Shown: positions 1 to 64,000 of the stretch, one piece after another
Position numbering within the stretch: position 1 is the stretch's first letter
How the letters are laid out: each line of letters begins with the position of its first letter
Origin: Gemmatimonas sp.
GTDB taxonomy: Bacteria; Gemmatimonadota; Gemmatimonadetes; Gemmatimonadales; Gemmatimonadaceae
Reading direction: 5' to 3'
NCBI GenBank assembly: GCA_965279375.1
Contig: OZ257156.1
Location: 3,104,001-3,168,000, forward strand
Length of the DNA: 64,000 nucleotides
Notes under the pieces: model-generated
The model's database searches: none
What the model was told of the DNA's origin: nothing
Seen by the model: only the letters and a program-made list of their open reading frames with translations
Translations under genes and position numbers: made by a program

Positions 1-2
1 TG

Positions 3-113
3 GCGGGGTGGCAGATGGCCCGGACGCAGCGGGTGGAGCGGGGGTTCTATCGCTCGCAGGCGTATGAGTTGCATCGTTATGACGGCGCCGCGGTATCCCC
101 GCGCGCTGGTTGA
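3..113 (+). CDS. bchM: Mg-protoporphyrin IX methyltransferase, 3' end (truncated by window edge)
   Basis: Manual translation AGWQMARTQRVERGFYRSQAYELHRY...* resembles the BchM C-terminus (RTxRxxxGFYxSQAxEL). Position upstream of acsF/lhaA fits bchFNBHLM. Confidence 0.75.
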   Translation, partial: AGWQMARTQRVERGFYRSQAYELHRYDGAAVSPRAG

Positions 114-138
114 TCAATCAGGAGAGGGGATAGGACGG

Positions 139-471
139 ATGATGATGCCGGTATGGGGCGCGATAGCCGTTGCAGGCGCAGGGATCGCGTTCTGGTATGT
201 CGCGACGCGACGCACGGAAGTGCCGTGCACTGTGGATCTCGAAGCGAGCCACGACCATTTCCACGCGCACGTGGATCTCAAGGGCGTGGAAGTCGATCCG
301 GGTGACGAGGTGCTGGTGCACAACACGCCGACGCGCGTGCCGTTTGGAACGCAGCGCACCTTCGAAAGCACCGCCACGGTGCAGCGCGCGAGCTGGCTTC
401 GTCGCCAGTTCGTGAAGCTCACGGGCGGGACCGAGCTGTATGAACTCTACGACGTCGGTTTCGAGGGCTAA
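139..471 (+). CDS. bciE: BciE-like accessory protein of the O2-dependent cyclase, with an N-terminal hydrophobic segment
   Basis: EVPCTVDLE..HFHAHVDL..V.PGDEVLVH...TATVQRAS.L..LTG matches the alphaproteobacterial BciE pattern as I recall it. Lies directly upstream of acsF; purine-rich AGGAGAGG/AGGA upstream of ATG 139. Confidence 0.75.
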   Translation: MMMPVWGAIAVAGAGIAFWYVATRRTEVPCTVDLEASHDHFHAHVDLKGVEVDPGDEVLVHNTPTRVPFGTQRTFESTATVQRASWLRRQFVKLTGGTELYELYDVGFEG

Positions 472-477
472 CCGCAC

Positions 478-1563
478 ATGTACAACACCGCTACTGAACT
501 CCCGACGCGCGCCTATGCGGCGCCGAACGAGTCCACCAAGTCCGCGCAGCAGAACGCGATGCTCAGCCCGCGTTTCTACACGACGGACTTCAAGGCGATG
601 GACAGCCTCAAGATCGCGCCGGAAAGCCGGCAGATGTGGGACGACATCCTCGCGGAATTCCGCCGCGATCCCAACAAGGATCACTTCAAGCGCAACGCCG
701 ATTTCGACGCCGATTTCTCGGCGATGGATCCCGAGCTGCGCACGCAGTTCATCGATTTTCTCGTGTCGTCGGTGACCGCCGAATTCAGCGGCTGCATTCT
801 GTACGCCGAAGTGAAGAAGCGCATCAAGAACCCGGATGTGCGCGAACTGTTCGGCTTCATGAGCCGTGACGAAGGGCGCCACGCCGGTTTCATCAACCAC
901 ACGCTGAACGACTTCGATGTCGCGGTCGATCTCAGCTTTTTGACGAAGGCGAAGAAGTACACGTTCTTCCAGCCCAAGTTCATCTATTACGCCACGTACC
1001 TCTCCGAGAAGATCGGCTACGCGCGCTACATCACGATCTACCGCAACTTCGAGCAGAAGCCCGACAAGCGCTTCCACCCGATCTTCAAGTGGTTCGAGAA
1101 CTGGTGCCTCGACGAGTTCCGTCACGGCGAAGCGTTTGCGGTGCTGATGCGCTCCAACCCGGAGTTCCTCGAAGGACGTAACCGGTTGTGGATCCGCTTC
1201 TTCCTGCTCGCGGTCTTCTGTACGATGTATGTGCGTGACCATGCGCGGAGCGCATTCTTCGCGAACATGGGGCTCGACGTCGAAGAGTTCGATCGCAAGG
1301 TCATCAAGCTGACGAACCTCATCAGCCGCCAGGTCTTCCCGCACACGATCGATACGGAGAGCGAAGAGTTCTGGGCCCTGCTCAACCGCATGTGGCGCAA
1401 TACCGACGCGATGCGCCAGGCGGAAGAGAAGGGCGGCATGTTCTCGACGATCAAGGTGACGTTGCTCAAGGCGGCCAACGCGCTGACGTTCGTGCAGCTG
1501 TTCCTGCGTCCCCCGCACAAGCAGGCGTTGCCGGCCGACGTCCGCATGCAGCCGGTCTGGTAA
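478..1563 (+). CDS. acsF: O2-dependent Mg-protoporphyrin IX monomethyl ester cyclase
   Basis: LSPRFYTTDF, AEFSGCILY, DEGRHAG, SEKIGYARY and DEFRHGE diiron motifs. Confidence 0.98.
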   Translation: MYNTATELPTRAYAAPNESTKSAQQNAMLSPRFYTTDFKAMDSLKIAPESRQMWDDILAEFRRDPNKDHFKRNADFDADFSAMDPELRTQFIDFLVSSVTAEFSGCILYAEVKKRIKNPDVRELFGFMSRDEGRHAGFINHTLNDFDVAVDLSFLTKAKKYTFFQPKFIYYATYLSEKIGYARYITIYRNFEQKPDKRFHPIFKWFENWCLDEFRHGEAFAVLMRSNPEFLEGRNRLWIRFFLLAVFCTMYVRDHARSAFFANMGLDVEEFDRKVIKLTNLISRQVFPHTIDTESEEFWALLNRMWRNTDAMRQAEEKGGMFSTIKVTLLKAANALTFVQLFLRPPHKQALPADVRMQPVW

Positions 1564-1567
1564 GCGC

Positions 1568-3028
1568 ATGAGCGAGACGTCCAAGACATCCTCGGTGGCC
1601 ATTCGCACGTGGCAGAAGTTCGGCACGAGCATCCTACCGTTCGCCGATGTCGCGACGGCGGAATTGCCGCTCAGCCGCCTCATGCGGCTGGCGCTCTTCC
1701 AGCTGTCGGTGGGCATGGTGCAGACGCTGTTCGTCGGCACGCTCAATCGCGTCATGATTCTCGAGCTGCGGGTGCCAGCGTCGCTGGTGGCCATCATGCT
1801 CGCGATTCCGTTGCTCGTCGCGCCGTTCCGGGCGCTCGTCGGCTTCAAGTCGGACACGCACCGCAGCGTGCTGGGATGGAAACGCGTGCCGTACCTCTGG
1901 GGCGGCACGCTGCTGCAGTTCTCCGGCTTGTCGATCATGCCGTTCGCGTTGCTCGTACTATCCGACGGCCCGCGCACGGGACCGGTGTGGGGCGGCTACG
2001 TGGGCACTGCGATCGCGTTCCTGCTGGTTGGCGCGGGTGCACACACCACGCAGACGGCGGGTCTCGCGCTCGCGACCGACGTGGTGTCGGAAGACAAGCG
2101 ACCGCGCGTGATCGCGCTGATGTATCTCATGATGCTGCTGGGCACCTTGGTCAGCGCGTTGATCCTCGAGGGGCTGCTGCGCGACTTCAATCCGACCAAG
2201 CTGATCCAGGTCATTCAGGGCACGGCGGTGTTCACGGTGTTCGTGAATCTGATGTCGCTCTGGAAGCAGGAAGCGCGGGTGCGCGGCGTGGAAGAGTACA
2301 AGAAGGGCGAACGGCGTCCGATGTTCCGCGACGCGTGGCGTACCTTCGCCGCCGGTGGACAGGCGGTGCGACTGCTGGTGGCGTCGGGGTTGGGCTTCTT
2401 CGCCTTCAACCTGCAGGACGTGCTGCTGGAGCCCTATGGCGGCGAAATTCTTGGTCTCAGCGTCTCGCAGACCACGCTTTTGACAGGTATCATGGCGGTA
2501 GGCGCGGTCGCCGCATTTGCGCTGTCGGCGGCGATGCTGCGTCGACACCACGATCCGATTCGGTTGGCAGCGCTTGGCGTGCTGATCGGCGTGGCGGGGT
2601 TCGCGATGATCGTCTTTGCAAGTCCGCTCGAATCAGCGGCGCTGTTCCGCCTTGGCGTGATGCTGATCGGTTTTGGCGAAGGCTTCTTTGGTGTGGGAAC
2701 GCTCTCGTTCGCGATGCAGATGCGGGATCCGTCGCAGCACGGCATTGCACTGGGCGCGTGGGGCGCGGTGTTCGCCACGGCCGAGGGGCTCTCCTTCGCT
2801 CTCAGTGGCGTGATGAAGGACTGGCTGTCGCATCTGGTGCAGCGCGGAGCACTGAGCCCCGGGTTGAACCTGCCGTCGGTGCCGTACTCGGTCGTGTACC
2901 ATCTCGAAATTCTGGTGCTGTTCGCGACGCTCGTCGCACTTGGACCTCTCGTAGCCCGTCGCGCCGTCGGTCAAGCCGAGCGTGACCGCAGCGCGCGCCC
3001 GTTCGGGCTCGCTGATCTTCCTGCTTGA
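1568..3028 (+). CDS. lhaA: PucC/LhaA-family MFS protein for light-harvesting complex assembly
   Basis: [53 protein letters not shown]; located upstream of puhA. Confidence 0.93.
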
Positions 3029-3056
3029 CCACCCTTCAACGCACGGAGCTGTTGCC

Positions 3057-3257
3057 ATGCAATACATCGATGGGGCACAGATCGCCCTGTACGCCTTCTG
3101 GATCTTTTTCGCCGGGTTGATCATCTACATCCGTCGGGAAGACAAGCGCGAAGGGTACCCGCTCGAGTCTCCGCAGGGTCCGCGCGACGGGTGGCCGAAA
3201 TCGGCCGGCCCGAAGAAGTTCATTCATCGGCCGCATGGCGGCGAAGGGACGCACTGA
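3057..3257 (+). CDS. puhA: Reaction centre H subunit, N-terminal transmembrane polypeptide (H1)
   Basis: [36 protein letters not shown] is the RC-H N-terminal TM helix plus REGYPL motif. GGAG RBS upstream; 66 aa. Confidence 0.92.
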
Positions 3258-3799
3258 TGTCTGAGATCAAGGCGGTGCCGGTCGACCACTTCAACGGGTC
3301 GCCGCTCATTCCGACGGGCAATCCGATGATCGATGGTGTCGGTCCGGCCTCCTGGGCCAATCGCGCCGACGAGCCCGATCGCACGTTCCACGGCGCGCCG
3401 AAGATCGTGCCGATGCGTCTCGATCCGACGTTCTCTGTCGCCAAGGGCGATCCCGATCCGCGCGGCCTGCCGGTCTATGCGCTCGACAAGCAGGTCGCCG
3501 GTACGGTCGTCGAGTTGTGGGTCGATCGCGCCGAGCCGCAGATCCGCTACTACGAGGTGAAGCTGGCCGACGGCGGACGTCATGTCATGCTGCCCTCCGG
3601 TTACGTGCAGTGGCCGAACTTCGGTCTCTGGGGCAACGATCGTCTGCTCGTGAAGGCGATCACATCGACGCAGTTCTCCGATGTCCCGGCGATCAAGCGC
3701 GACGACCAGATCACGCTGCTCGAGGAAGACAAGGTCATGGCGTACTATGCCGGTGGGCATCTGTACGCGACGGCTGCCCGGAGTGAGCCGCTTCTATGA
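3257..3799 (+). CDS. puhA: Reaction centre H subunit, cytoplasmic PRC-barrel polypeptide (H2)
   Basis: PTGNPMIDGVGPASWANR, DPDPRGLPV, LWVDRAE..IRYYEV, QITLLEEDK..YYAGG. The start overlaps the H1 stop (TGATG). Confidence 0.92.
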   Translation: MSEIKAVPVDHFNGSPLIPTGNPMIDGVGPASWANRADEPDRTFHGAPKIVPMRLDPTFSVAKGDPDPRGLPVYALDKQVAGTVVELWVDRAEPQIRYYEVKLADGGRHVMLPSGYVQWPNFGLWGNDRLLVKAITSTQFSDVPAIKRDDQITLLEEDKVMAYYAGGHLYATAARSEPLL

Positions 3800-4479
3800 C
3801 GACCCAAGGGGCGGGCGCGTCCGCGGAGGCCAAGCAGTACATCCGCGGCGTGCCCCACCCGTTGCCCGCGGGTGAGCACGTCCTCTGGGAAGGTGCGCCG
3901 GACGCCGGCGCGATGGCGACGCATGTCTTCCATCGCCGTTTGTTCATGCTCTACTTCGCCGGCATGATCGCGTGGTGGATGTTCACCACGACGCAAACGT
4001 TCGGCAGTGCGGAGTTTCTCACGGGCTTGGCCGTGCGTGCAGGACTGTCGGCGATCGCACTCGCGGTCGTCGAGATCATCGCGCGCGTCTCTGCACGCAC
4101 GACGTGGTATGCGATCACCAACAAGCGCATCGTGTTCAAGGTCGGCATGGTCATTCCCATGTCCATCAACATTCCGTTCACGATCGTGGAGTCGGCGGGC
4201 GTTGGGCAGTTCAAGGACGGCACGGGGCAGATCCGCGTCGTGCTTGGCAAGGATCATCGCCTCGCGTACATCGCGCTCTGGCCGCACTGCCGCGTGTTCA
4301 ACACCGGCAATCCGGAGCCGATCCTGCGCGGCCTGACCGATGCCAACACCGTGGGCGCGCTGCTCGCGAACGCCGTAGCCGAGGCGGCGGCGAACGACGA
4401 GAACACGCGTATCGACCGGACGGCATCGCGCGGTCCGTCGCTCGAGCGCAACGCGCTGCCGCAGCCCGTCGGCGCGTAA
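3796..4479 (+). CDS. puhB: Photosynthetic complex assembly protein PuhB
   Basis: LPAGEHVLWEGAP, YAITNKRIV, LWPH, PEPILRGL; follows puhA. Confidence 0.92.
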   Translation: MTTQGAGASAEAKQYIRGVPHPLPAGEHVLWEGAPDAGAMATHVFHRRLFMLYFAGMIAWWMFTTTQTFGSAEFLTGLAVRAGLSAIALAVVEIIARVSARTTWYAITNKRIVFKVGMVIPMSINIPFTIVESAGVGQFKDGTGQIRVVLGKDHRLAYIALWPHCRVFNTGNPEPILRGLTDANTVGALLANAVAEAAANDENTRIDRTASRGPSLERNALPQPVGA

Positions 4480-4558
4480 CGCCAACACATCGCCGTTCGA
4501 TCCGTCGTCATTCGATGCCTCGCACGTCGATTCTTATTTCTCGTTCCAGAAGCCTTCG

Positions 4559-5071
4559 ATGAGCGGTCCCATTCATTTCGAGCCGGAACCGGGCGCACGA
4601 CCCGGCGCAGAAGCGACGATGCACGTGCCCAAGCCGGCACTCATCATGGCCGCTGCGCTCGTCGTGGTCGTCTTTGCGCTCGCCATCTCCGCGCGCGTGT
4701 TCGGATTCGGTGCATTCCGCGAGACCGCGTCCACCGTGCTTGCCGAGCGACAGCTCACGTTTACTGACGCGCCCGACGCCGGCATCATCGTGGAGGACGC
4801 CAAGACGCACACCGTCGCGGCACATCTGCCGCCGGCCAGCAACGGATTTCTGCGCGGTGCGTTGCGTGCGTTGACCCGCGCCCGCAATCTCGCCGGCATT
4901 GGCGCCGAACAGCCGTTCCGCCTCGTGCGCTACACCGACGGCCGCTTGGTGCTGCACGATCCGGCCACCACGCAGAGCGTCACCATCACGAGCTTCGGCC
5001 CGACGCAGATCGAAGCGTTCGACAAGCTGCTCGTGGTCGGACCGGAACCGCATCAGGTGTCGGCACACTAG
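4559..5071 (+). CDS. puhC: Photosynthetic complex assembly protein PuhC
   Basis: One TM, GFLRGALRAL.R.R, PFRL...DGRLVLHDPAT, SFGPT..AF. Confidence 0.9.
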   Translation: MSGPIHFEPEPGARPGAEATMHVPKPALIMAAALVVVVFALAISARVFGFGAFRETASTVLAERQLTFTDAPDAGIIVEDAKTHTVAAHLPPASNGFLRGALRALTRARNLAGIGAEQPFRLVRYTDGRLVLHDPATTQSVTITSFGPTQIEAFDKLLVVGPEPHQVSAH

Positions 5072-5134
5072 CGCCGCTGCTGGTCTGAGCTCTCGTCACT
5101 CCGCGTTGCGGATAGCGCGCGACTCCCGAGTACG

Positions 5135-5186
5135 ACAACATCACGCCACAGCATCTCGCCACAACATCGCGCCACAACATCACGCG
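5135..5186. repeat. 4 x 13-bp tandem repeat (ACAACATCNCGCC)
   Basis: ACAACATCACGCC-ACAGCATCTCGCC-ACAACATCGCGCC-ACAACATCACGCG, with no spacers. Confidence 0.85.
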
Positions 5187-5193
5187 ACGGACG

Positions 5194-6960
5194 TCAACGG
5201 GATTCCCGCTGGCCCGTCGCGTTGACGTTTACGGTGCACGCGAGATCAGGCCCGGACCGCATGCGGCGGAAGAACACGATGCTCACCGTGAGCTGCAGTG
5301 ATCCGTCCGGCGGGAAACGTCCCGTGAGTCGCGTGATCAATGCCGTACTGGTGCGCGCCTGGTCCGGCATGATGCGGGGCGTCGACGCGAAGAACCCCTC
5401 GCGATCCACGTTGCTCGGGAATGTGTCGCCGCCATCGAAGGCAATCACCAGCGTGTCGGCGTTGGGCAGATGCAGGACCGTCGCGCGATCGACCGTCTGC
5501 GGCGCCCGCGTCCACACCGACGTACACTCCTTCGAGCCCACCGCAGTCGCTGCCCCGTAGCGCACGAGATAGCGACCGGCCACGCCGCGTGCGCGCATCC
5601 CGTTGTCGACCGCCGCCACGGCCGGCGCTTTCCCCTTCGCTCGAGCGTCGCGCGACGCCGACATCTCTGCGCCCGTCATCGTTGGCGCGCTGCCGGCGGC
5701 GCGGAAGCGCACCGTGCTGCCGAACTCGGTGATGATCTGCTCGACGTCGTCCTTTCGCACTTCATGGCGCAGGCCGGTGCGCATATCGCGAAATACAACC
5801 GTGCCGCTTCGCACGATGTCCACGCGCCCCACCATGCGCGTGCCGTCGGTCAGCACGAGCTCGTCGAATGCAACGTTGGTTGGGCGTGCCGGCGTGAGCG
5901 ACGTGGCGGCCGTCGGCACTGACGAGCCACTCGCGCGACGTGCCGGCTCCACGAACATCATTCGAGCGGAGTCCGCGCCGGATCCCGGGAGCGCGGCGCG
6001 CGTGATCGACGGGACACCCGGCGCTGCGCCCGCCGCAACGGCGCCCATTGCGTTTGCACTGAGCGGGGGCGCGGTCGCCAGCCCGGCGCGCGCGCTGTCG
6101 AGAATGGCCGCGCTCACTCCTGATGTGCGCTGCGTGCTGTCGGCATTCACAGCGGTATTCGCAGCGGTATTCGCAGCGCTGGTCGTCGCGCGCGACGTGA
6201 CGCTGTCCAGCGGCGCCGGTTCCGCCTGCGCGCGCGCGGCGAGTTCGCGTTCGGCCTTCCGATCCTGTCGAATGGACACGGCCATACGAGCGATGAACAG
6301 CAGATACGACGTGCCCGCGAGAATGACCATCGTGCGCACGAACTTGGGGCTCAGCGACGGCAGCGAGGTTGGACGCATCGGTGCCGATCCCCGCGCCATC
6401 GGTCGCGTCGTCGCGCGTGCGTTGGCGCGCGGCGCTGGACGCGCAGCGCTCACGCGCACAGGTGCGTTCGTCGCGCGCGGCGTGAGGGCACCTGCGCGAG
6501 GTGCACCGACCGCTGGGTTCGCTCCACTCGGCGCAACCGCCGCGCTGCGCGTTGGTGTGGACGATCGCTGTATCGTGACCGGGCTCGGCGGCTTGGGCGG
6601 TGGCGCAACGCGCAGCAACTCCTCGGGGATCACGCCAAGCGCGAACCCCCACGTCTCCGCGGCCCAGCGCGCCATCTCCGGCTGCACAAAGCGTTCGGCC
6701 GACCATCGCATCACGAACGGCGAGGAGAGTGCGTCCCATCGCGCCGATTCGAGCGGCTGGTCCGGCAGGCGCTCACGCCAACCGCGGCGAATCGCCTCTA
6801 GCAATAGTTCGGCGAGTGGCCGCGCGTCGCTCCCCGTCTCGTCCAGGAGGCGATTGCGAAAGAGCGCGAGCGACGCGTCATCCCATTCCGGCGTGCCTTG
6901 CGCCAGCAGCATGCGCAACGCGTCGCGCATGCGCGCACGCGGATCGGCGAAGGTGGTCAT
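5194..6960 (-). CDS. Hypothetical single-pass membrane protein (N-terminal helical domain, Pro/Ala linker, TM, extracytoplasmic beta domains); paralogue of 7034-8341
   Basis: N-terminal LLDETGSDARPLAELLL..RFVQPEMARWAAETWGFALGV; TM MVILAGTSYLLFIARMAVSI; C-terminal RGVAGRY..GSKEC..LAC. Start uncertain (6960 or 6987). Confidence 0.75.
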   Translation of the reverse strand: MTTFADPRARMRDALRMLLAQGTPEWDDASLALFRNRLLDETGSDARPLAELLLEAIRRGWRERLPDQPLESARWDALSSPFVMRWSAERFVQPEMARWAAETWGFALGVIPEELLRVAPPPKPPSPVTIQRSSTPTRSAAVAPSGANPAVGAPRAGALTPRATNAPVRVSAARPAPRANARATTRPMARGSAPMRPTSLPSLSPKFVRTMVILAGTSYLLFIARMAVSIRQDRKAERELAARAQAEPAPLDSVTSRATTSAANTAANTAVNADSTQRTSGVSAAILDSARAGLATAPPLSANAMGAVAAGAAPGVPSITRAALPGSGADSARMMFVEPARRASGSSVPTAATSLTPARPTNVAFDELVLTDGTRMVGRVDIVRSGTVVFRDMRTGLRHEVRKDDVEQIITEFGSTVRFRAAGSAPTMTGAEMSASRDARAKGKAPAVAAVDNGMRARGVAGRYLVRYGAATAVGSKECTSVWTRAPQTVDRATVLHLPNADTLVIAFDGGDTFPSNVDREGFFASTPRIMPDQARTSTALITRLTGRFPPDGSLQLTVSIVFFRRMRSGPDLACTVNVNATGQRESR

Positions 6961-7033
6961 GCCGATGCACCCATGCACGCCAAGCATGGCGAACGACGCG
7001 CCGCAGCGCTGTGTGCTCGGACCAGAAGGCGCA

Positions 7034-8341
7034 TCATTCCGCCAGCCGCTCGCCGATCAGTTCAGCCACGATCGCGCACTCCTGTGTGCGCGCCCAGCGC
7101 AGAATCGCTGCGGTCGTCGTGTGCGTCTCGGCGATGAAGCCGTCGGGCGTGAAGCGGCCGCTCATGCGAAACTGCCACGTCACGCCGTCGGTGGTGCCGG
7201 TCATCGGCCCCGCGTCGAAGAACGCATCGGGCGTCAGTGAGCCCACCACATCGCGCGAGGCGAGCGTGAAGCTGAATGTGCCCGGCGTGTGCGTGATCAC
7301 TTCGACCGTTGTACGACCCTTCGCCAGCGCATCCGCGACGCGAGAGCAGCTCGGGCTCCCGGTCACCTGCACGCCGTGCTGCCGCACGCGGTAACGCCCG
7401 CCGACGCCACGCGAGATCAGATGCGGTCCGTCGAGTGGTGCCGAGACGGTTGGGGTGAGCGCCGCGATTTCGGCCGCCGTGGTCGGTGCGCCGGCGGTGG
7501 CCGGGATCGGTTGCATCGGGCCAACCGCCGCGACGCCGATCGAGTCCGCGGTGCTGCCCGCAGAGACCACGGGCAATCCTGCGGTCGCCGCTACAGAGTC
7601 CGTCTTGCGACCCGACAACGCGAAGTACGCCGCAACAAAAACGCCGACCGCCGCGAACGCGATGGCCCCCAGCGACCAGCGCTCGAGGCGACGCAGCTGC
7701 GCGAGTTGTGCGGCATTCATCGCCGGCGAGAGCGTGCGCCAACGCGGTCGTACCGCGCGCGCCATGGCCGGATGCGCCATCGCCGGGTGCGGCGTGTTCA
7801 GCGTGGCAAAGGGTGCACTTGGCGTCGCGCGCGCCCCAAACTTCGAGCGCTTGGGTGCCGGTGGCGGCAGCGGCACCGGCCGCGCGTACGGTGCCGTGCG
7901 CGGCGGAGGTGCCGTGGCCGCCCCACCGATCGACGGCGCGTGGCTGGCGGCGGATGCGTTCGCTGTTGACGCACCGTCGGACGCCATTGCGAGCGCTGGC
8001 TGCACGATCTGCGTCGGCGCCACATCGAGCGCGGCTCCCCAGGCGTCCACCAGCCACCGTGCGACATCGGGCTGCAGATAGCGCGTCGCCACGAGCTGGT
8101 GCACCAGCGGTGCGCGGCGCGTGTCCCACGGTGCACGCACGTCCTGTCGCTGCAGTCGAGGACGCACGAGTGCGCCAGTGGACAGCAACAGGTCCACGAG
8201 CGGTCGATGATCACTGCCGCACTCGTCGAGCAGCAGATTCAGGAACTGCGACGGCGCCGTGTCGAGTAGCGCCGCGTGTGCGCGATACGTCGTCGCGAGC
8301 GCGCTCGCCGTGCGCAGGAAGGCGTCGTGGGCGCTCGACAC
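7034..8341 (-). CDS. Hypothetical single-pass membrane protein, paralogue of 5194-6960
   Basis: LLDECGSDHRPLVDLLL..RYLQPDVARWLVDAWGAALDV; TM WSLGAIAFAAVGVFVAAYFAL; C-terminal RGVGGRY..GSPSC..QEC. GTG start 9 bp after the kinase stop. Confidence 0.75.
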   Translation of the reverse strand: MSSAHDAFLRTASALATTYRAHAALLDTAPSQFLNLLLDECGSDHRPLVDLLLSTGALVRPRLQRQDVRAPWDTRRAPLVHQLVATRYLQPDVARWLVDAWGAALDVAPTQIVQPALAMASDGASTANASAASHAPSIGGAATAPPPRTAPYARPVPLPPPAPKRSKFGARATPSAPFATLNTPHPAMAHPAMARAVRPRWRTLSPAMNAAQLAQLRRLERWSLGAIAFAAVGVFVAAYFALSGRKTDSVAATAGLPVVSAGSTADSIGVAAVGPMQPIPATAGAPTTAAEIAALTPTVSAPLDGPHLISRGVGGRYRVRQHGVQVTGSPSCSRVADALAKGRTTVEVITHTPGTFSFTLASRDVVGSLTPDAFFDAGPMTGTTDGVTWQFRMSGRFTPDGFIAETHTTTAAILRWARTQECAIVAELIGERLAE

Positions 8342-8350
8342 GCGATGTGC

Positions 8351-9787
8351 CTAGTGCAAGACGTCGATGCGCAGGACGCGCGCCGGCAACTCATCGCCGA
8401 TGCGCACCGTGAGCCCCGGCAGACACTCCAACGACGCATTGCGACCCACCACCGTTCCTCTCGACGGCCCGTCGAGCACATGCCACGGCGTATCGCTCGT
8501 GTTCACCATCCACCACTTCCCGCCATGCTGCGCCACGTAGCCGCGCGCATCGCGAATCGCGCGCTCGTTGGGCAGCACTCCGCTCTTGAGGTGCCAGTCG
8601 TGCAGCGCGAGATGATGCCAGAACACCGTCACATCACCTTCGTCCACGATGCCCGTGCCCGTGTCACGCAGATTGCGCGCGACGATGACCGGCGCCGAGA
8701 TGCGCTCATCGCCGCGCATGGACGTCAACGGCAGCCCGGGGCCCAGCAGCGTCCACTGTCCGGAGGGCAGGGGATAGACCAGCTGCATGGTGCGATAGAG
8801 CGCGAGCTCCCACTCGGCGGCATCCGCGCGACGATCGGGCGCATGCAATCCGTCCACGAACGTCTGCGTGAAGCAGCGCGTGAGATAGGGTCCGAGTCGC
8901 GTGAACGGAATCTGGATCGGTTGCGACGGAGGATTTCGGCGGTCGGTGGGATGCTCCACGAACAGCGCCTTCGCGCCCATCGAGAGTTGCTCGTCTTCTT
9001 CGGCCGAGCGCGTGCTGTTGACGCGCTTGCCCTGCAACGGATGCCGCTGCAGCAGCAGTTCGTAGAGCAGCACGGCCAGTGCGTGCTTGTCCGTCGCAAT
9101 CGACGGCTGCGCCTTGTTGGCCAGCACTTCGGGCGCGATGTATCCCGGCGTGCCCAGTACCGATGGCGGTGCGACGCCCGGCACCACGAGCGAGTCGATG
9201 TCGATGATGCACGCCTCGCCGCCCTTGGGATCCACGAGCACGTTCTTGTTCGACAGGTCCGCGTGCGCGAGACCAGCCATGTGCAGGCGACGCACCGCAC
9301 GCGCCAACCGCACGCCGATTTGCAAGCGCGTCAGCAGCGTGCCCGCCTCGGCGGCGGGCACGAACTTCGACGCCTTGCCGCCGGAGAACCAGCGCACCTC
9401 CTTCTCCTGGCGCTGTCCGAAGCGATCGGTGAAGTAGAACGTCGGCTTGTACGTGGGCGTGACGACGGCGAGCGGCGGCCACACGAGTTGCTGGCGACGC
9501 GCGAACTCGAGCGGAATCGCGTTGGCGCCATCCACCATGCCCACTGGCCAGCAGAAGTACGGCATCCAGTACGCGCCGTTGGTGGCGAGCGTCGGATTGT
9601 AGTTGGTGAGAATGCGCGTCAGCCGATCGACGCGCTCACGTCGATCGGAGAGATGGCCGTAGAAAAAGCCGACTGCGTGTTGCCGATCGCGCGTGAGAAA
9701 CACGCGCTTCTCGGCGCCGGTGCCGACGGGCTCGTCCTCGATCTGGAGGACACGCCCGTCGGTTAAACGGACGGCGACGACGCCCAT
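8351..9787 (-). CDS. TerY-P-type (YegI-like) Ser/Thr protein kinase with a possible FHA-like C-terminal domain
   Basis: GTGAEKRVF, CWP, HADLSNKNVL, IIDIDSL, GTPGYIAPE, TDKHALAVLLYELL..HP; follows PP2C and vWA genes. Confidence 0.88.
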   Translation of the reverse strand: MGVVAVRLTDGRVLQIEDEPVGTGAEKRVFLTRDRQHAVGFFYGHLSDRRERVDRLTRILTNYNPTLATNGAYWMPYFCWPVGMVDGANAIPLEFARRQQLVWPPLAVVTPTYKPTFYFTDRFGQRQEKEVRWFSGGKASKFVPAAEAGTLLTRLQIGVRLARAVRRLHMAGLAHADLSNKNVLVDPKGGEACIIDIDSLVVPGVAPPSVLGTPGYIAPEVLANKAQPSIATDKHALAVLLYELLLQRHPLQGKRVNSTRSAEEDEQLSMGAKALFVEHPTDRRNPPSQPIQIPFTRLGPYLTRCFTQTFVDGLHAPDRRADAAEWELALYRTMQLVYPLPSGQWTLLGPGLPLTSMRGDERISAPVIVARNLRDTGTGIVDEGDVTVFWHHLALHDWHLKSGVLPNERAIRDARGYVAQHGGKWWMVNTSDTPWHVLDGPSRGTVVGRNASLECLPGLTVRIGDELPARVLRIDVLH

Positions 9788-10794
9788 GCGACGAACAGCG
9801 TACGGTCATCGTTCTCGCCGCGCTTCTCGAAGGCGAGCCACTCCATCAACGCATGCACCGGATCGGGCGCGCCAAACACAGTCGCGCGAAAGCCGGGAGT
9901 CACGCCGGCCGCGTTGGCCGTCGCCTCGGTCACGCCCTCGCGCAGCTGCGCGACGATTGCCGGCGCATGGCGCGCGAACGGATACCACGGATCTTCCACG
10001 CCATCGGTGGCCAGCACGATCACCGGCCAGTCGGCCAGCGCGCGCACCGCGACCGACGCGCTCAACCGCTCCGAGGCGCCGTCGTCGGGAAGGAAATGCG
10101 TGACTTCCCCGGAGAACTCGCCCGAGTCACCTGCGTGCGGCGAGGTCGCCGTGCCGTCCGCGCCAATCAGTGCGAGCCCACCGTCCCCGACCTGCATGGT
10201 GGCCAGCTGCGCTCCATGCGCCGCCGCCAACAGCAGCGTGGTGCGAAGGTCGCGTAGCGCGAGTCCTGCCAACTCCGAGAACTGGCGCATCGCCAGGTTG
10301 GCGGCCGCTCCAGCGCGCTGCATCGCCTCTCCCATCGCCTCCGCCGGTGCAGCGCCGTGGTGCAGGGCGTCACGAAGGGCGTGCGTGGCCACATGCGTGG
10401 CAATCGCCGATCCGATACGACTCCACGGCGCGGAGCCTGCGCCGTCGGCCACCGCGGCGCACCAGCCACCGGAAAAGGTGAGCAACGCGGCGGCGTCTTC
10501 GCGATGCTCGCCGCGATGCGCGTGCAGCTTGCCGCGGCGCGACGCGGCGAGCAGAGACCACGGACCGGATGCGGCGCGGGTGCCCGTCGCTTCGAGCAGC
10601 ACGCCAGAAGGCGCCTGCGTCGCGTCAGGAGGCCGCAAACCGGGCGCAACGGCTCCGAGGTGCGCTAGCCACTCTTCGGGGCACCACGGCGATTCTGGGG
10701 CGTTTGTGGCCCACGTCGCGCGCGGCGGTGCGACCTCTGTCGGAGCGGGAGCCTGCTCGGCGCCCGCTCCGGTCGGTGTTTCGGGTGCGGTCAC
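9763..10794 (-). CDS. PP2C-family protein phosphatase (YegK-like)
   Basis: SRRGKLH..REDA, AVADGAGSA, TTLL, QVGDG, LATDGV, NDDRTL. Confidence 0.9.
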   Translation of the reverse strand: MTAPETPTGAGAEQAPAPTEVAPPRATWATNAPESPWCPEEWLAHLGAVAPGLRPPDATQAPSGVLLEATGTRAASGPWSLLAASRRGKLHAHRGEHREDAAALLTFSGGWCAAVADGAGSAPWSRIGSAIATHVATHALRDALHHGAAPAEAMGEAMQRAGAAANLAMRQFSELAGLALRDLRTTLLLAAAHGAQLATMQVGDGGLALIGADGTATSPHAGDSGEFSGEVTHFLPDDGASERLSASVAVRALADWPVIVLATDGVEDPWYPFARHAPAIVAQLREGVTEATANAAGVTPGFRATVFGAPDPVHALMEWLAFEKRGENDDRTLFVAWASSPSV

Positions 10795-10797
10795 GCG

Positions 10798-11439
10798 TCA
10801 GGGAACGATCGTGATGCCCGGCGGCGGCGGCGGGAGCGTGATCCCTGCGCCATCGCCAAGGGCGCCCACCTTCGCGCTCGTCTGCTTGACGGACGCGGAA
10901 ACGAAGCGGAAGAACGCCTTGAACGCGTCGGGGGACATGTCCTGCATCTGGATGACGCTTTCGGTGACCTGCTTGAGCACCGACGTGTCGGCCTGATCGC
11001 CGCAGGCGACGGCGATGATGTTGGCCGGCCGGCGATCGCGCAGCTGCTGTGCGTACATGGGCCACTCGGTGTCCGTCGGCGCACCGTCCGACAGAATGAA
11101 CACGAGCGGGCGCCAGTCACCCTTCACTTCGGCGGTCGTGCGCACCAGCTCGCGATCGAAGACGTCGAGCAGCATGCGGAGACCATCGCCAAAGTGTGTG
11201 TTGCCGCTGGCGACGAGGTCCGGCGGATTGAACGCGGCCACTTCGGTCAGGGGCACGAGCTGCTGTGCGCTGTTGGAGAACGTCAGCACCGAGAGGTACG
11301 CGCTTTCGATAGCCTGCGGATCGCCGAGCAGGTCGCGATGCAGCTGTCGGATACCTGACTTGACGGACTCGATGGGCGTGCCCTGCATCGAGCCGGAGAC
11401 ATCGGCGAGGATGTAGACGGGAAGGCGGCGGGTAGACAC
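10798..11439 (-). CDS. terY: TerY-like vWA domain protein (YegL-like)
   Basis: RRLPVYILADVSGSM (MIDAS), DPQAIE, GDWRPLVFILSDGAPTD, FFRFVSASV, C-terminal LPPPPPGITIV. Confidence 0.9.
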   Translation of the reverse strand: MSTRRLPVYILADVSGSMQGTPIESVKSGIRQLHRDLLGDPQAIESAYLSVLTFSNSAQQLVPLTEVAAFNPPDLVASGNTHFGDGLRMLLDVFDRELVRTTAEVKGDWRPLVFILSDGAPTDTEWPMYAQQLRDRRPANIIAVACGDQADTSVLKQVTESVIQMQDMSPDAFKAFFRFVSASVKQTSAKVGALGDGAGITLPPPPPGITIVP

Positions 11440-11641
11440 GGTCTCGGAGGTCGGAAGGGGACGGCGTGCCGTGCGAGCGCAGCACGGTCTGAGGGAAGCT
11501 TATCGCGGTGTGGGCATGAACGCCGCCGACCGCGCATTCGGTTTCGTCGAATGTCGTCGCCGGCGCAGCGCCGGTTCGTCGATCGATTGTCGTTCGTCTT
11601 GCTACGCATCGCGCGCTGTCGTGGATCCGCGAAGCCCCCGG

Positions 11642-11676
11642 AACGCAAGACCCCGTGACGCCGAAGCGCCACGGGG
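11642..11676 (-). terminator. Probable intrinsic terminator of the puf operon
   Basis: Minus strand CCCCGTGGCGC-TTCG-GCGTCACGGGG followed by TCTTGCGTT, 60 bp after the pufC stop; the U-tract is weak. Confidence 0.65.
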
Positions 11677-11736
11677 CCGGGCCGCGCGGTAGGCCAGTGG
11701 CCAGATGCGCAGCTAGGAGCGATGCAACGTCGTGCT

Positions 11737-12867
11737 CTAGCGCGTCCCGCCAGCCGGTCCGCCGGTCGCCGTGCCGGTGCTCGGCGCGGACGGTCCCTTG
11801 GCGGAGCTCTTCACGGCGGGAGCAACGGTCGGAGCAGGCAGCGCATTGAGCGCGCTGTCGACTGCCGGCGTCGCGGCCGTGCCAATGCCCTTGAACGGCA
11901 CGCCATTCCACTCGGAACGTCCCCACAGAGCCGGATAGTGCTTGGCCATCTGGGCCGCGTAGAGCGGCTTGTAGTTGCCGTTGTGGCACGTCAGGCACTG
12001 CGCCTTGGGCGCGTCACCCATCGTGCCGAGGCGAACCGACGGATAGACGGGCTGCAGCGGCGAGAGGTAGTTCGTGTTCAGGTCTCGCAGCATCAGGATG
12101 CCGTGCATCGCCGTCACGCGCTGTGGCGGTGCCTGCGTCCAGCTCGCGAACTGGCGGGTGTTGTGGCAGTACGTGCAGTTGACGCCGAGCGACTTGGACT
12201 GGCTCATCATCAGTGCATACGTCCACTCCGCCTGCTTGACCGAGCTGCGATTCGCGTTGGACGGAGCCAGTGCCTGCGTAATGACGCGGGCGCCATCGCG
12301 ATCGAGGTAGTGCCGCAGGTAGTCGTTCTGATCGGAGTAGAACCACAGTCCGTTCGGAAGCGGCTTGCCCAGGTGGCACGTGTAGCAGGTAACGCCGGTG
12401 TTCTTGACGTGCGCCGAGTACTGACCGTTGATCTGCCGCGTCATCTGCAGCATGCGGCGTGCGACCAGCTTGGTGTAGATCGGCTTGCCGTTCGCGAGCG
12501 TGTCGTCGGCCAGATTGGCGACGTTGTGGCAGTAGGCGCAGTTACCCGTGCCGGCCACCCAGGTGCTCATCGCCGTCATCGTGCGGAGAAATTCCGTCGG
12601 GGAGACGTCGTTCAACACCTGCACGTTCCGCCAGGGAAGCGGACCCGGAGGAGACTCCCCTGCCGGTGGCAGGGGATCCGGGATCTTCACCTGCTTGAAC
12701 TTCTCCATCACTTCGCTGTGCCGGTAATTCTGCTCCATGGCGACGCCGCGGTAGCCGACCTGCACACTGTCGGTCTTGTTGTCTTCGATGCAGGCACCGA
12801 GCGACAGCAGCAGGACAGGGGCAGCCGACAGCGCCGTGGCGCGCAGGCGATGCGAGAACGACCTCAT
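11737..12867 (-). CDS. pufC: RC-bound tetraheme cytochrome c subunit
   Basis: Lipobox LSLGAC, QVGYRG, four CxxCH motifs (CAYCH, CYTCH, CTYCH, CLTCH). Confidence 0.97.
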
Positions 12868-13994
12868 GGGATCCTCCGGGCGCCAGCAGAATCCGGCGTC
12901 ACAGCGGCGGTGGAGTCCGCCTTCTTGGTGGTGTCGGAGGGCACCGCCATGACCGTGCTGTCGAGCATCATCGGTGCAACCGGCGCGTTGTACAACGGGA
13001 ACGAATCCGGAGCCGTGCCCTGATACCGGCCGCGCAGCAGCTGCTGCTGTTCCGGTGTCAGCGTGTTCTGCGCGGGATAGGCCGAAACCAGTCCGTGCTT
13101 CACGCCCCAGAGATACCAGTTGTCAACGACCGTGCCCGTGAGAAGGATCCCGATGCCACCGGTGAAGGTGGTGAGCACCGCGAACCACCACGACCAGCGG
13201 TGAATCGATTCCATCGTGGCGTTGAAGCCCATCGTCCAGCGCCAGAAGAGCATCGAGCGTTCCGCAGCCGTACCACGATCGGTGATCTGTTCGATTTCGC
13301 GTTCGCCGCCCAAGCGGGCCACCGCGAGAATCGTCGCACCGTGCATGGCGAAGAGCACCGCGCTGCCGTACAGGAACACGATCGAGAGCGCGTGGAACGG
13401 GTTGTAGTACAGGTTGCCGTAGCGAATCGAGAACGCCGACGTCCAATCGAGGTGCGGGAAGATGCCGAAGGGCACCATCTCGCTCCAGCTGCCGACCAAC
13501 AGCGGCTGGAAGAAGAACGCCAGGTACAGGAAGATCGCGGAGGCGAACGCCCAGGGCAGATGCGTGCCCATGTTCAACTGCGTCGCACGGCGGTACACGC
13601 GAACCCACCAGAGGAGGATGCTGATCGTCAGGAAGAACCCGGCCATCAGATACCAGCCACCCTGATTCAGCGGCGGGATGTGCAGTCCGTACTGCGGTGG
13701 AGGTGGCTCAAGCGCGAGCCACGGCAGCTGCCGAATGAACTCGCCCGGGCTCCATCCCACCGACCGCCACATGTTCAACCCGATGATCTCGAAGGCCATG
13801 AAGCCGAAGAGCAACGAGAAGACGCCAGCGGTGCCGAGATAGATCGGGCCGAACTGCGCGTCGCCGAACTTGCCGGCCAGCGACGAGAAGAAGCCCTTGC
13901 CGAAGCGAACGTCCGGCGAGCCGGGAATCGGGAGCCCTTGTTCCGGAAGCGTCCGGACCTGGACACGCGTGAAGAGGTTCTGGTACTCGAGCAT
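12864..13994 (-). CDS. pufM: Reaction centre M subunit with C-terminal extension
   Basis: [51 protein letters not shown]. Confidence 0.99.
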
Positions 13995-14008
13995 GTGATT
14001 ACCTGTCC

Positions 14009-14833
14009 TCAGCGCCAGATCGGAAGATTAAGCCACCAGCCCCACCACTCGGGCCAGCCCTTCGTCCAGAAGGGACCGGAGATCACGATGCAGATGGCAC
14101 TCCAGATGGCCGCGCTCATCGCGAGGAAGAGCCCCAGCCGATGGATACCGATCGCGCCGATCGAGTAGCCGAGCAGATCGCGGAAGAAGACGTTTTCAGT
14201 TTCGCTCGTGCCGACCGGCGTCCCCTTCTTCGGATTGGTCACTGACAGAATCAGCGAGCCGTGCATCGCCAGCGCGAGGCAGTTCGTGAAGAAGAAGGTC
14301 ACGGCGATCATGTGCGCCGGATTGTAGTGGAAGTGGAGATACTGGTACCCCACATTCGACACCCAATCCAGATGCGAGAAGATGCCGTAGGGGAATCCAT
14401 GGCCCCATGCACCCATCAGCAACGGTCGAATAACCACCAGCGTGACGTAGGCCAGCACTGCGGCGCCATACGCCCAGGGGATATGCATCCCCATGCCAAG
14501 CTTTCGGCTGATCTCGGCCTGACGCAGCGCCCAGCTACCGAATGCACCCACGGCACAGATGGTGATGATCTGCCACAGACCTCCTTCGCGCAGAGGCGCG
14601 AAGCCGAGCCCGTACTTCAGGTCGGGTGGGGCGATGGAGATCTGCCAGAGGTTCCACGTCGGTCCCATTGCCGCGCCCCAAACACAGAGCATGGTGCCGA
14701 GCAGAATGAAAAAGATTGCCGAAACACCAAAAAAGCCCACGTAAAACGGACCGAACCAGAAATCAAAAAGATCTCCGCCAATCAGCGTTCCACCGCGGAC
14801 TCGATATTTCTTTTCAAAACTGAGCATCGCCAT
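14009..14833 (-). CDS. pufL: Reaction centre L subunit
   Basis: [51 protein letters not shown]. Confidence 0.99.
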
Positions 14834-14879
14834 GGGCGATTTCTCCAAGCTGCAAACGATGGCGGAGGGGTGGCGTCGG

Positions 14880-14921
14880 CCGGGGATGGCATCGCACCGA
14901 CACGTGCGATCACCATCCCGG
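14880..14921 (-). other. pufA-pufL intercistronic stem-loop
   Basis: CCGGGGATGGCATCGCAC-CGACAC-GTGCGATCACCATCCCGG imperfect inverted repeat beginning 17 bp after the pufA stop. Confidence 0.7.
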
Positions 14922-14938
14922 CGGCGACGCGCGACGTA

Positions 14939-15154
14939 TTACCGGCCGGGCGGGAGCGGCGACATTTCTGCCGCCGTTGCCGGAGCCGATGCCCCGACGG
15001 GCGCCTGCGCAGCGGTCAACGTGCCGTTCTCGATCCACGAGTAACGAACGCTGCTGAGCAGGATGAAATGAATGACGAACGCGAGCAGTCCGAGGAAGCC
15101 AGCCATGGCGACCATGATGCGACGCGGGTCATACATCAACCAGATGCGATGCAT
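14939..15154 (-). CDS. pufA: LH1 alpha polypeptide (long form)
   Basis: MHRIWLMYDPRR..VIHFILLSSVRYSW with BChl-ligand His and Trp+11; GGGAG RBS. Confidence 0.97.
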   Translation of the reverse strand: MHRIWLMYDPRRIMVAMAGFLGLLAFVIHFILLSSVRYSWIENGTLTAAQAPVGASAPATAAEMSPLPPGR

Positions 15155-15165
15155 GATGGTCTCCC

Positions 15166-15330
15166 TTAACGGGTGGCGGCGGCAGGCGTCGCGTACTTCG
15201 CTACCGTGCTGCCAGGGTAGTTGACCACGCGGAAGGCGAAGAGGTGAATCACGAGCACCGTTCCGGCGATAAACGAGCCGAGGACGGACATGATGATTTG
15301 GGGATCGAGCCCCACCCAGATTCGATGCAT
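15166..15330 (-). CDS. pufA: Second LH alpha polypeptide (54 aa; probable outer-ring LHh alpha), absent from the ORF track
   Basis: Manual translation MHRIWVGLDPQIIMSVLGSFIAGTVLVIHLFAFRVVNYPGSTVAKYATPAAATR*; AAGGAG RBS. Confidence 0.93.
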   Translation of the reverse strand: MHRIWVGLDPQIIMSVLGSFIAGTVLVIHLFAFRVVNYPGSTVAKYATPAAATR

Positions 15331-15375
15331 GTAGCGCTCCTTAGTGCGCAGATGTTATGCGGTAACCAGCGGGAC

Positions 15376-15513
15376 TCAGAACCAGGGACGCCAGCTCCAC
15401 GCGAGCAGATGCGCGCCAACAGCCGTCAGCACGAACGCCGCAGTGCCCGCAACGAAGAAGCCATGAAAGCGACGGGCCTCTTCCTCGGTCATGCCGCCAT
15501 TTCCTTCAGCCAT
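15376..15513 (-). CDS. pufB: LH beta polypeptide
   Basis: MAEGNGGMTEEEARRFHGFF..VGAHLLAWSWRPWF; GGAGG RBS. Confidence 0.97.
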   Translation of the reverse strand: MAEGNGGMTEEEARRFHGFFVAGTAAFVLTAVGAHLLAWSWRPWF

Positions 15514-15607
15514 ACATCCTCCAGAGAAAAGCGATGCTACCGCGCTCGTCCCGCGCGGCCGGGATGCCAAATCCATGCGGACTCGGCGAACACACTGTTC
15601 TTGCGGC

Positions 15608-15651
15608 TGTAAACTTCACCTTACAGTGCACGCCGTCAAGAATTATTTACA
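15608..15651. promoter_or_regulatory. Tandem PpsR/CrtJ boxes in the pufB/bchO divergent region
   Basis: TGT-AAACTTCACCTT-ACA (15608-15625), 8-bp spacer, then CGT-CAAGAATTATTT-ACA (15634-15651). Confidence 0.8.
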
Positions 15652-15674
15652 CTTTTGCACAACATTTCTTGCTC

Positions 15675-16601
15675 ATGGTTCCAGACACCCCCGATTTCTC
15701 TCGAAAGGACGGCCCAATCACCGATACTCCTCCTCCCGATTGGCCCTTTCGCGAGCACTCACAGTTCCGCGAACTCCACGGGGTGCGCTGGCATTTCCAA
15801 CAGATGGGGCAGGGGCCACAACTCCTCCTCGTCCATGGCACGGGCGGCTCGGTCCACTCGTGGCACCACTGCCTCGCCACCCTCGCCAAGTCGTTCCGCG
15901 TCACCGCCATCGACCTGCCCGGACACGGATTCACGCTCGTCCCCGAGGACGTCGATGCGCGCGACGACCTCTACTCCCTGGAAGGGATGGCGCGCGCGCT
16001 CGCCCAACTGCTCCGCACCATCGATGTGAATCCCACGCTCGTCGCCGGACACTCGGCGGGCGTCGCGGTACTGCTGCGCATGGTGCTCGATGCGCACATC
16101 GCTCCGGCACGCTTGGTCGGCTTCAATCCGGCGCTGGTCGCACCGCCCGACTTCTACGTCGCCTTCATCGCACCGATCCTCGGCACCTTCTTCGAGTCGC
16201 GCCTCGTTGCCGACAGCGGCGCATGGATCGCGCGCAGCACGGGTATGATCCGCACGATGCTGTCGAGCACGGGTACGGCGCTGTCTCCGGAAGACCTCGC
16301 CCGCTACGAACTGCTCTGCAAACGACCGCAGCACGTGCACGCGGCCATGGCGATGATGTCGCGGTGGGACCTGCCCAAGATCGTGCGTGATTCGGTCTCG
16401 CTCACCACACCTGTTGAACTCATCGCCGGCGACAACGACCGCTGGGTGCCGTATGCCTCGCTGCAGCGCAGCGTCGCGCGCCTACCGTCGGCCACGCTGC
16501 GCGCTGTCGCCGGTGCAGGGCATCTGCTGCTCGAAGAACGCCCGGAGGAAATCGTTGGCGCGCTGGTGGGAGCGCTTGGCGGGAGTTCGCGCGTAGGATA
16601 G
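15675..16601 (+). CDS. bchO: BchO-family alpha/beta hydrolase
   Basis: PPDWPFREHS, LLVHGTGGSVHSW, DLPGHG, GHSAG, AGHL; located within the PGC. Confidence 0.85.
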   Translation: MVPDTPDFSRKDGPITDTPPPDWPFREHSQFRELHGVRWHFQQMGQGPQLLLVHGTGGSVHSWHHCLATLAKSFRVTAIDLPGHGFTLVPEDVDARDDLYSLEGMARALAQLLRTIDVNPTLVAGHSAGVAVLLRMVLDAHIAPARLVGFNPALVAPPDFYVAFIAPILGTFFESRLVADSGAWIARSTGMIRTMLSSTGTALSPEDLARYELLCKRPQHVHAAMAMMSRWDLPKIVRDSVSLTTPVELIAGDNDRWVPYASLQRSVARLPSATLRAVAGAGHLLLEERPEEIVGALVGALGGSSRVG

Positions 16602-16620
16602 CTGTGGAGGGATAACAGCA

Positions 16621-16760
16621 GATGAACTGCCTGGCCACGGATAACAAATGAAACGCGCGGAAAAAGCTCGCGGATACTGCAAACAACAATTGTTGTTTTC
16701 GTAGTATCCGCGAGCTTCTTCCGTTTCTATCGGCTCTTATCCGTGGCCGAGCAGTTCATC
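16621..16760. repeat. 140-bp imperfect inverted repeat between convergent bchO and bchZ
   Basis: Outer arms GATGAACTGCCTGGCCACGGATAA / TTATCCGTGGCCGAGCAGTTCATC; inner arms CGGAAAAAGCTCGCGGATACTGCAAACAAC / GTTGTTTTCGTAGTATCCGCGAGCTTCTTCCG. Confidence 0.85.
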
Positions 16761-16800
16761 ATCTTCTATCCGCCTCAATCCCCAGACCAGCCCATAGCGC

Positions 16801-18255
16801 TTACGCAGTTGCCCCCGCAAGGCCGCGACGACTCGCCATCACGTGATCGCGATTCACGATCGTATCGCCCAGCTCGCGCGCGTCCTTCTCCGCAAGATCG
16901 CGCAGCCGCTTTGCTGCCGAGATGCGAATGAGCACCGGATACTGCTCCACGATCTCGTCGAGCGCCGCCTTCGCCTCGTCGTCCCACGGCAGCTCTTTGT
17001 GCAAGCGCGACGGCGTGGCGTCGATCTTGTCCATGTCCGTGCCCAAGGGCAGGATATGGAAGAGCATGTCGAAGAGCGCGTTGCACACTTCCTGAATGAG
17101 ATACGTCGCGCCCGAGTAGCCCATGAACGGCGTACCAGTATGGCGACGGATGATCGCGCCCGGGAACGACGCCGGGATGTACATCGAACGCGCGCCCATC
17201 TCTGCCAGATACATGCGCTCGTTGTAGCTGCCGAACATCATCAGCGGCGGATTGGCGCGGATGGCCGCACGTACCGCCTCGTTGTCCGGCTTCACACCCG
17301 GGCGACGCGAGAAGGCGAAGGAGCAGGGCAGCCCCATTTCGGTCTCGAGGAAATTCCGCACACCACGCGCATACGTCTCGTTCGCGACGATCGCGAAGTT
17401 GGCCGTGCCGAAGAAGTCCTGCGTCACACTGCGCCACAGGTCCCACAACGGCTTGATCGTCGTGTGCTTCTCCTTCTCGATGAACGGCTCGGGATCGAGC
17501 CCCAGCATCTCGCCCAACGTGCGCAAGAACTTGGTCGTGCTATGCAGACCGATGGGCGCCTGCAGATACGGCCGATCGAGCGCTTCGCACAGCATGCGCC
17601 CGAACTCTCGATACATGCAGACGTTCACGTCGGCGTCCACGAGGCGCGGCACATTTTCCAAATGGCTGCCGAGCGGGAAGACCATGTTCACTTCGGCACC
17701 GATCCCTTCCACCAGGCGACGGATTTCCGCCAGGTCGCTCGGCGAATTGAAGTAGCCGTAGATCGTGCCGACGATGTTCACGCGTGGCTTGTCGCCCGGC
17801 TGCTTTTCCTTGCGCTTGGGCGCGATCCCCTTCTTGAGGCCGTACTCGGTCCACAGCCAGTACAGCGCGCGCTCCGCCGCCTGCCACTGATCTTCGTCGA
17901 TGGTGCGCGGCAGGAAGCGCTGAATGTTGGTGCCTTCGGGCGTGACACCGCCACCGATCATCTCGGCGATGGAACCAGTGACGACGACAGCCGGCAATTC
18001 GGGATCGAGCGTCTTGTGCGCGCGACGCATCGCGCCTTCGGTGCCGTTACGCCCCAACTCTTCTTCGCCGAGTCCGGTGACGACAATCGGCAGCTCATGC
18101 GGCGGCAGCGCGTCGGTGTAGTGCAGCACCGAGGTCACGGGGAGATTTTCGCACCCCACCGGACCATCGATGACTACCTGCAATCCCTTGATCGCGGTGA
18201 AGACGTACACCGCACCCCAATAGCCACCAGCGCGATCATGATCGAGAACGAGCAT
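16801..18255 (-). CDS. bchZ: Chlorophyllide a reductase subunit Z
   Basis: [36 protein letters not shown]-terminal PCP-red-like domain. Confidence 0.98.
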
Positions 18256-19868
18256 CAGACCATCTCCTCCGCCTTGCGCGCACGCGCGAGCTTGGCGAGG
18301 TGACGCTTGTAGTGATCGCGGAACTCCGGATGATCGACCGGTACCTCTTCCCACACGCCGGCGGCGAAACCGGTGCCGACGCCTTCAAAGAACTCAGTCA
18401 TGGTATCGAAGCGCGCCTTGTTTCCCAGCGCTGCGTTCACCACCGTCGCGAGCGAACCGGCACCGGCCGGGCCCATGAGCGGGCGCGCCGAAATGAGATT
18501 CGTGAAGTAGAGCGACGGAACCGAGAGCTCCTTGGCCTTCTGTACGACCGGCGTGGTGCCGATGGCGAGATCAGGCTTGAACTCGTGCAATGCGGCGAGG
18601 TCCTGCTCGAGCGATGCGCGGAACTGCACGTGGATGCCGCGCGCGGCCAACCACTCGCGATCGACTTCGCTGTACGGCGTACGCGGGCACGCCGTGCCCA
18701 CGTAGCGCACATCGGCGCCGCTCTCCACGAGCAAGCGCGCAACGAGCAGCTCCGAACCTTCATACCCCGACATCGTGATGCGCCCGTTGATCGGCTTGGC
18801 CGAGAGCGCACCCTTGATGGCCGGGAGGAACTTGTTCTTGGCTGCGTCGATCTTGTCGCGTGACACGTTGGCCATCTGCCCGATCGACTCGAGCCACGCT
18901 TCCGTACCATCGTAGCCGACGGGCGCTGAGCCAACGATCGGCCGACCAGCCGCGGTGAATTCGCGATACGACGCCGTGTAGAACGGATGGATCGCGGCCA
19001 CGCCCACGCAATCGAGCGCGGCGTACAGCTCGCGCCACTCACGCGTGGGCACCACCGGACCTGCGGCGAGCCCCAACGGCTCGAGCATCATCGCGATGCC
19101 GACAGGGTCGACGGGGAACATCTCGCCGACAAGCGTCACGGTCGGCTTCTCGCTCTTGCCACCGCGCGGCGCGGCCACCGGACCCTGCTCGGCTTCTGTG
19201 CGCGCATAACGCAGCATTGCACCGGCGAGTACGTCCTTTGCTTCGGCATGCGTGGGCACACCAAACCCGGGCACGTCGATGCCGATGATGCGCACGCCGT
19301 TGATTTCCTTGGGCAACAGCTGCAGCGGCACACCGGACGCCGTCGGCACGCAGAGATTCGTGATCACGATCGCGTCGTACAACGCCGGATCGGCCATCTT
19401 GTAGACGGCGTCGCGAATGTCTTCGAACAGCTGGCCCGTGACGAGCGACTCCGAGTTGAACGGTACGTAGCCGACGGTGCGACGCGCGCCGTAGAAGTGC
19501 GACGTGAAGGTGAGACCGTACACGCAGCACGCCGACCCCGAGAGGATCGTTGCGGTGCGGCGCATGCGCAGTCCCACGCGCAGCGAACCGAACGCGGGGC
19601 ACATGCTCTGTGGCTGGTCGTGCGGCCCCTTGGGGTAGTCGGCCGCATAGCGATCGAGCGTTTCACTCTTGCCCGCCGCCTTCGCGGCCGCCAGCATCTC
19701 GTCCGCACCGGCGTGACAACCAAGTCCGTCGGCCGCCGTCGCTGCGGTGTTGATTGCGCCCGCGTCCACGATCGGCAGCGAGCGGTTGCTCGGCTGATCC
19801 GCGTCGTTCGCGGTCGGCGTGTTGCCAGCGTTGTCGTAAACGACCTCGCCTGTCGCGTTCTTGATCAT
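18255..19868 (-). CDS. bchY: Chlorophyllide a reductase subunit Y
   Basis: [41 protein letters not shown]. Confidence 0.98.
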
Positions 19869-19881
19869 GACAGTCTCGTGC

Positions 19882-20889
19882 TCAGACGGTGTCGTAGACG
19901 ACTTCGAGCGACGGCTTGGTCACGTCTTCGCGGCCAACGAGGTCGAACATCGTCGCCGGTTCCAGCGTGACGTTGCCACCGACCTGGCTTGCGGCAAAGA
20001 GACCGAGCAGCTGATCCTGCGTGAGCGGCTTGGGGCGTACCGGCGGTGCGTCGGCCACAGCCTGCGCGAGCTCGCCGAACAACGGTCCCCACTGTCCGCC
20101 GGGATATCCGATGATCTCGTAGTTCGCGCTCTTCTTGCGGATGTCGTCGTGCGCGGGGACCTTGGCGAGAATCGGAATGCCGGCGGCGTTGGCAAACGCT
20201 TCGGCCTCACCGGTGCCGTCGTCCTTGTTGATCAGAATGCCGGCCACGCCCACGTTGCCACCCAGCTTGCGGAAGTATTCCACCGCCGAGCAGACGTTGT
20301 TGGCCACGTAGAGCGACTGCAGGTCGTTGGAGCCAACGACGATGACCTTCTGGCACATGTCGCGCGCGATCGGCAAGCCGAAGCCGCCGCACACCACGTC
20401 GCCGAGGAAGTCGAGCAGCACGAAGTCGAAGCCCCACTCGTGGAAGCCCAGCTTCTCGAGAATTTCAAAGCCGTGAATGATGCCGCGTCCGCCGCAGCCA
20501 CGACCGACTTCCGGGCCGCCGAGCTCCATCGCGAACACGCCGTCGCGCTTGAAGCAGACGTCGGAGATGGAGACCTGCTGTCCGGCGAGCTTGAGGCGCG
20601 AGGAGACTTCGATGATGGTCGGGCAGGCGCGTCCACCAAAGAGCAACGACGTGGTGTCGCTCTTGGGATCGCAGCCGATGAGCAGCACCTTCTTGCCCTG
20701 CTGCGCCATCATGTACGAGAGATTCGCGAGCGAGAAGCTCTTGCCGATGCCGCCCTTGCCGTAGATCGCGATGATCTGCGTTTCCTTGGTGACCGGACCG
20801 GTGTGCACCTCGTCGGGCGCGGAGGCCGCTTCGTTGCGGACCGCCGAGTGCAGTTGATGCAGGGCGCCGTTCGAACCGTTGTCGCTCAT
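19882..20889 (-). CDS. bchX: Chlorophyllide a reductase iron protein X
   Basis: YGKGGIGKS, GPEVGRGCGGRG, DFLGDVVCGGF; start overlaps the bchC stop. Confidence 0.98.
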   Translation of the reverse strand: MSDNGSNGALHQLHSAVRNEAASAPDEVHTGPVTKETQIIAIYGKGGIGKSFSLANLSYMMAQQGKKVLLIGCDPKSDTTSLLFGGRACPTIIEVSSRLKLAGQQVSISDVCFKRDGVFAMELGGPEVGRGCGGRGIIHGFEILEKLGFHEWGFDFVLLDFLGDVVCGGFGLPIARDMCQKVIVVGSNDLQSLYVANNVCSAVEYFRKLGGNVGVAGILINKDDGTGEAEAFANAAGIPILAKVPAHDDIRKKSANYEIIGYPGGQWGPLFGELAQAVADAPPVRPKPLTQDQLLGLFAASQVGGNVTLEPATMFDLVGREDVTKPSLEVVYDTV

Positions 20890-21863
20890 ACTGCCGTTCT
20901 CCAGTCGAGGATCATCTTGACGCAGTGGGGATCGCCGAACGCGGTATCGTACGCGTGGGCGGCACGGGCTACAGGTTCGCGGTGCGTGATCAGGCCGTCG
21001 AGTGACAGCGCACCCGAATTGGCCAGCGCCGCGATGGCTTGCAAATCGGATTCCTTCCATTGCGCGGCGATGCGGAATCGCGCCTGACGCATGAAGGCGG
21101 GCGGGAACGTGAAGGAGACGGGCTCGCTATAGAAGCCAGCCAGACACATTTCGCCGCCCGGCGCCATGCGCGCGATCAGCGAGTCGAAAATGCCGTTGGC
21201 TCCACTCACTTCGCACACCGTGCGATAGTCGCGACGAGTGTCCGCGTCGGGATGGATGACGGAGTAGCCCTGCGCGCCATCCATACGCACGGGATTGATT
21301 TCCCACACCGTCGGCGTCTTGCCGCCATACAGCACCACGAGGCGAGCAATGAGTCGCCCGAGTGCACCGTGTCCGACGATCAGTTCGGGGAGCTGCTCCG
21401 GCACGTCGCGCGGCGAAACGCCAGGCGCGGTTAAACAGAGCGCATTGTGCGCCGTGGCGGCGAGCGCGAAGAGCGCGCCTTGCTCGCCAAGCGCAGGATC
21501 GAGCACGACTGTCTTGCTGCCGGGCACCACCACCAGCGACGCCTGTCCACCAAACAGCCCGCGCGCCTCGTTGAAGCCGCGCGATCCGGCGATGTAGACC
21601 AGCTCTCCCACCGTGCGCCCTGACGTCGGGCCCGCTTCGACGATCTCGCCGACCCCTTCGTAGCCGGGAACCAGCGGGTACCCGAGCCCCGGGAAGGGAG
21701 GCATGGTTCCGGTCCAGAGCATGCGCTCGGTTCCCGTGCTGATTCCCGACCACCGCATCGCGACGAGCACGTCGGCGTCGGTTGGTGGAACGAGCGTCAG
21801 ATGCCGGACGGCAAGCTGCTTGGGCTGTTCAAAGACAACGGCGAGTGTTTCCACGGACTCCAC
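20886..21863 (-). CDS. bchC: 3-hydroxyethyl bacteriochlorophyllide a dehydrogenase
   Basis: WSGISTGTE, YPLVPGYE, LALAATA, DGLITH, KMILDW. Confidence 0.97.
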   Translation of the reverse strand: MESVETLAVVFEQPKQLAVRHLTLVPPTDADVLVAMRWSGISTGTERMLWTGTMPPFPGLGYPLVPGYEGVGEIVEAGPTSGRTVGELVYIAGSRGFNEARGLFGGQASLVVVPGSKTVVLDPALGEQGALFALAATAHNALCLTAPGVSPRDVPEQLPELIVGHGALGRLIARLVVLYGGKTPTVWEINPVRMDGAQGYSVIHPDADTRRDYRTVCEVSGANGIFDSLIARMAPGGEMCLAGFYSEPVSFTFPPAFMRQARFRIAAQWKESDLQAIAALANSGALSLDGLITHREPVARAAHAYDTAFGDPHCVKMILDWRTAV

Positions 21864-21944
21864 GCTTTCCCTCGCGAAACTTCGTACGGCCGCACGGTTC
21901 GTCCGCTGCTGCGGAACGGTCCGGCACTGCCTTCTGGCGGGCGG

Positions 21945-21979
21945 TGTAAAGTTGTGTTGACACCACAGGCTGTCAAGAA
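21945..21979. promoter_or_regulatory. PpsR box plus half-site upstream of bchC
   Basis: TGT-AAAGTTGTGTTG-ACA (21945-21962), 8-bp spacer, then TGTCAAGAAT (TTGACA on the minus strand). Confidence 0.75.
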
Positions 21980-22054
21980 TCCCGATCGAGTGAATCGGGA
22001 TGAAGTTTTCGATGCCGTGATGCCTATCAGCGCAGGGCTCGCGCCGACCAGAGA

Positions 22055-23290
22055 TCAGACGTGCGCGACGATCAGTCCGGTCTGGATCGGGAAGCGGGTC
22101 GGGAGCTCTTTGCTCTTCCGGAACCCAGCCTTGCGCAGCATCTCGTGCAGTTCGGCTGGGCGCCGAGCTCTGCCTTTACCCATCGCCATCAGGTAGAAGG
22201 AGAAGTAGGCGTCACCGACGGTTTCGGCACCGGGGGCGCCAGCCAGCGCTTCGGCGATGAGCAGCACGCCGCCCGCCGGGAGTGCGGCGCGGGCGCGGAC
22301 GAGCAGGCGCTGTACGGACTCGTCGTCGTGGTCCAGCAGGACGCGCACGAGCGAGATGACGTCGGCGCCGAGGGGGAGCGCGTCGGCGTGAAAGTTACCG
22401 CCGTCGCATTGCGCCCGATCGCCCATGCCTGCCTGCGAGAGGCGCGCGCGCGCACGCGTGGCGACTGCGGGCAGGTCGAACAGTCGAAGCTGGAGGTTCT
22501 TGTGCCGCTGTCCCACCAACGACAGGAACGCGCCCTCGCCGCCGCCGACATCGAGCAGGCACTGGTGCTTGGAGAGGTCGTACGCGTCGAGCACATCGTG
22601 CGCGACGGGTGGCAGCGTGGCGGCCATGATCTCCGAATAGGCCGCGACGCGCGTGTCGTCGATGGTCTGCGGGCGCGGCGCGTCCGCGTACGACCAGTAG
22701 CGCGACAGCTCCGTGCGGTAGTCGGCACCCTGACGCAGCAGCGACACCGGATCGGTCAGATCCTGATACGCCATCCGATGGTGACGCACCAGTGCGAGCA
22801 CGCCGGTGTTGCCGACGAGGGGTGCGCCGAGCGCGCCGATGGCATAACGGCCGTGGCGACGCTGCATGAGCAGGCGAAGCGACACGGCCGCATTGAGCAG
22901 GCGCTCGGTGCTCGAGCGCGAGAGATTCGTGTGCGCGGCGATCTCATCGACCGTCCGGGCGCCCGCCGCCAGGTACTCGAACAGTTCGAGCTCGACGCAG
23001 GCAAGTAGCGTCTGTGTGTAGACGAACCCCGAGACGATGTCGAACAGCGCCCGAGAACGGCGCATCGTGATGGGGCGCGTCAGCGGAAAGCGGGCGCTCC
23101 ATCGCTGGAAATCGTCGGTGGCAATGAGCGCATTCCATCGATCCCGAATCCGCTCGAACCACGTGGGAGGCGGCACCGTGGCCGCAACGGGCGTCGCCAA
23201 CGGAAGGGAGGCAGCCGGCGTTGCGGCGCGGGAGCGTTCAGGCGCCACCTGGGATGGGGCAGCCGTCAGGGCATGCTCGGGAGGGTTCAC
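22055..23290 (-). CDS. crtF: Hydroxyneurosporene/demethylspheroidene O-methyltransferase
   Basis: FQRW..RFPLTRPI, LFDIVSGFVYTQ, LLDVGGGEG, LVRVLLD, YFSFYLMAMGKGR. GTG start inferred. Confidence 0.92.
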   Translation of the reverse strand: MNPPEHALTAAPSQVAPERSRAATPAASLPLATPVAATVPPPTWFERIRDRWNALIATDDFQRWSARFPLTRPITMRRSRALFDIVSGFVYTQTLLACVELELFEYLAAGARTVDEIAAHTNLSRSSTERLLNAAVSLRLLMQRRHGRYAIGALGAPLVGNTGVLALVRHHRMAYQDLTDPVSLLRQGADYRTELSRYWSYADAPRPQTIDDTRVAAYSEIMAATLPPVAHDVLDAYDLSKHQCLLDVGGGEGAFLSLVGQRHKNLQLRLFDLPAVATRARARLSQAGMGDRAQCDGGNFHADALPLGADVISLVRVLLDHDDESVQRLLVRARAALPAGGVLLIAEALAGAPGAETVGDAYFSFYLMAMGKGRARRPAELHEMLRKAGFRKSKELPTRFPIQTGLIVAHV

Positions 23291-23296
23291 CGGTCG

Positions 23297-23362
23297 AGGA
23301 TACCGGTTGCGCTTTCGAGTGTCAAGAAATGTGTACACTTTGATTGTCAGGCTCTTGCAACG
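23297..23362. promoter_or_regulatory. Sigma70-type crtF promoter overlapped by tandem PpsR boxes (crtF/bchI divergent region)
   Basis: Minus strand TTGACA(23325-23320)-N17-TATCCT(23302-23297). TGT-CAAGAAATGTGT-ACA (23320-23337), 7-bp spacer, then TGT-N12-ACG (23345-23362). Confidence 0.8.
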
Positions 23363-23433
23363 CCCCGCGCCCACTTCTAACGTGGCGCAGGGGAAAGGGC
23401 TGCCCCCAATCGTGTGAACCTCTCCAAAACTGC

Positions 23434-24477
23434 ATGAGACCGGTCTTTCCGTTCAGCGCTATCGTCGGTCAAGACGAGATGAAGCTGGCGCTGCTGCTGG
23501 TGGCCATCGACCCCTCCATTGGTGGGGTCATGGTGTTTGGCGATCGTGGTACGGGCAAATCCACCGCAGTCCGGGCGCTCGCCGGTCTCCTCCCATCTAT
23601 GAAGGTGGTCACCGGGTGCCGCTATGGCTGCGACCCGACGGCCAACGGCGCGCGCTGCGACGATTGCCGCGCCCGACTTTCGGCGGGGGAGAAGATGCAT
23701 TCTCAGTCCGCCCCAGTCCCCGTGGTCGACCTGCCGCTCGGCGCCACCGAAGATCGACTAGTTGGCGCCCTCGACCTCGAGAAAGCGCTGACCACGGGCG
23801 AGAAGGCGTTCGAGCCGGGACTACTGGCCCGCGCCCATCGCGGATTCTTGTACGTGGACGAAGTGAATCTGCTGGAAGATCATCTGGTGGACCTGCTGCT
23901 CGATGCGGCAGCCACCGGTGAAAACGTCGTCGAGCGCGAGGGCGTCAGCGTGCGTCATCCTGCGCGCTTCGTGCTGGTGGGCAGCGGCAATCCTGAAGAA
24001 GGCGAGCTGCGTCCGCAGCTGCTCGACCGCTTCGGCCTCGCGGTCGACGTGCGCACACCAACAGTCATCGCCACGCGCATCGATGTGATCAAGCGGCGCG
24101 ATGCCTTCGATCGTGATCCCGTCACGTTCCTCGCGCACTGGGCGAAGGCCGATACCAAGATCCGCAAGTCGCTCGAGAAGGCGCGGGCACGCGTGGAGAC
24201 GTTGGAAGTCTCCGATGACGTGCTGCAGCGCGCGGCCGAACTGTGCACCCTGCTGGGTACCGATGGCCTGCGCGGTGAACTGACGTTGCTGCGTACGTCG
24301 CGCGCGTTCGCCGCATTCCAGAACGACAGCACGGTGACGCTCGATCATCTGCGCCGCATTGCGCCGATGGCGCTGCGTCATCGCCTGCGCCGCAATGTGC
24401 TCGATGATGCGGGCAGTACGACGCGTGTCGAGCGGGCGATTGCGGAACTGTGGGGCGACGCGCCGGCGACGGCGTAG
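23434..24477 (+). CDS. bchI: Magnesium chelatase subunit I
   Basis: FPFSAIVGQ, GDRGTGKST, LPLGATEDR, LYVDEVNLL, NPEEGELRPQLLDRFG. Confidence 0.98.
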   Translation: MRPVFPFSAIVGQDEMKLALLLVAIDPSIGGVMVFGDRGTGKSTAVRALAGLLPSMKVVTGCRYGCDPTANGARCDDCRARLSAGEKMHSQSAPVPVVDLPLGATEDRLVGALDLEKALTTGEKAFEPGLLARAHRGFLYVDEVNLLEDHLVDLLLDAAATGENVVEREGVSVRHPARFVLVGSGNPEEGELRPQLLDRFGLAVDVRTPTVIATRIDVIKRRDAFDRDPVTFLAHWAKADTKIRKSLEKARARVETLEVSDDVLQRAAELCTLLGTDGLRGELTLLRTSRAFAAFQNDSTVTLDHLRRIAPMALRHRLRRNVLDDAGSTTRVERAIAELWGDAPATA

Positions 24478-26393
24478 TGGCTACCGTCGCGGAGACCAAC
24501 GTGCGCGACTCCACCCAACGCGACACCAACGGGCGCAACGCGGATGTGCGCAAAGCCGTGGCGCGCGAAGAGGGGATGCCGGACGACGACGCGCTGTTGA
24601 CGGCGGCGTTGCTCGCGATTGACGCACGTGGACTCGGCGGCGTGGTACTCGATCATCCGATGCACGAACACGCGCGTGCCTACAGCGATGCGGTGCAACG
24701 ATTCCTGCCGGCGAATGCGCCAACGCGACGCGTACCGATCGGTGTGTCGGCGGACCGATTGATCGGCGGTGTCGACCTCGCCGCAACCTTGAGCAGCGGC
24801 CGCCTCGTGTCCGAGCGCGGCGTGTTGGCGGCAGCCGACGGCGGGGTTGTCGTGTTGCCGATGGTGGAGCGTGCAACCACCGCGGTGCGCACGACGCTTT
24901 CGGAAGTACTCGACAGCGGCGCGCTGCAGGTGGCGCGTGATGGCATCGCCACGCGTCATGACGTGCGCGTGGTTGCCGTGTTGCTCGATGAGTCCGTCGA
25001 AGACGAAGCGGTGCACCCCGCGCTGATCGATCGTGTGGCGTTTCGCGTCGTACTGCGCGACGGCATCGAGCCGGAGGAGGCAACGGCGTGGCTGTCTCGG
25101 GTTCACGACGCGCGCGCTCGGCTTTCGGGTGTCACGGTAGACGATGCGTGGGTGGAAGCAATCTGCGAGACCGCCGAAGCGTTTGGCATCGCGTCCGCGC
25201 GCGCGCCGCTGTTCGCGCTGCGTTGTGCGCGCGCACACGCTGCACTCGCCGGTCGCGTCGCGGTGAGCGAGGCCGACGCGGAAGCCGCGGCACGTCTGGT
25301 ACTGACGCCGCGCGCGACGCGCTTGCCGGCCGAGCCGCCTCCGCCGCCACCCGAGCAAGAGCCGCCTCCGCCAGACGCGTCGAACGCGCCGGACGAGCCG
25401 CCTCCACCGCCGGAGCAGAACATGGAGCCGCCTCCCCCGGACTCCAACGACGATGCGCCCGACGAACCGCAGAACGACGACGCCGATCAGCCGTTGCCAA
25501 GTGAGGCCGACGTGCTGCGCGCGGCCGTTGAGGCCGCGTTGCCGCCCGGGTTGCTGGAGCAGTTGATGGCGCGTGCAACGTCGGGCACGGTGCAGGGGCG
25601 TGTGGGCGCGGAGGAGCAGAGCATGGTGCGCGGCCGTCCGCGCGGCGCACGTGCCGGGCTGCCGCGCGGTGGAGCACGATTGCATCTGCTGGAGACGCTG
25701 CGTGCCGCCGCGCCGTGGCAGAAGGTGCGTGGGCGGAGCGTCGCGCCGATGTCGCGCGTGTCGATTCGACGTGAGGATTTCCGCATCCGCCGCTTTGTGG
25801 AGCGAACTGGAACGACGGTGATCTTTCTCGTGGATGCGTCAGGTTCGGCGGCGCTGCAGCGACTGTCCGAAGCGAAGGGGGCGATCGAGCTGCTATTGGC
25901 CGAGAGCTACGCGCGACGCGATCGCGTGAGTCTCATCGCATTCCGTGGTAAGGGCACCGAGGTGCTGCTTCCGCCAACCCGCGCACTCGCTCGGGCGAAG
26001 AAGGTTCTCGCGGCGATGCCGGGCGGGGGCGGAACTCCGATCGCGACGGCCATCGACATGGCGGCGCAGCAGGCACTCGCGACGCGCCGTGATGGTAGTT
26101 CGCCGCTGGTGGTGATGCTGAGCGACGGGCGCGGAAACATCGCGCGTGACGGGACGCCCGGACGCCCCGGCGCTGAGAAGGACGCGATGGCGGCGGCAGC
26201 AGCGTTCGCGCAGTTGGGTGTGTTGTCGTTGTTCGTGGATACGTCACCGCGTGGAGAAGCCGTCGCGCGCCGAATCGCCGACGTGATGCGCGCACGCTAC
26301 GTGCTGCTGCCGTACGCCGACGCCAAGGCACTCGGCGGTTTGATCAAGACGGCCAAGCAGATGGCCGAATCGCCGGCGGGGAGCCGTCCATGA
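24477..26393 (+). CDS. bchD: Magnesium chelatase subunit D
   Basis: Degenerate AAA domain, Pro/Glu-rich linker, TLRAAAPWQ, vWA VDASGSAA, ESYARRD. Start uncertain (24477 GTG or 24576 ATG). Confidence 0.95.
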   Translation: MATVAETNVRDSTQRDTNGRNADVRKAVAREEGMPDDDALLTAALLAIDARGLGGVVLDHPMHEHARAYSDAVQRFLPANAPTRRVPIGVSADRLIGGVDLAATLSSGRLVSERGVLAAADGGVVVLPMVERATTAVRTTLSEVLDSGALQVARDGIATRHDVRVVAVLLDESVEDEAVHPALIDRVAFRVVLRDGIEPEEATAWLSRVHDARARLSGVTVDDAWVEAICETAEAFGIASARAPLFALRCARAHAALAGRVAVSEADAEAAARLVLTPRATRLPAEPPPPPPEQEPPPPDASNAPDEPPPPPEQNMEPPPPDSNDDAPDEPQNDDADQPLPSEADVLRAAVEAALPPGLLEQLMARATSGTVQGRVGAEEQSMVRGRPRGARAGLPRGGARLHLLETLRAAAPWQKVRGRSVAPMSRVSIRREDFRIRRFVERTGTTVIFLVDASGSAALQRLSEAKGAIELLLAESYARRDRVSLIAFRGKGTEVLLPPTRALARAKKVLAAMPGGGGTPIATAIDMAAQQALATRRDGSSPLVVMLSDGRGNIARDGTPGRPGAEKDAMAAAAAFAQLGVLSLFVDTSPRGEAVARRIADVMRARYVLLPYADAKALGGLIKTAKQMAESPAGSRP

Positions 26394-27283
26394 GTTCGGT
26401 GGTGGAGGATGTCCCCGTGACGACGCAGATGTCGGTGCGCCGTCGGCTGCTGCCGGCGCTGCTGCGCGCGCGTCATCCGGATACGCTCGACAACGTGGAC
26501 ATCGCGACGCGCGAAACGACGTTGCGTGTGGCGATGCGATCGTTCTTCGTGGTCGTGCTGTTCTGGTGGAGCGCGACGGGGCTGATCTTTGCGCTGGAGC
26601 GCAGTCCGGCAACGCGCGCGCTCGGACTGCTGCTGGCCAGTGTCCTGGCCGTATGGGGTGCCTGGCTGTTGTGGGTGGAGCGCGACCGTGAGAGCGCGAG
26701 CGCGGCGCGGCGTGGCTTTCTCGGCGCGGCGTTTCTGTGGACGTGGGTGCAGGTGTCGTTCTACGGCGGCTGGATCGTCGGTCCGTCGTGGCTGGACATG
26801 CCAGTGCGCGCGGAGCCACCGACATTGCGCCACGCGGTCGATGCCATCAACGCGATGCTCTGGTATCAACTCGCGATGTTGCTCGTGCTCTGGGTCGCGG
26901 GGGTGCTCGTGGCGGGCCGCGCGAATCGTGTCGGGTGGTGGTCGCTGCTGGTCTTCTGGGGCACGCATCAGTTGGCCTGCATCAACATCTATCTCGGTGT
27001 CGAGAATCCGGGGCGTGGGTTCTTCCCCGAGCCTTTGGTCTATCTCGAGTCGTACTTTGGACCGCCGCGCAATTCGTGGCTGATGCCGGTGTCGATCGCA
27101 CTGCTGCTCGCACTTACGCTGCGCATGATCATCCATGCACTGCGCGACGCCACACCGATGCGTCGGCAGTCGATGATGCTGCTGACGGTGCTTGGCACGC
27201 TGGGGGTACTCGAGCTGGCGGTGCTGGCCACGCCGCTCAACCTCACACTCTGGCAGTGGTTCCTCGCCGTGCGCGGCTACTGA
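26390..27283 (+). CDS. puhE: Photosynthetic complex assembly protein PuhE (DUF3623)
   Basis: FWWSATGLI, NIYLGV.N...FFPE.L.YL.SYF, LLTVLG.LE; multiple TMs. Confidence 0.8.
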   Translation: MSSVVEDVPVTTQMSVRRRLLPALLRARHPDTLDNVDIATRETTLRVAMRSFFVVVLFWWSATGLIFALERSPATRALGLLLASVLAVWGAWLLWVERDRESASAARRGFLGAAFLWTWVQVSFYGGWIVGPSWLDMPVRAEPPTLRHAVDAINAMLWYQLAMLLVLWVAGVLVAGRANRVGWWSLLVFWGTHQLACINIYLGVENPGRGFFPEPLVYLESYFGPPRNSWLMPVSIALLLALTLRMIIHALRDATPMRRQSMMLLTVLGTLGVLELAVLATPLNLTLWQWFLAVRGY

Positions 27284-27353
27284 CGGCGACCTCCGCCGCG
27301 ACCCATCCCGTGCTCTCGTGGTACAACCCGCCGAGTCTCCCAGGTATTGCACG

Positions 27354-28292
27354 ATGTCTCGTCGAACCCAAACGCTTTTCGTTCGATTGCGCGCGTGGGC
27401 TCGCCGTCTTCTGAGAGGTGCGCTGCTGCCGATCGCGGCGTTGTCGGCCTGCGACGCGCGACGCGCGGCGGAGGTGGTCTTCGTCGGCTCGCAGTTCACA
27501 CGGAGCGCGGGAATTCCGTACGATACCGGTGCACGGCAGCGACTCGACGTGTACCGCCCGATCAGTACCGACCCGACGCCGCGGCCGGTTCTGGTCTTCC
27601 TGTACGGAGGTCGATGGCAGTCGGGTGCGCGCGACGAGTACAGGCTCGCTGGCGATGCGATCACTCGGCGCGGCTACGTGGCAGTGATTCCCGACTACCG
27701 GCTGGCGCCGCCTGCACACTTTCCTGACTGGATCGACGACGCTGCGCACGCCTTGCGATGGGTTCGCGACAGCATCGCGAACTACGGCGGCGACACCTCC
27801 CGCATCTTCGTCGTCGGTCATTCGGCTGGCGCGCACACGGCGACCGTACTGAATCTGGACGACCGCTACCTCGTGCGAGCCGGGGTACAGCCTGAAACGG
27901 TGAAAGGCTATGTAGCGCTCGCAGGGCCGGTCGATACGGCGTGGACCGAGCCCGACGTGCAGGCACTGATGGGACCGCGTGAAGGGTGGCCGGCCACCTA
28001 TCCCGCGCAGCTGGTGTCGTCCACGCACCACCAGCCCTTGCTGTTCTTGCACGGCGCGAAGGACGAGACGGTACTGCCCGGTAACTCCGTGCGACTCGCG
28101 CGTCGTATCCGACAATTCGGAGGCGGCGCCTGCGCCAGGATTTATCCCGGACTCTCGCATAAATCGATTGTCGTGGCGTTCATGATTCCTCGACTGCCGA
28201 TCGCACCCGTCCTCGACGACGTCCTCGCGTTCTTCCGCGACCCTGCGCACGCACCCTGTAGCGCGTCCGACGCCGCGCCATCGCCGAAGTGA
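27354..28292 (+). CDS. Alpha/beta hydrolase (esterase/lipase), probable lipoprotein
   Basis: LSAC lipobox, RLDVY, YGGRWQSG, DYRLAP, GHSAG, LHGAKD. Confidence 0.88.
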   Translation: MSRRTQTLFVRLRAWARRLLRGALLPIAALSACDARRAAEVVFVGSQFTRSAGIPYDTGARQRLDVYRPISTDPTPRPVLVFLYGGRWQSGARDEYRLAGDAITRRGYVAVIPDYRLAPPAHFPDWIDDAAHALRWVRDSIANYGGDTSRIFVVGHSAGAHTATVLNLDDRYLVRAGVQPETVKGYVALAGPVDTAWTEPDVQALMGPREGWPATYPAQLVSSTHHQPLLFLHGAKDETVLPGNSVRLARRIRQFGGGACARIYPGLSHKSIVVAFMIPRLPIAPVLDDVLAFFRDPAHAPCSASDAAPSPK

Positions 28293-28312
28293 TCGTCGCC
28301 GACAACGACGCT

Positions 28313-30373
28313 CTAGAACAGGCTCACCGTTTCCTCATCGTATACTGGTTCGGCAAGCGTGGCGGGGCCGCCCCGCCTGTGGTTCGGTCGAGTCTTGCGG
28401 CGATGCACAGCTGAACTTGGCCGAGCGTCTGGCGCGTTTTCGGGGCGCCGAGTAGCGCTGAGCGTGAAGCCACTCACCAGGTCCTGTAGCGTCGCCGCCT
28501 GGCTCGAGAGTTCCACGGCGGCACTCGCCGACTCCTCCGCGTTGCTCGCTACGGACTGCGTGGTCGCATTCATCTGCGAGGCGGCAGAGTTGAGTTGCCC
28601 AACGCCTTCGGCCTGCTGCGCGCTGGTGTTGGCGATGTCGCTGATCACTTCGCCGAGCTGATTCACTTGCACGTGTATCTGCGACAGTCGTCCGTTGACG
28701 ACGCCATTGAGACGATGCCCGGTCTGCGCGTGCCGAACGCTGTCTTCGATCAACGCCGTCGTCGTGCGTGCGGCTTCGGCGCTCCGAATCGCGAGACTCC
28801 GCACCTCGTCCGCCACGACGGCGAATCCGCGGCCGGCGTCACCCGCGCGCGCAGCTTCGACCGCAGCATTCAGCGCGAGCAAGTTGGTCTGGAAGGCGAT
28901 CTCGTCGATGGTCTTGACGATGCGTGCCGTCTGCGCGCTCGATGAGGTAATCTGTTCCATCGCTTCGGAGAGCTGCGACATGTCGGTCACGCCGGCGGTG
29001 GCGAGCGTACGGGCGGACGCTGCGAGCTCACGCGCCTGATTGGCATGTTCCGAACTGGTGCGTGCCATCGAGGCCAGCTCAGCAAGGCTCGCTGTCGTCT
29101 CTTCGAGGCTTGCGGCTTGATTGGCCGCGCCGTGGGCCAGCGCATCGCTACCGCTGCTGATCTCCGTACCAGCGGCGGCCACTTGCTCAGCTGCCGCGGC
29201 AACTTCGGCGAGTGCCTGATCCAGGTTGGCGACCGCCGTGTTGAGTGCCGATTGCATCACGGTGTACTCGCCGCGATAGACGCCGGTCATTCGCGCCGAC
29301 ATGTCACGGTCGGCCACTCGCTGCAGTACGGTCGATGCTTCGCGCAGCGGAACACCGACAGCATCCATCACGCGATTGAGCCCGCGCGCGAGATCGGCGA
29401 ACGCCCCTTCATGTTTGGTCTCATCGGCACGCGTTTGCAGGTCGCCGGCGGAGGCGGCCGTGTTGAGCGTGGCTGAGTCGGTGACGATGGCGCTGACGCT
29501 CTTCTGCGCGCGATTCAGCGAGTCGATGGAGGAGCGGCACTTCTCGATGATGCTGTTGATGGTCTGCGAGAGATCTCCGAATTCGTCCTTGCTCGTGATC
29601 TTCAGCGGTGGGGTGGTGGCTTCCAACCGCCCCGACAGATCGCCACGCGCCATGCCAGACGCGATCTGATCGATCCCGGTGATGCAATTTGCGCGCAGCG
29701 CAGTCGCGCGCTCCATGACGGCATTGATTGGACGAAGGATGGCGCGTGTCAACGTGATCTGGCCGATGGCGCAGGCCAGCAACATCAGCAGAAAGGCCGT
29801 CAGCGCGACCGCGAGCGCTCGCGTGTACGTGCTGCCCGAACTGGCGGTCGCGGCGTTCGACTCCTGGTGAATCGCCTCGTTAACCTCCGAGAGCACGGAG
29901 ATCGCCTTGTCTGCGACAGGCGTCGCCTCGGTGAGAATCAGTCGGGCGCCCGCTGCATCGCCGTTGGCAGACGCGTCGATGGCGGCGGTGGCCGTGGCGA
30001 GAAAGGTGCTCCAGCCCGCATCGAAGTCCGCCAGCTCCTTCTTCGAGGAGGCAGTGGAGTACAGCTTCATCAGGTGACTCTGCGCCACTTCCACGGCTTG
30101 AGCTGCCGAGTCTACGCGGGCGCGCGAGCGGCGTTCGGAGACGTCGCTGATCACGAAGTCCACCGCAGCGGTCCGATAGCCCTGCGCTGCTCGAAGCAGC
30201 GTGGCACTGGCATCGAGCGCCGGCATCCAGGTGTTGCTGATCAACTCCGCCTGTTGATGCACGGATCGAAGCTGCAGCACATTGATGAGCGAGGCAGACG
30301 CCGTGATGAAGCCGACCAGCGCGAAGCACAGGCTGAGCTTTCGCGCAACCTTGAGATTGGAGAACCAGGACAT
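28313..30373 (-). CDS. Methyl-accepting chemotaxis protein (4HB sensor, HAMP domains)
   Basis: Two TMs around a periplasmic four-helix domain; [33 protein letters not shown]. Confidence 0.95.
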
Positions 30374-30380
30374 GAGCGTC

Positions 30381-31943
30381 TCAGCGGCTGTGGACGAATG
30401 CTCGCCGTGATGCTTTGGCCGGTGGCGCGGCGGCGCGCGACGTGCGGTGCATCGGTGCGGGCGGTTCCTCGTCGGCCGCGAATGCGCTGACCGCCTCGGC
30501 GAGTCCTTCAGCACGGTCGCGCAGTTCCATCGCCGCCGCACTTCCTTCTTCTGCGTTGGCCGCGACCGTCTGGGTGACGCTGTTGATCTGTTCGATCGCG
30601 ATGGCGATCTGTGCGACGCCCTGCCCCTGCTGTTCGCTTGCCTCCGCGATTTCGCCCATGGCCGCGCTGACCCGCTCTGCCTGCCGCGCGATGGAGGAAA
30701 GCGTCACGAGCACGTCCTCGTTCAGCCGGACACCGTCGGCCGTGCTTTGCACCGACTCCGCGATGAGCGTCGTCGTGTTGCGTGCGGCCTCCGCGCTGCG
30801 TAGCGCGAGGCTGCGTACTTCTTCTGCGACCACGGCGAAGCCACGTCCTGCGTCGCCCGCCCGAGCCGCCTCTACGGCGGCGTTCAGTGCCAGCAGATTC
30901 GTCTGAAAGGCGATCTCGTCGATCGTCTTGATGATCTTCGCGGTGGCGTCCGCGCCGGCCTTGATCCGTCGCATCGCGTCCGTGAGCCGATCCATCGTCA
31001 CGACGCCCGCCGCTGCTGTCTTGCGCGACTCGTCGGCCAGCGTGCGCGCCTCGTTGGTGTGGCCAGCGCTCTGCCGTGACATACTGGTCAGCTCCTGCAG
31101 GCTGGCCGTCACCTCTTCGAGCGACGCTGCTTGCGAGGACGCGCCATCGGCGAGTACGGCGCTGCTCGCGCGAATGGCGGAGGACGTCTCGAGAATCTCC
31201 TCCGCCGCATGTGTGACCGTCACCATGGTGTTCGACAGTTCTTCCATGGCCTGATTGAAGTGCGCCTGCACCTCAGCGTTTCGTTCGGTGAAGGAGCCGT
31301 GTACGCGCGTGGTGAGATCGCCACTCGCCAGCCGAGCCAGCGCGCCGCTGATCTCGTCGAGGAATCGCACTGCCTCACCCTTGAGCAGCGTCTCGACACG
31401 TTCCTGTCGCGCGTCTGTCAGCGCCGTCACGACAATGGCGATGTCCGCCTGCAGGATGCGATCGAACGCGCGCTGGAATCGACGGTATTCCGCGTTCGAG
31501 GCGCCGCTGTGCTCCACGGCCGCCAGCATGTACTCGCGGATCACTTCGTACATTGCGACGTACCAATTGGAATCGAGATTGATTCGTTCGTGGACCTTGC
31601 CCACCACTCGGCGATACTCGACGTACTGATCGTCGATCGATCCGGTGAACATGGCGAGCACGTAGCGTGTGATCAGTGGACGCTGGCGGTCCACCGTGGT
31701 GTGTTGCGCGATGATGCTGGCGGTTTCCTGGGTGCGACCGATGTGCGCGTAGAACGCGTCGATCATCTTGTCGCAGGCGGCCTTGCACACGGGCTCCCAC
31801 GTACGGATCACACCGAGATCGTGTGGGCTCAACTGCAGGAATTCAAGGCGTCGACGTACGTCGGGATCTGTCACCGACACGGAACCAACTGGATACTCAC
31901 GCTCCGCAAGGGCGGCGGACGAACGACCGAAGAATCCGAACAT
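30381..31943 (-). CDS. Globin-coupled soluble chemoreceptor (HemAT-like)
   Basis: N-terminal sensor globin ([24 protein letters not shown]), no TM, MCP signalling domain. Confidence 0.88.
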
Positions 31944-32061
31944 GTGCGAACCATCCTGATTGCGCGAGCGCATCGTTGCTCTGGATCACTCAGCGTCGAG
32001 CGAACGTTCGCGTCAAACAAACGGCGCGCTAGGTCTCAGAGTCCGACAAACTCAACTGCAG

Positions 32062-32088
32062 GTATCGACGACCGCCTTCGGAATCTGA
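32062..32088 (-). promoter_or_regulatory. Candidate sigma28 (FliA) promoter for the chemoreceptor pair
   Basis: Minus strand TCAG-N15-GTCGATAC versus consensus TAAA-N15-GCCGATAA. Confidence 0.45.
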
Positions 32089-32166
32089 AACGCGACATTT
32101 GCGTCCGCCTTTCGTCCCAGCTTTTGCGAACGCTTCGGCCGGTCGCACTCAACGCGTGTCGCGCAT

Positions 32167-33408
32167 TTACTCGTAGCGCAGTGCTTCGATGGGATCGAGC
32201 GCGGAAGCGCGCCTCGCGGGGAGCAACCCGAAGATGATGCCGATCGCGACGGAGACGCACACCGCGATGATGGTCAGGCCAATCGGGACTGGCGCATCGA
32301 CCGCAAGCGCGAGTGATGCGATGCGTCCCAATGCGAGTCCGACGACTATGCCGATCGCGCCACCAATTCCGGTGAGCGTCGACGCTTCAATCAGAAATTG
32401 AAACAGGATATCGCGCTTCGTCGCACCGAGTGCCTTGCGTACGCCGATTTCGCGCGTGCGGCTGGTGACGGAGACCGTCATGATCGCCATCACGCCAATG
32501 CCGCCCACAAGCAGTGCCACGGCCGACAGCACGATCATGACGAGGAAGAAGACGCTCGTCAGGTTGTTGAAGGTGTCGAGCACCTGATCCTGCGTGATGA
32601 CGTCGAACGTGTTGCCATCGCTGGGGCGCAATCGACGTGCCTCGCGCAGCGACATGATCACAGCGCCTTGGGCGTCGGCAACGCTCACACCATCGCGCGG
32701 CTTGACGGGGATCCAGAGCCCGTTGGTGCGATCGAAGTCGAACTGGTGATCGAGCAGCTTGTACGGCACCACGGCACCGACGGCCTGCCCGGGTGGTGCG
32801 AAGATGTTGCCCGGTTCCTGCCAAAGGCCGATCACCTCCACGGGGCGACCGCCGACACGCACCCATTTGCCGAGGCTCTGTTCGCGACCGAAGAGGCGCA
32901 GCGCGGTTCGTTCCTGCAGCACCACAACGGAAGCACCGGACTCCATTTCACTCCTGCTGAACCAACGGCCCGATTGCAGCTCGCCCCCCTGAATGAGCTG
33001 AAAGCCGTCGTCCGCGCCGAACACCGCCACCGGCTGTGATCGCTCCCCGGCATATTCCACGCGTGCAAGCGCCTGTCCCCAGATCCCCGCGTAGCCGACC
33101 TCCGGGAGTTTGCGAATGCGTTCCGCTTCGCGCTCGCTCATCTCCGGGCGGATGCGTACGTCCTTGGGAAGATCGTCCGGGTTGAGCGGCACCTGCGAAA
33201 ATTTCCGCAGCACGTAAAACGTGTTGGGCCCCGCGATCTCGAAGGTGTGCGCTATCTGCTGCTGAATGCCTTGGACGATCGCGGCCATCGCCATCACCGT
33301 CGCCACCCCGATCACCACGCCAAGAATCGTCAGCGCGGAGCGCAACTTGTTTGCACGTAGCGACTCGATCGCAATGCGAATGTTCTCGCCCATCGCATCG
33401 ACGCGCAT
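32167..33408 (-). CDS. MacB/FtsX-like ABC permease 8 (type B, divergent)
   Basis: ANKLRSALTILGVVIGV, GGIGVMAIMTVSVTSRTREIG, LDPIEALRYE. Confidence 0.93.
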   Translation of the reverse strand: MRVDAMGENIRIAIESLRANKLRSALTILGVVIGVATVMAMAAIVQGIQQQIAHTFEIAGPNTFYVLRKFSQVPLNPDDLPKDVRIRPEMSEREAERIRKLPEVGYAGIWGQALARVEYAGERSQPVAVFGADDGFQLIQGGELQSGRWFSRSEMESGASVVVLQERTALRLFGREQSLGKWVRVGGRPVEVIGLWQEPGNIFAPPGQAVGAVVPYKLLDHQFDFDRTNGLWIPVKPRDGVSVADAQGAVIMSLREARRLRPSDGNTFDVITQDQVLDTFNNLTSVFFLVMIVLSAVALLVGGIGVMAIMTVSVTSRTREIGVRKALGATKRDILFQFLIEASTLTGIGGAIGIVVGLALGRIASLALAVDAPVPIGLTIIAVCVSVAIGIIFGLLPARRASALDPIEALRYE

Positions 33409-33411
33409 GGA

Positions 33412-34656
33412 TCAGGTCTCCGCGCGCATGGCGGTGATCGGATCGAGCTTGGACGCGCGCGTCGCCGGGTACACGCCAAACAGCACTCCGATGCCCGCGC
33501 CGAGGGTGAGCGCGAGCGCGATCGACCATCCGGTGACGCGGGCGGGCAGGGGAGAGAAGGCCGCGATCGCCTGAGCGAGACTCCAACCCGCGATCACACC
33601 GAGGATGCCGCCGAGGAGCGCGAGCGCGACCGCTTCGGCGAGAAACTGGCGTCGGATGTCCACCGATGTGGCGCCGACCGCTTTGCGCAGCCCGATCTCG
33701 TGCGTTCGCTCGGTCACGGCCATCAGCATGATGTTCATGATGACAATGCCGCCCACCAGCACGCCGATCATGACGACCGCAGGGACCACCGCAAAGAGCA
33801 CGCTGGTCAACTGATTCCAGAACTCCAGCAGCGCGTCTGCCGTATCGATCGAAAAGTTGTTCGCATCGGTCGGACGCAGCCCGCGCGCGACGCGCATGGC
33901 TTCTTCGGCACGCGCCATTGCCGGCGCGACCTCTGCCGCTTCACGCAACTTGACCGAAACCGTGGTGGTCTGTCGCCGACCGTAGATCGATTCGAACGCG
34001 GTGATGGGGATCAGCGCGAAGCCGTCGAACGACTGTCCAAGCACGCGCCCTTTCCGAGCGACCACGCCAACGATCGTGAAGCGCTGGCCCATAATGCGCA
34101 CTTCCTGGTCGATCGGCTCGGCGCCATCGAACAACGTCTTGGCAACGTCCGCTCCCACGACCGCGACGTTGCGACGCTCCCGCACGTCGATCTCGCTGAG
34201 CGGGCGGCCATCGGAGAATCGATAGTCCTGCACGACTTGATAGTCGCTCGTGACGCCGAAGAGCTGCACACTGCCTAACGTGCGATCGCGCCACACGACG
34301 TCGGCCTGCGGCGTGGGCCACCCCGACTGCAGGCTGATGGCCAGCGCATTCGGGAGCGCGGCGCGCACCGCCTCCGCATCCGCCTCGCTGATCTTGGGAC
34401 GGCGCTGCAGCACACGGTACTGATCGTCGTTGAACAGTCCTAGACTGATCGGGACGCGTCGCAGCTGGAAGGTGTTCATGCCGATCATGGCGTCGGCAAT
34501 GTTCTCCTTCACGTACGCATTCATGCCCTGAATGATCGCCACGACGGCGACCAGAAATCCCACCGACACTACAATGCCCAGCAGGGTGAACGCAGTCCGC
34601 AGCGGATTCACCCGAAGCTGTCCCAACGCCATGCGGAGTACGTCCGAGAATCGCAT
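33412..34656 (-). CDS. MacB/FtsX-like ABC permease 7 (type A, divergent)
   Basis: RVNPLRTAFTLLGIVVSVGFL, GGIVIMNIMLMAVTERTHEIG. Confidence 0.93.
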   Translation of the reverse strand: MRFSDVLRMALGQLRVNPLRTAFTLLGIVVSVGFLVAVVAIIQGMNAYVKENIADAMIGMNTFQLRRVPISLGLFNDDQYRVLQRRPKISEADAEAVRAALPNALAISLQSGWPTPQADVVWRDRTLGSVQLFGVTSDYQVVQDYRFSDGRPLSEIDVRERRNVAVVGADVAKTLFDGAEPIDQEVRIMGQRFTIVGVVARKGRVLGQSFDGFALIPITAFESIYGRRQTTTVSVKLREAAEVAPAMARAEEAMRVARGLRPTDANNFSIDTADALLEFWNQLTSVLFAVVPAVVMIGVLVGGIVIMNIMLMAVTERTHEIGLRKAVGATSVDIRRQFLAEAVALALLGGILGVIAGWSLAQAIAAFSPLPARVTGWSIALALTLGAGIGVLFGVYPATRASKLDPITAMRAET

Positions 34657-34669
34657 GGCGTGAGCGCGG

Positions 34670-35926
34670 TTACTCGTGCCGCAGTGCTTCGACGGGATCC
34701 AGGCGTGAGGCGCGCACGGCCGGGAGCATGCCGAACGCCACACCGGTGACGGCGCTGGCGACGAGCGCGGTCACCACGGTGGAGAGCGGGAGCGACGCAG
34801 GGATCGGACTGTTCGCACGAATCGCCCACGCCAGCAGCGCGCCGATGATCAGTCCGAGAATCGCACCGATGGACGTGAGCGTGGCCGCCTCCACCAGGAA
34901 CTGCCAGCGAATGGTGCCTGCAGTGGCACCCAGCGCCTTACGCACGCCGATTTCACGGGTCCGTTCGGTCACCGAGATCATCATGATGGCGACGACGCCT
35001 ACGCCGCCCACCAGCAGCGCCACCGCCGAAAGTGCGAGACCGACTGCGAAGATCGCACCGAACAGCTGGTTGAACGTGTCCATGATGCGGTCCTGCTCAA
35101 CCAGATAGAAATCGTTCCGATCACCCGGCTTGAGGCCGCGCCGCGCGCGCATCGATGCCAGCGTTTCGTCCATCACTTCCGACTGCACGGCATCGCTGCG
35201 CGGCCGCACGAGCAGCGACAGCCCGCGCTTGAACGCATCGAGATGACGCACTGACGCCTGCAGCGGAATGATCGCGCGCGGCGTGTCCGGCCCCTTGCCC
35301 TCGAGCGACTTGAGGAAGCCCGCCTTGGGGTGATAGATGCCAATCACGGTGAACTGCTGGCCATTGATCTGGATCTGTTTGCCCACCGGTTCCGACTGTC
35401 CGAACAGCTGCGTCTTGAGCGTGTCGTTGATCAGCACCACCGGCTGTCCGGCGTCATGCTCATTCTTGGTGTAGTTGCGGCCCGGGAAAATGTCCGCCGC
35501 ATCCACCATCGGCCACTCGCTGCTGTACGCGTCGTAGCCGACGTTGTCCACGCGGCTGTTGCGATACGAAAAGTTGCCTTGGCCGCCCAGCACGCCGATA
35601 ACGGTCTCGACGCCGGGCACGCGCTTGATCATCTCCCACTCGTCGAAGGAGATCGCCGGGTTGCGTCGATCGGGGCACTTCTCGTCGGTACCGTCGCAGG
35701 CGTTGATGCCCGCGCCCTGACGCTGCACGATGAACGTGGTCGCGCCGATCGCCTGCAGGTCTTGCTGGAACGACTGGCGAATGCCGTTGACGACCGAGCC
35801 CATCGCCACGACGACGAACACGCCGATGGCCACGCCCGCGATCGTCAGTGCGGCGCGCACCTTGTTGATGCGGATGGCCTCGAGCGCCATACCCACACCC
35901 TCGAGGATCAGGAGAAAACGATTCAT
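34670..35926 (-). CDS. MacB/FtsX-like ABC permease 6 (type B)
   Basis: NKVRAALTI, CDGTDEKC, GGVGVVAIMMISVTERTREIG, LDPVEALRHE. Confidence 0.93.
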   Translation of the reverse strand: MNRFLLILEGVGMALEAIRINKVRAALTIAGVAIGVFVVVAMGSVVNGIRQSFQQDLQAIGATTFIVQRQGAGINACDGTDEKCPDRRNPAISFDEWEMIKRVPGVETVIGVLGGQGNFSYRNSRVDNVGYDAYSSEWPMVDAADIFPGRNYTKNEHDAGQPVVLINDTLKTQLFGQSEPVGKQIQINGQQFTVIGIYHPKAGFLKSLEGKGPDTPRAIIPLQASVRHLDAFKRGLSLLVRPRSDAVQSEVMDETLASMRARRGLKPGDRNDFYLVEQDRIMDTFNQLFGAIFAVGLALSAVALLVGGVGVVAIMMISVTERTREIGVRKALGATAGTIRWQFLVEAATLTSIGAILGLIIGALLAWAIRANSPIPASLPLSTVVTALVASAVTGVAFGMLPAVRASRLDPVEALRHE

Positions 35927-35930
35927 GCGA

Positions 35931-37172
35931 CTACTCCTGACGAAGGGCAGTGATGGGGTCGAGCTTGGACGCGCGACTGGCCGGATACATGCCGGCGGCG
36001 ATGCCGACGCCCGCACCCGTGAGCAACGCCGCGCCGATAGACCACGGCGCCACGGCCGCGGGCAACGGCGTCAGTGCCGCGATGGTCCACGCGAGACCGA
36101 TGCCCAGCGCGATACCAATGGCGGCGCCGAGTACGCTGAGCGTCGTCGCCTCCACCAGAAACTGGGAGAGAATGTCCGAGCGCTTGGCGCCAAGCGCCTT
36201 GCGGATGCCGATCTCGCGCGTGCGCTCGGCAACGGCCACGAGCATGATGTTCATGATCACCATCGCGCCCACGACAAGGCTGATGGCCGGGAGCGCCGTG
36301 CCAAAGAGCACGAGGCGTCCCTTGAGTTCGTTGATGAAGCCGAACGCGGCGTCCTGCGTGACGAGTCCGAAGTCATCCGCCTCGCCCGCGCGGAGTCCGC
36401 GAATGGAGCGCAGCGCGCTGCGCGCCAGCTCGATGCCCTCATCGATCTCGGGGCGCGTGTTGGCCTGCACAATCAGCGATCCGATATCGCCGCGCGGACG
36501 GATGATGCGCCCCATCGGCGAGGTGCGCGGCGCGATGGCCAATCGATCAAGGGAGAAGCCGAACACCGACCCCTGCTTCTCTACGACGCCGATCACCGTG
36601 AACGGGATACCGCCGATTTTCAGCGTCCGTCCTTCGGCGTTCAAACCACCAAAGAAGTGCTCGGCCACTTCCACGCCGATCACCAGCACTGGCGAACCGG
36701 TGCGCACCTCCTGATCGGTGAAAGCGCGACCGGTCGTGATACCGAACTTCTTGATCGAGAAGTACTCCGCGTCGGTAGCGACCGTCTGCACCTGCTTGGG
36801 GCGCACGCCGGGCGCCGTCGCGTAGGTGAACGATTCCGACGTCGCAGCCGATGGCATCGTCGGCGGCAGTGCGGCGCGCACGGCATCGACGTCGGTCATC
36901 CTGATCAGCGGACGGCGCGCGGCGTTTCGGAAGTCCTGCCCGCGATTGCCACCGGGGCCGACGTTGTCGAAGCGGCGCAGCGTGAACGTGTTGGCGCCGA
37001 TCAACTTGCCGGCAAAATCTTCTTCGACGTAGCGCCCCATCCCTTCGACGATGGATACGACGGCGATGAGGAACATCACGCCGATCGTTACGCCGAGGAG
37101 GGTGAACGCGCTCTTCAGCTTCTGGACGCGAAGCTGGGACAGGGCCAGGCCAATGGCATCACGGGTCTTCAC
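35931..37172 (-). CDS. MacB/FtsX-like ABC permease 5 (type A)
   Basis: RVQKLKSAFTLLGV, IMNIMLVAVAERTREIG, ALRQE. Confidence 0.93.
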   Translation of the reverse strand: MKTRDAIGLALSQLRVQKLKSAFTLLGVTIGVMFLIAVVSIVEGMGRYVEEDFAGKLIGANTFTLRRFDNVGPGGNRGQDFRNAARRPLIRMTDVDAVRAALPPTMPSAATSESFTYATAPGVRPKQVQTVATDAEYFSIKKFGITTGRAFTDQEVRTGSPVLVIGVEVAEHFFGGLNAEGRTLKIGGIPFTVIGVVEKQGSVFGFSLDRLAIAPRTSPMGRIIRPRGDIGSLIVQANTRPEIDEGIELARSALRSIRGLRAGEADDFGLVTQDAAFGFINELKGRLVLFGTALPAISLVVGAMVIMNIMLVAVAERTREIGIRKALGAKRSDILSQFLVEATTLSVLGAAIGIALGIGLAWTIAALTPLPAAVAPWSIGAALLTGAGVGIAAGMYPASRASKLDPITALRQE

Positions 37173-37194
37173 CCCTCAACAATAACCCAATCGC

Positions 37195-38460
37195 CTACTC
37201 GTGACGCAGGGCCTCCACTGGATCCATGCGGGAGGCGCGCATGGCTGGAGCGGTTCCGAAGACGACACCGGTCAGGATGCTGGCGCCGATCGCCGTGAAG
37301 ATCGCCGAGACCGGCACGGAGGTGGGTACCGGGGTGTAGGTGCGGACCAGCCACGCCAGCACGGTCCCGATCAGCAGGCCGATCGACGCACCGACCGAGG
37401 TCAGCGTCGCCGCCTCGACGAGAAACTGCCAGAGAATCGTGGCACTCGTCGCACCGAGGGCCTTCCGCACGCCGATTTCGCGAGTACGCTCGGTCACGGA
37501 GATCATCATGATCGCCACCACGCCGACCCCACCCACCAGCAGCCCGACCGCGGACAGCGCGAGCCCCACCAGGAAGATCGCGCCGAAAAGCTGGTCGAAG
37601 GTCTCCATCATGCGATCCTGAGCCACGAGCGCGAAGTTGTTGGGCTGGACCGGCTTGAGGCCACGGTGGGCACGCAAGTACGCCGTGACCGCGTCCTGTG
37701 CGTCCGAGACGGGGACCTCCGGACGCGGCTGCACGAAGAGTTGGAGACCCGGTCGCCAGACGTCGAGGTGACGATAGGCGGTGAGCATCGGCAGTAGCGC
37801 GCGGGGGCGGTCGGGGCCGCGCCCGTCGAGCGTCTTGAGGAAGCCCGCCTTTGTATGAAAGACCCCAATGACGCTGAACTGCTTGCCCTCGATCTGGATG
37901 TCCTTCCCGATCGGGTCGCTGTCGCCGAACAGACGACTCTTGAGCGAGTCGTTGATGATGACGACCTGCGCACCAGCATCGTGCTCCGACGCCGAGAAGC
38001 TGCGCCCCGGGGCGATGTCGGCTTGATCGGTCTTGATCCAGTCGGGGCTCTGCGCGTCGTATCCGACGTCCTTGAGATGCCGGTCGTGATACTCGAAGCG
38101 CGTCTGTCCCCCGAGTACGGCCGTTGCCGTCGCGATCTCGGGCAACCTGCGGATCGCGGAGAACTCGGCGAGCGTGATCGCCGGGTTGCGTCGCTCGGGG
38201 CAGGTGTCATCCGTGCCGTCGCAGGCGTTGAACCCGATGCCGCGACGGCGCACCTGAAACGTGGTCACCCCGAACTCGTCGAGGTCCGCCTGAAAGCTCT
38301 GGCGAATGCCGTTGACCGTCGCGCCCATCGCCACCACAACGAAGACGCCGATCGCCACACCCGCGATCGTGAGTCCGGCCCGGACCTTGTTCGCACGCAT
38401 GGCATCGAGCGCCATGCCGATGCCTTCCAGCGCCATGAGCACCCGGTCGACCAGACGCAT
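37195..38460 (-). CDS. MacB/FtsX-like ABC permease 4 (type B)
   Basis: NKVRAGLTI, CDGTDDTC, GGVGVVAIMMISVTERTREIG. Confidence 0.93.
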   Translation of the reverse strand: MRLVDRVLMALEGIGMALDAMRANKVRAGLTIAGVAIGVFVVVAMGATVNGIRQSFQADLDEFGVTTFQVRRRGIGFNACDGTDDTCPERRNPAITLAEFSAIRRLPEIATATAVLGGQTRFEYHDRHLKDVGYDAQSPDWIKTDQADIAPGRSFSASEHDAGAQVVIINDSLKSRLFGDSDPIGKDIQIEGKQFSVIGVFHTKAGFLKTLDGRGPDRPRALLPMLTAYRHLDVWRPGLQLFVQPRPEVPVSDAQDAVTAYLRAHRGLKPVQPNNFALVAQDRMMETFDQLFGAIFLVGLALSAVGLLVGGVGVVAIMMISVTERTREIGVRKALGATSATILWQFLVEAATLTSVGASIGLLIGTVLAWLVRTYTPVPTSVPVSAIFTAIGASILTGVVFGTAPAMRASRMDPVEALRHE

Positions 38461-38465
38461 GTGCG

Positions 38466-39701
38466 CTACTCCTGCCGCAGCGCGGCGATGGGATCGAGGC
38501 GCGCGGCACGACTGGCCGGATAAATCCCTGCGGCGATGCCCACGCCCGCACCCACCACCAACGCCGCGACGATCGACCACGGCGCAACGGCGGCGGGCAG
38601 CGGTGTGGTTGCCGCGATGATCGCGGCCAGACCGATACCAAGTGCAATCCCGACGGCGGCCCCGAGCACGCTCAGCGTCGCGGACTCCACGAGAAATTGC
38701 GCCATGATGTCGCGCCGGCGCGCGCCGAGTGCCTTGCGAACGCCGATCTCGCGCGTGCGTTCGGCGACCGCGACCAGCATGATGTTCATGATGACCATCG
38801 CGCCGACCACCAGACCAATCGCCGGCAGCGCCGTCCCGAAGATCACCATCTTCGACTTGATGCCGTCAAAGAAGGCCATGGCTTCGTCCTGAGTCTCGAG
38901 CGCGAAGTTGTCGGGCTTGCCCGGCGGGAGCTTGCGAACCGCACGCAGCACCTCGCGGGACGCATCCATGCCGTCGGTCACCAGCAACGACGTCGGAGCC
39001 TGCACGACAAGCGACTCGATGTCCCCGTTCGGCCGAATTGCACGCTGCAACGGACTCGAATACGGCGCGATCGCCATGCGATCGAGGGAGAAGCCGAACA
39101 CGGTCCCCTGCTTCTCGATCTCGCCGATGATCTCGTAGGGCACACCGGCGATGCGCAGTTCGCGTCCGATGGGATCGAGCCCCTTGAAGAAGTGCTCTGC
39201 GACCTCCACGCCGATGACGATAACGGGCAGGCCGGCCGCGACTTCCTGCGGACCGAAGGCACGCCCCCGCTCGACGTTGAACTTCTTGATCGTGAAGTAA
39301 TCGGCATCGGTCGCGATCGCCTGCACCTGACGCGGTCGATTGTACGGCGACTTGGCGTTCAGAAACGATTCGCTGGTGATGGCGGAACGCGAGCCCGGCG
39401 GGAGCGCGGCGCGAACCAACGCCGCATCAGTCGCGTACAGGCGCGGTCTGCGTTGAATCTCCCGCCAGTCGAGATTCTCGTCGGTGTTGAAGTCGTTCCA
39501 CCGGCGCAGTGTGAAGGTGTTCACGCCGAACAGCTTTCCGGCGAAATCATTCTCGACGTAGTTGCTCATGCCCTGCACGATCGACACCACTGCGATCAGG
39601 AACATCACGCCAATCGTCACTCCGATCAGCGTGAAGAAGCTCTTCAGCTTTTGTACGCGAATGGTGTTGAGCGCAAGCCAGACAGCATCGAGAAATGGCA
39701 T
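38466..39701 (-). CDS. MacB/FtsX-like ABC permease 3 (type A)
   Basis: RVQKLKSFFTLIGV, IMNIMLVAVAERTREIG, ALRQE. Confidence 0.93.
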   Translation of the reverse strand: MPFLDAVWLALNTIRVQKLKSFFTLIGVTIGVMFLIAVVSIVQGMSNYVENDFAGKLFGVNTFTLRRWNDFNTDENLDWREIQRRPRLYATDAALVRAALPPGSRSAITSESFLNAKSPYNRPRQVQAIATDADYFTIKKFNVERGRAFGPQEVAAGLPVIVIGVEVAEHFFKGLDPIGRELRIAGVPYEIIGEIEKQGTVFGFSLDRMAIAPYSSPLQRAIRPNGDIESLVVQAPTSLLVTDGMDASREVLRAVRKLPPGKPDNFALETQDEAMAFFDGIKSKMVIFGTALPAIGLVVGAMVIMNIMLVAVAERTREIGVRKALGARRRDIMAQFLVESATLSVLGAAVGIALGIGLAAIIAATTPLPAAVAPWSIVAALVVGAGVGIAAGIYPASRAARLDPIAALRQE

Positions 39702-39710
39702 GCGGCGTTC

Positions 39711-40964
39711 CTACTCGTACCGCAGCGCTTCCACCGGATCCAGCCGCGACGCCCGACTGGCGGGCAGCAGCCCGAACAGAATGCCCGTCACACAGCTTGC
39801 GCCGAGCGCTGCGACGACGGCCATCGGCGGGATCGACGCTTCCACGGGAGTGGTGTTGCGAATGATCAGCGCACCCAGCCAGCCGATGAACAGCCCGATC
39901 GCGCCGCCGATTCCGGTGAGCGTGGCCGCTTCGACAAGGAACTGCCAGAGAATCGTCGCCCGCGTGGCGCCGAGCGCCTTTCGCACACCGATCTCACGCG
40001 TCCGTTCGGTCACGGAGATCATCATGATCGCCACCACGCCCACTCCGCCCACGATCAAGCCGACCGCCGACAGCGCGATCATGACGAGGAAGAACATGCC
40101 GAAGATCTTGTCGTACGTCTCCATCAGCTTGTCCTGCGTGATGATCGCGAACGACGACTCATCGCGCGGCCGCGCTCCACGCTGGCCACGCAGCGACGCC
40201 GTAACGTCGTCCACCGCCTGGTCGCGCGTGGTCTCCGGGCGCGGCTTCACGGCCAACGCGATGTCATTCTCTCGCGCCCCAACGTGGCGAATCAGCGCCT
40301 GCAGCGGCACGACAGCCTTGGGTCGCTCTCCGCCAGAGAGAAAGCTCGCGTTGTCCTTGTAGACGCCGATGACCTCAAAGGGTACACCGTTCATCGTGAC
40401 GACCTTGCCGATCGGATCGAGCTCGTCGAAAAGGCGCTCCTTCATGAGCTTGGAGATCACCACCACACGAGCGCCCGTGCGCGCTTCCGCAGCAGTGAAG
40501 GCACGACCCGGAAAAATCTCCGGTGCGCTGATGCTGGTCCACTCGGCGGAGTACCCTTCCAGCGGAGCCGACGGGAGATTGCGTTCGCGATACTTGACCG
40601 ACGCGCTCCAGTCGAGGCGTACGCCCACCGTCTCCAGTGAGGTGATGCGCTGCAACGCTTCGACTTCCGACAGACGGATGGGTGGATTGCGCAGCCACTT
40701 GCAGGTGTCGTCCGAACCGTCGCAGTTCTCGAAGCTGATTGGGTAACGCGAGACGAAGAAGGTGGTCGGGCCGGTGCTGGCGAAGTCCTTGGCGACCGAC
40801 TGGTTGATGCCGTGCACTGCGGCCGACATCGCGACGACGACGAACACGCCCACGGCGATGCCCAGAATCGTCAAGCCGGCACGGACACGATTGGCGTTGA
40901 TCGCGTCGAGCGCGATGCGCACACCTTCGCCAACGGCGGAGAGTCGAGTGACAATGGCGCGCAT
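39711..40964 (-). CDS. MacB/FtsX-like ABC permease 2 (type B)
   Basis: NRVRAGLTI, CDGSDDTC, GGVGVVAIMMISVTERTREIG, ALRYE. Confidence 0.93.
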   Translation of the reverse strand: MRAIVTRLSAVGEGVRIALDAINANRVRAGLTILGIAVGVFVVVAMSAAVHGINQSVAKDFASTGPTTFFVSRYPISFENCDGSDDTCKWLRNPPIRLSEVEALQRITSLETVGVRLDWSASVKYRERNLPSAPLEGYSAEWTSISAPEIFPGRAFTAAEARTGARVVVISKLMKERLFDELDPIGKVVTMNGVPFEVIGVYKDNASFLSGGERPKAVVPLQALIRHVGARENDIALAVKPRPETTRDQAVDDVTASLRGQRGARPRDESSFAIITQDKLMETYDKIFGMFFLVMIALSAVGLIVGGVGVVAIMMISVTERTREIGVRKALGATRATILWQFLVEAATLTGIGGAIGLFIGWLGALIIRNTTPVEASIPPMAVVAALGASCVTGILFGLLPASRASRLDPVEALRYE

Positions 40965-40967
40965 GTC

Positions 40968-42215
40968 TTACTCCTGCCGCAGGGCAGTGATCGGATCGAG
41001 CCGCGACGCGCGACTTGCCGGGTACACGCCAGCCACGATGCCCACCCCGGCGCCCAGCGCGACGCCAACGAAGACCGACCACGGGGCCACGCTCGCCGGT
41101 AGCGGCGAGACCGCGGCGATGACTTTTGCGAGCCCGATGCCAAGCGCGACGCCGATCGCCGAACCCACGGTGCCGAGCGTGGATGCCTCGATCAGGAACT
41201 GCGAGAGGATGTCGCGGCGCCGTGCGCCGAGCGCCTTGCGAATGCCGATCTCGCGCGTGCGTTCGGAGACGGCGACGAGCATGATGTTCATGATGACGAT
41301 GGAGCCGACCACGAGACCGATGGCGGGAAGCGCGATACCGGCGAGCACGAGATAGCGCTTGATCTTGTTCCAGAACTCGAGCGCGGAGTCGGCGGTCTGC
41401 AGCGTAAAGTTGTCCTTCTGTGCCGGACGCAGGCGACGAATGCCGCGCATGCTTGCGCGCACGAGCTCCATGTTCTCCTTCATCGACAACTCACTCGGCG
41501 ACTGAATGATCACCGCGTCGACAATGTTGGGACGCGAGTTGAGCAGACGCCGCGCCTGCGAATGCCAGGGCGCAATGAGGAAGTTGTCGAATGAGATCCC
41601 GAGTGCGCTCCCCTGAGCTTCGGCGATCCCGATCACGCGGTAGGGCACGCCACCGAGCTTCACTTCGCGGCCGATCGGATCGAGCGATGGAAACAGCCGT
41701 TCGGCCGCATCAGTGCCAATCACGACCACCTTCTCGCCGCGCTGCAGTTCCTGGCTGGTCGGTGTGCGTCCTGAGCTCACGCCGAGCTTCTTGATCTCGA
41801 AGTAGTCGCCGTCGATGGCAGTGACCTGGACGCTGCGCGGCTTGCCGCTGGATGCGGTGGTGACGTTGATCCGGTCTTCGCTGGTAATGGCCCACCGCGA
41901 GTCGGGCGGGAGGCTCTGAACGACGGCGGGGACTTCACTGATGTCGAGCCGCTGACGACGCCGGTACTCTTCCCACGTCGCTTCGTCCACGTCGCCGATG
42001 TTGATGTTCGGCCGATGCCTGAGCTCGAAGGTGTTCACGCCGATCAGTTTGCCCACCAGATCGTCCTGCATGTAGCGCCCCATGCCCTCGACAATCGACA
42101 CGACGGAGATCAGGAACATGACACCGATGCACACGCCGAGCAGCGTGAAAGCGCTCTTGAGCTTCTGCGTGCGGATGGTGTGCAGTGCGAGCCGAATGGC
42201 GTCGAAAATTGGCAT
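40968..42215 (-). CDS. MacB/FtsX-like ABC permease 1 (type A)
   Basis: RTQKLKSAFTLLGV, IMNIMLVAVSERTREIG, ALRQE. Confidence 0.93.
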   Translation of the reverse strand: MPIFDAIRLALHTIRTQKLKSAFTLLGVCIGVMFLISVVSIVEGMGRYMQDDLVGKLIGVNTFELRHRPNINIGDVDEATWEEYRRRQRLDISEVPAVVQSLPPDSRWAITSEDRINVTTASSGKPRSVQVTAIDGDYFEIKKLGVSSGRTPTSQELQRGEKVVVIGTDAAERLFPSLDPIGREVKLGGVPYRVIGIAEAQGSALGISFDNFLIAPWHSQARRLLNSRPNIVDAVIIQSPSELSMKENMELVRASMRGIRRLRPAQKDNFTLQTADSALEFWNKIKRYLVLAGIALPAIGLVVGSIVIMNIMLVAVSERTREIGIRKALGARRRDILSQFLIEASTLGTVGSAIGVALGIGLAKVIAAVSPLPASVAPWSVFVGVALGAGVGIVAGVYPASRASRLDPITALRQE

Positions 42216-42312
42216 GCGGTAGCCTCGCGGCCGGTGGGGGTCTGCGAGGAGATACGGCCTGCGCGGCGGTGAGTTTCGCGACTGAACGGCGGGTTTCGCG
42301 AGGGACGAAATG

Positions 42313-42347
42313 CAGACGAGGCGCTCGAACCTCGAGCGCCTCGTCTG
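42313..42347 (-). other. Perfect 16-bp hairpin between the ATPase gene and the permease array (attenuator, terminator or mRNA stabiliser)
   Basis: CAGACGAGGCGCTCGA-ACC-TCGAGCGCCTCGTCTG. Confidence 0.75.
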
Positions 42348-42367
42348 TGCTGCTAATGTCGCTTCGC

Positions 42368-43180
42368 TTACTTGAGCGTTGGAATCTCAAGGCCCAGCTT
42401 GCCGGCGAATTGCTCGCGACGTTCATCGCTGGCAATCACGCCGTCTCGCAACACGATGACGCGGCGCGCATGCGACGCGATGTCGGGCTCGTGCGTGACC
42501 ATCACGACCGTCTGCCCCTGGCGCGCGAGCTCCTCGAAGACGCGCATGATCTCTTCCGAGGTCTGCGAGTCGAGGTTACCCGTGGGTTCGTCGGCCAGCA
42601 GGATCGACGGACGGTTCACCAGCGCGCGCGCGATGGCGACGCGTTGACGCTGACCGCCGGAGAGTTCGTTCGGGCGATGGCCCATGCGCTGACCGAGCTG
42701 CACCCGATCGAGCGCCTCACTCGCGCGCTTCTTCCGCTCGTCGGCGGAGATGCCCGCGTACACGAGCGGCAGTTCGACGTTCTGCAGCGCCGAGGCGCGG
42801 GGCAGCAGGTTGAACGTCTGGAAGACGAAGCCGATTTCCTTGTTGCGAACTCGAGCGAGTTCGTCGTCCGACATGGCACTCACAAGCATGCCGTTGAGCC
42901 AGTACTCGCCCTCGTTCGGCGTGTCGAGACAGCCGATGAGGTTCATGAGCGTGGACTTGCCCGAACCGGACGGGCCCATGATCGCGACGTACTCGTTGCG
43001 GCGAATGGCGAGATCGACGCCGCGGAGCGCGCGGACGATTTCACCACCCATGTCATACTGTCGCTTGAGACCGCGCGTGACGATGACCCAGTCCTTGTCC
43101 GGTGCGGAGCCCGGCGCGCTCAGGACGACGCGCCGTTCTCCGGTGGTGCTGAGGCCAATATCGTCGAGGGTTTCGCTCAC
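42368..43180 (-). CDS. MacB/LolD-type ABC ATP-binding protein
   Basis: [43 protein letters not shown]. Confidence 0.97.
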
Positions 43181-44469
43181 GATTTCTTCGCCGGTGCAGG
43201 AGTCTTCTTCTCGTCAGGCTTGGTGACCTTGATCAGCGCGCCGTCCTTCAACTCACGGATCGCCTGGTAGGTGCCAGCCACGATGGTTTCGCCAGCCTTG
43301 AGGCCGTCGAGCACTTCGAAGTGACGCTCGCCGGCGATTCCGACCTTTACGGGCCGGAAGCTGACTTTGTTGTCCGAGCCCACCACGAACACGCCTTCCA
43401 CGTCCCGCTTGCCCACTTCCTTGCTCGGCTGGCCACGTCCGACGGTCACGGCGGTGTCGGCGTTGGGGAGCTTCTCGTTCTCGCGGACGGTCAGGGCGAT
43501 GATCGGGATCGAGAGCACCTTGGTCCGACTGGCCGTCACGATCTTGGCGGTGGCCGAGAAGTCAGGGCGCGTCTCACCCGGCGGGTTGAGGAGCTGCACG
43601 CGCACTTCGTAGTCGATCGCCTGATCGCTGGTGGCGGTGGTGCTGCCCGACTTGGCGACGGAGCTGTTGGAGATCTCGACGACCTTGCCGACGAACGTGG
43701 TGTCGGGGAAGGCATCGATCTGGATGAGCGCCGAATCGCCGACGCTGATGCGAGCGACGTCGGTCTCGTCCACCTTGACCTTGGTCTCCAGCACGCTCAT
43801 GTCGCTGATCGTGAGCAGCGTGGCGGCGTCCTTGTTGAGCGTACCCATGATCGCCGTTTCGCCCTCTTCGACCACCAGGCGGGTGATCTTGCCGCTCATC
43901 GGTGCGACGATCGTGGTGCGGGTGAGCGCCTGCTTGGCGTCACGCACCGAGGCGATGGCCTGCTGCACGGAGAACTGTGCCGCTTCGGCCAGTGCCTTGT
44001 TCACTTCGGACTGCGTCTTGAGCTGCTCGAGCTGTTCTTCGGACACGCCGAGGGCGGCCGACGACTTGAGCGCGAGCTGGCGTTCGTAGTTCTTCTGCGC
44101 CTGCAGCAGGTTGGCGCGGGACTGCGCTTCCTGCGCCTTCGTGGCGGCAAGTGCGGCCTCGGCACGCTGCAGCGCGGCGGTCACCTGCTCGGGGTCGATC
44201 TGAAGCAGGAACTGCCCCTTCTTGACGATGTCGCCTTCCTTGACGGCGAGTCGCACGATCTTGCCCGTGACGTCGGCGCTGACGTTGACCTTGGTCTTGG
44301 GCTCGATCTGGCCACTCGCCGTGACCGACGCGACGAGGTCGCGCGACTCCACAGCCTCCGTGCGCACTTCCACGGGTTTCGACTGGTTCTTCTTGGCGCT
44401 CAAAAAGGCCAGGGCTGCGATGGCAACAACCACCGTGCCACCGATGCCGAACTTAACGGTCCTGGTCAT
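43177..44469 (-). CDS. MacA-like periplasmic adaptor (membrane fusion protein)
   Basis: N-terminal TM, lipoyl-like [18 protein letters not shown], coiled coil, IVAPMSG, VDETDV. Confidence 0.93.
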
Positions 44470-44481
44470 GAATTCTTCCGG

Positions 44482-45984
44482 TTAGCGAAGGGGACGGCCG
44501 ACCGCAGCTTCCAGTGCGGTAAACGCCCGTTGTACGTCGAACACTGCGTTGATGCGATCCGTCTCGGCCTTCTCAAAATCGCCGCGTGCCTGGACCAACT
44601 CCACCAGGCTGATCGCGCCGACGCGGAAGCGCTCCTGCGCGAGCGTGAGTACCGTGCGCGCGGTGGCCACGTTCTGTTCCTGTAGCGCCACCGTCTGCTG
44701 CGAGGTGGTGAGCGTCAGGAATGCCGCCGTGACGTCGGCGGTGAGCCTGAGCTCCTGCGTCCGCAGATCGTTGGCTGCATTGCGGCGCGACACCGTCGCC
44801 TGCTCGACCTGCTGCTCGCGACGGAAGCCGTTGAATACGGGCAGCGAAAACGAAGCGCTGAGGCTGTACGGATTGCGCGTGAAGGAGAACGGGTACTTGC
44901 CCTGCGTATCGCGAATCGCCTGCTCGGACGCCGACGTGAACGCGATGGACTGGCACTGCGCGAGGTTGTTGGCGAGACCGATGGCGGCGCGCACTTCCTC
45001 GGAGCGAATGCAGCTCGCCTTGGACGACGCGCTGCTCAGCTGTCCGCTGGTGATGAGCTGATTGGTATTTGTGTAGCGGTTCGTGAAACCCGAGACGCTC
45101 GCGGAGAGCGACAGCGACGGGTAGTAGCTGCCGCGGGCCGAGGCGACCGCACGCTTGGCGCCCTCTTCGCGGAAGCGCAGCGCTTCGAGCTGGGGATTCG
45201 CCTTCTTGGCCAGATCGAGAATGTTCTGCAGCTCCACATTCGGGAGCGCCGCCAGATTCGCGTCGAGCTTCGTGCCAGCCACTGGCTCCGTGCCGATCTG
45301 CTGGAAGAGACGGACCACTTCGATGGCGGCCTGATTGCGGGCGTTGATTGACGCGACGCGCTGCTGGCCGTCGGCGACTTCGGCACGTTGCACATCGAGC
45401 TGCGTACCCGAGCCAACCTGCAGTCGCGCACGGGCCAGCTGGAGCTGGGCCTGTGTGGTCGTCAGCAGCGTGTCTTGCAACACCGAGCGAGCCTGCGCCT
45501 GCAGCGCGGCGAGATACTGCGTGGTGACATCGGTGCGGAGCCGCTGATCGGCGGCCGCGATGTCGCTTTCCGTAGCGCTCTGGTTGAACTGCGCCTGACG
45601 GCGGTCGTTGATCGCGCCGACGGAGACGTTGAGCGACGCGGAGGCGCTGGCGTCGGTGGAGAGCTGGTCGTTGGTGGCGCCGAACGCCTGACCCTGGAAG
45701 AACGTCTGGCGACCTTCACGGTAGCCGGCGCCAAAGTTGGTGTTCACACTCGGCAGGAAGGCGCCGTTCGCTGCACGGACGACGGCGGCGGCATTGCGGC
45801 GGGCGTTCGTGGCGGTGGCGAGCCCGGGGTTGTTGCGACGTGCGAGCGCCACGGCGTCAGCGAGCGTCAGTACGGCGCGCTGCGCCGCGGAAACCGGAGC
45901 GGAAGGGGTTTGCGCAGACAGCGCGGGTGCGGTCAGCGCGGCGCCGACAAGCGACAGCGCAAGCATGCAGACAGGAATTCGCAT
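44482..45984 (-). CDS. TolC-family outer membrane efflux protein
   Basis: Signal peptide, LTLADAVALA..NNP, duplicated OEP repeats, LPVFNGF, ERFRVGAISLVEL. Start uncertain. Confidence 0.92.
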   Translation of the reverse strand: MRIPVCMLALSLVGAALTAPALSAQTPSAPVSAAQRAVLTLADAVALARRNNPGLATATNARRNAAAVVRAANGAFLPSVNTNFGAGYREGRQTFFQGQAFGATNDQLSTDASASASLNVSVGAINDRRQAQFNQSATESDIAAADQRLRTDVTTQYLAALQAQARSVLQDTLLTTTQAQLQLARARLQVGSGTQLDVQRAEVADGQQRVASINARNQAAIEVVRLFQQIGTEPVAGTKLDANLAALPNVELQNILDLAKKANPQLEALRFREEGAKRAVASARGSYYPSLSLSASVSGFTNRYTNTNQLITSGQLSSASSKASCIRSEEVRAAIGLANNLAQCQSIAFTSASEQAIRDTQGKYPFSFTRNPYSLSASFSLPVFNGFRREQQVEQATVSRRNAANDLRTQELRLTADVTAAFLTLTTSQQTVALQEQNVATARTVLTLAQERFRVGAISLVELVQARGDFEKAETDRINAVFDVQRAFTALEAAVGRPLR

Positions 45985-46074
45985 GTGATCGGGTCGTGGG
46001 GAGGTCATAAGCACGGGGCCGTACGCGGGGCTCCAAACCGAGGTTTCATCAGATTGGAACACCGCAGATTCGGA

Positions 46075-46833
46075 TCAGCGTGGTACATCATCGCGCAGTG
46101 CATCGATCCCCCGCGCCGAGAGCTGTACGCGAAGCAGGCGGCCTTCGCTGTCAGCCCAGATAGTGCGCGGATCCGCACTGCTGGTCACTGCTCGCCACCG
46201 CCACGCGGGACAGCGTGCGCCGGCAATGATCACCGTGTCCTGCTGCGACTCGAGTACGAGCCGCACGATACCCTGCCGATTCTCCGTCGGCGTGAGCGTC
46301 GGGATGGTGATGCCTTCGTTGACGGCGAGCGTTCGTCCGCGCACGAGCAGCGCGTACTGCAGCAGGCCGTCCTCTTCGAGAATCAGCGCGCCGGGAGAGA
46401 GCAGGTACTCGCGCGCGGCCTCGCCGGTCACGCCTCGCGACAGCGTCGAGAAGCGGCCGCGCAAACGCTGCCCGCCGAGCCGGCGGACGGTTTCGGCGCC
46501 CCGCCGTTCTTCGAGCGAGTAGCGCACCGGCGTGCCAGCGGAGTCGGTCTCGAGGCGCATTGCAGACCTCTGCTCACCCGTGGCAGACTCGGCGCGCAGT
46601 TCGAGCACGCCGCCGTCCTGCGAGGTGATCCGACGGATGGAGAACTGCTCCCGCCCGACACGCTGTCCCGCGATGGTCACCGTGAAGCTTCCCACGTCGA
46701 GCCGTTCGCCCTGCTGACGCACGCCCGCCGCGCGTGCGGGCGTACGAGCGGCCAGCGCAGACGACGCGATGGACGGGAGGCCGACTGCGAGTAGCACGGA
46801 CAGGAGTCCGACGTGAACACCGGAAAGGAGCAT
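46075..46833 (-). CDS. Hypothetical exported beta-rich protein
   Basis: Signal peptide-like N-terminus, GSFTVTIAGQRVGREQFSI, IWADSEGRLLRV; TACCTT 6 nt before the ATG. Confidence 0.65.
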   Translation of the reverse strand: MLLSGVHVGLLSVLLAVGLPSIASSALAARTPARAAGVRQQGERLDVGSFTVTIAGQRVGREQFSIRRITSQDGGVLELRAESATGEQRSAMRLETDSAGTPVRYSLEERRGAETVRRLGGQRLRGRFSTLSRGVTGEAAREYLLSPGALILEEDGLLQYALLVRGRTLAVNEGITIPTLTPTENRQGIVRLVLESQQDTVIIAGARCPAWRWRAVTSSADPRTIWADSEGRLLRVQLSARGIDALRDDVPR

Positions 46834-46939
46834 CGACGAAAGGTAGCGACCCCTCGAGCCCTCGTGCGGGGATGACGCGAATCGCGCGAATTTGCTGCGG
46901 CCCTTCGCCATGTCGCGTGGAGCGGGGTATTGTGCGGCG

Positions 46940-49900
46940 ATGCCCGCCGCGCCCGACCCGCCGCCGATCCCGCGAGACACCTTCGACTTCGAGTCCATCG
47001 TCTCGGACTCCACGCGTGTGACCGCCCGCGTTCGGACCGGCGAAGAGCGTTGGCCGGCCGCCTGGGTGGTGTGCGCCGTGGTCTCGACGATTGCGCTGGC
47101 CTCCTGGCAGGAGGCGCACGGATGGCGCATGCTCGCGATTGCGGCAGTCGGATCGCTGGGGGCCACGGTGACGTTGCGCTGGGTGCGGTCGCCTCGCATC
47201 TGGGCCCTCGGGGCGGTGCTGTTCCTCTGGCTCGCCATCGCGATCTCCGCACGCGAGACGGCGAGGTTGGATCGCTTCGAGCGTGACTGGGCAGGGTGGT
47301 CCAGCGACGAGCGAGAGGCGCGTGGACAGCGAGTCGCGCGGAGCCTCACGGACGTGTCAACCGCCTTGCAATTGGCCACCGCCGATGCCGTGGCTGATAC
47401 CTCGCTGATCGAGGCACTCGAAAACGGCACCGCCTCGCCATACGCGCTGCGGCCGCCTCCGATCGAGGGGAAAGTCGAGTCGGCGCTTCTGATCTTCAAG
47501 CGCGGACGTCTGCTGGCGCGCGCTGGCCAATCGCACACGCCCATTCTCCCCGAAGGTCCCGCACAGACGCTGCTGGTACCGGGGCCCTTCCACACCTCGC
47601 TCGTTTCGCGCGCCGTCTCGGCCAACGGCGAACTACAAGCGGTGGCGGTCGCGCTGGTGTCGTCCGCGGCACCGGCGGATCGCTTCGCGCGATCACTGAC
47701 ACAGGTGCTTGCCGGTCGGCTTTCGATCGATCGGACGATCATCGAACCGCCCGACTCTTCCCGCGTCGATCCCGGGTCGACGGTGATGCTGGTGGTGGAT
47801 GGTCCTCGCCGGCTGGCTCGCGTGGTGTCGCTGGCCTACACGCAGGGCGAGAGCGAACAACAGCTTACACAGCGCGCGCATGTGCGAACGCTGCTGCCGC
47901 TCGCGATCGCAATGTTGCTGGTGCTCGTGACGGCGTGGCGCCGCCCAGCCAGAACGGTGCACCGCGTCGTCACGACACTGGGATTGCTGCGTGCCGTCAT
48001 GGTGGCGCAACTCAGCTTGCTTTCGAACTTCTCGCCGATCTTCGATCCGTCCACGTATTTCGCGTCGATGGGTGGCGCGCTCACGGCGAACATCGCGGCG
48101 CTGCTCATCAGCGCATCAGCAGCGCTGGCGACGCTCTTTCTCATCCTGCGTTCGCGCATCGTCCTGCGGTCGCGTGTGGCGGCAGCACTGCTTGTGCTGC
48201 TGGTGGCCGGGCTGGGGCCGTTCCTGCTGCGCGATCTCGCACGCGGCATTCAGTTGCCGCAATCCGGTGTTGGACCACGCTTGTGGATGGCGTGGCAGCT
48301 TGGTCTGGCGTTGGCCGGTGCCTCGTTGATGCTTGCCGGCGCGACGGCTGGCCAGGTCGCGCTCGGCCGAGCGCGAGGCGTCCCCCCCCTCACGGCGCCC
48401 TTGCTTGCCGTCATTTCGGCCACGCTGGCGCCGGTGCTTTGGCAGGCGCCGGGCGCATGGCCGGCGTGGTATCCGATCGGCTGGGTGCTGGCCATTGGCG
48501 CGCTGGCTCTCACAAGACGCGGCGTGGCGCTCGTACTGAGTGCGGCCGTGGTGGCCGGCGCCGGAGCAGCCACGCTCACCTGGGGGCAGGTGGCACGCGC
48601 GCGTATGGAACTCGCGCAGCACGACCTGCCGAGAATTTCAGTAGTCGATCCGAACGCGGAGAAGCTGCTGAGCCGCTTCGCGACGGCGTTGGCGGAGAAC
48701 CCGCGCCCTCCGCAGGAAAGCGACGCGATGCTGCGGAATTTCGCGTCCACCGACCTCGCCAAGGCGGGCTATCCTGCGCGCATTTCGCGCTGGATCCCCA
48801 CGCAGCTTGCCGTTCCGGTGACGGAGATTGCGCTCACTCCGCTCAGCGACTCGCTCCACACGCTGGAGGCATTCGCGCGCATCGCGGACTTCGTGCGACA
48901 AGTGGGCGCGGTGCAGATCTACAAGGTCGATGACGGACCAACGACGATTCTCGTGGCCGGCGTTCCGGCCAGCGATGGCAGCGTCACCACGATCGCGGTG
49001 CCGCCGCGCACCGGCCTCCTCCCGATCGATCCTTTCGCCAGCCTGACTGGCATCACCGGTGCTGCCGGGCGAGAACCCGCGTATCGTCTCACGCTCGCGG
49101 CCAGTTCACCGGAGGACTCCGCGACACAGCCGCTGTTGTGGCGTCGCCGCGGTACGACGATGCACGGAGATGGCATCATCGGCGGCGGTGAGGGCGCACG
49201 GCGCGTGCATGTGGAGGTCGAGCTGCGCGGTCTCGATGTGCTGCTGCCGCGCGGCGCGTTGCTTGTGCTGCTCGATCTCGCGGTGGTGATGCTGCTGTGG
49301 GGCACGTCGGCGATGGCGGACGGTGCGTTCGGTCGATGGCTGCGCGTGCGACGCGCGCGGTGGGCGCGCTCGTATCGCGTGCGACTCAGTCTCGCGTTGC
49401 TCGCCTTCTTCATTGCGCCCGCGGCGATCTTCACCGCCTGGTCCTGGTATCGGCTGCAGGACGATGACGCGTCCGCGCGAGAGCTACTGGTGCGCGAGGC
49501 GCTGCGTGTGGCGGCGGTCGATGTGAATCGCGGCGAGTTGAGCATTTCAGCGGCGAGCGCTGGCACGCCGCTTTTTCTCTATCAGGATGGACAGCTGATC
49601 GCTGCGAGCGACCGCTTGCTCGAAGCACTCGCGCCGTTGGGTCGGTTGCTGCCGGTGTCGCTCGAAGCCGAGGATTTTGGTGCCGACGATCTGTTCGCGA
49701 CGCGTCGACAGGCAATCGCCGGACGCGAGGCGCTGGTGGGTTTTCGACGTGTGCCGCAGTTCGACGCGACGGGCGTGCTGTCCACGCCGGCACGCGGCGA
49801 CGAGTTTGCGCTCGATGCGCGCCGCGCAGACCTCGGCGTACTCCTGCTCTTCGTGACGTCATTGGGTGCGCTCGCGGCCGTCTGGTCCAGCGGCGTCGCC

Positions 49901-51109
49901 GCGCGCTCGCTGGCGCGCCCGGTTCGTGCGCTTCGGGAGGCGGCGCTTTCCATCGCAGCGGGCGGCGAAGATCCGTCGCTGGGTGCGGCGCCCGCCTCGG
50001 AGTTCGCGCCGGTGTATCGCGCCTTCGGTCGCATGGCAAAGGACCTGACGATCAGTCGCGCGGCACTCGAAGCCGCGCAGCGTCGCACCGATGCTGTCCT
50101 CCAGAACGTGGCCAGCGGCGTGCTCGCCCTCAGCCCCGATGGTGCGATCGTCATCGCGAATCCACGGGCGGAAGAACTACTCCGGGTGTCGGTGCGCGCG
50201 CCGGGCGCGACGTTGGGTCTCCTGCCCACAAAGTTCGATGCGCTGACGGCGCGCTGCCGCGAGTTCCTTTCCGCTGCCGACGGCTCGGGCAGCAACGAGG
50301 ATGCGTTCGACGTCGCCGTGGATGGGCGTCAACTTCGTGCACGGCTCACGCGCCTTCCTGGCGGTGCGGTGCTCACGCTCGATGACGTGACGGAGCTGGC
50401 CACCGCCCAGCGCGTACTCGCGTGGGGCGAGATGGCGCGCCAGATCGCGCACGAGATCAAGAATCCGCTCACGCCGATTCGATTGGGCGTGCAGCACCTG
50501 CGCCGTGCGTTCCGCGACGGGCGCGGCGACTTCGGGGCCATTCTCGACACCAACGTCACGCGCGTCCTCGCTGAGATCGATCACCTCGACGAAATCGCGC
50601 GCGCCTTCAGTCGGTACGGGACCGCGCCGGCCGATCGCGAGGCTGCTGTGCGTGTGGATGTGCTGGCCGCAGTGCGCGACGTGCTGGCGTTGGAGCGGTT
50701 GGGCGAGGGTGAGGTTCGCTGGCACCTTGAAACAGACGACGGCTCCGAGGTGGTGAACGGGAATGGTGCCGACGGGGACTGGCGGGCGCTGGCGCGCCAC
50801 GACGAGCTCAAGGAGGTGCTGCTCAACGTGCTCGAGAACGCTCGTCATGCACAGGCGACGGATGTGACCGTTCGCATCGCGCGGAGAGATCAGCGGGTGC
50901 ACATCTCGGTGCTGGACAATGGCACCGGCGTGGCGCCTGAGGTGATCGGTCGCGTCTTCGAACCGCACTTCTCCACCAGCACGAGTGGGAGCGGACTCGG
51001 GCTGGCGATCAGTCGTCGCTTGATCGAGGGTTGGGGCGGGTCGATCACGTTGCAGAGCGCTCCCGGCGCGGGGGCAACGGTGGAGATCGTTCTGCGCGCG
51101 GCGGCGTAA
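46940..51109 (+). CDS. Very large multi-TM sensor histidine kinase (HAMP-PAS-HisKA-HATPase, NtrY-like core)
   Basis: AWGEMARQIAHEIKNPLTPI, NVLENA, DNGTG, FEPHFST, GSGLGL; about 1390 aa. Confidence 0.92.
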   Translation: MPAAPDPPPIPRDTFDFESIVSDSTRVTARVRTGEERWPAAWVVCAVVSTIALASWQEAHGWRMLAIAAVGSLGATVTLRWVRSPRIWALGAVLFLWLAIAISARETARLDRFERDWAGWSSDEREARGQRVARSLTDVSTALQLATADAVADTSLIEALENGTASPYALRPPPIEGKVESALLIFKRGRLLARAGQSHTPILPEGPAQTLLVPGPFHTSLVSRAVSANGELQAVAVALVSSAAPADRFARSLTQVLAGRLSIDRTIIEPPDSSRVDPGSTVMLVVDGPRRLARVVSLAYTQGESEQQLTQRAHVRTLLPLAIAMLLVLVTAWRRPARTVHRVVTTLGLLRAVMVAQLSLLSNFSPIFDPSTYFASMGGALTANIAALLISASAALATLFLILRSRIVLRSRVAAALLVLLVAGLGPFLLRDLARGIQLPQSGVGPRLWMAWQLGLALAGASLMLAGATAGQVALGRARGVPPLTAPLLAVISATLAPVLWQAPGAWPAWYPIGWVLAIGALALTRRGVALVLSAAVVAGAGAATLTWGQVARARMELAQHDLPRISVVDPNAEKLLSRFATALAENPRPPQESDAMLRNFASTDLAKAGYPARISRWIPTQLAVPVTEIALTPLSDSLHTLEAFARIADFVRQVGAVQIYKVDDGPTTILVAGVPASDGSVTTIAVPPRTGLLPIDPFASLTGITGAAGREPAYRLTLAASSPEDSATQPLLWRRRGTTMHGDGIIGGGEGARRVHVEVELRGLDVLLPRGALLVLLDLAVVMLLWGTSAMADGAFGRWLRVRRARWARSYRVRLSLALLAFFIAPAAIFTAWSWYRLQDDDASARELLVREALRVAAVDVNRGELSISAASAGTPLFLYQDGQLIAASDRLLEALAPLGRLLPVSLEAEDFGADDLFATRRQAIAGREALVGFRRVPQFDATGVLSTPARGDEFALDARRADLGVLLLFVTSLGALAAVWSSGVAARSLARPVRALREAALSIAAGGEDPSLGAAPASEFAPVYRAFGRMAKDLTISRAALEAAQRRTDAVLQNVASGVLALSPDGAIVIANPRAEELLRVSVRAPGATLGLLPTKFDALTARCREFLSAADGSGSNEDAFDVAVDGRQLRARLTRLPGGAVLTLDDVTELATAQRVLAWGEMARQIAHEIKNPLTPIRLGVQHLRRAFRDGRGDFGAILDTNVTRVLAEIDHLDEIARAFSRYGTAPADREAAVRVDVLAAVRDVLALERLGEGEVRWHLETDDGSEVVNGNGADGDWRALARHDELKEVLLNVLENARHAQATDVTVRIARRDQRVHISVLDNGTGVAPEVIGRVFEPHFSTSTSGSGLGLAISRRLIEGWGGSITLQSAPGAGATVEIVLRAAA

Positions 51110-51205
51110 CGGTTCGCGCCCGCCGCAGCAATCGTGCGGTCCGCTGCGCGTGAATTGATCGGATTCGGGAGCGGTGCCGAAGCCGCCGTGGCGTTACTCT
51201 TCAGC

Positions 51206-52972
51206 ATGGCTCCGGACCCTCTCCTCGCCGTGCACAGCGCGACCGCCTCCCCGCCTCCGCATCTCGAGTCGTGGACGCTGCCGCCAGGATGGTCGTGGGG
51301 AAGCGAGGGGCTACTTCGTCAGCATCGCCACTACCAGGAAGTCATCGACGCGCTCGGTCGGTCGCTGTCGCTCGTGAGCTCGCCCGATGAAGCGAACGGT
51401 GCGTGGCTGTGGCACGAAGCACGGGCGCTTGCGCACCGCAACCATCCATCCATTCCGACGACCTATCACTACTGGGCGTCGTATCAGGAAAGCCGTCGTG
51501 GCCCGGGCTACCTGCGTCGCTGGATCGGCGGCGAAACGGTCTTCTCACGCGTCGCGCGACTAGGGCCGGAGTCCGTGCCGGTTGCTCTGTCCGTGCTGCG
51601 TGAAGCGGGGAGCACGCTGGCGTATCTGCACGATACCGGCAGCGCGCACGGCGACATCTCGGCCAACTCCATCTGGCTCACGCCCGGCGGTCGCCTGTGG
51701 TTGCTGGGTTGGGAGTGGGTGCTGCCGCGGGAGCAGATCCCGACTGGTGTGCGCCCGAGTCCCGAGTTCGCGCCGTGTCCCGCCGAGTGGGCCGACGGCG
51801 TGTGGACGCCGACGCCTGCGTCGGACCAATGGCAGTTGGCAGCGATGCTGTTCACGATGCTCACGGGTGAGACGCCGCCGGAACGCGACGTGCCGCCGTT
51901 GTCGTTGCTGCGCGCCGACTGCCCGCAGGCGCTGGCCACGGTGCTCGAGCGTGCCCTGAACCCCGACCCCGAGGCACGCTTCCCGTCGATCGCGGCGCTG
52001 CTGCGTGATCTCGATCGGCATGTCTCGGTGCGACAGGTGATGATCTCGCCGGAAGGGGATGAGTTGCCACCGGCGCTCGACACGGCGGACGCACGCCTGC
52101 GTTGGGCCACCGCCGACGACTACGAGATCCTGTCGCCGCTGGGTAGCGGCATGTTCGGAAGTGTGTGGCGTGCGCGTGACCTCTCACTTTCGCGTGAGGT
52201 CGCGATCAAGGTGCTGCACCCGCACATCGCCAAGGACGATGTCGCTGTTGCGCGCTTCCGTCGCGAGGCGCGCCTCGCGGCGCAGTTGGCACATCCGTCC
52301 ATCGTCCCGATCTACGACAGCGACAGCCGGGGCGACATCGTGTGGTACACGATGGAACTCGCCGAAGGCGGATCGGTGGCGAGCCTGATTTCGCGCAGCG
52401 GCCCACGTCCGTTCGAGGAGATCGCGCAGCAGGTCGATGATGTGCTCGAAGCGCTGATTGCCGCGCACGCGAGCGGGATCATTCATCGCGATCTCAAGCC
52501 CGAAAACATCCTGATCGATCGCTATCGGCGTTGGCGCATCGGCGATTTCGGTATCGCGTACGCGTTAGGAGAGGAGCGGGCCGGCACCTCCGGTACGCCG
52601 TCCTTCGCCGCGCCCGAACAGCTGCTGGGCGAGGCGCAGGGGCCGGCGACGGACTGCTTTGCGCTGGCCAGCATCGTCTACTTCGTGCTGACCGGACATC
52701 CGCCGTTTGGCGATGGACCCGGCGAAATGATCCTCGCGCAGCAGCTCTCCAACACGCTCGACGCTCGGTTGCTCGCCGACGGCTTCACCGATGCGATTGC
52801 GGCGTGGTTGCATCGCGGACTGGCGCCGCGCGTGGAAGATCGGTTCGAGGACGCCCAGGAGATGCGCCTGGGCTGGCGTCAGGTGGTGCGCAGCGTGCGT
52901 CGCGCCGAAGACCAGCGTCCGTGGTGGCGTCGCTTGATCGAGGGGCCGCAGGACGACGACGTCGTGGTGTGA
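51206..52972 (+). CDS. Tandem pseudokinase-kinase Ser/Thr protein kinase
   Basis: C-terminal domain LGSGMFG, VAIK, HRDLKPEN, DFG, APE; N-terminal domain degenerate (HGDISANS, LLGW). Confidence 0.88.
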   Translation: MAPDPLLAVHSATASPPPHLESWTLPPGWSWGSEGLLRQHRHYQEVIDALGRSLSLVSSPDEANGAWLWHEARALAHRNHPSIPTTYHYWASYQESRRGPGYLRRWIGGETVFSRVARLGPESVPVALSVLREAGSTLAYLHDTGSAHGDISANSIWLTPGGRLWLLGWEWVLPREQIPTGVRPSPEFAPCPAEWADGVWTPTPASDQWQLAAMLFTMLTGETPPERDVPPLSLLRADCPQALATVLERALNPDPEARFPSIAALLRDLDRHVSVRQVMISPEGDELPPALDTADARLRWATADDYEILSPLGSGMFGSVWRARDLSLSREVAIKVLHPHIAKDDVAVARFRREARLAAQLAHPSIVPIYDSDSRGDIVWYTMELAEGGSVASLISRSGPRPFEEIAQQVDDVLEALIAAHASGIIHRDLKPENILIDRYRRWRIGDFGIAYALGEERAGTSGTPSFAAPEQLLGEAQGPATDCFALASIVYFVLTGHPPFGDGPGEMILAQQLSNTLDARLLADGFTDAIAAWLHRGLAPRVEDRFEDAQEMRLGWRQVVRSVRRAEDQRPWWRRLIEGPQDDDVVV

Positions 52973-52978
52973 TTCGCC

Positions 52979-54370
52979 TCAGTGGCGAACCCGAATCGTC
53001 TTCTGGTTGGTGAACTCGCGAAAGCCGAGTGTGCCCAGCTCGCGTCCGACGCCGGACTGCTTGACGCCGCCGAACGGATAGCGCGGGTCGGAGACGACCA
53101 TGTCATTGATGAAGATCATGCCGGCGTCTAACGCTTCAATGCAGTAGGCCGCCTCGGCCGTATCGGTCGTCCACACACTGGCCCCGAGCCCGAACGGCGA
53201 GTCGTTGGCGCGTGCGATCGCCGCGGCCGTGTCCGACACCCGGAATACCGACGCCACCGGACCAAAGAGCTCCTCGTGCGCGGCAGGGGCATCCTCCGGA
53301 ATGTCCGCCAGCACCGTCGGCGCGTAGAAGAACCCGGGCAGCGAGTCGTCATCGCCGCCCACCAGCACACGCGCGCCACGTGACACCGAGTCACGCACTT
53401 GTGCGCGCAGTCCGTCGCGCACGCTCTCCGTCGCGATCGGACCGACGTCAGTGCGCTCGTCGCGCGGATCGCCCATGCGCACGGCGCGCATCCCCGCAGT
53501 GAACGCCTCGATGAACGCATCGTAAACGACATCGCACACGATGAACCGCTTGGCGGCCACACACGACTGTCCGGAGTTCACGGTGCGTGCGGTCACCGCG
53601 ACGGCGGCCGCACGCGCGACATCCGCGCTGGGCAACACGAGAAACGGATCGCTGCCACCCAGTTCGAGTACGACCTTCTTGAGGTGCGCTCCGGCGACGG
53701 ATGCCACATGGCGTCCAGCGCGATCGCTACCCGTCAGGGTGACGCCAACGATGCGCGCATCGGCGATGACGTCGTCGATCAGCTCATGCGCGAGAAACGC
53801 CGTGTGCAGTGGCGCGGGCGGCGTGTCCGTGTCGGTAGTCGCCGCGCGCGCCTCCTCGAAGCACACCTCGAGCAGTCGCGCGGCTCCGGGCACAGAGCCC
53901 GCCGGCTTGAGCAACACGCCGTTGCCCGCGAGGAGCGCGGGGACCGCGAAGCGCAGCGCCTGCCAGTACGGGAAATTCCACGGCATGATCGCGAGCACGC
54001 AGCCGAGCGGCGCATAACGAACGGTAACGGTCGCGGCGGCGTCGTTGACCGGCTGCTCGTCGGCGAGCGCCGACTCGGCGAGCGCGGGCGCGAGATCACA
54101 CAGCAGGGCGCACTTGTCCACCTCTCCACGAGCCGCGAGGATCGGCTTTCCCATCTCGAGCGAGAGTGCTTCGGCGAGCGCCTCCCGGTGCGCACGCAGC
54201 GATGCGCCGAGCGCGGTGACGAAGCGCGTGCGCGACTCCAGCGAGGCAGTGCGCCAGAGGAGCTGTTCGCTGTGCACGCGCGCGAGCAGCGTTTCGCGCT
54301 GAGCGGGGGTCAGGGAGGCGACTTCGTGGAGGAACTCGCCCGTGGCTGGATTGAACGCACGAAAGGTCAT
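52979..54370 (-). CDS. NAD(P)-dependent succinate-semialdehyde dehydrogenase-like aldehyde dehydrogenase
   Basis: IMPWNFPYWQ, LTGS, LELGGSDP, NSGQSCVAAKR, EELFGP, PFGGVKQSG.GREL. Confidence 0.93.
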   Translation of the reverse strand: MTFRAFNPATGEFLHEVASLTPAQRETLLARVHSEQLLWRTASLESRTRFVTALGASLRAHREALAEALSLEMGKPILAARGEVDKCALLCDLAPALAESALADEQPVNDAAATVTVRYAPLGCVLAIMPWNFPYWQALRFAVPALLAGNGVLLKPAGSVPGAARLLEVCFEEARAATTDTDTPPAPLHTAFLAHELIDDVIADARIVGVTLTGSDRAGRHVASVAGAHLKKVVLELGGSDPFLVLPSADVARAAAVAVTARTVNSGQSCVAAKRFIVCDVVYDAFIEAFTAGMRAVRMGDPRDERTDVGPIATESVRDGLRAQVRDSVSRGARVLVGGDDDSLPGFFYAPTVLADIPEDAPAAHEELFGPVASVFRVSDTAAAIARANDSPFGLGASVWTTDTAEAAYCIEALDAGMIFINDMVVSDPRYPFGGVKQSGVGRELGTLGFREFTNQKTIRVRH

Positions 54371-54465
54371 GCACGAACGTCGGTGCAAGACCCGTGCACG
54401 GTCAAGCGCCGGTTGACCGTGCGCTCAGCCGTGGAGCATCTGCGCGCCCCACGGAACCACAGCGG

Positions 54466-55797
54466 TCAGGCGGCGTGCGTTGGGGAGTAGCTGGGAGCGG
54501 ACGCCGTCGCCGCGACGCCGACCGAGGCGGCCGCTCGTGCGATCGCGGCCAGGTCGGGGGGCAGCAGCGTCGTCGGTGAATGCATCGGGGCCGCATGCGA
54601 ACGAGACGGACGCTCCGGGCGCCGAACGCGCGTCTTTTCCGCAGCGACGGTCAGTTTGCGACGACGCTTGCGCGCGTAGAGGAGCTGGTCCGCGCGCGAC
54701 AACAGCTCGCTGAGCGAGGCATCGTCGGTGGGACGAACGCGCGTATAGCCGATGGTCAGCGAGAGCGGCGCCGGCAACTCGGCGCTCGCGTTGAGCAGGG
54801 CGATGCGCTCTTCGATACGGCGCTGAATGAGTCGCGCAGCGGCACCGTCGGCGTCGAGTGCCATGATTGTGAATTCGTCGCCACCCATCCGTGCCACCAC
54901 GTCGCAATCGCGAACGGTGCGACGCAGCAAGCGGCCGACCGCCGCGAGCGCCTTGTCGCCGACCGCGTGGCCATGCGTGTCGTTGAGCTGCTTGAAGTCA
55001 TCCATGTCCACGTACAGCAGCACGGCGTCCTTTTCCTGACGACGTGCGATGCGCAGGTGCTGTTCGGCGAGGGTGAGGAACCCGCGCCGATTGTAGAGCA
55101 TCGTGAGATGATCCGTGAGCGAGGCGCGACGCAGGCGCAGCTCCTCGCGCTTGCGGGCCGAAATGTCGCGGATGGTGACGGCAACACCGTCCGCCGTCGG
55201 TACTGCCTGATGCAGGAGCCATGATGCCGCGAAGCGGCGCGGGTCCACGCGCACGTCTTCCACGAGCGGCGCATTGAGCGCGATCGCGTCGGCGTACTGC
55301 TCGAGCAGGGGCGTGGCGACGGCGAACGGAAAGTCGCGCTGGAGTCGGCGTCCGACCAGTTGATCGTGTGTGGAGCGCATCAGCCGTGCTGCCGTTGGAT
55401 TGACGTCGGTGACCACGAAGTCTGTCACCTCGCCCGCGTCGTTCCGCAGCGCGCGCAGCAGGAACACGCCGTCAGCGCTGGCATGCATGGCGTCGTGCAG
55501 ACGGCGCACCTGCTGACGCAGGGCCAGTTCATCGTCGCCGCGTCGCGCGGTGTCTCGCTTGAGCAGCCACCAACCGGTGAGGGCCAGGGCAAGCGCGAGG
55601 GCGCTCATCAGCGGTGCCGCATCGAGCAGCGACAGAAAGCCCGCTTCGACCGAGTGCGACGCGGTAGCGGCAAGCGGACCCCCCGCCCGCGCCGTACTGG
55701 CGCGTGCGACGTCACCGAGAGACGCGAGTCCACCGGTAATTGCCATGACGGCAAGCGCTCCCCAAAAGGTGGCGCGCGAAGCGAGTCGATCGAACAT
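54466..55797 (-). CDS. Membrane-anchored PAS-GGDEF diguanylate cyclase
   Basis: Two TMs, PAS domain, DHLTMLYNRR, FKQLND.HGHAVGD, RxxD..ARMGGDEF. Confidence 0.92.
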   Translation of the reverse strand: MFDRLASRATFWGALAVMAITGGLASLGDVARASTARAGGPLAATASHSVEAGFLSLLDAAPLMSALALALALTGWWLLKRDTARRGDDELALRQQVRRLHDAMHASADGVFLLRALRNDAGEVTDFVVTDVNPTAARLMRSTHDQLVGRRLQRDFPFAVATPLLEQYADAIALNAPLVEDVRVDPRRFAASWLLHQAVPTADGVAVTIRDISARKREELRLRRASLTDHLTMLYNRRGFLTLAEQHLRIARRQEKDAVLLYVDMDDFKQLNDTHGHAVGDKALAAVGRLLRRTVRDCDVVARMGGDEFTIMALDADGAAARLIQRRIEERIALLNASAELPAPLSLTIGYTRVRPTDDASLSELLSRADQLLYARKRRRKLTVAAEKTRVRRPERPSRSHAAPMHSPTTLLPPDLAAIARAAASVGVAATASAPSYSPTHAA

Positions 55798-56024
55798 GAC
55801 GGATCAGGGTTGGTGCCATTCTGGAAAGATCGAGGCCAGCGTCGGGTCGATCGGTCCTTGCCCCCGCACTGGGGGTCGCTGGAGGAGGGAAAGGCAACGT
55901 CTATGCCATGCTCATCCATTCGACCCCGTCCGCCATTGCGCGAGTCGGGTCATTGCGGACGTAAGCAATTTTACCACAAGCGTTTACATCGAAAGCGTCC
56001 GGCCCTCGTTCACATCGCGTCCAG

Positions 56025-56072
56025 ACAAAACGCCCTCCGTAGCACCCGATAGCAAAGGCGATACGGAGGGCG
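56025..56072 (-). terminator. Probable intrinsic terminator downstream of actP
   Basis: Minus strand CGCCCTCCGTA..TACGGAGGGCG followed by TTTTGT. Confidence 0.55.
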
Positions 56073-56123
56073 GATTTCGACCTGTCCCTACCGAAACTGA
56101 CCGGCAAAAATGGCCGGTATGCC

Positions 56124-57719
56124 TCAGTCCGCGCCCAGCAGCAAGCGCTTTTCGAGCGCGGCATAGCGCGCCGCACCATCGCGGTCGGGGAAGAGCAGGG
56201 AGACCACGACGCCCACTGCGAACGAAAGCGGGATGGAGACCAGCGCCGGGTTCTTGAGGGGAAAGAGGGCGCTGGTGTGGTGCAGCAGGTCGATCTGCAC
56301 CGCGGGGGAGAGCGTGATCAGCGCGAGCGTGGCCACCGTGCCCGTGACCATGCTGGTGGCCGCGCCAACCGTGCTGGTGCGGCGCCAGAAGACGCTCAGG
56401 ACCAGCGCGGGGAAGTTGGCGCTGGCGGCGATCGCGAACGCCAGCCCGACCATAAAGGCAACGTTCTGTCCTTTGAAGAGGATGCCGAGCGACATGGCGA
56501 TGAGGGCAAGCGCAATCGTGGCGATGCGCGCGACGAGCAACTCTTCGCCCGGTTTCGGTTTGCCGCGCCGGACCACCGACGACCAGAGGTCGTGCGAGAT
56601 GGCCGCTGCGCCGGAGAGCGCGAGACCGGCAACGACAGCCAGGATGGTTGCAAATGCCACCGCGGCGATGAACCCCAGGAACGGCCGCCCACCCAGCAGC
56701 TGGGCCAGCATCGGCGCCGCCATGTTGCCGCCCGCATCGACCGCCTTGATGGCGGAGGGGCCGACGAGCACCATGGCGCCAAATCCCAGTACAAACGTCA
56801 TCAGATAGAAGAGGCCAATGAGTCCCGTGGCGATGAAGACCGACTGCCGCGCCGCCCGCGCATCGGGCACCGTGTAGAAGCGCATCAGGATGTGCGGCAG
56901 CCCCGCCGTGCCGAACATCAGCGCGAGACCGAGCGAGATGGCATCGAGCGGGTTGGACACCAGCTTGCCCGGTGCCAGCACCCCGGCGCCGTACTGCGCC
57001 GCAGCCTGCGCGAAGAGTTCCCGTGGATCGAAGTGGAAGCGTGCGAGCACCATCAGGGCGAGTGCCGCCGCGCCACCGAGGAGCAAAACGGCCTTGACGA
57101 TCTGCACCCACGTGGTGGCCAGCATGCCGCCAAAGAGCACGTACGCCATCATCGCGAAGCCCACGATGACCACGGCCAGTTCGTACGGAATGCCGAACAG
57201 CAGCTTGATCAACCCACCCGCGCCGACCATCTGGGCGATGAGATAGAACGCGATGGTGGCCAACGTGCCGCAGGCGGCGGCGATGCGCACCGGGATCGGA
57301 TTGAGGCGCGCGGCGACGACGTCGGCAAAGGTGTAGCGCCCGAGGTTGCGCAGCGGCTCGGCGATGAGAAAGAGCACCACCGGCCAGCCGACGAGCCACC
57401 CGGTGGAGTAGATCAGCCCATCGAAGCCGCTCGTGGACACGAGACCGGCGATGCCCAGGAACGACGCGGCGCTCATGTAGTCGCCGGCGAGAGCGATGCC
57501 GTTCTGGCCAGCGGTGACACTGCGTCCGGCGGCGTAGAAGTCTTCGGTGCTGCTGGTGCGACGTGCGGCCCAGTACGTGATGGCCAGCGTCAGCGTGATG
57601 AAGCCGGCAAAGAACGCGATCGCGACCGAATCGGGCGTACCGATTCCCGATGGAGCGGCGCTTGGCGCGGCGGCGGGTGCGGCGGTCGCTTGCAGCAGAG
57701 CAAGGAGGATGGCGCGCAT
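56124..57719 (-). CDS. actP: Cation/acetate symporter (SSS family)
   Basis: FYAAGR..GQNGIALAGDYMSAASFLG, GTAGLPHILMRFYTVP, IAASANFP. Confidence 0.93.
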   Translation of the reverse strand: MRAILLALLQATAAPAAAPSAAPSGIGTPDSVAIAFFAGFITLTLAITYWAARRTSSTEDFYAAGRSVTAGQNGIALAGDYMSAASFLGIAGLVSTSGFDGLIYSTGWLVGWPVVLFLIAEPLRNLGRYTFADVVAARLNPIPVRIAAACGTLATIAFYLIAQMVGAGGLIKLLFGIPYELAVVIVGFAMMAYVLFGGMLATTWVQIVKAVLLLGGAAALALMVLARFHFDPRELFAQAAAQYGAGVLAPGKLVSNPLDAISLGLALMFGTAGLPHILMRFYTVPDARAARQSVFIATGLIGLFYLMTFVLGFGAMVLVGPSAIKAVDAGGNMAAPMLAQLLGGRPFLGFIAAVAFATILAVVAGLALSGAAAISHDLWSSVVRRGKPKPGEELLVARIATIALALIAMSLGILFKGQNVAFMVGLAFAIAASANFPALVLSVFWRRTSTVGAATSMVTGTVATLALITLSPAVQIDLLHHTSALFPLKNPALVSIPLSFAVGVVVSLLFPDRDGAARYAALEKRLLLGAD

Positions 57720-58018
57720 CAGGCCTCGCGCTCATGGTGCGCGCGAAGGGCCGCGAGCGCCGGGTCATAGACGCGATTGGCCCAGCGCACATACACGTAG
57801 GTAAGCAGCCACGCAGCGACGATCACGGAAGCGCCCAGAACGATGCCGAGCGATAGACCGTCCTGCGGCTGACGCGCCAAGATCGCCGGCGCGTACGCCA
57901 CCAGCGCGATGAACCCGAAGTAGACGCAGACCATCAGCACGGTGAGCGTCGCGGCAATGCGCCATCGGCGCACCGCCAGCACGCGTGTCGCGGCGGCCGC
58001 ATTGGAGGAAGTGGTCAT
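57719..58018 (-). CDS. DUF485 (YjcH-like) small membrane protein partnering ActP
   Basis: Two TMs, YFGFIALVAY, YVRWANRVYD; overlaps the actP start. Confidence 0.88.
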   Translation of the reverse strand: MTTSSNAAAATRVLAVRRWRIAATLTVLMVCVYFGFIALVAYAPAILARQPQDGLSLGIVLGASVIVAAWLLTYVYVRWANRVYDPALAALRAHHEREA

Positions 58019-58129
58019 GGCGCGCGAAGGTACGGCTGGTGCAGCGGGTTGCAAAGCCCGGCATCCCTTTCGGGGTGTACTGCGTCATATTCGACGGACG
58101 CTCACACTTTCACCCTCGTTCCGAAGACT

Positions 58130-58567
58130 GTGACGCAACGCATGGGAATCGCGCTGGGGAGTCTGATCTCCGGCATTGTCGCCCTGTATCTGCACCTGTG
58201 GAAGCTCGGTCTGACCGGCTCGCTCGTCTGCACCGGCAGTGGCGGCTGCGAGTATGTGCAGGGGAGCCCCTACGGCTGGTTCCTCGGCGTGGACGTCGCG
58301 CTGATTGGCACGGTGGGCTACACGCTGCTCTTCATTGCGGCGGTCATCGGCACGCTGCCCAAGTACGAGGACGAGCGCTGGCCCAATCTGTTGATGCAGG
58401 CGCTGATCTGGCCGGCGGTGCTCTTCACGGTACGCCTCAAGTACGGCGAATTCATCGTGCTCAAGAGCTTCTGCCCGTGGTGCGCGATCTCGGCGGTCAC
58501 CATCGCAACCTGCGCCGTGTTGATCACATTCGACAAGCGCCGTCTGGATCGACTGCAGGCCGCGTAA
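58130..58567 (+). CDS. Vitamin K epoxide reductase (VKOR) family protein
   Basis: CTGSGGC..VQGSPY and FCPWC motifs, multiple TMs. Start uncertain. Confidence 0.88.
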   Translation: MTQRMGIALGSLISGIVALYLHLWKLGLTGSLVCTGSGGCEYVQGSPYGWFLGVDVALIGTVGYTLLFIAAVIGTLPKYEDERWPNLLMQALIWPAVLFTVRLKYGEFIVLKSFCPWCAISAVTIATCAVLITFDKRRLDRLQAA

Positions 58568-58603
58568 AGAGCGCAGCGCGACGTCGAGCGAGTCGCGTGT
58601 GGT

Positions 58604-59347
58604 CTACTTCGCCGATGACGGCGTGTCGGCGTCGCCGACCATCACGGCGTACCAGTGCTCGAGCACCTGCCGGATGGGGTAGCCCGGCATCGTCTGCACC
58701 ACTCGCCCGTTGCGGTCGATCGCCACGAAGGTCGGTGTGCCTGGATAGCGGAATGTCAGCAACACCTGATCGGAGCTCCCCGCCGGCCCGATCATCTCCA
58801 CGCCGGTCAGTCCTTCCTTCGCCAGCATCGGAATGCCCTCGGCGGCGCCCTCGAGCGTGAGCAGCTTGAGGCGGGGCAGCGGTCGGCCGGCGGACATCTC
58901 GCCCAGGTCTTTGAGCGTGCGCTTGCACCAGCTACACGTCCGCGAGCTGACCATCACGATCGCCGGCTGTCCCTTCGTGGCGAGTGGGACGAGTTTCCCC
59001 TGCAGATTCCGCACGTTGAACGCGCCGAGTGCCTGACCGGCGCTTGGTGCCGTCTGCGGCGCCGTGTCAGCGCTGAGCGACCCGCGCGGATCGGCGCCGG
59101 TACGCGGTGCTAGATTCGCCGAGGCGGATTGAGACGCGGATTGCGAAGCAGCCGACGGCGCGCGCTCAAGGGCGTCGGCACGGCGGTGATCGAGGCTGCG
59201 TTTCGCCACTGCAGCCGTGGTGCCGACGGTGAGTACCACGGCGAGCAGTTGACCCACCGTTGCCGCCCCACGACGCACGCGGAGTCGGGCGGACAGCAGC
59301 GAGAGTACCGATCGCTTGGGCGTGATGGACCCACGAGGACGAGGCAT
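58604..59347 (-). CDS. Membrane-anchored thioredoxin-fold (TlpA-like) protein
   Basis: TM, CSWC, GTPTFVAIDRNG. Start uncertain. Confidence 0.78.
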   Translation of the reverse strand: MPRPRGSITPKRSVLSLLSARLRVRRGAATVGQLLAVVLTVGTTAAVAKRSLDHRRADALERAPSAASQSASQSASANLAPRTGADPRGSLSADTAPQTAPSAGQALGAFNVRNLQGKLVPLATKGQPAIVMVSSRTCSWCKRTLKDLGEMSAGRPLPRLKLLTLEGAAEGIPMLAKEGLTGVEMIGPAGSSDQVLLTFRYPGTPTFVAIDRNGRVVQTMPGYPIRQVLEHWYAVMVGDADTPSSAK

Positions 59348-60149
59348 GATGAATGATCACCCGGAGTCGGGGCCGATGGTAGCGCCGGAGCTCCGGCTGG
59401 GCGACCTCGACGTCGAGGCGCACCTGCGCGACCCGGCGCGGAAGCAGGCGTTCGTGACGCCGATGTTCGACATCATCGCCCCGCGCTACGACGCATTCAC
59501 GCGCCTGTTTTCCTTCGGGATGGATGCGTCGTGGAAGCGCGAGGCGCTGGCGGCGATCACGCGATCTGCCGTTGGCATTCGACAGGCGCTCGACCTCGCG
59601 AGCGGGACCGGGGACATCGCCTTTGCCATCGCCCGCGCATTTCCCGGTGCCGCCGTCATCGCGCTCGATGCGTCCCCCCGCATGATCGACGAGGCTAACG
59701 CTCGGCTGAGGGATGCCGCACGCGACGTGGCCGATCGTGTGTCGACGCAGGTCGGGGACATGTGTGCGCTACCCGTGCCGACCGCGACCATGGACCTACT
59801 GACCGCTGGTTACGGTGTGAGGAACGTGCCCGATCCGGCGCAGGCGGTGCGAGAAATGGCGCGCGTGCTCAAGCCGGGCGCGCTGCTGGTGACGCTCGAC
59901 TTCTACCGTCCGGCGTTCGCGCCGTGGCGTGCGCTGCTGCTCTGGTATCTGTCCGTCGCGGGCAACGCGGTGGGCTGGTGGTGGCACCGCGATCCGATCG
60001 TGTACGGCTACATCGCGCGCAGCATCGACCACTTCATGAGTTGGCAGGACTTCAGCGCACTGCTCGAGCGGGAAGGCTTTCGTGTGGAGCGTGTGACGCG
60101 CCACCTGGGCGGCGGTATCGCGCTCCATCAGGCCCGACGACTTGACTAA
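59346..60149 (+). CDS. UbiE/MenG-family methyltransferase
   Basis: MFDIIAPRYD, SFGMD..WK, LDLASGTGD, YGVRNV, RVLKPG. Confidence 0.88.
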   Translation: MMNDHPESGPMVAPELRLGDLDVEAHLRDPARKQAFVTPMFDIIAPRYDAFTRLFSFGMDASWKREALAAITRSAVGIRQALDLASGTGDIAFAIARAFPGAAVIALDASPRMIDEANARLRDAARDVADRVSTQVGDMCALPVPTATMDLLTAGYGVRNVPDPAQAVREMARVLKPGALLVTLDFYRPAFAPWRALLLWYLSVAGNAVGWWWHRDPIVYGYIARSIDHFMSWQDFSALLEREGFRVERVTRHLGGGIALHQARRLD

Positions 60150-60841
60150 CCCGCTGTTGCAGTCGACCGCGCCACGGACACGATCCATTCCGCGTCGGTA
60201 CGCCAATGCGCTTCCACGACGACGTTCGTATTCGCGAATTCCGGAAGCAGGAGCGTGACGTTCGCGCCGCCGTCGTCCAGCACATCGACCTCTACTTCGG
60301 TGAAGCGCACATAGCGCTGCACGATCGGGTCGATCGCCTTGTAGATCGCTTCCTTGAGCGAGAAACGCAGCAGGGTGGCGTCGCGGTGGGCGAGTGCGTC
60401 GAGACCGTCGAGCGCGACGAGTTCGCGCGGCGTCAGAATACGGGTCGCAATCGATGGACGCTCGGCGTCGATGGGGCGCGCCCGCCGCTCGAGGTCCACA
60501 CCGAGATGTCCCGCCACACCGATGCCGGCAATGGCAATCGCGCGCGTCTGCTTGTGCGAGATGGACCCGGCCAGTCCCGCTGGCAGCGTTGGTGCGCCGC
60601 GCGCTGTTTGCAGCAAAGGCGCCACCGTCGCATCGGGCGCGGCCAGTCTGATCGCCTCGCGCAGCGCGGCGCGACCTGCGACGAACGCAGCGCGCCGCAC
60701 TGGATGCATCGTGTCGGCGAGCTGTCGCTCCTCGAGCGCGAGCTGCACGTCGTCTTGTGCGGGTATTGGATGCAGCGCGAGTGCCGTCTCTGCCCAGGGC
60801 GTGCTCCATGGCGCGTTCCATTCACTACGCGACGCGCTCAC
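60146..60841 (-). CDS. 4'-phosphopantetheinyl transferase (EntD-like)
   Basis: FVAGR, GAPTLP..GSISH, LGVDLE, FSLKEAIYKA. Confidence 0.9.
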   Translation of the reverse strand: MSASRSEWNAPWSTPWAETALALHPIPAQDDVQLALEERQLADTMHPVRRAAFVAGRAALREAIRLAAPDATVAPLLQTARGAPTLPAGLAGSISHKQTRAIAIAGIGVAGHLGVDLERRARPIDAERPSIATRILTPRELVALDGLDALAHRDATLLRFSLKEAIYKAIDPIVQRYVRFTEVEVDVLDDGGANVTLLLPEFANTNVVVEAHWRTDAEWIVSVARSTATAG

Positions 60842-62121
60842 AGCCGACGGCGCGCTCCGCTCGCCACCACGTTGCCGGCCAGCAATCCGGCGGCGAGTGA
60901 GATGCCGACGATCAGCACGCGGAAACCTGTCGCGACGCCGATCTCCACTTCCTGCCCCAGCATCGAGGTCACACTGCGAAAGCCAATGCTTCCCGGCACA
61001 AGAATCAGGAGGCCGGGCACGACGGTCACCATCGCCGATCGCTTGGAGTATCGCGCCATCAGATTACTCCCCGCGCTCACCACGAACGCGCCGAGGAACG
61101 CGCCCAACTCTTCGCCCATGGCGGCGCCGGCGAAACGCGACGTGAGATAGGACGCGGCACATGCCAGCATGATCCACCCTGCATCGCGCGCTTCAGCCTT
61201 GAGCAGCACGGCGAAGGCGAGAGGAGCAACGAGCAACGCGGTCCACTCCGTCCAGAAGGGGAGCGACGTGTGCGGAAGCCAAGAAATGCCTTCGGTGGTG
61301 ACGAGCGAGTCGATGGGCGCGCCGATGATGTTGCCCAAATACGTGCCCAGCTTGGCGCCGAGTGCGACGCCAAAGCCCAAGCCGAGAAATACGACGAGCG
61401 CACCGCTCAGCCGCGCGGTGCCGGAGGCGAGATGGCGCGTGGAGAGCTCGGTCAGCGCGACGGTGAACGTCAGGCCGGGCAGCAGCACGACGAGCCCCGC
61501 GAGCGATGTGGCGTAGCCGGTGCCGGAGTGCGTTGCCACGTCGATGGTGAGCGCGATCGTGGTGACCACGAAAGCGGCCAGTGGCTCGGTGACGTGGCGC
61601 CACGAGTCCGACCGGCCACACCAGAGCGCGATGCAGCCGGTCACCAGTCCGAGCCCCGCGGCGATAAAGACGTCGCTGGTGAACACGCGGAGGAAACAAG
61701 CGATTGCCGCTGAGGAACAGACCCACGCCAGCAGCGCCAGCCAGAGCGGCCAGCGTGGCGGCTCGCGCAACAGGTCCTGGATGCGTCGCAGCCCTTCGGC
61801 CGGGGCCAAGCCATTTTCGATGACGTCTCGCGTGATGGTCCCCAAGCGGGACAGGTGCCCGAGGTTGGGCTCACCCGGCTCGACACGCATGAGATGCACT
61901 TGCTGATCGACCAGTTCTCCAAAGCCCACCATGATGCTGGTTGGCGTGGAGAAGAACTCGGCGATCAGGCCTAGCCGAAGCGCGACCGTGGAGAGCAGGG
62001 CTTCGAGGCGGTGGGCCGGCGTTCCGTGAACATGCAGCGCACGGGCGAGTTCCAGCACGAATCGCGTCGCGACGGAGTGCTGTGCGTCGCTGGGCGTCGT
62101 CTCCGGCACGGCGGGCATCAT
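60838..62121 (-). CDS. ThrE-family threonine/serine exporter
   Basis: GTPAHRLE, LLPGLTFT..ELS..HL.SG.ARL, PGLLILVPGS. Confidence 0.88.
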   Translation of the reverse strand: MMPAVPETTPSDAQHSVATRFVLELARALHVHGTPAHRLEALLSTVALRLGLIAEFFSTPTSIMVGFGELVDQQVHLMRVEPGEPNLGHLSRLGTITRDVIENGLAPAEGLRRIQDLLREPPRWPLWLALLAWVCSSAAIACFLRVFTSDVFIAAGLGLVTGCIALWCGRSDSWRHVTEPLAAFVVTTIALTIDVATHSGTGYATSLAGLVVLLPGLTFTVALTELSTRHLASGTARLSGALVVFLGLGFGVALGAKLGTYLGNIIGAPIDSLVTTEGISWLPHTSLPFWTEWTALLVAPLAFAVLLKAEARDAGWIMLACAASYLTSRFAGAAMGEELGAFLGAFVVSAGSNLMARYSKRSAMVTVVPGLLILVPGSIGFRSVTSMLGQEVEIGVATGFRVLIVGISLAAGLLAGNVVASGARRRL

Positions 62122-62298
62122 GGATCGCAGCGTACCCGGTCAGGAAGTCCCGCGCAACGGCCGACCTGCTATCTTCGGAGGGGCTGGAGGGTACCGAGCT
62201 GTCTCACGTGTCTACAGCTCAGCTGGTACCTGCGTCAGCGCCCATCTCGGACTCCGAGAGGGTATCGCGTTTCTCATCCTCACTTATCCTGCGTCGCC

Positions 62299-62802
62299 AT
62301 GCCTCGTCCTTCGACTTCCGCCGGTCGCCTGTTGCTCCGCATCGTTCGACTCCCGGTTCTCGCCGTTGCCGCGCTCGTGTCGGCGTGCGGCGGCAATGAT
62401 GCCCCGGACATTCCGTCCAATCCAGCGGTCGAGATCTACGCGTCGAGCCTTGGCGTGACGATCGCCAACATGACGAAGAAGAACGATGCGCTCTTTGTGC
62501 AGGACGTGACTGTCGGCACGGGTGCCGAAGCGGTGTCCGGCAAGACGCTCCGCATGACGTACAGCGGCTACCTGATCAACGCATCGCGCTTCGACAGCAA
62601 TGTGGGCGGCACGCCCTTTCAGTTCACGCTGGGCGCAGGCCAGGTCATCGCCGGCTGGGATCTGGGCATCGCCGGCATGAAGGTGGGCGGCAAGCGAAAG
62701 ATCGTGATCGGCTCGGCGCTCGGCTATGGTCGCACGGGTAGCGGCCCGATCCCGGGTAACGCGACGTTGGTCTTCGACGTGGAACTGCTCTCGGTTCAGT
62801 GA
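62299..62802 (+). CDS. FKBP-type peptidyl-prolyl isomerase (lipoprotein)
   Basis: VSAC lipobox, FDS, GQVIAGWDLG..GMKVGGKR, LGYG, IPGNATLVFDVELL. Confidence 0.93.
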   Translation: MPRPSTSAGRLLLRIVRLPVLAVAALVSACGGNDAPDIPSNPAVEIYASSLGVTIANMTKKNDALFVQDVTVGTGAEAVSGKTLRMTYSGYLINASRFDSNVGGTPFQFTLGAGQVIAGWDLGIAGMKVGGKRKIVIGSALGYGRTGSGPIPGNATLVFDVELLSVQ

Positions 62803-63752
62803 GCGCAGTGGCGGCGGCCGCGGCTCCTGGCCGCGGCGTCAGAACGTACGCGCGGCGACTGCTGATCCTGCTGGCGATCAGTGCGCTCGCGATGGTCCGC
62901 CCCGATCGCGCCGTCGCCGAATTGGAATCGCGGTATGGCGGTGCGCCATCGAAGTACGTGATGGTGGATGGCATGCGCGTGCACTACCGCGATGAAGGGC
63001 AGGGGCCTGTGCTGGTGCTACTGCACGGCATGGGATCCTCGCTGCACACCTGGGATGGGTGGGTGGCTGAGATGCGCGACTCGGTGCGCATCATTCGGCT
63101 CGACTTGCCGGGCTACGGTCTCACCGGACCGCAGCCCGCACGCGACTACCGCATGGCGACGTACATGCCGTTCATGCGTGCCTTTCTCGATTCGCTTGGT
63201 GTGTCGCGTGCGTCGTTCGCCGGCAATTCGCTGGGTGGCGAAGTGGCGTGGAATTTCGCGCTGGCGGAGCCGTCGCGCGTGGACAAGCTGATTCTGGTGG
63301 ACCCGGCCGGATTCCCGCCGGGCGATCCGCCGTTTCTCTTTCGGCTTGGGAAATTGCCGCTCGTTGGTGGATTCATCGCGTCGGTGGGGCCACGCTGGTT
63401 CACGGCGATGAACCTGCAGCAGGTGTACGCCGACCCGTCGAGGCTGAAGGACGCGACGCTGGATCGCTACTGGGAACTGACGCTGCGCCCGGGCAATCGG
63501 CAGGCGTTCCTCGATCGAACCAACACCATCGAGCCCGATCTGACCTCGCAACTCGGCGCGATCCGTGCGCCGACGCTAGTGATGTGGGGCGACCACGATC
63601 TCTGGATTCCTGTGTCGCTCGCGCCGGTGTTCGCGAAGGCGATTCCGGGTGCGCGGCTCGCGATGATCGAGAACGCGGGGCATGTCCCGATGGAAGAACG
63701 CCCCGAAGTCACGGCGCCGATGGCGAAGGCATTCGTGCTCACGGGGCGCTAA
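62799..63752 (+). CDS. Alpha/beta hydrolase
   Basis: VHYRDEG, LLHG, DLPGYG, GNSLGG, WGDHD, GHVPMEE. Confidence 0.92.
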   Translation: MSAVAAAAAPGRGVRTYARRLLILLAISALAMVRPDRAVAELESRYGGAPSKYVMVDGMRVHYRDEGQGPVLVLLHGMGSSLHTWDGWVAEMRDSVRIIRLDLPGYGLTGPQPARDYRMATYMPFMRAFLDSLGVSRASFAGNSLGGEVAWNFALAEPSRVDKLILVDPAGFPPGDPPFLFRLGKLPLVGGFIASVGPRWFTAMNLQQVYADPSRLKDATLDRYWELTLRPGNRQAFLDRTNTIEPDLTSQLGAIRAPTLVMWGDHDLWIPVSLAPVFAKAIPGARLAMIENAGHVPMEERPEVTAPMAKAFVLTGR

Positions 63753-63806
63753 CCAGCAGTTGCATTCAGCCTTCTCACGCTCGCATGCGCGAAAAGGGCC
63801 GAGACT

Positions 63807-63998
63807 TCAGCCCATACGCCCCACCTGCGCGCGCGCTTCGGCCAGCTGTTTGGCCAATGTGGGCGCCAACGCAAGATCGGCCTCTGGCAGCAGCGTGTAC
63901 TTGACCGCGCTGCCGGAGAGATCGCTCCCCAGCGCTGAGACCAGGTCGAGCAGGACGTTGTAGGCGCCGCGCGTCTTCTTGATGTCGGTGGACGCCTC
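63807..63998 (-). CDS. 3' end of an unidentified protein (truncated by window edge)
   Basis: Manual translation EASTDIKKTRGAYNVLLDLVSALGSD..AQVGRMG* has GC-rich third codon positions. Confidence 0.55.
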   Translation of the reverse strand, partial: EASTDIKKTRGAYNVLLDLVSALGSDLSGSAVKYTLLPEADLALAPTLAKQLAEARAQVGRMG

Positions 63999-64000
63999 AC

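Follow-up and report, generated by a model that had tools for sequence, protein, structure and literature searches.

A TerY-P-type phosphorylation triad with two receptor-like membrane proteins inside the photosynthesis gene cluster of Gemmatimonas

The window analyzed here is the whole 64,000-nucleotide stretch of the Gemmatimonas sp. contig. Between puhC (4559-5071, plus strand) and pufC (11737-12867, minus strand) it carries five open reading frames, all intact and all on the minus strand, together with two putative regulatory elements:

5194-6960, minus strand: M2, receptor-like single-pass protein, no Pfam family
7034-8341, minus strand: M1, receptor-like single-pass protein, no Pfam family
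8351-9787, minus strand: Ser/Thr kinase (Pfam Pkinase, E 6.4e-15)
9763-10794, minus strand: PP2C phosphatase (Pfam PP2C_2, E 3.3e-35)
10798-11439, minus strand: vWA protein (Pfam VWA, E 4.6e-10)
11519..11545, minus strand: promoter-like motif GAAAC-N16/17-G[ACT]RTT of the ECF-sigma type (AAC / CGT boxes)
11642..11713, minus strand: double hairpin with a U-rich tail, just past the pufC stop (z -2.97)

The longest reading frame of M2 starts at 6987, yet the start at 6960 was adopted because homologues support it. The intergenic distances, in the order vWA, PP2C, kinase, M1 and M2, are then 3, -25, 9 and 73 nt, in agreement with the preliminary description of five co-oriented genes separated by 3 bp, a 25-bp overlap, 9 bp and about 70 bp. 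That description was also correct in seeing no integrase or transposase nearby, as none occurs among the ORFs called around the module (inspected by eye, with Pfam for the flanking genes), and the "hypothetical" insert between puh and puf that it mentioned for Gemmatimonadota matches a published one (PMC7844134, PMC8547001). Rfam gave no match in positions 1-32000 of the window. The module genes have GC3 values of 0.79-0.85, similar to those of the photosynthesis cluster genes, and all of their folded domains are under purifying selection, with dN/dS of about 0.02-0.3 in a table from which an out-of-frame pufC row and one mis-hit pufL row were left out.

The vWA protein (213 aa) is TerY-like and ends in an LPPPPP tail. 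Its MIDAS residues D13, S15, S17, T81 and D118 are invariant in all 37 vWA rows, and its mean identity over 30 cluster loci is 90%, above PufM and PufC and equal to the conservation of PufL and BchZ, with dN/dS of 0.02-0.04. The PP2C phosphatase (343 aa) displays its catalytic-motif patterns in 55-69 of 69 homologue rows. The kinase (478 aa) is soluble, lacking any hydrophobic segment, and its structure model (pLDDT 89.8) has a kinase fold with a Z score of about 19. Residues D177, N182 and D196 are invariant in the homologue alignment; the beta3 position is occupied by glycine, and a lysine sits instead in the Gly-loop (K27, in 33 of 34 rows, the single exception having its lysine at beta3), so that the catalytic lysine has apparently been relocated. 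Loss of a zinc ribbon in the Gemmatimonadota kinase is indicated by a Cys cluster that is present in six outgroup kinases and missing from the 28 Gemmatimonadota rows. The C-terminal part of the modeled kinase (about residues 365-478) forms a beta-sandwich, which we read as possibly FHA-like; Atlas and PDB profile searches gave no support for this identity, and the fold lists were full of kinases.

By the broad definition, a TerY-P triad is thus present: a TerY-like vWA with intact MIDAS, adjacent to and co-oriented with a PP2C phosphatase and a Ser/Thr kinase. The earlier assignment to this type holds, given the Pfam domains, the MIDAS motif and an identity of 49% between the vWA and plasmid TerY1. 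TerY-P triads of ter operons, with the arrangement terY1/terY2/terY3-PP2C-kinase, are known from enterobacterial plasmids (Anantharaman et al. 2012, as cited in parts of PMC11090510). The module shares with them the vWA-PP2C-kinase order, the Gly-loop lysine and the C-terminal tail, and its kinase is 37% identical to ter-operon kinases across 95% of its length. It differs in having one vWA and no TerY-C, TerX or TerD genes, in having lost the zinc ribbon and added receptor genes, and in being chromosomal and vertically inherited within the photosynthesis cluster rather than carried on plasmids. Neither ter genes nor a restriction system was found next to the module, which is flanked by puf and puh or, in the clade where it lies outside the cluster, by cysK/cysE and an ECF sigma factor; ter genes do flank two outgroup triads (L070 and L172). 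To judge by these similarities, the closest named relatives of the triad are those of ter (tellurite) operons and not the OB-fold anti-phage TerY-P systems.

A resemblance to E. coli YegL/YegK/YegI, as originally proposed, stands for the three protein classes, which in both cases are encoded in one operon (vWA 34% and PP2C 29% identical), but not for closest kinship, as the ter TerY and kinase are closer and the module kinase has no BLAST match to YegI at E 0.01. In the YegL-PphC(YegK)-YegI set, YegI is described in sections of bioRxiv 10.1101/819920 as a two-helix membrane kinase with the canonical lysine, whereas the module kinase is soluble with a Gly-loop lysine and its membrane input would lie on separate genes.

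These separate genes encode M1 and M2, each with one hydrophobic segment. M1 (435 aa) consists of a helical N-domain, a Pro/Ala linker, one membrane helix and an outer barrel domain with a Cys pair (Cys332/Cys422). M2 (588 aa), according to a structure model and a 38-row alignment, comprises a five-helix N-domain (1-115), a linker rich in Arg, Pro, Ser and Thr, a membrane helix at about 205-235 (205-245 in the model), a small Sm/Hfq-like domain (366-420) that matches Hfq with an rmsd of 1.0-1.4 over 45-48 residues, and a beta-barrel (453-588) in which Cys479 and Cys575 are invariant. The two proteins are paralogous, with 42% identity in the N-domain (E 3e-12) and a weak C-terminal match; M1 evolves faster than M2, and is missing in three loci (L054, L055 and L078) and in the clade that carries the module outside the cluster. 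Their outer domains are nevertheless under purifying selection (dN/dS 0.10-0.31). Neither protein has a profile match in Pfam, NCBIfam or PHROGs. The best fold match of the M2 barrel is the sensor domain of mycobacterial PknI (5xlm; Z 9.1, rmsd 3.7, 118 aligned residues), closely followed by Cap15 (7n34, Z 8.7) and other barrels, and since unrelated barrels lie within one Z unit, the match indicates a fold and not sensing. PknI likewise joins an outer beta-barrel on a single-pass protein to a Ser/Thr kinase, whereas receptor and kinase are separate in the module, and the identity of 14-15% makes this a match of fold only. An apparent kinase-receptor fusion (P0055) was rejected as a Rosetta-stone link: its middle portion is out of frame, and it was therefore taken as an assembly frameshift. 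Prediction of a complex between kinase, vWA and N-domain scored 0.00, which is uninformative either way.

The helical N-domain extends well beyond this family. In 72 metagenome loci chosen by the N-domain alone, it adjoins vWA, PP2C or kinase genes in 44, and in 30 of the 37 loci of at least 4 kb, with 86 of 87 such triad genes co-oriented. The domain is fused to a varied set of binding domains (FGS, GUN4, WD40 and TPR); distant members have family matches in these partner domains only (searched at E 1e-6 and 1e-12), and an Atlas search with the N-domain returned unnamed clusters only (0.90-0.91). No N-domain gene was found in the fetched flanks of the closest non-Gemmatimonad triads (L070-L077), although two of these five genomes carry one elsewhere, partly beside other triad genes. 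The domain is thus a newly recognized and as yet unnamed cross-phylum companion of vWA/PP2C/kinase triads. The preliminary description, which counted the membrane proteins as part of the module, is upheld here, since the triad of Gemmatimonadaceae is found together with them and their N-domain recurs beside triads in other lineages. In the conflict systems with effector-associated domains, as portrayed in portions of PMC7159879, a small helical adaptor is similarly fused to variable domains beside a vWA-containing core; the module differs from what is described there in having no MoxR or GTPase core, an N-domain outside any Pfam family, and partner domains which in Gemmatimonadaceae are conserved and not diversifying. 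A broader proposal, that the N-domain defines a new cross-phylum class of receptor-coupled triads, one of which was domesticated by phototrophic Gemmatimonadaceae as a missing post-translational photosystem regulator that senses the periplasm and phosphorylates photosystem or membrane-assembly proteins, is unlikely to hold.

The kinase occurs in 40 of 401 family genomes, and 39 of these 40 carriers have photosynthesis genes. The module is old, conserved and under purifying selection, and it has been inherited together with the reaction centre: the distances for the two correlate over 36 loci (Spearman 0.87), and their trees are congruent. Its position is constant rather than sporadic: seven genera have it after pufC, as do 38 of the 53 Gemmatimonadota loci. 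The five genes do not form a fixed unit, as had been supposed, there being four in several lineages and six in one. The module is found almost only in phototrophic family members, a link in which physical linkage and shared ancestry are confounding factors. It may be asked whether the same signalling module has merely a historical tie to photosynthesis, by a single insertion after pufC followed by hitch-hiking with a light-unrelated function. In keeping with this, 26 of 64 pufM-positive family genomes have no kinase match; the reaction-centre tree implies five changes of module state, one of them an evident loss in G224, whose pufC and puhC are about 200 nt apart; and G543 (85% complete), with the module and none of five tested photosynthesis genes, is a possible non-phototrophic carrier. 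Unlinked modules occur in phototrophs (12 of 12 tested genomes), but these carriers belong to one all-phototroph genus, in which 13 of 14 genomes carry the kinase and all 14 pufM, and therefore count as one event; an AU test of inside- versus outside-cluster origin gave p 0.41, the outside clade being on a long branch. Against hitch-hiking, the kinase is present in only two of 337 pufM-negative family genomes, one of which has acsF, lhaA and puhE, and none of the 381 pufM-negative genomes sampled across the phylum was found to carry the module. It has also been kept after relocation or fragmentation in phototrophs of two separate genera, the second being g174, where all five genes persist in three places. 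Hitch-hiking is considered unlikely, though the strongest of the alternatives.

Transcriptional signals set the module apart from puf. The folding of the hairpin past pufC is equalled by one of 200 shuffles, and its stem is kept in 12 of 12 aligned loci; it is the probable terminator of the puf operon, insulating the module, although a simple terminator scan does not list it. The promoter-like motif, compared with the ECF consensus given in part of PMC8103513, lies 77-123 nt upstream of the vWA gene in 45 of 59 loci (11 of 12 outside and 34 of 47 inside the cluster), counts made in the very regions from which the motif was derived. It occurs with four other spacer lengths in none of the 59 loci and in none of 155 regions upstream of pufL, acsF or bchO, and it relocates together with the module. 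This motif suggests that the module would be driven by its own ECF-type promoter. In G000 it is not enriched genome-wide (20 sites versus 21-35 at other spacers), so no regulon is readable, and no cognate sigma factor was found in 80 genomes. One SigK-like ECF sigma, preceded by a similar motif, appeared at first to follow the module across 10 genomes; it was rejected as the cognate factor because its orthologues lack the motif and because, among the 80 genomes, several carriers are without it and non-carriers have it.

Published RNA-seq of G. phototrophica (PMC11406998) shows all five orthologues expressed and mildly raised in concert in light (log2 +0.3 to +0.9, Table S1), below the 2-fold cut-off of that study and not significantly so in a second experiment (FDR >0.09, Table S3), while puf falls by up to 2.5 log2. 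The co-regulation with puf that the preliminary description proposed to test is therefore not seen. Alternatively, the module could have been recruited to control the assembly of the photosystem or photosynthetic membrane directly, by phosphorylating RC-dLH subunits or assembly factors and thereby adding post-translational control to weak transcriptional regulation. This would fit the position after pufC, the shared inheritance with the reaction centre, the PufL/BchZ-like conservation of the vWA, the g174 receptor genes, which have shifted to the opposite end of that photosynthesis cluster, and the little transcriptional regulation of the G. phototrophica cluster noted in sections of PMC11406998. 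Such a role is doubtful, more so than hitch-hiking, in view of the conserved hairpin, the flat or opposite response of the module, and the complete clusters that lack it in many genera. In addition, the M2 profile and M1 had no match at E 1 to the chains of the solved Gemmatimonas photosystem, and are therefore not RC-S or RC-U. The switch for RC-LH assembly first suggested, if taken as obligate, is made less likely by the module's own promoter motif, the post-puf hairpin, the absent or opposite light response and the recurrent losses.

A resident defence or addiction module, in which receptors detect phage or competitor, the kinase turns toxic and PP2C is the antitoxin, stabilizing the horizontally acquired cluster, is the least probable alternative: stand-alone anti-phage TerY-P systems consist of the same three protein classes and have an OB-fold kinase (Gao et al. 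2020, via parts of PMC11090510, which also place TerY-P triads beside restriction systems), kinase-phosphatase toxin-antitoxin defence is known as KKP (sections of PMC11341870), distant N-domain members show the variable partners of conflict systems and Cap15, the runner-up among the barrel matches, is a CBASS effector, yet the module has extra receptors, a kinase tail without an OB-fold profile match, no effector or nuclease gene, constitutive mid-level expression and repeated whole-module losses, which an addiction module should resist. Its stable, vertically inherited position across genera, with outer domains under purifying selection, differs from the patchy and mobile occurrence usual for defence cassettes and makes the defence role raised initially less likely. 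The profile searches then proposed yielded the three Pfam families, and PADLOC only generic kinase-core matches (STK_OB, 44 residues, E 0.04); its silence is weak evidence, because E. coli YegL/PphC and the ter triads are also unmatched (TerY/PP2C, E 1e-9).

Gene content, catalytic motifs that remain intact, prolonged co-inheritance and orthologue expression in G. phototrophica are documented for the module. It is tentatively interpreted as a Ser/Thr phosphorylation switch coupled to receptors, which was domesticated from a TerY-P triad of the ter-operon type and is kept for membrane or photo-oxidative stress, a reading which may well, but need not, be correct. The five-component transmembrane phospho-signalling module of the preliminary description survives in it as a triad with receptors, though not in its fixed gene number. 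The outer beta-barrels of M1 and M2 would sense an envelope or periplasmic cue, upon which the receptors may cluster, perhaps via the Sm-like domain of M2, and their cytoplasmic five-helix domains would recruit the vWA/kinase core. The soluble kinase would thereby gain the membrane input that YegI or PknI hold in one chain, and could phosphorylate cytoplasmic targets, possibly including the Ser/Thr-rich linkers, which PP2C would reset. An ECF sigma factor would drive the operon independently of puf. Retention mainly in phototrophs may then reflect help in managing the membrane or photo-oxidative stress of a photosystem-filled cell, and not photosystem building.

The present work provides an identity and a testable mechanism for genes drawn as grey hypothetical boxes in papers on Gemmatimonadota photosynthesis, and since the module is present in strains already in culture, the question lends itself to direct testing. 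The unnamed adaptor domain, which in many bacteria would link TerY-P-type triads to receptors of varied kinds, offers a handle on the input of this widespread switch. For the phototrophic members of this family, the module is a candidate for a post-translational response in an organism with little transcriptional control of its transferred photosynthesis cluster.

The five co-oriented genes that the preliminary description placed between puhC and pufC are present on the minus strand, with spacings of 3, -25, 9 and 73 nt:

10798-11439, minus strand, vWA protein
9763-10794, minus strand, PP2C phosphatase
8351-9787, minus strand, kinase
7034-8341, minus strand, receptor-like single-pass protein M1
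5194-6960, minus strand, receptor-like single-pass protein M2

Pfam families assigned within this module are vWA, PP2C_2 and protein kinase, and M1 and M2, which are paralogues, gave zero matches in Pfam, NCBIfam, PADLOC and PHROGs. Every module gene occurs as one copy in the 5.31 Mb genome, and module GC3 is like that of the adjoining photosynthesis genes. In comparisons with up to seven close relatives, dN/dS is 0.02-0.04 (vWA), 0.05-0.09 (kinase), 0.15-0.26 (PP2C) and 0.08-0.31 (folded regions of M1 and M2). The vWA, PP2C and kinase already carry NCBI labels in the G. phototrophica RNA-seq table (PMC11406998), and their individual identities are therefore not new. The available text of PMC7844134 and PMC8547001 bears out the 'hypothetical' insert of the preliminary description: the region separating puh from puf holds unnamed hypothetical genes, which two isolates share and 3/9 MAGs of one group contain; that of PMC12817894 mentions neither kinase nor vWA. 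The literature searched on Gemmatimonas vWA, kinase and TerY-P yielded no description of the module or of its adaptor domain, a domain that Anantharaman 2012 or Gao 2020 could mention.

The vWA retains a complete MIDAS, and its mean identity over 30 photosynthesis-cluster loci is 90%, compared with 94% for PufL, 85% for PufM and 76% for PufC. Among named proteins it is closest to those of ter operons (plasmid TerY1, 49%), and it shares 34% identity with E. coli YegL. The kinase shares 37% identity with ter-operon kinases, which occur on 2313 plasmid records, and gave no match to YegI. Beyond the phylum, the closest relative in a genome (L070) neighbours AIM24, TerY-C and TerD genes. Catalytic-loop and metal-binding residues are intact in the kinase, the beta3 lysine site is occupied by G, and a Gly-loop lysine (K27) is found in 33/34 aligned rows, the single exception being a Heliorestis row with K at beta3. 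This lysine swap (window 8351-9787, kinase residues 22-40) is common to the ter kinases, including the enterobacterial ter-plasmid kinase, and is an arrangement that we take to be WNK-like. The zinc ribbon of outgroup kinases has been lost. In the structure model the kinase tail is a beta-sandwich, which may be read as FHA-like from its strand pattern; none of the searches made confirmed an FHA identity. A library protein (P0055) resembling a kinase-M1 fusion was rejected as a true fusion and is probably a frameshift artefact.

Under the TerY-P definitions in the available text of PMC11090510 (further literature: PMC7159879, PMC11341870, bioRxiv 10.1101/819920), the module is, broadly defined, a triad of TerY-P type; of the anti-phage type it is at most a candidate. 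The triad proposed earlier stands in that broad sense, and it is closer to ter-operon TerY and kinase than to YegL and YegI.

The M2 model (mean pLDDT 72.7, mostly >85 in folded parts) runs from an N-domain of five helices through a disordered linker rich in Arg, Pro, Ser and Thr, a single membrane helix and a small domain resembling Hfq/Sm to a beta-barrel in which two cysteines are invariant. By fold the barrel scores highest against the PknI sensor domain (Z 9.1, rmsd 3.7, 118 aligned), in a tie with Cap15 and other barrels. We infer an N-in, C-out topology, given that the linker is basic and the cysteines are paired. Sequence comparison ruled out that M1 and M2 are RC-S or RC-U (photosystem source PMC8849296, available text).

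A profile search with the N-domain returned 585 representatives, and the distant set aligns with the Gemmatimonad set at a probability of 99.5. Metagenome loci were fetched by the distant set alone; among the best 72 of 570 confirmed loci, 44 have a gene for a vWA, a PP2C or a triad-type kinase and 37 one for a vWA or a PP2C; those of at least 4 kb hold at least one triad gene in 30/37 cases and at least two in 23/37. Across the loci 86/87 triad genes are on the same strand. Clustering of 42 of the loci gives 30 groups at 90% identity and 19 at 80%, with GC of 0.37-0.69. As a background rate, the same profiles match, weakly, a single further vWA and two further PP2C among 4277 genes called in G000. 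Two runs, given 49 and 47 proteins, revealed fusion partners of beta-helix, FGE, WD40, DUF1036, ARC6-IMS, MORN, RDD, Lcl, TPR, kinase, HSP70, Sel1, LRR, PIF1, GUN4 and PEGA types, and 46/84 N-domain proteins have a hydrophobic segment. Triads adjoining distant N-domain genes have canonical kinases, and the Gemmatimonad module therefore combines a ter-type core with an N-domain adaptor class. In four metagenome loci (L153, L116, L124, L133) three to five N-domain genes with differing partner domains form arrays, most adjoining triad genes, which suggests a diversified receptor repertoire.

A conserved hairpin lies 3' of the pufC stop, and GAAAC-N16/17-G[ACT]RTT occurs ~100 nt upstream of vWA in 45/59 loci, including 11/12 outside the cluster; it was found neither at other spacers nor upstream of three cluster genes. 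Its boxes are consistent with ECF promoters, whose pattern is AAC/CGT (PMC8103513, available text). In the available G. phototrophica RNA-seq account (PMC11406998), the five genes RS06550-RS06570, matched to the module by annotation, order and size, stand at log CPM 7.0-8.5. After 2 h of light the module genes rise by 0.3-0.5 log2 and pufL/M/C fall by 0.5-1.2, at 8 h both rise, and under high light puf falls by ~2.5 log2 with the module at +0.15 to +0.87 (not significant), so that the module is not co-regulated with puf there. The hairpin, the module's own upstream motif and the differing light response mark it as a separate transcription unit. Elsewhere in the genome (L193:3922-6395; G000:C1 ~2.246-2.248 Mb) lie a SigK-like ECF sigma gene, a probable anti-sigma gene and a divergent fasciclin-looking gene, a locus present in 28/80 family genomes tested, mostly, not solely, phototrophs.

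The kinase was found in 10 of 401 genomes sampled across the phylum (pufM in 20, including all 10 carriers) and in 40 of 401 across the Gemmatimonadaceae (pufM in 64, including 38 carriers), counts which are not independent tests because the genomes are kin. One carrier without pufM (G566) has acsF, lhaA and puhE; another (G543; 85% complete, 430 contigs) yielded none of pufM, bchZ, acsF, lhaA and puhE and may be non-phototrophic. Cluster genes accompany 38 of 53 Gemmatimonadota loci, three are on short contigs, and 12 form an outside-cluster clade with a four-gene version adjoining cysK/cysE, pufM being present in all 12 genomes. The module follows pufC in seven genera, with bchO in between in g19; in g174 vWA and kinase follow pufC, M1 and M2 follow puhE and PP2C is on a separate contig, all parts being retained in both genomes examined. 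Lineages differ in having one to three receptor genes. The near-exclusivity of the module to phototrophs is real, and it persists after unlinking in two genera. The module is nonetheless dispensable for phototrophs, since 26/64 pufM-positive family genomes gave no kinase match and the junction lacks it in G224, G611, G689, G551 and others; vWA had no genome-wide match in G224, G611, G618 and G629. On a reaction-centre tree of 42 rows, with close Gemmatimonas rows thinned, five state changes are required, which we interpret as a single gain and some four losses. Over 36 loci, distances for the module are correlated with those for the reaction centre (Spearman 0.87).

Several arrangements accompany these loci. 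In g19 (L174, L175, L183, L184) bchO is relocated directly after pufC, followed by the module in two genomes and by none in two; in g30 a gene of ~440-470 aa follows puhC with or without the module (L173:4592-5911, L185:1981-3381). The outside-cluster genus g29 (L086, L087, L188) is set apart by a reaction-centre lineage of its own; puhC was not matched at its junction, and puhB is followed by a gene that looks like phytoene synthase. In the window, a gene of ~110 aa without Pfam match (139-471, plus strand) lies just upstream of acsF, as in most phototroph clusters fetched, module-free ones included. The puhA gene is in two pieces (2982-3799, plus strand), of which one is a short membrane segment and the other cytoplasmic, a split already published for Gemmatimonas (PMC8849296, available text) and repeated in other phototroph loci fetched. 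Eight genes of ~415 aa, ABC permease-like by sequence, form a tandem array (32167-42215, minus strand), and similar genes adjoin the kinase in L177 and L178.

The module is most plausibly a split receptor kinase under its own stress-type promoter, in which a signal would pass from the outer barrel through the membrane helix and the helical adaptor to the soluble kinase and its vWA partner, and PP2C would reset the system.
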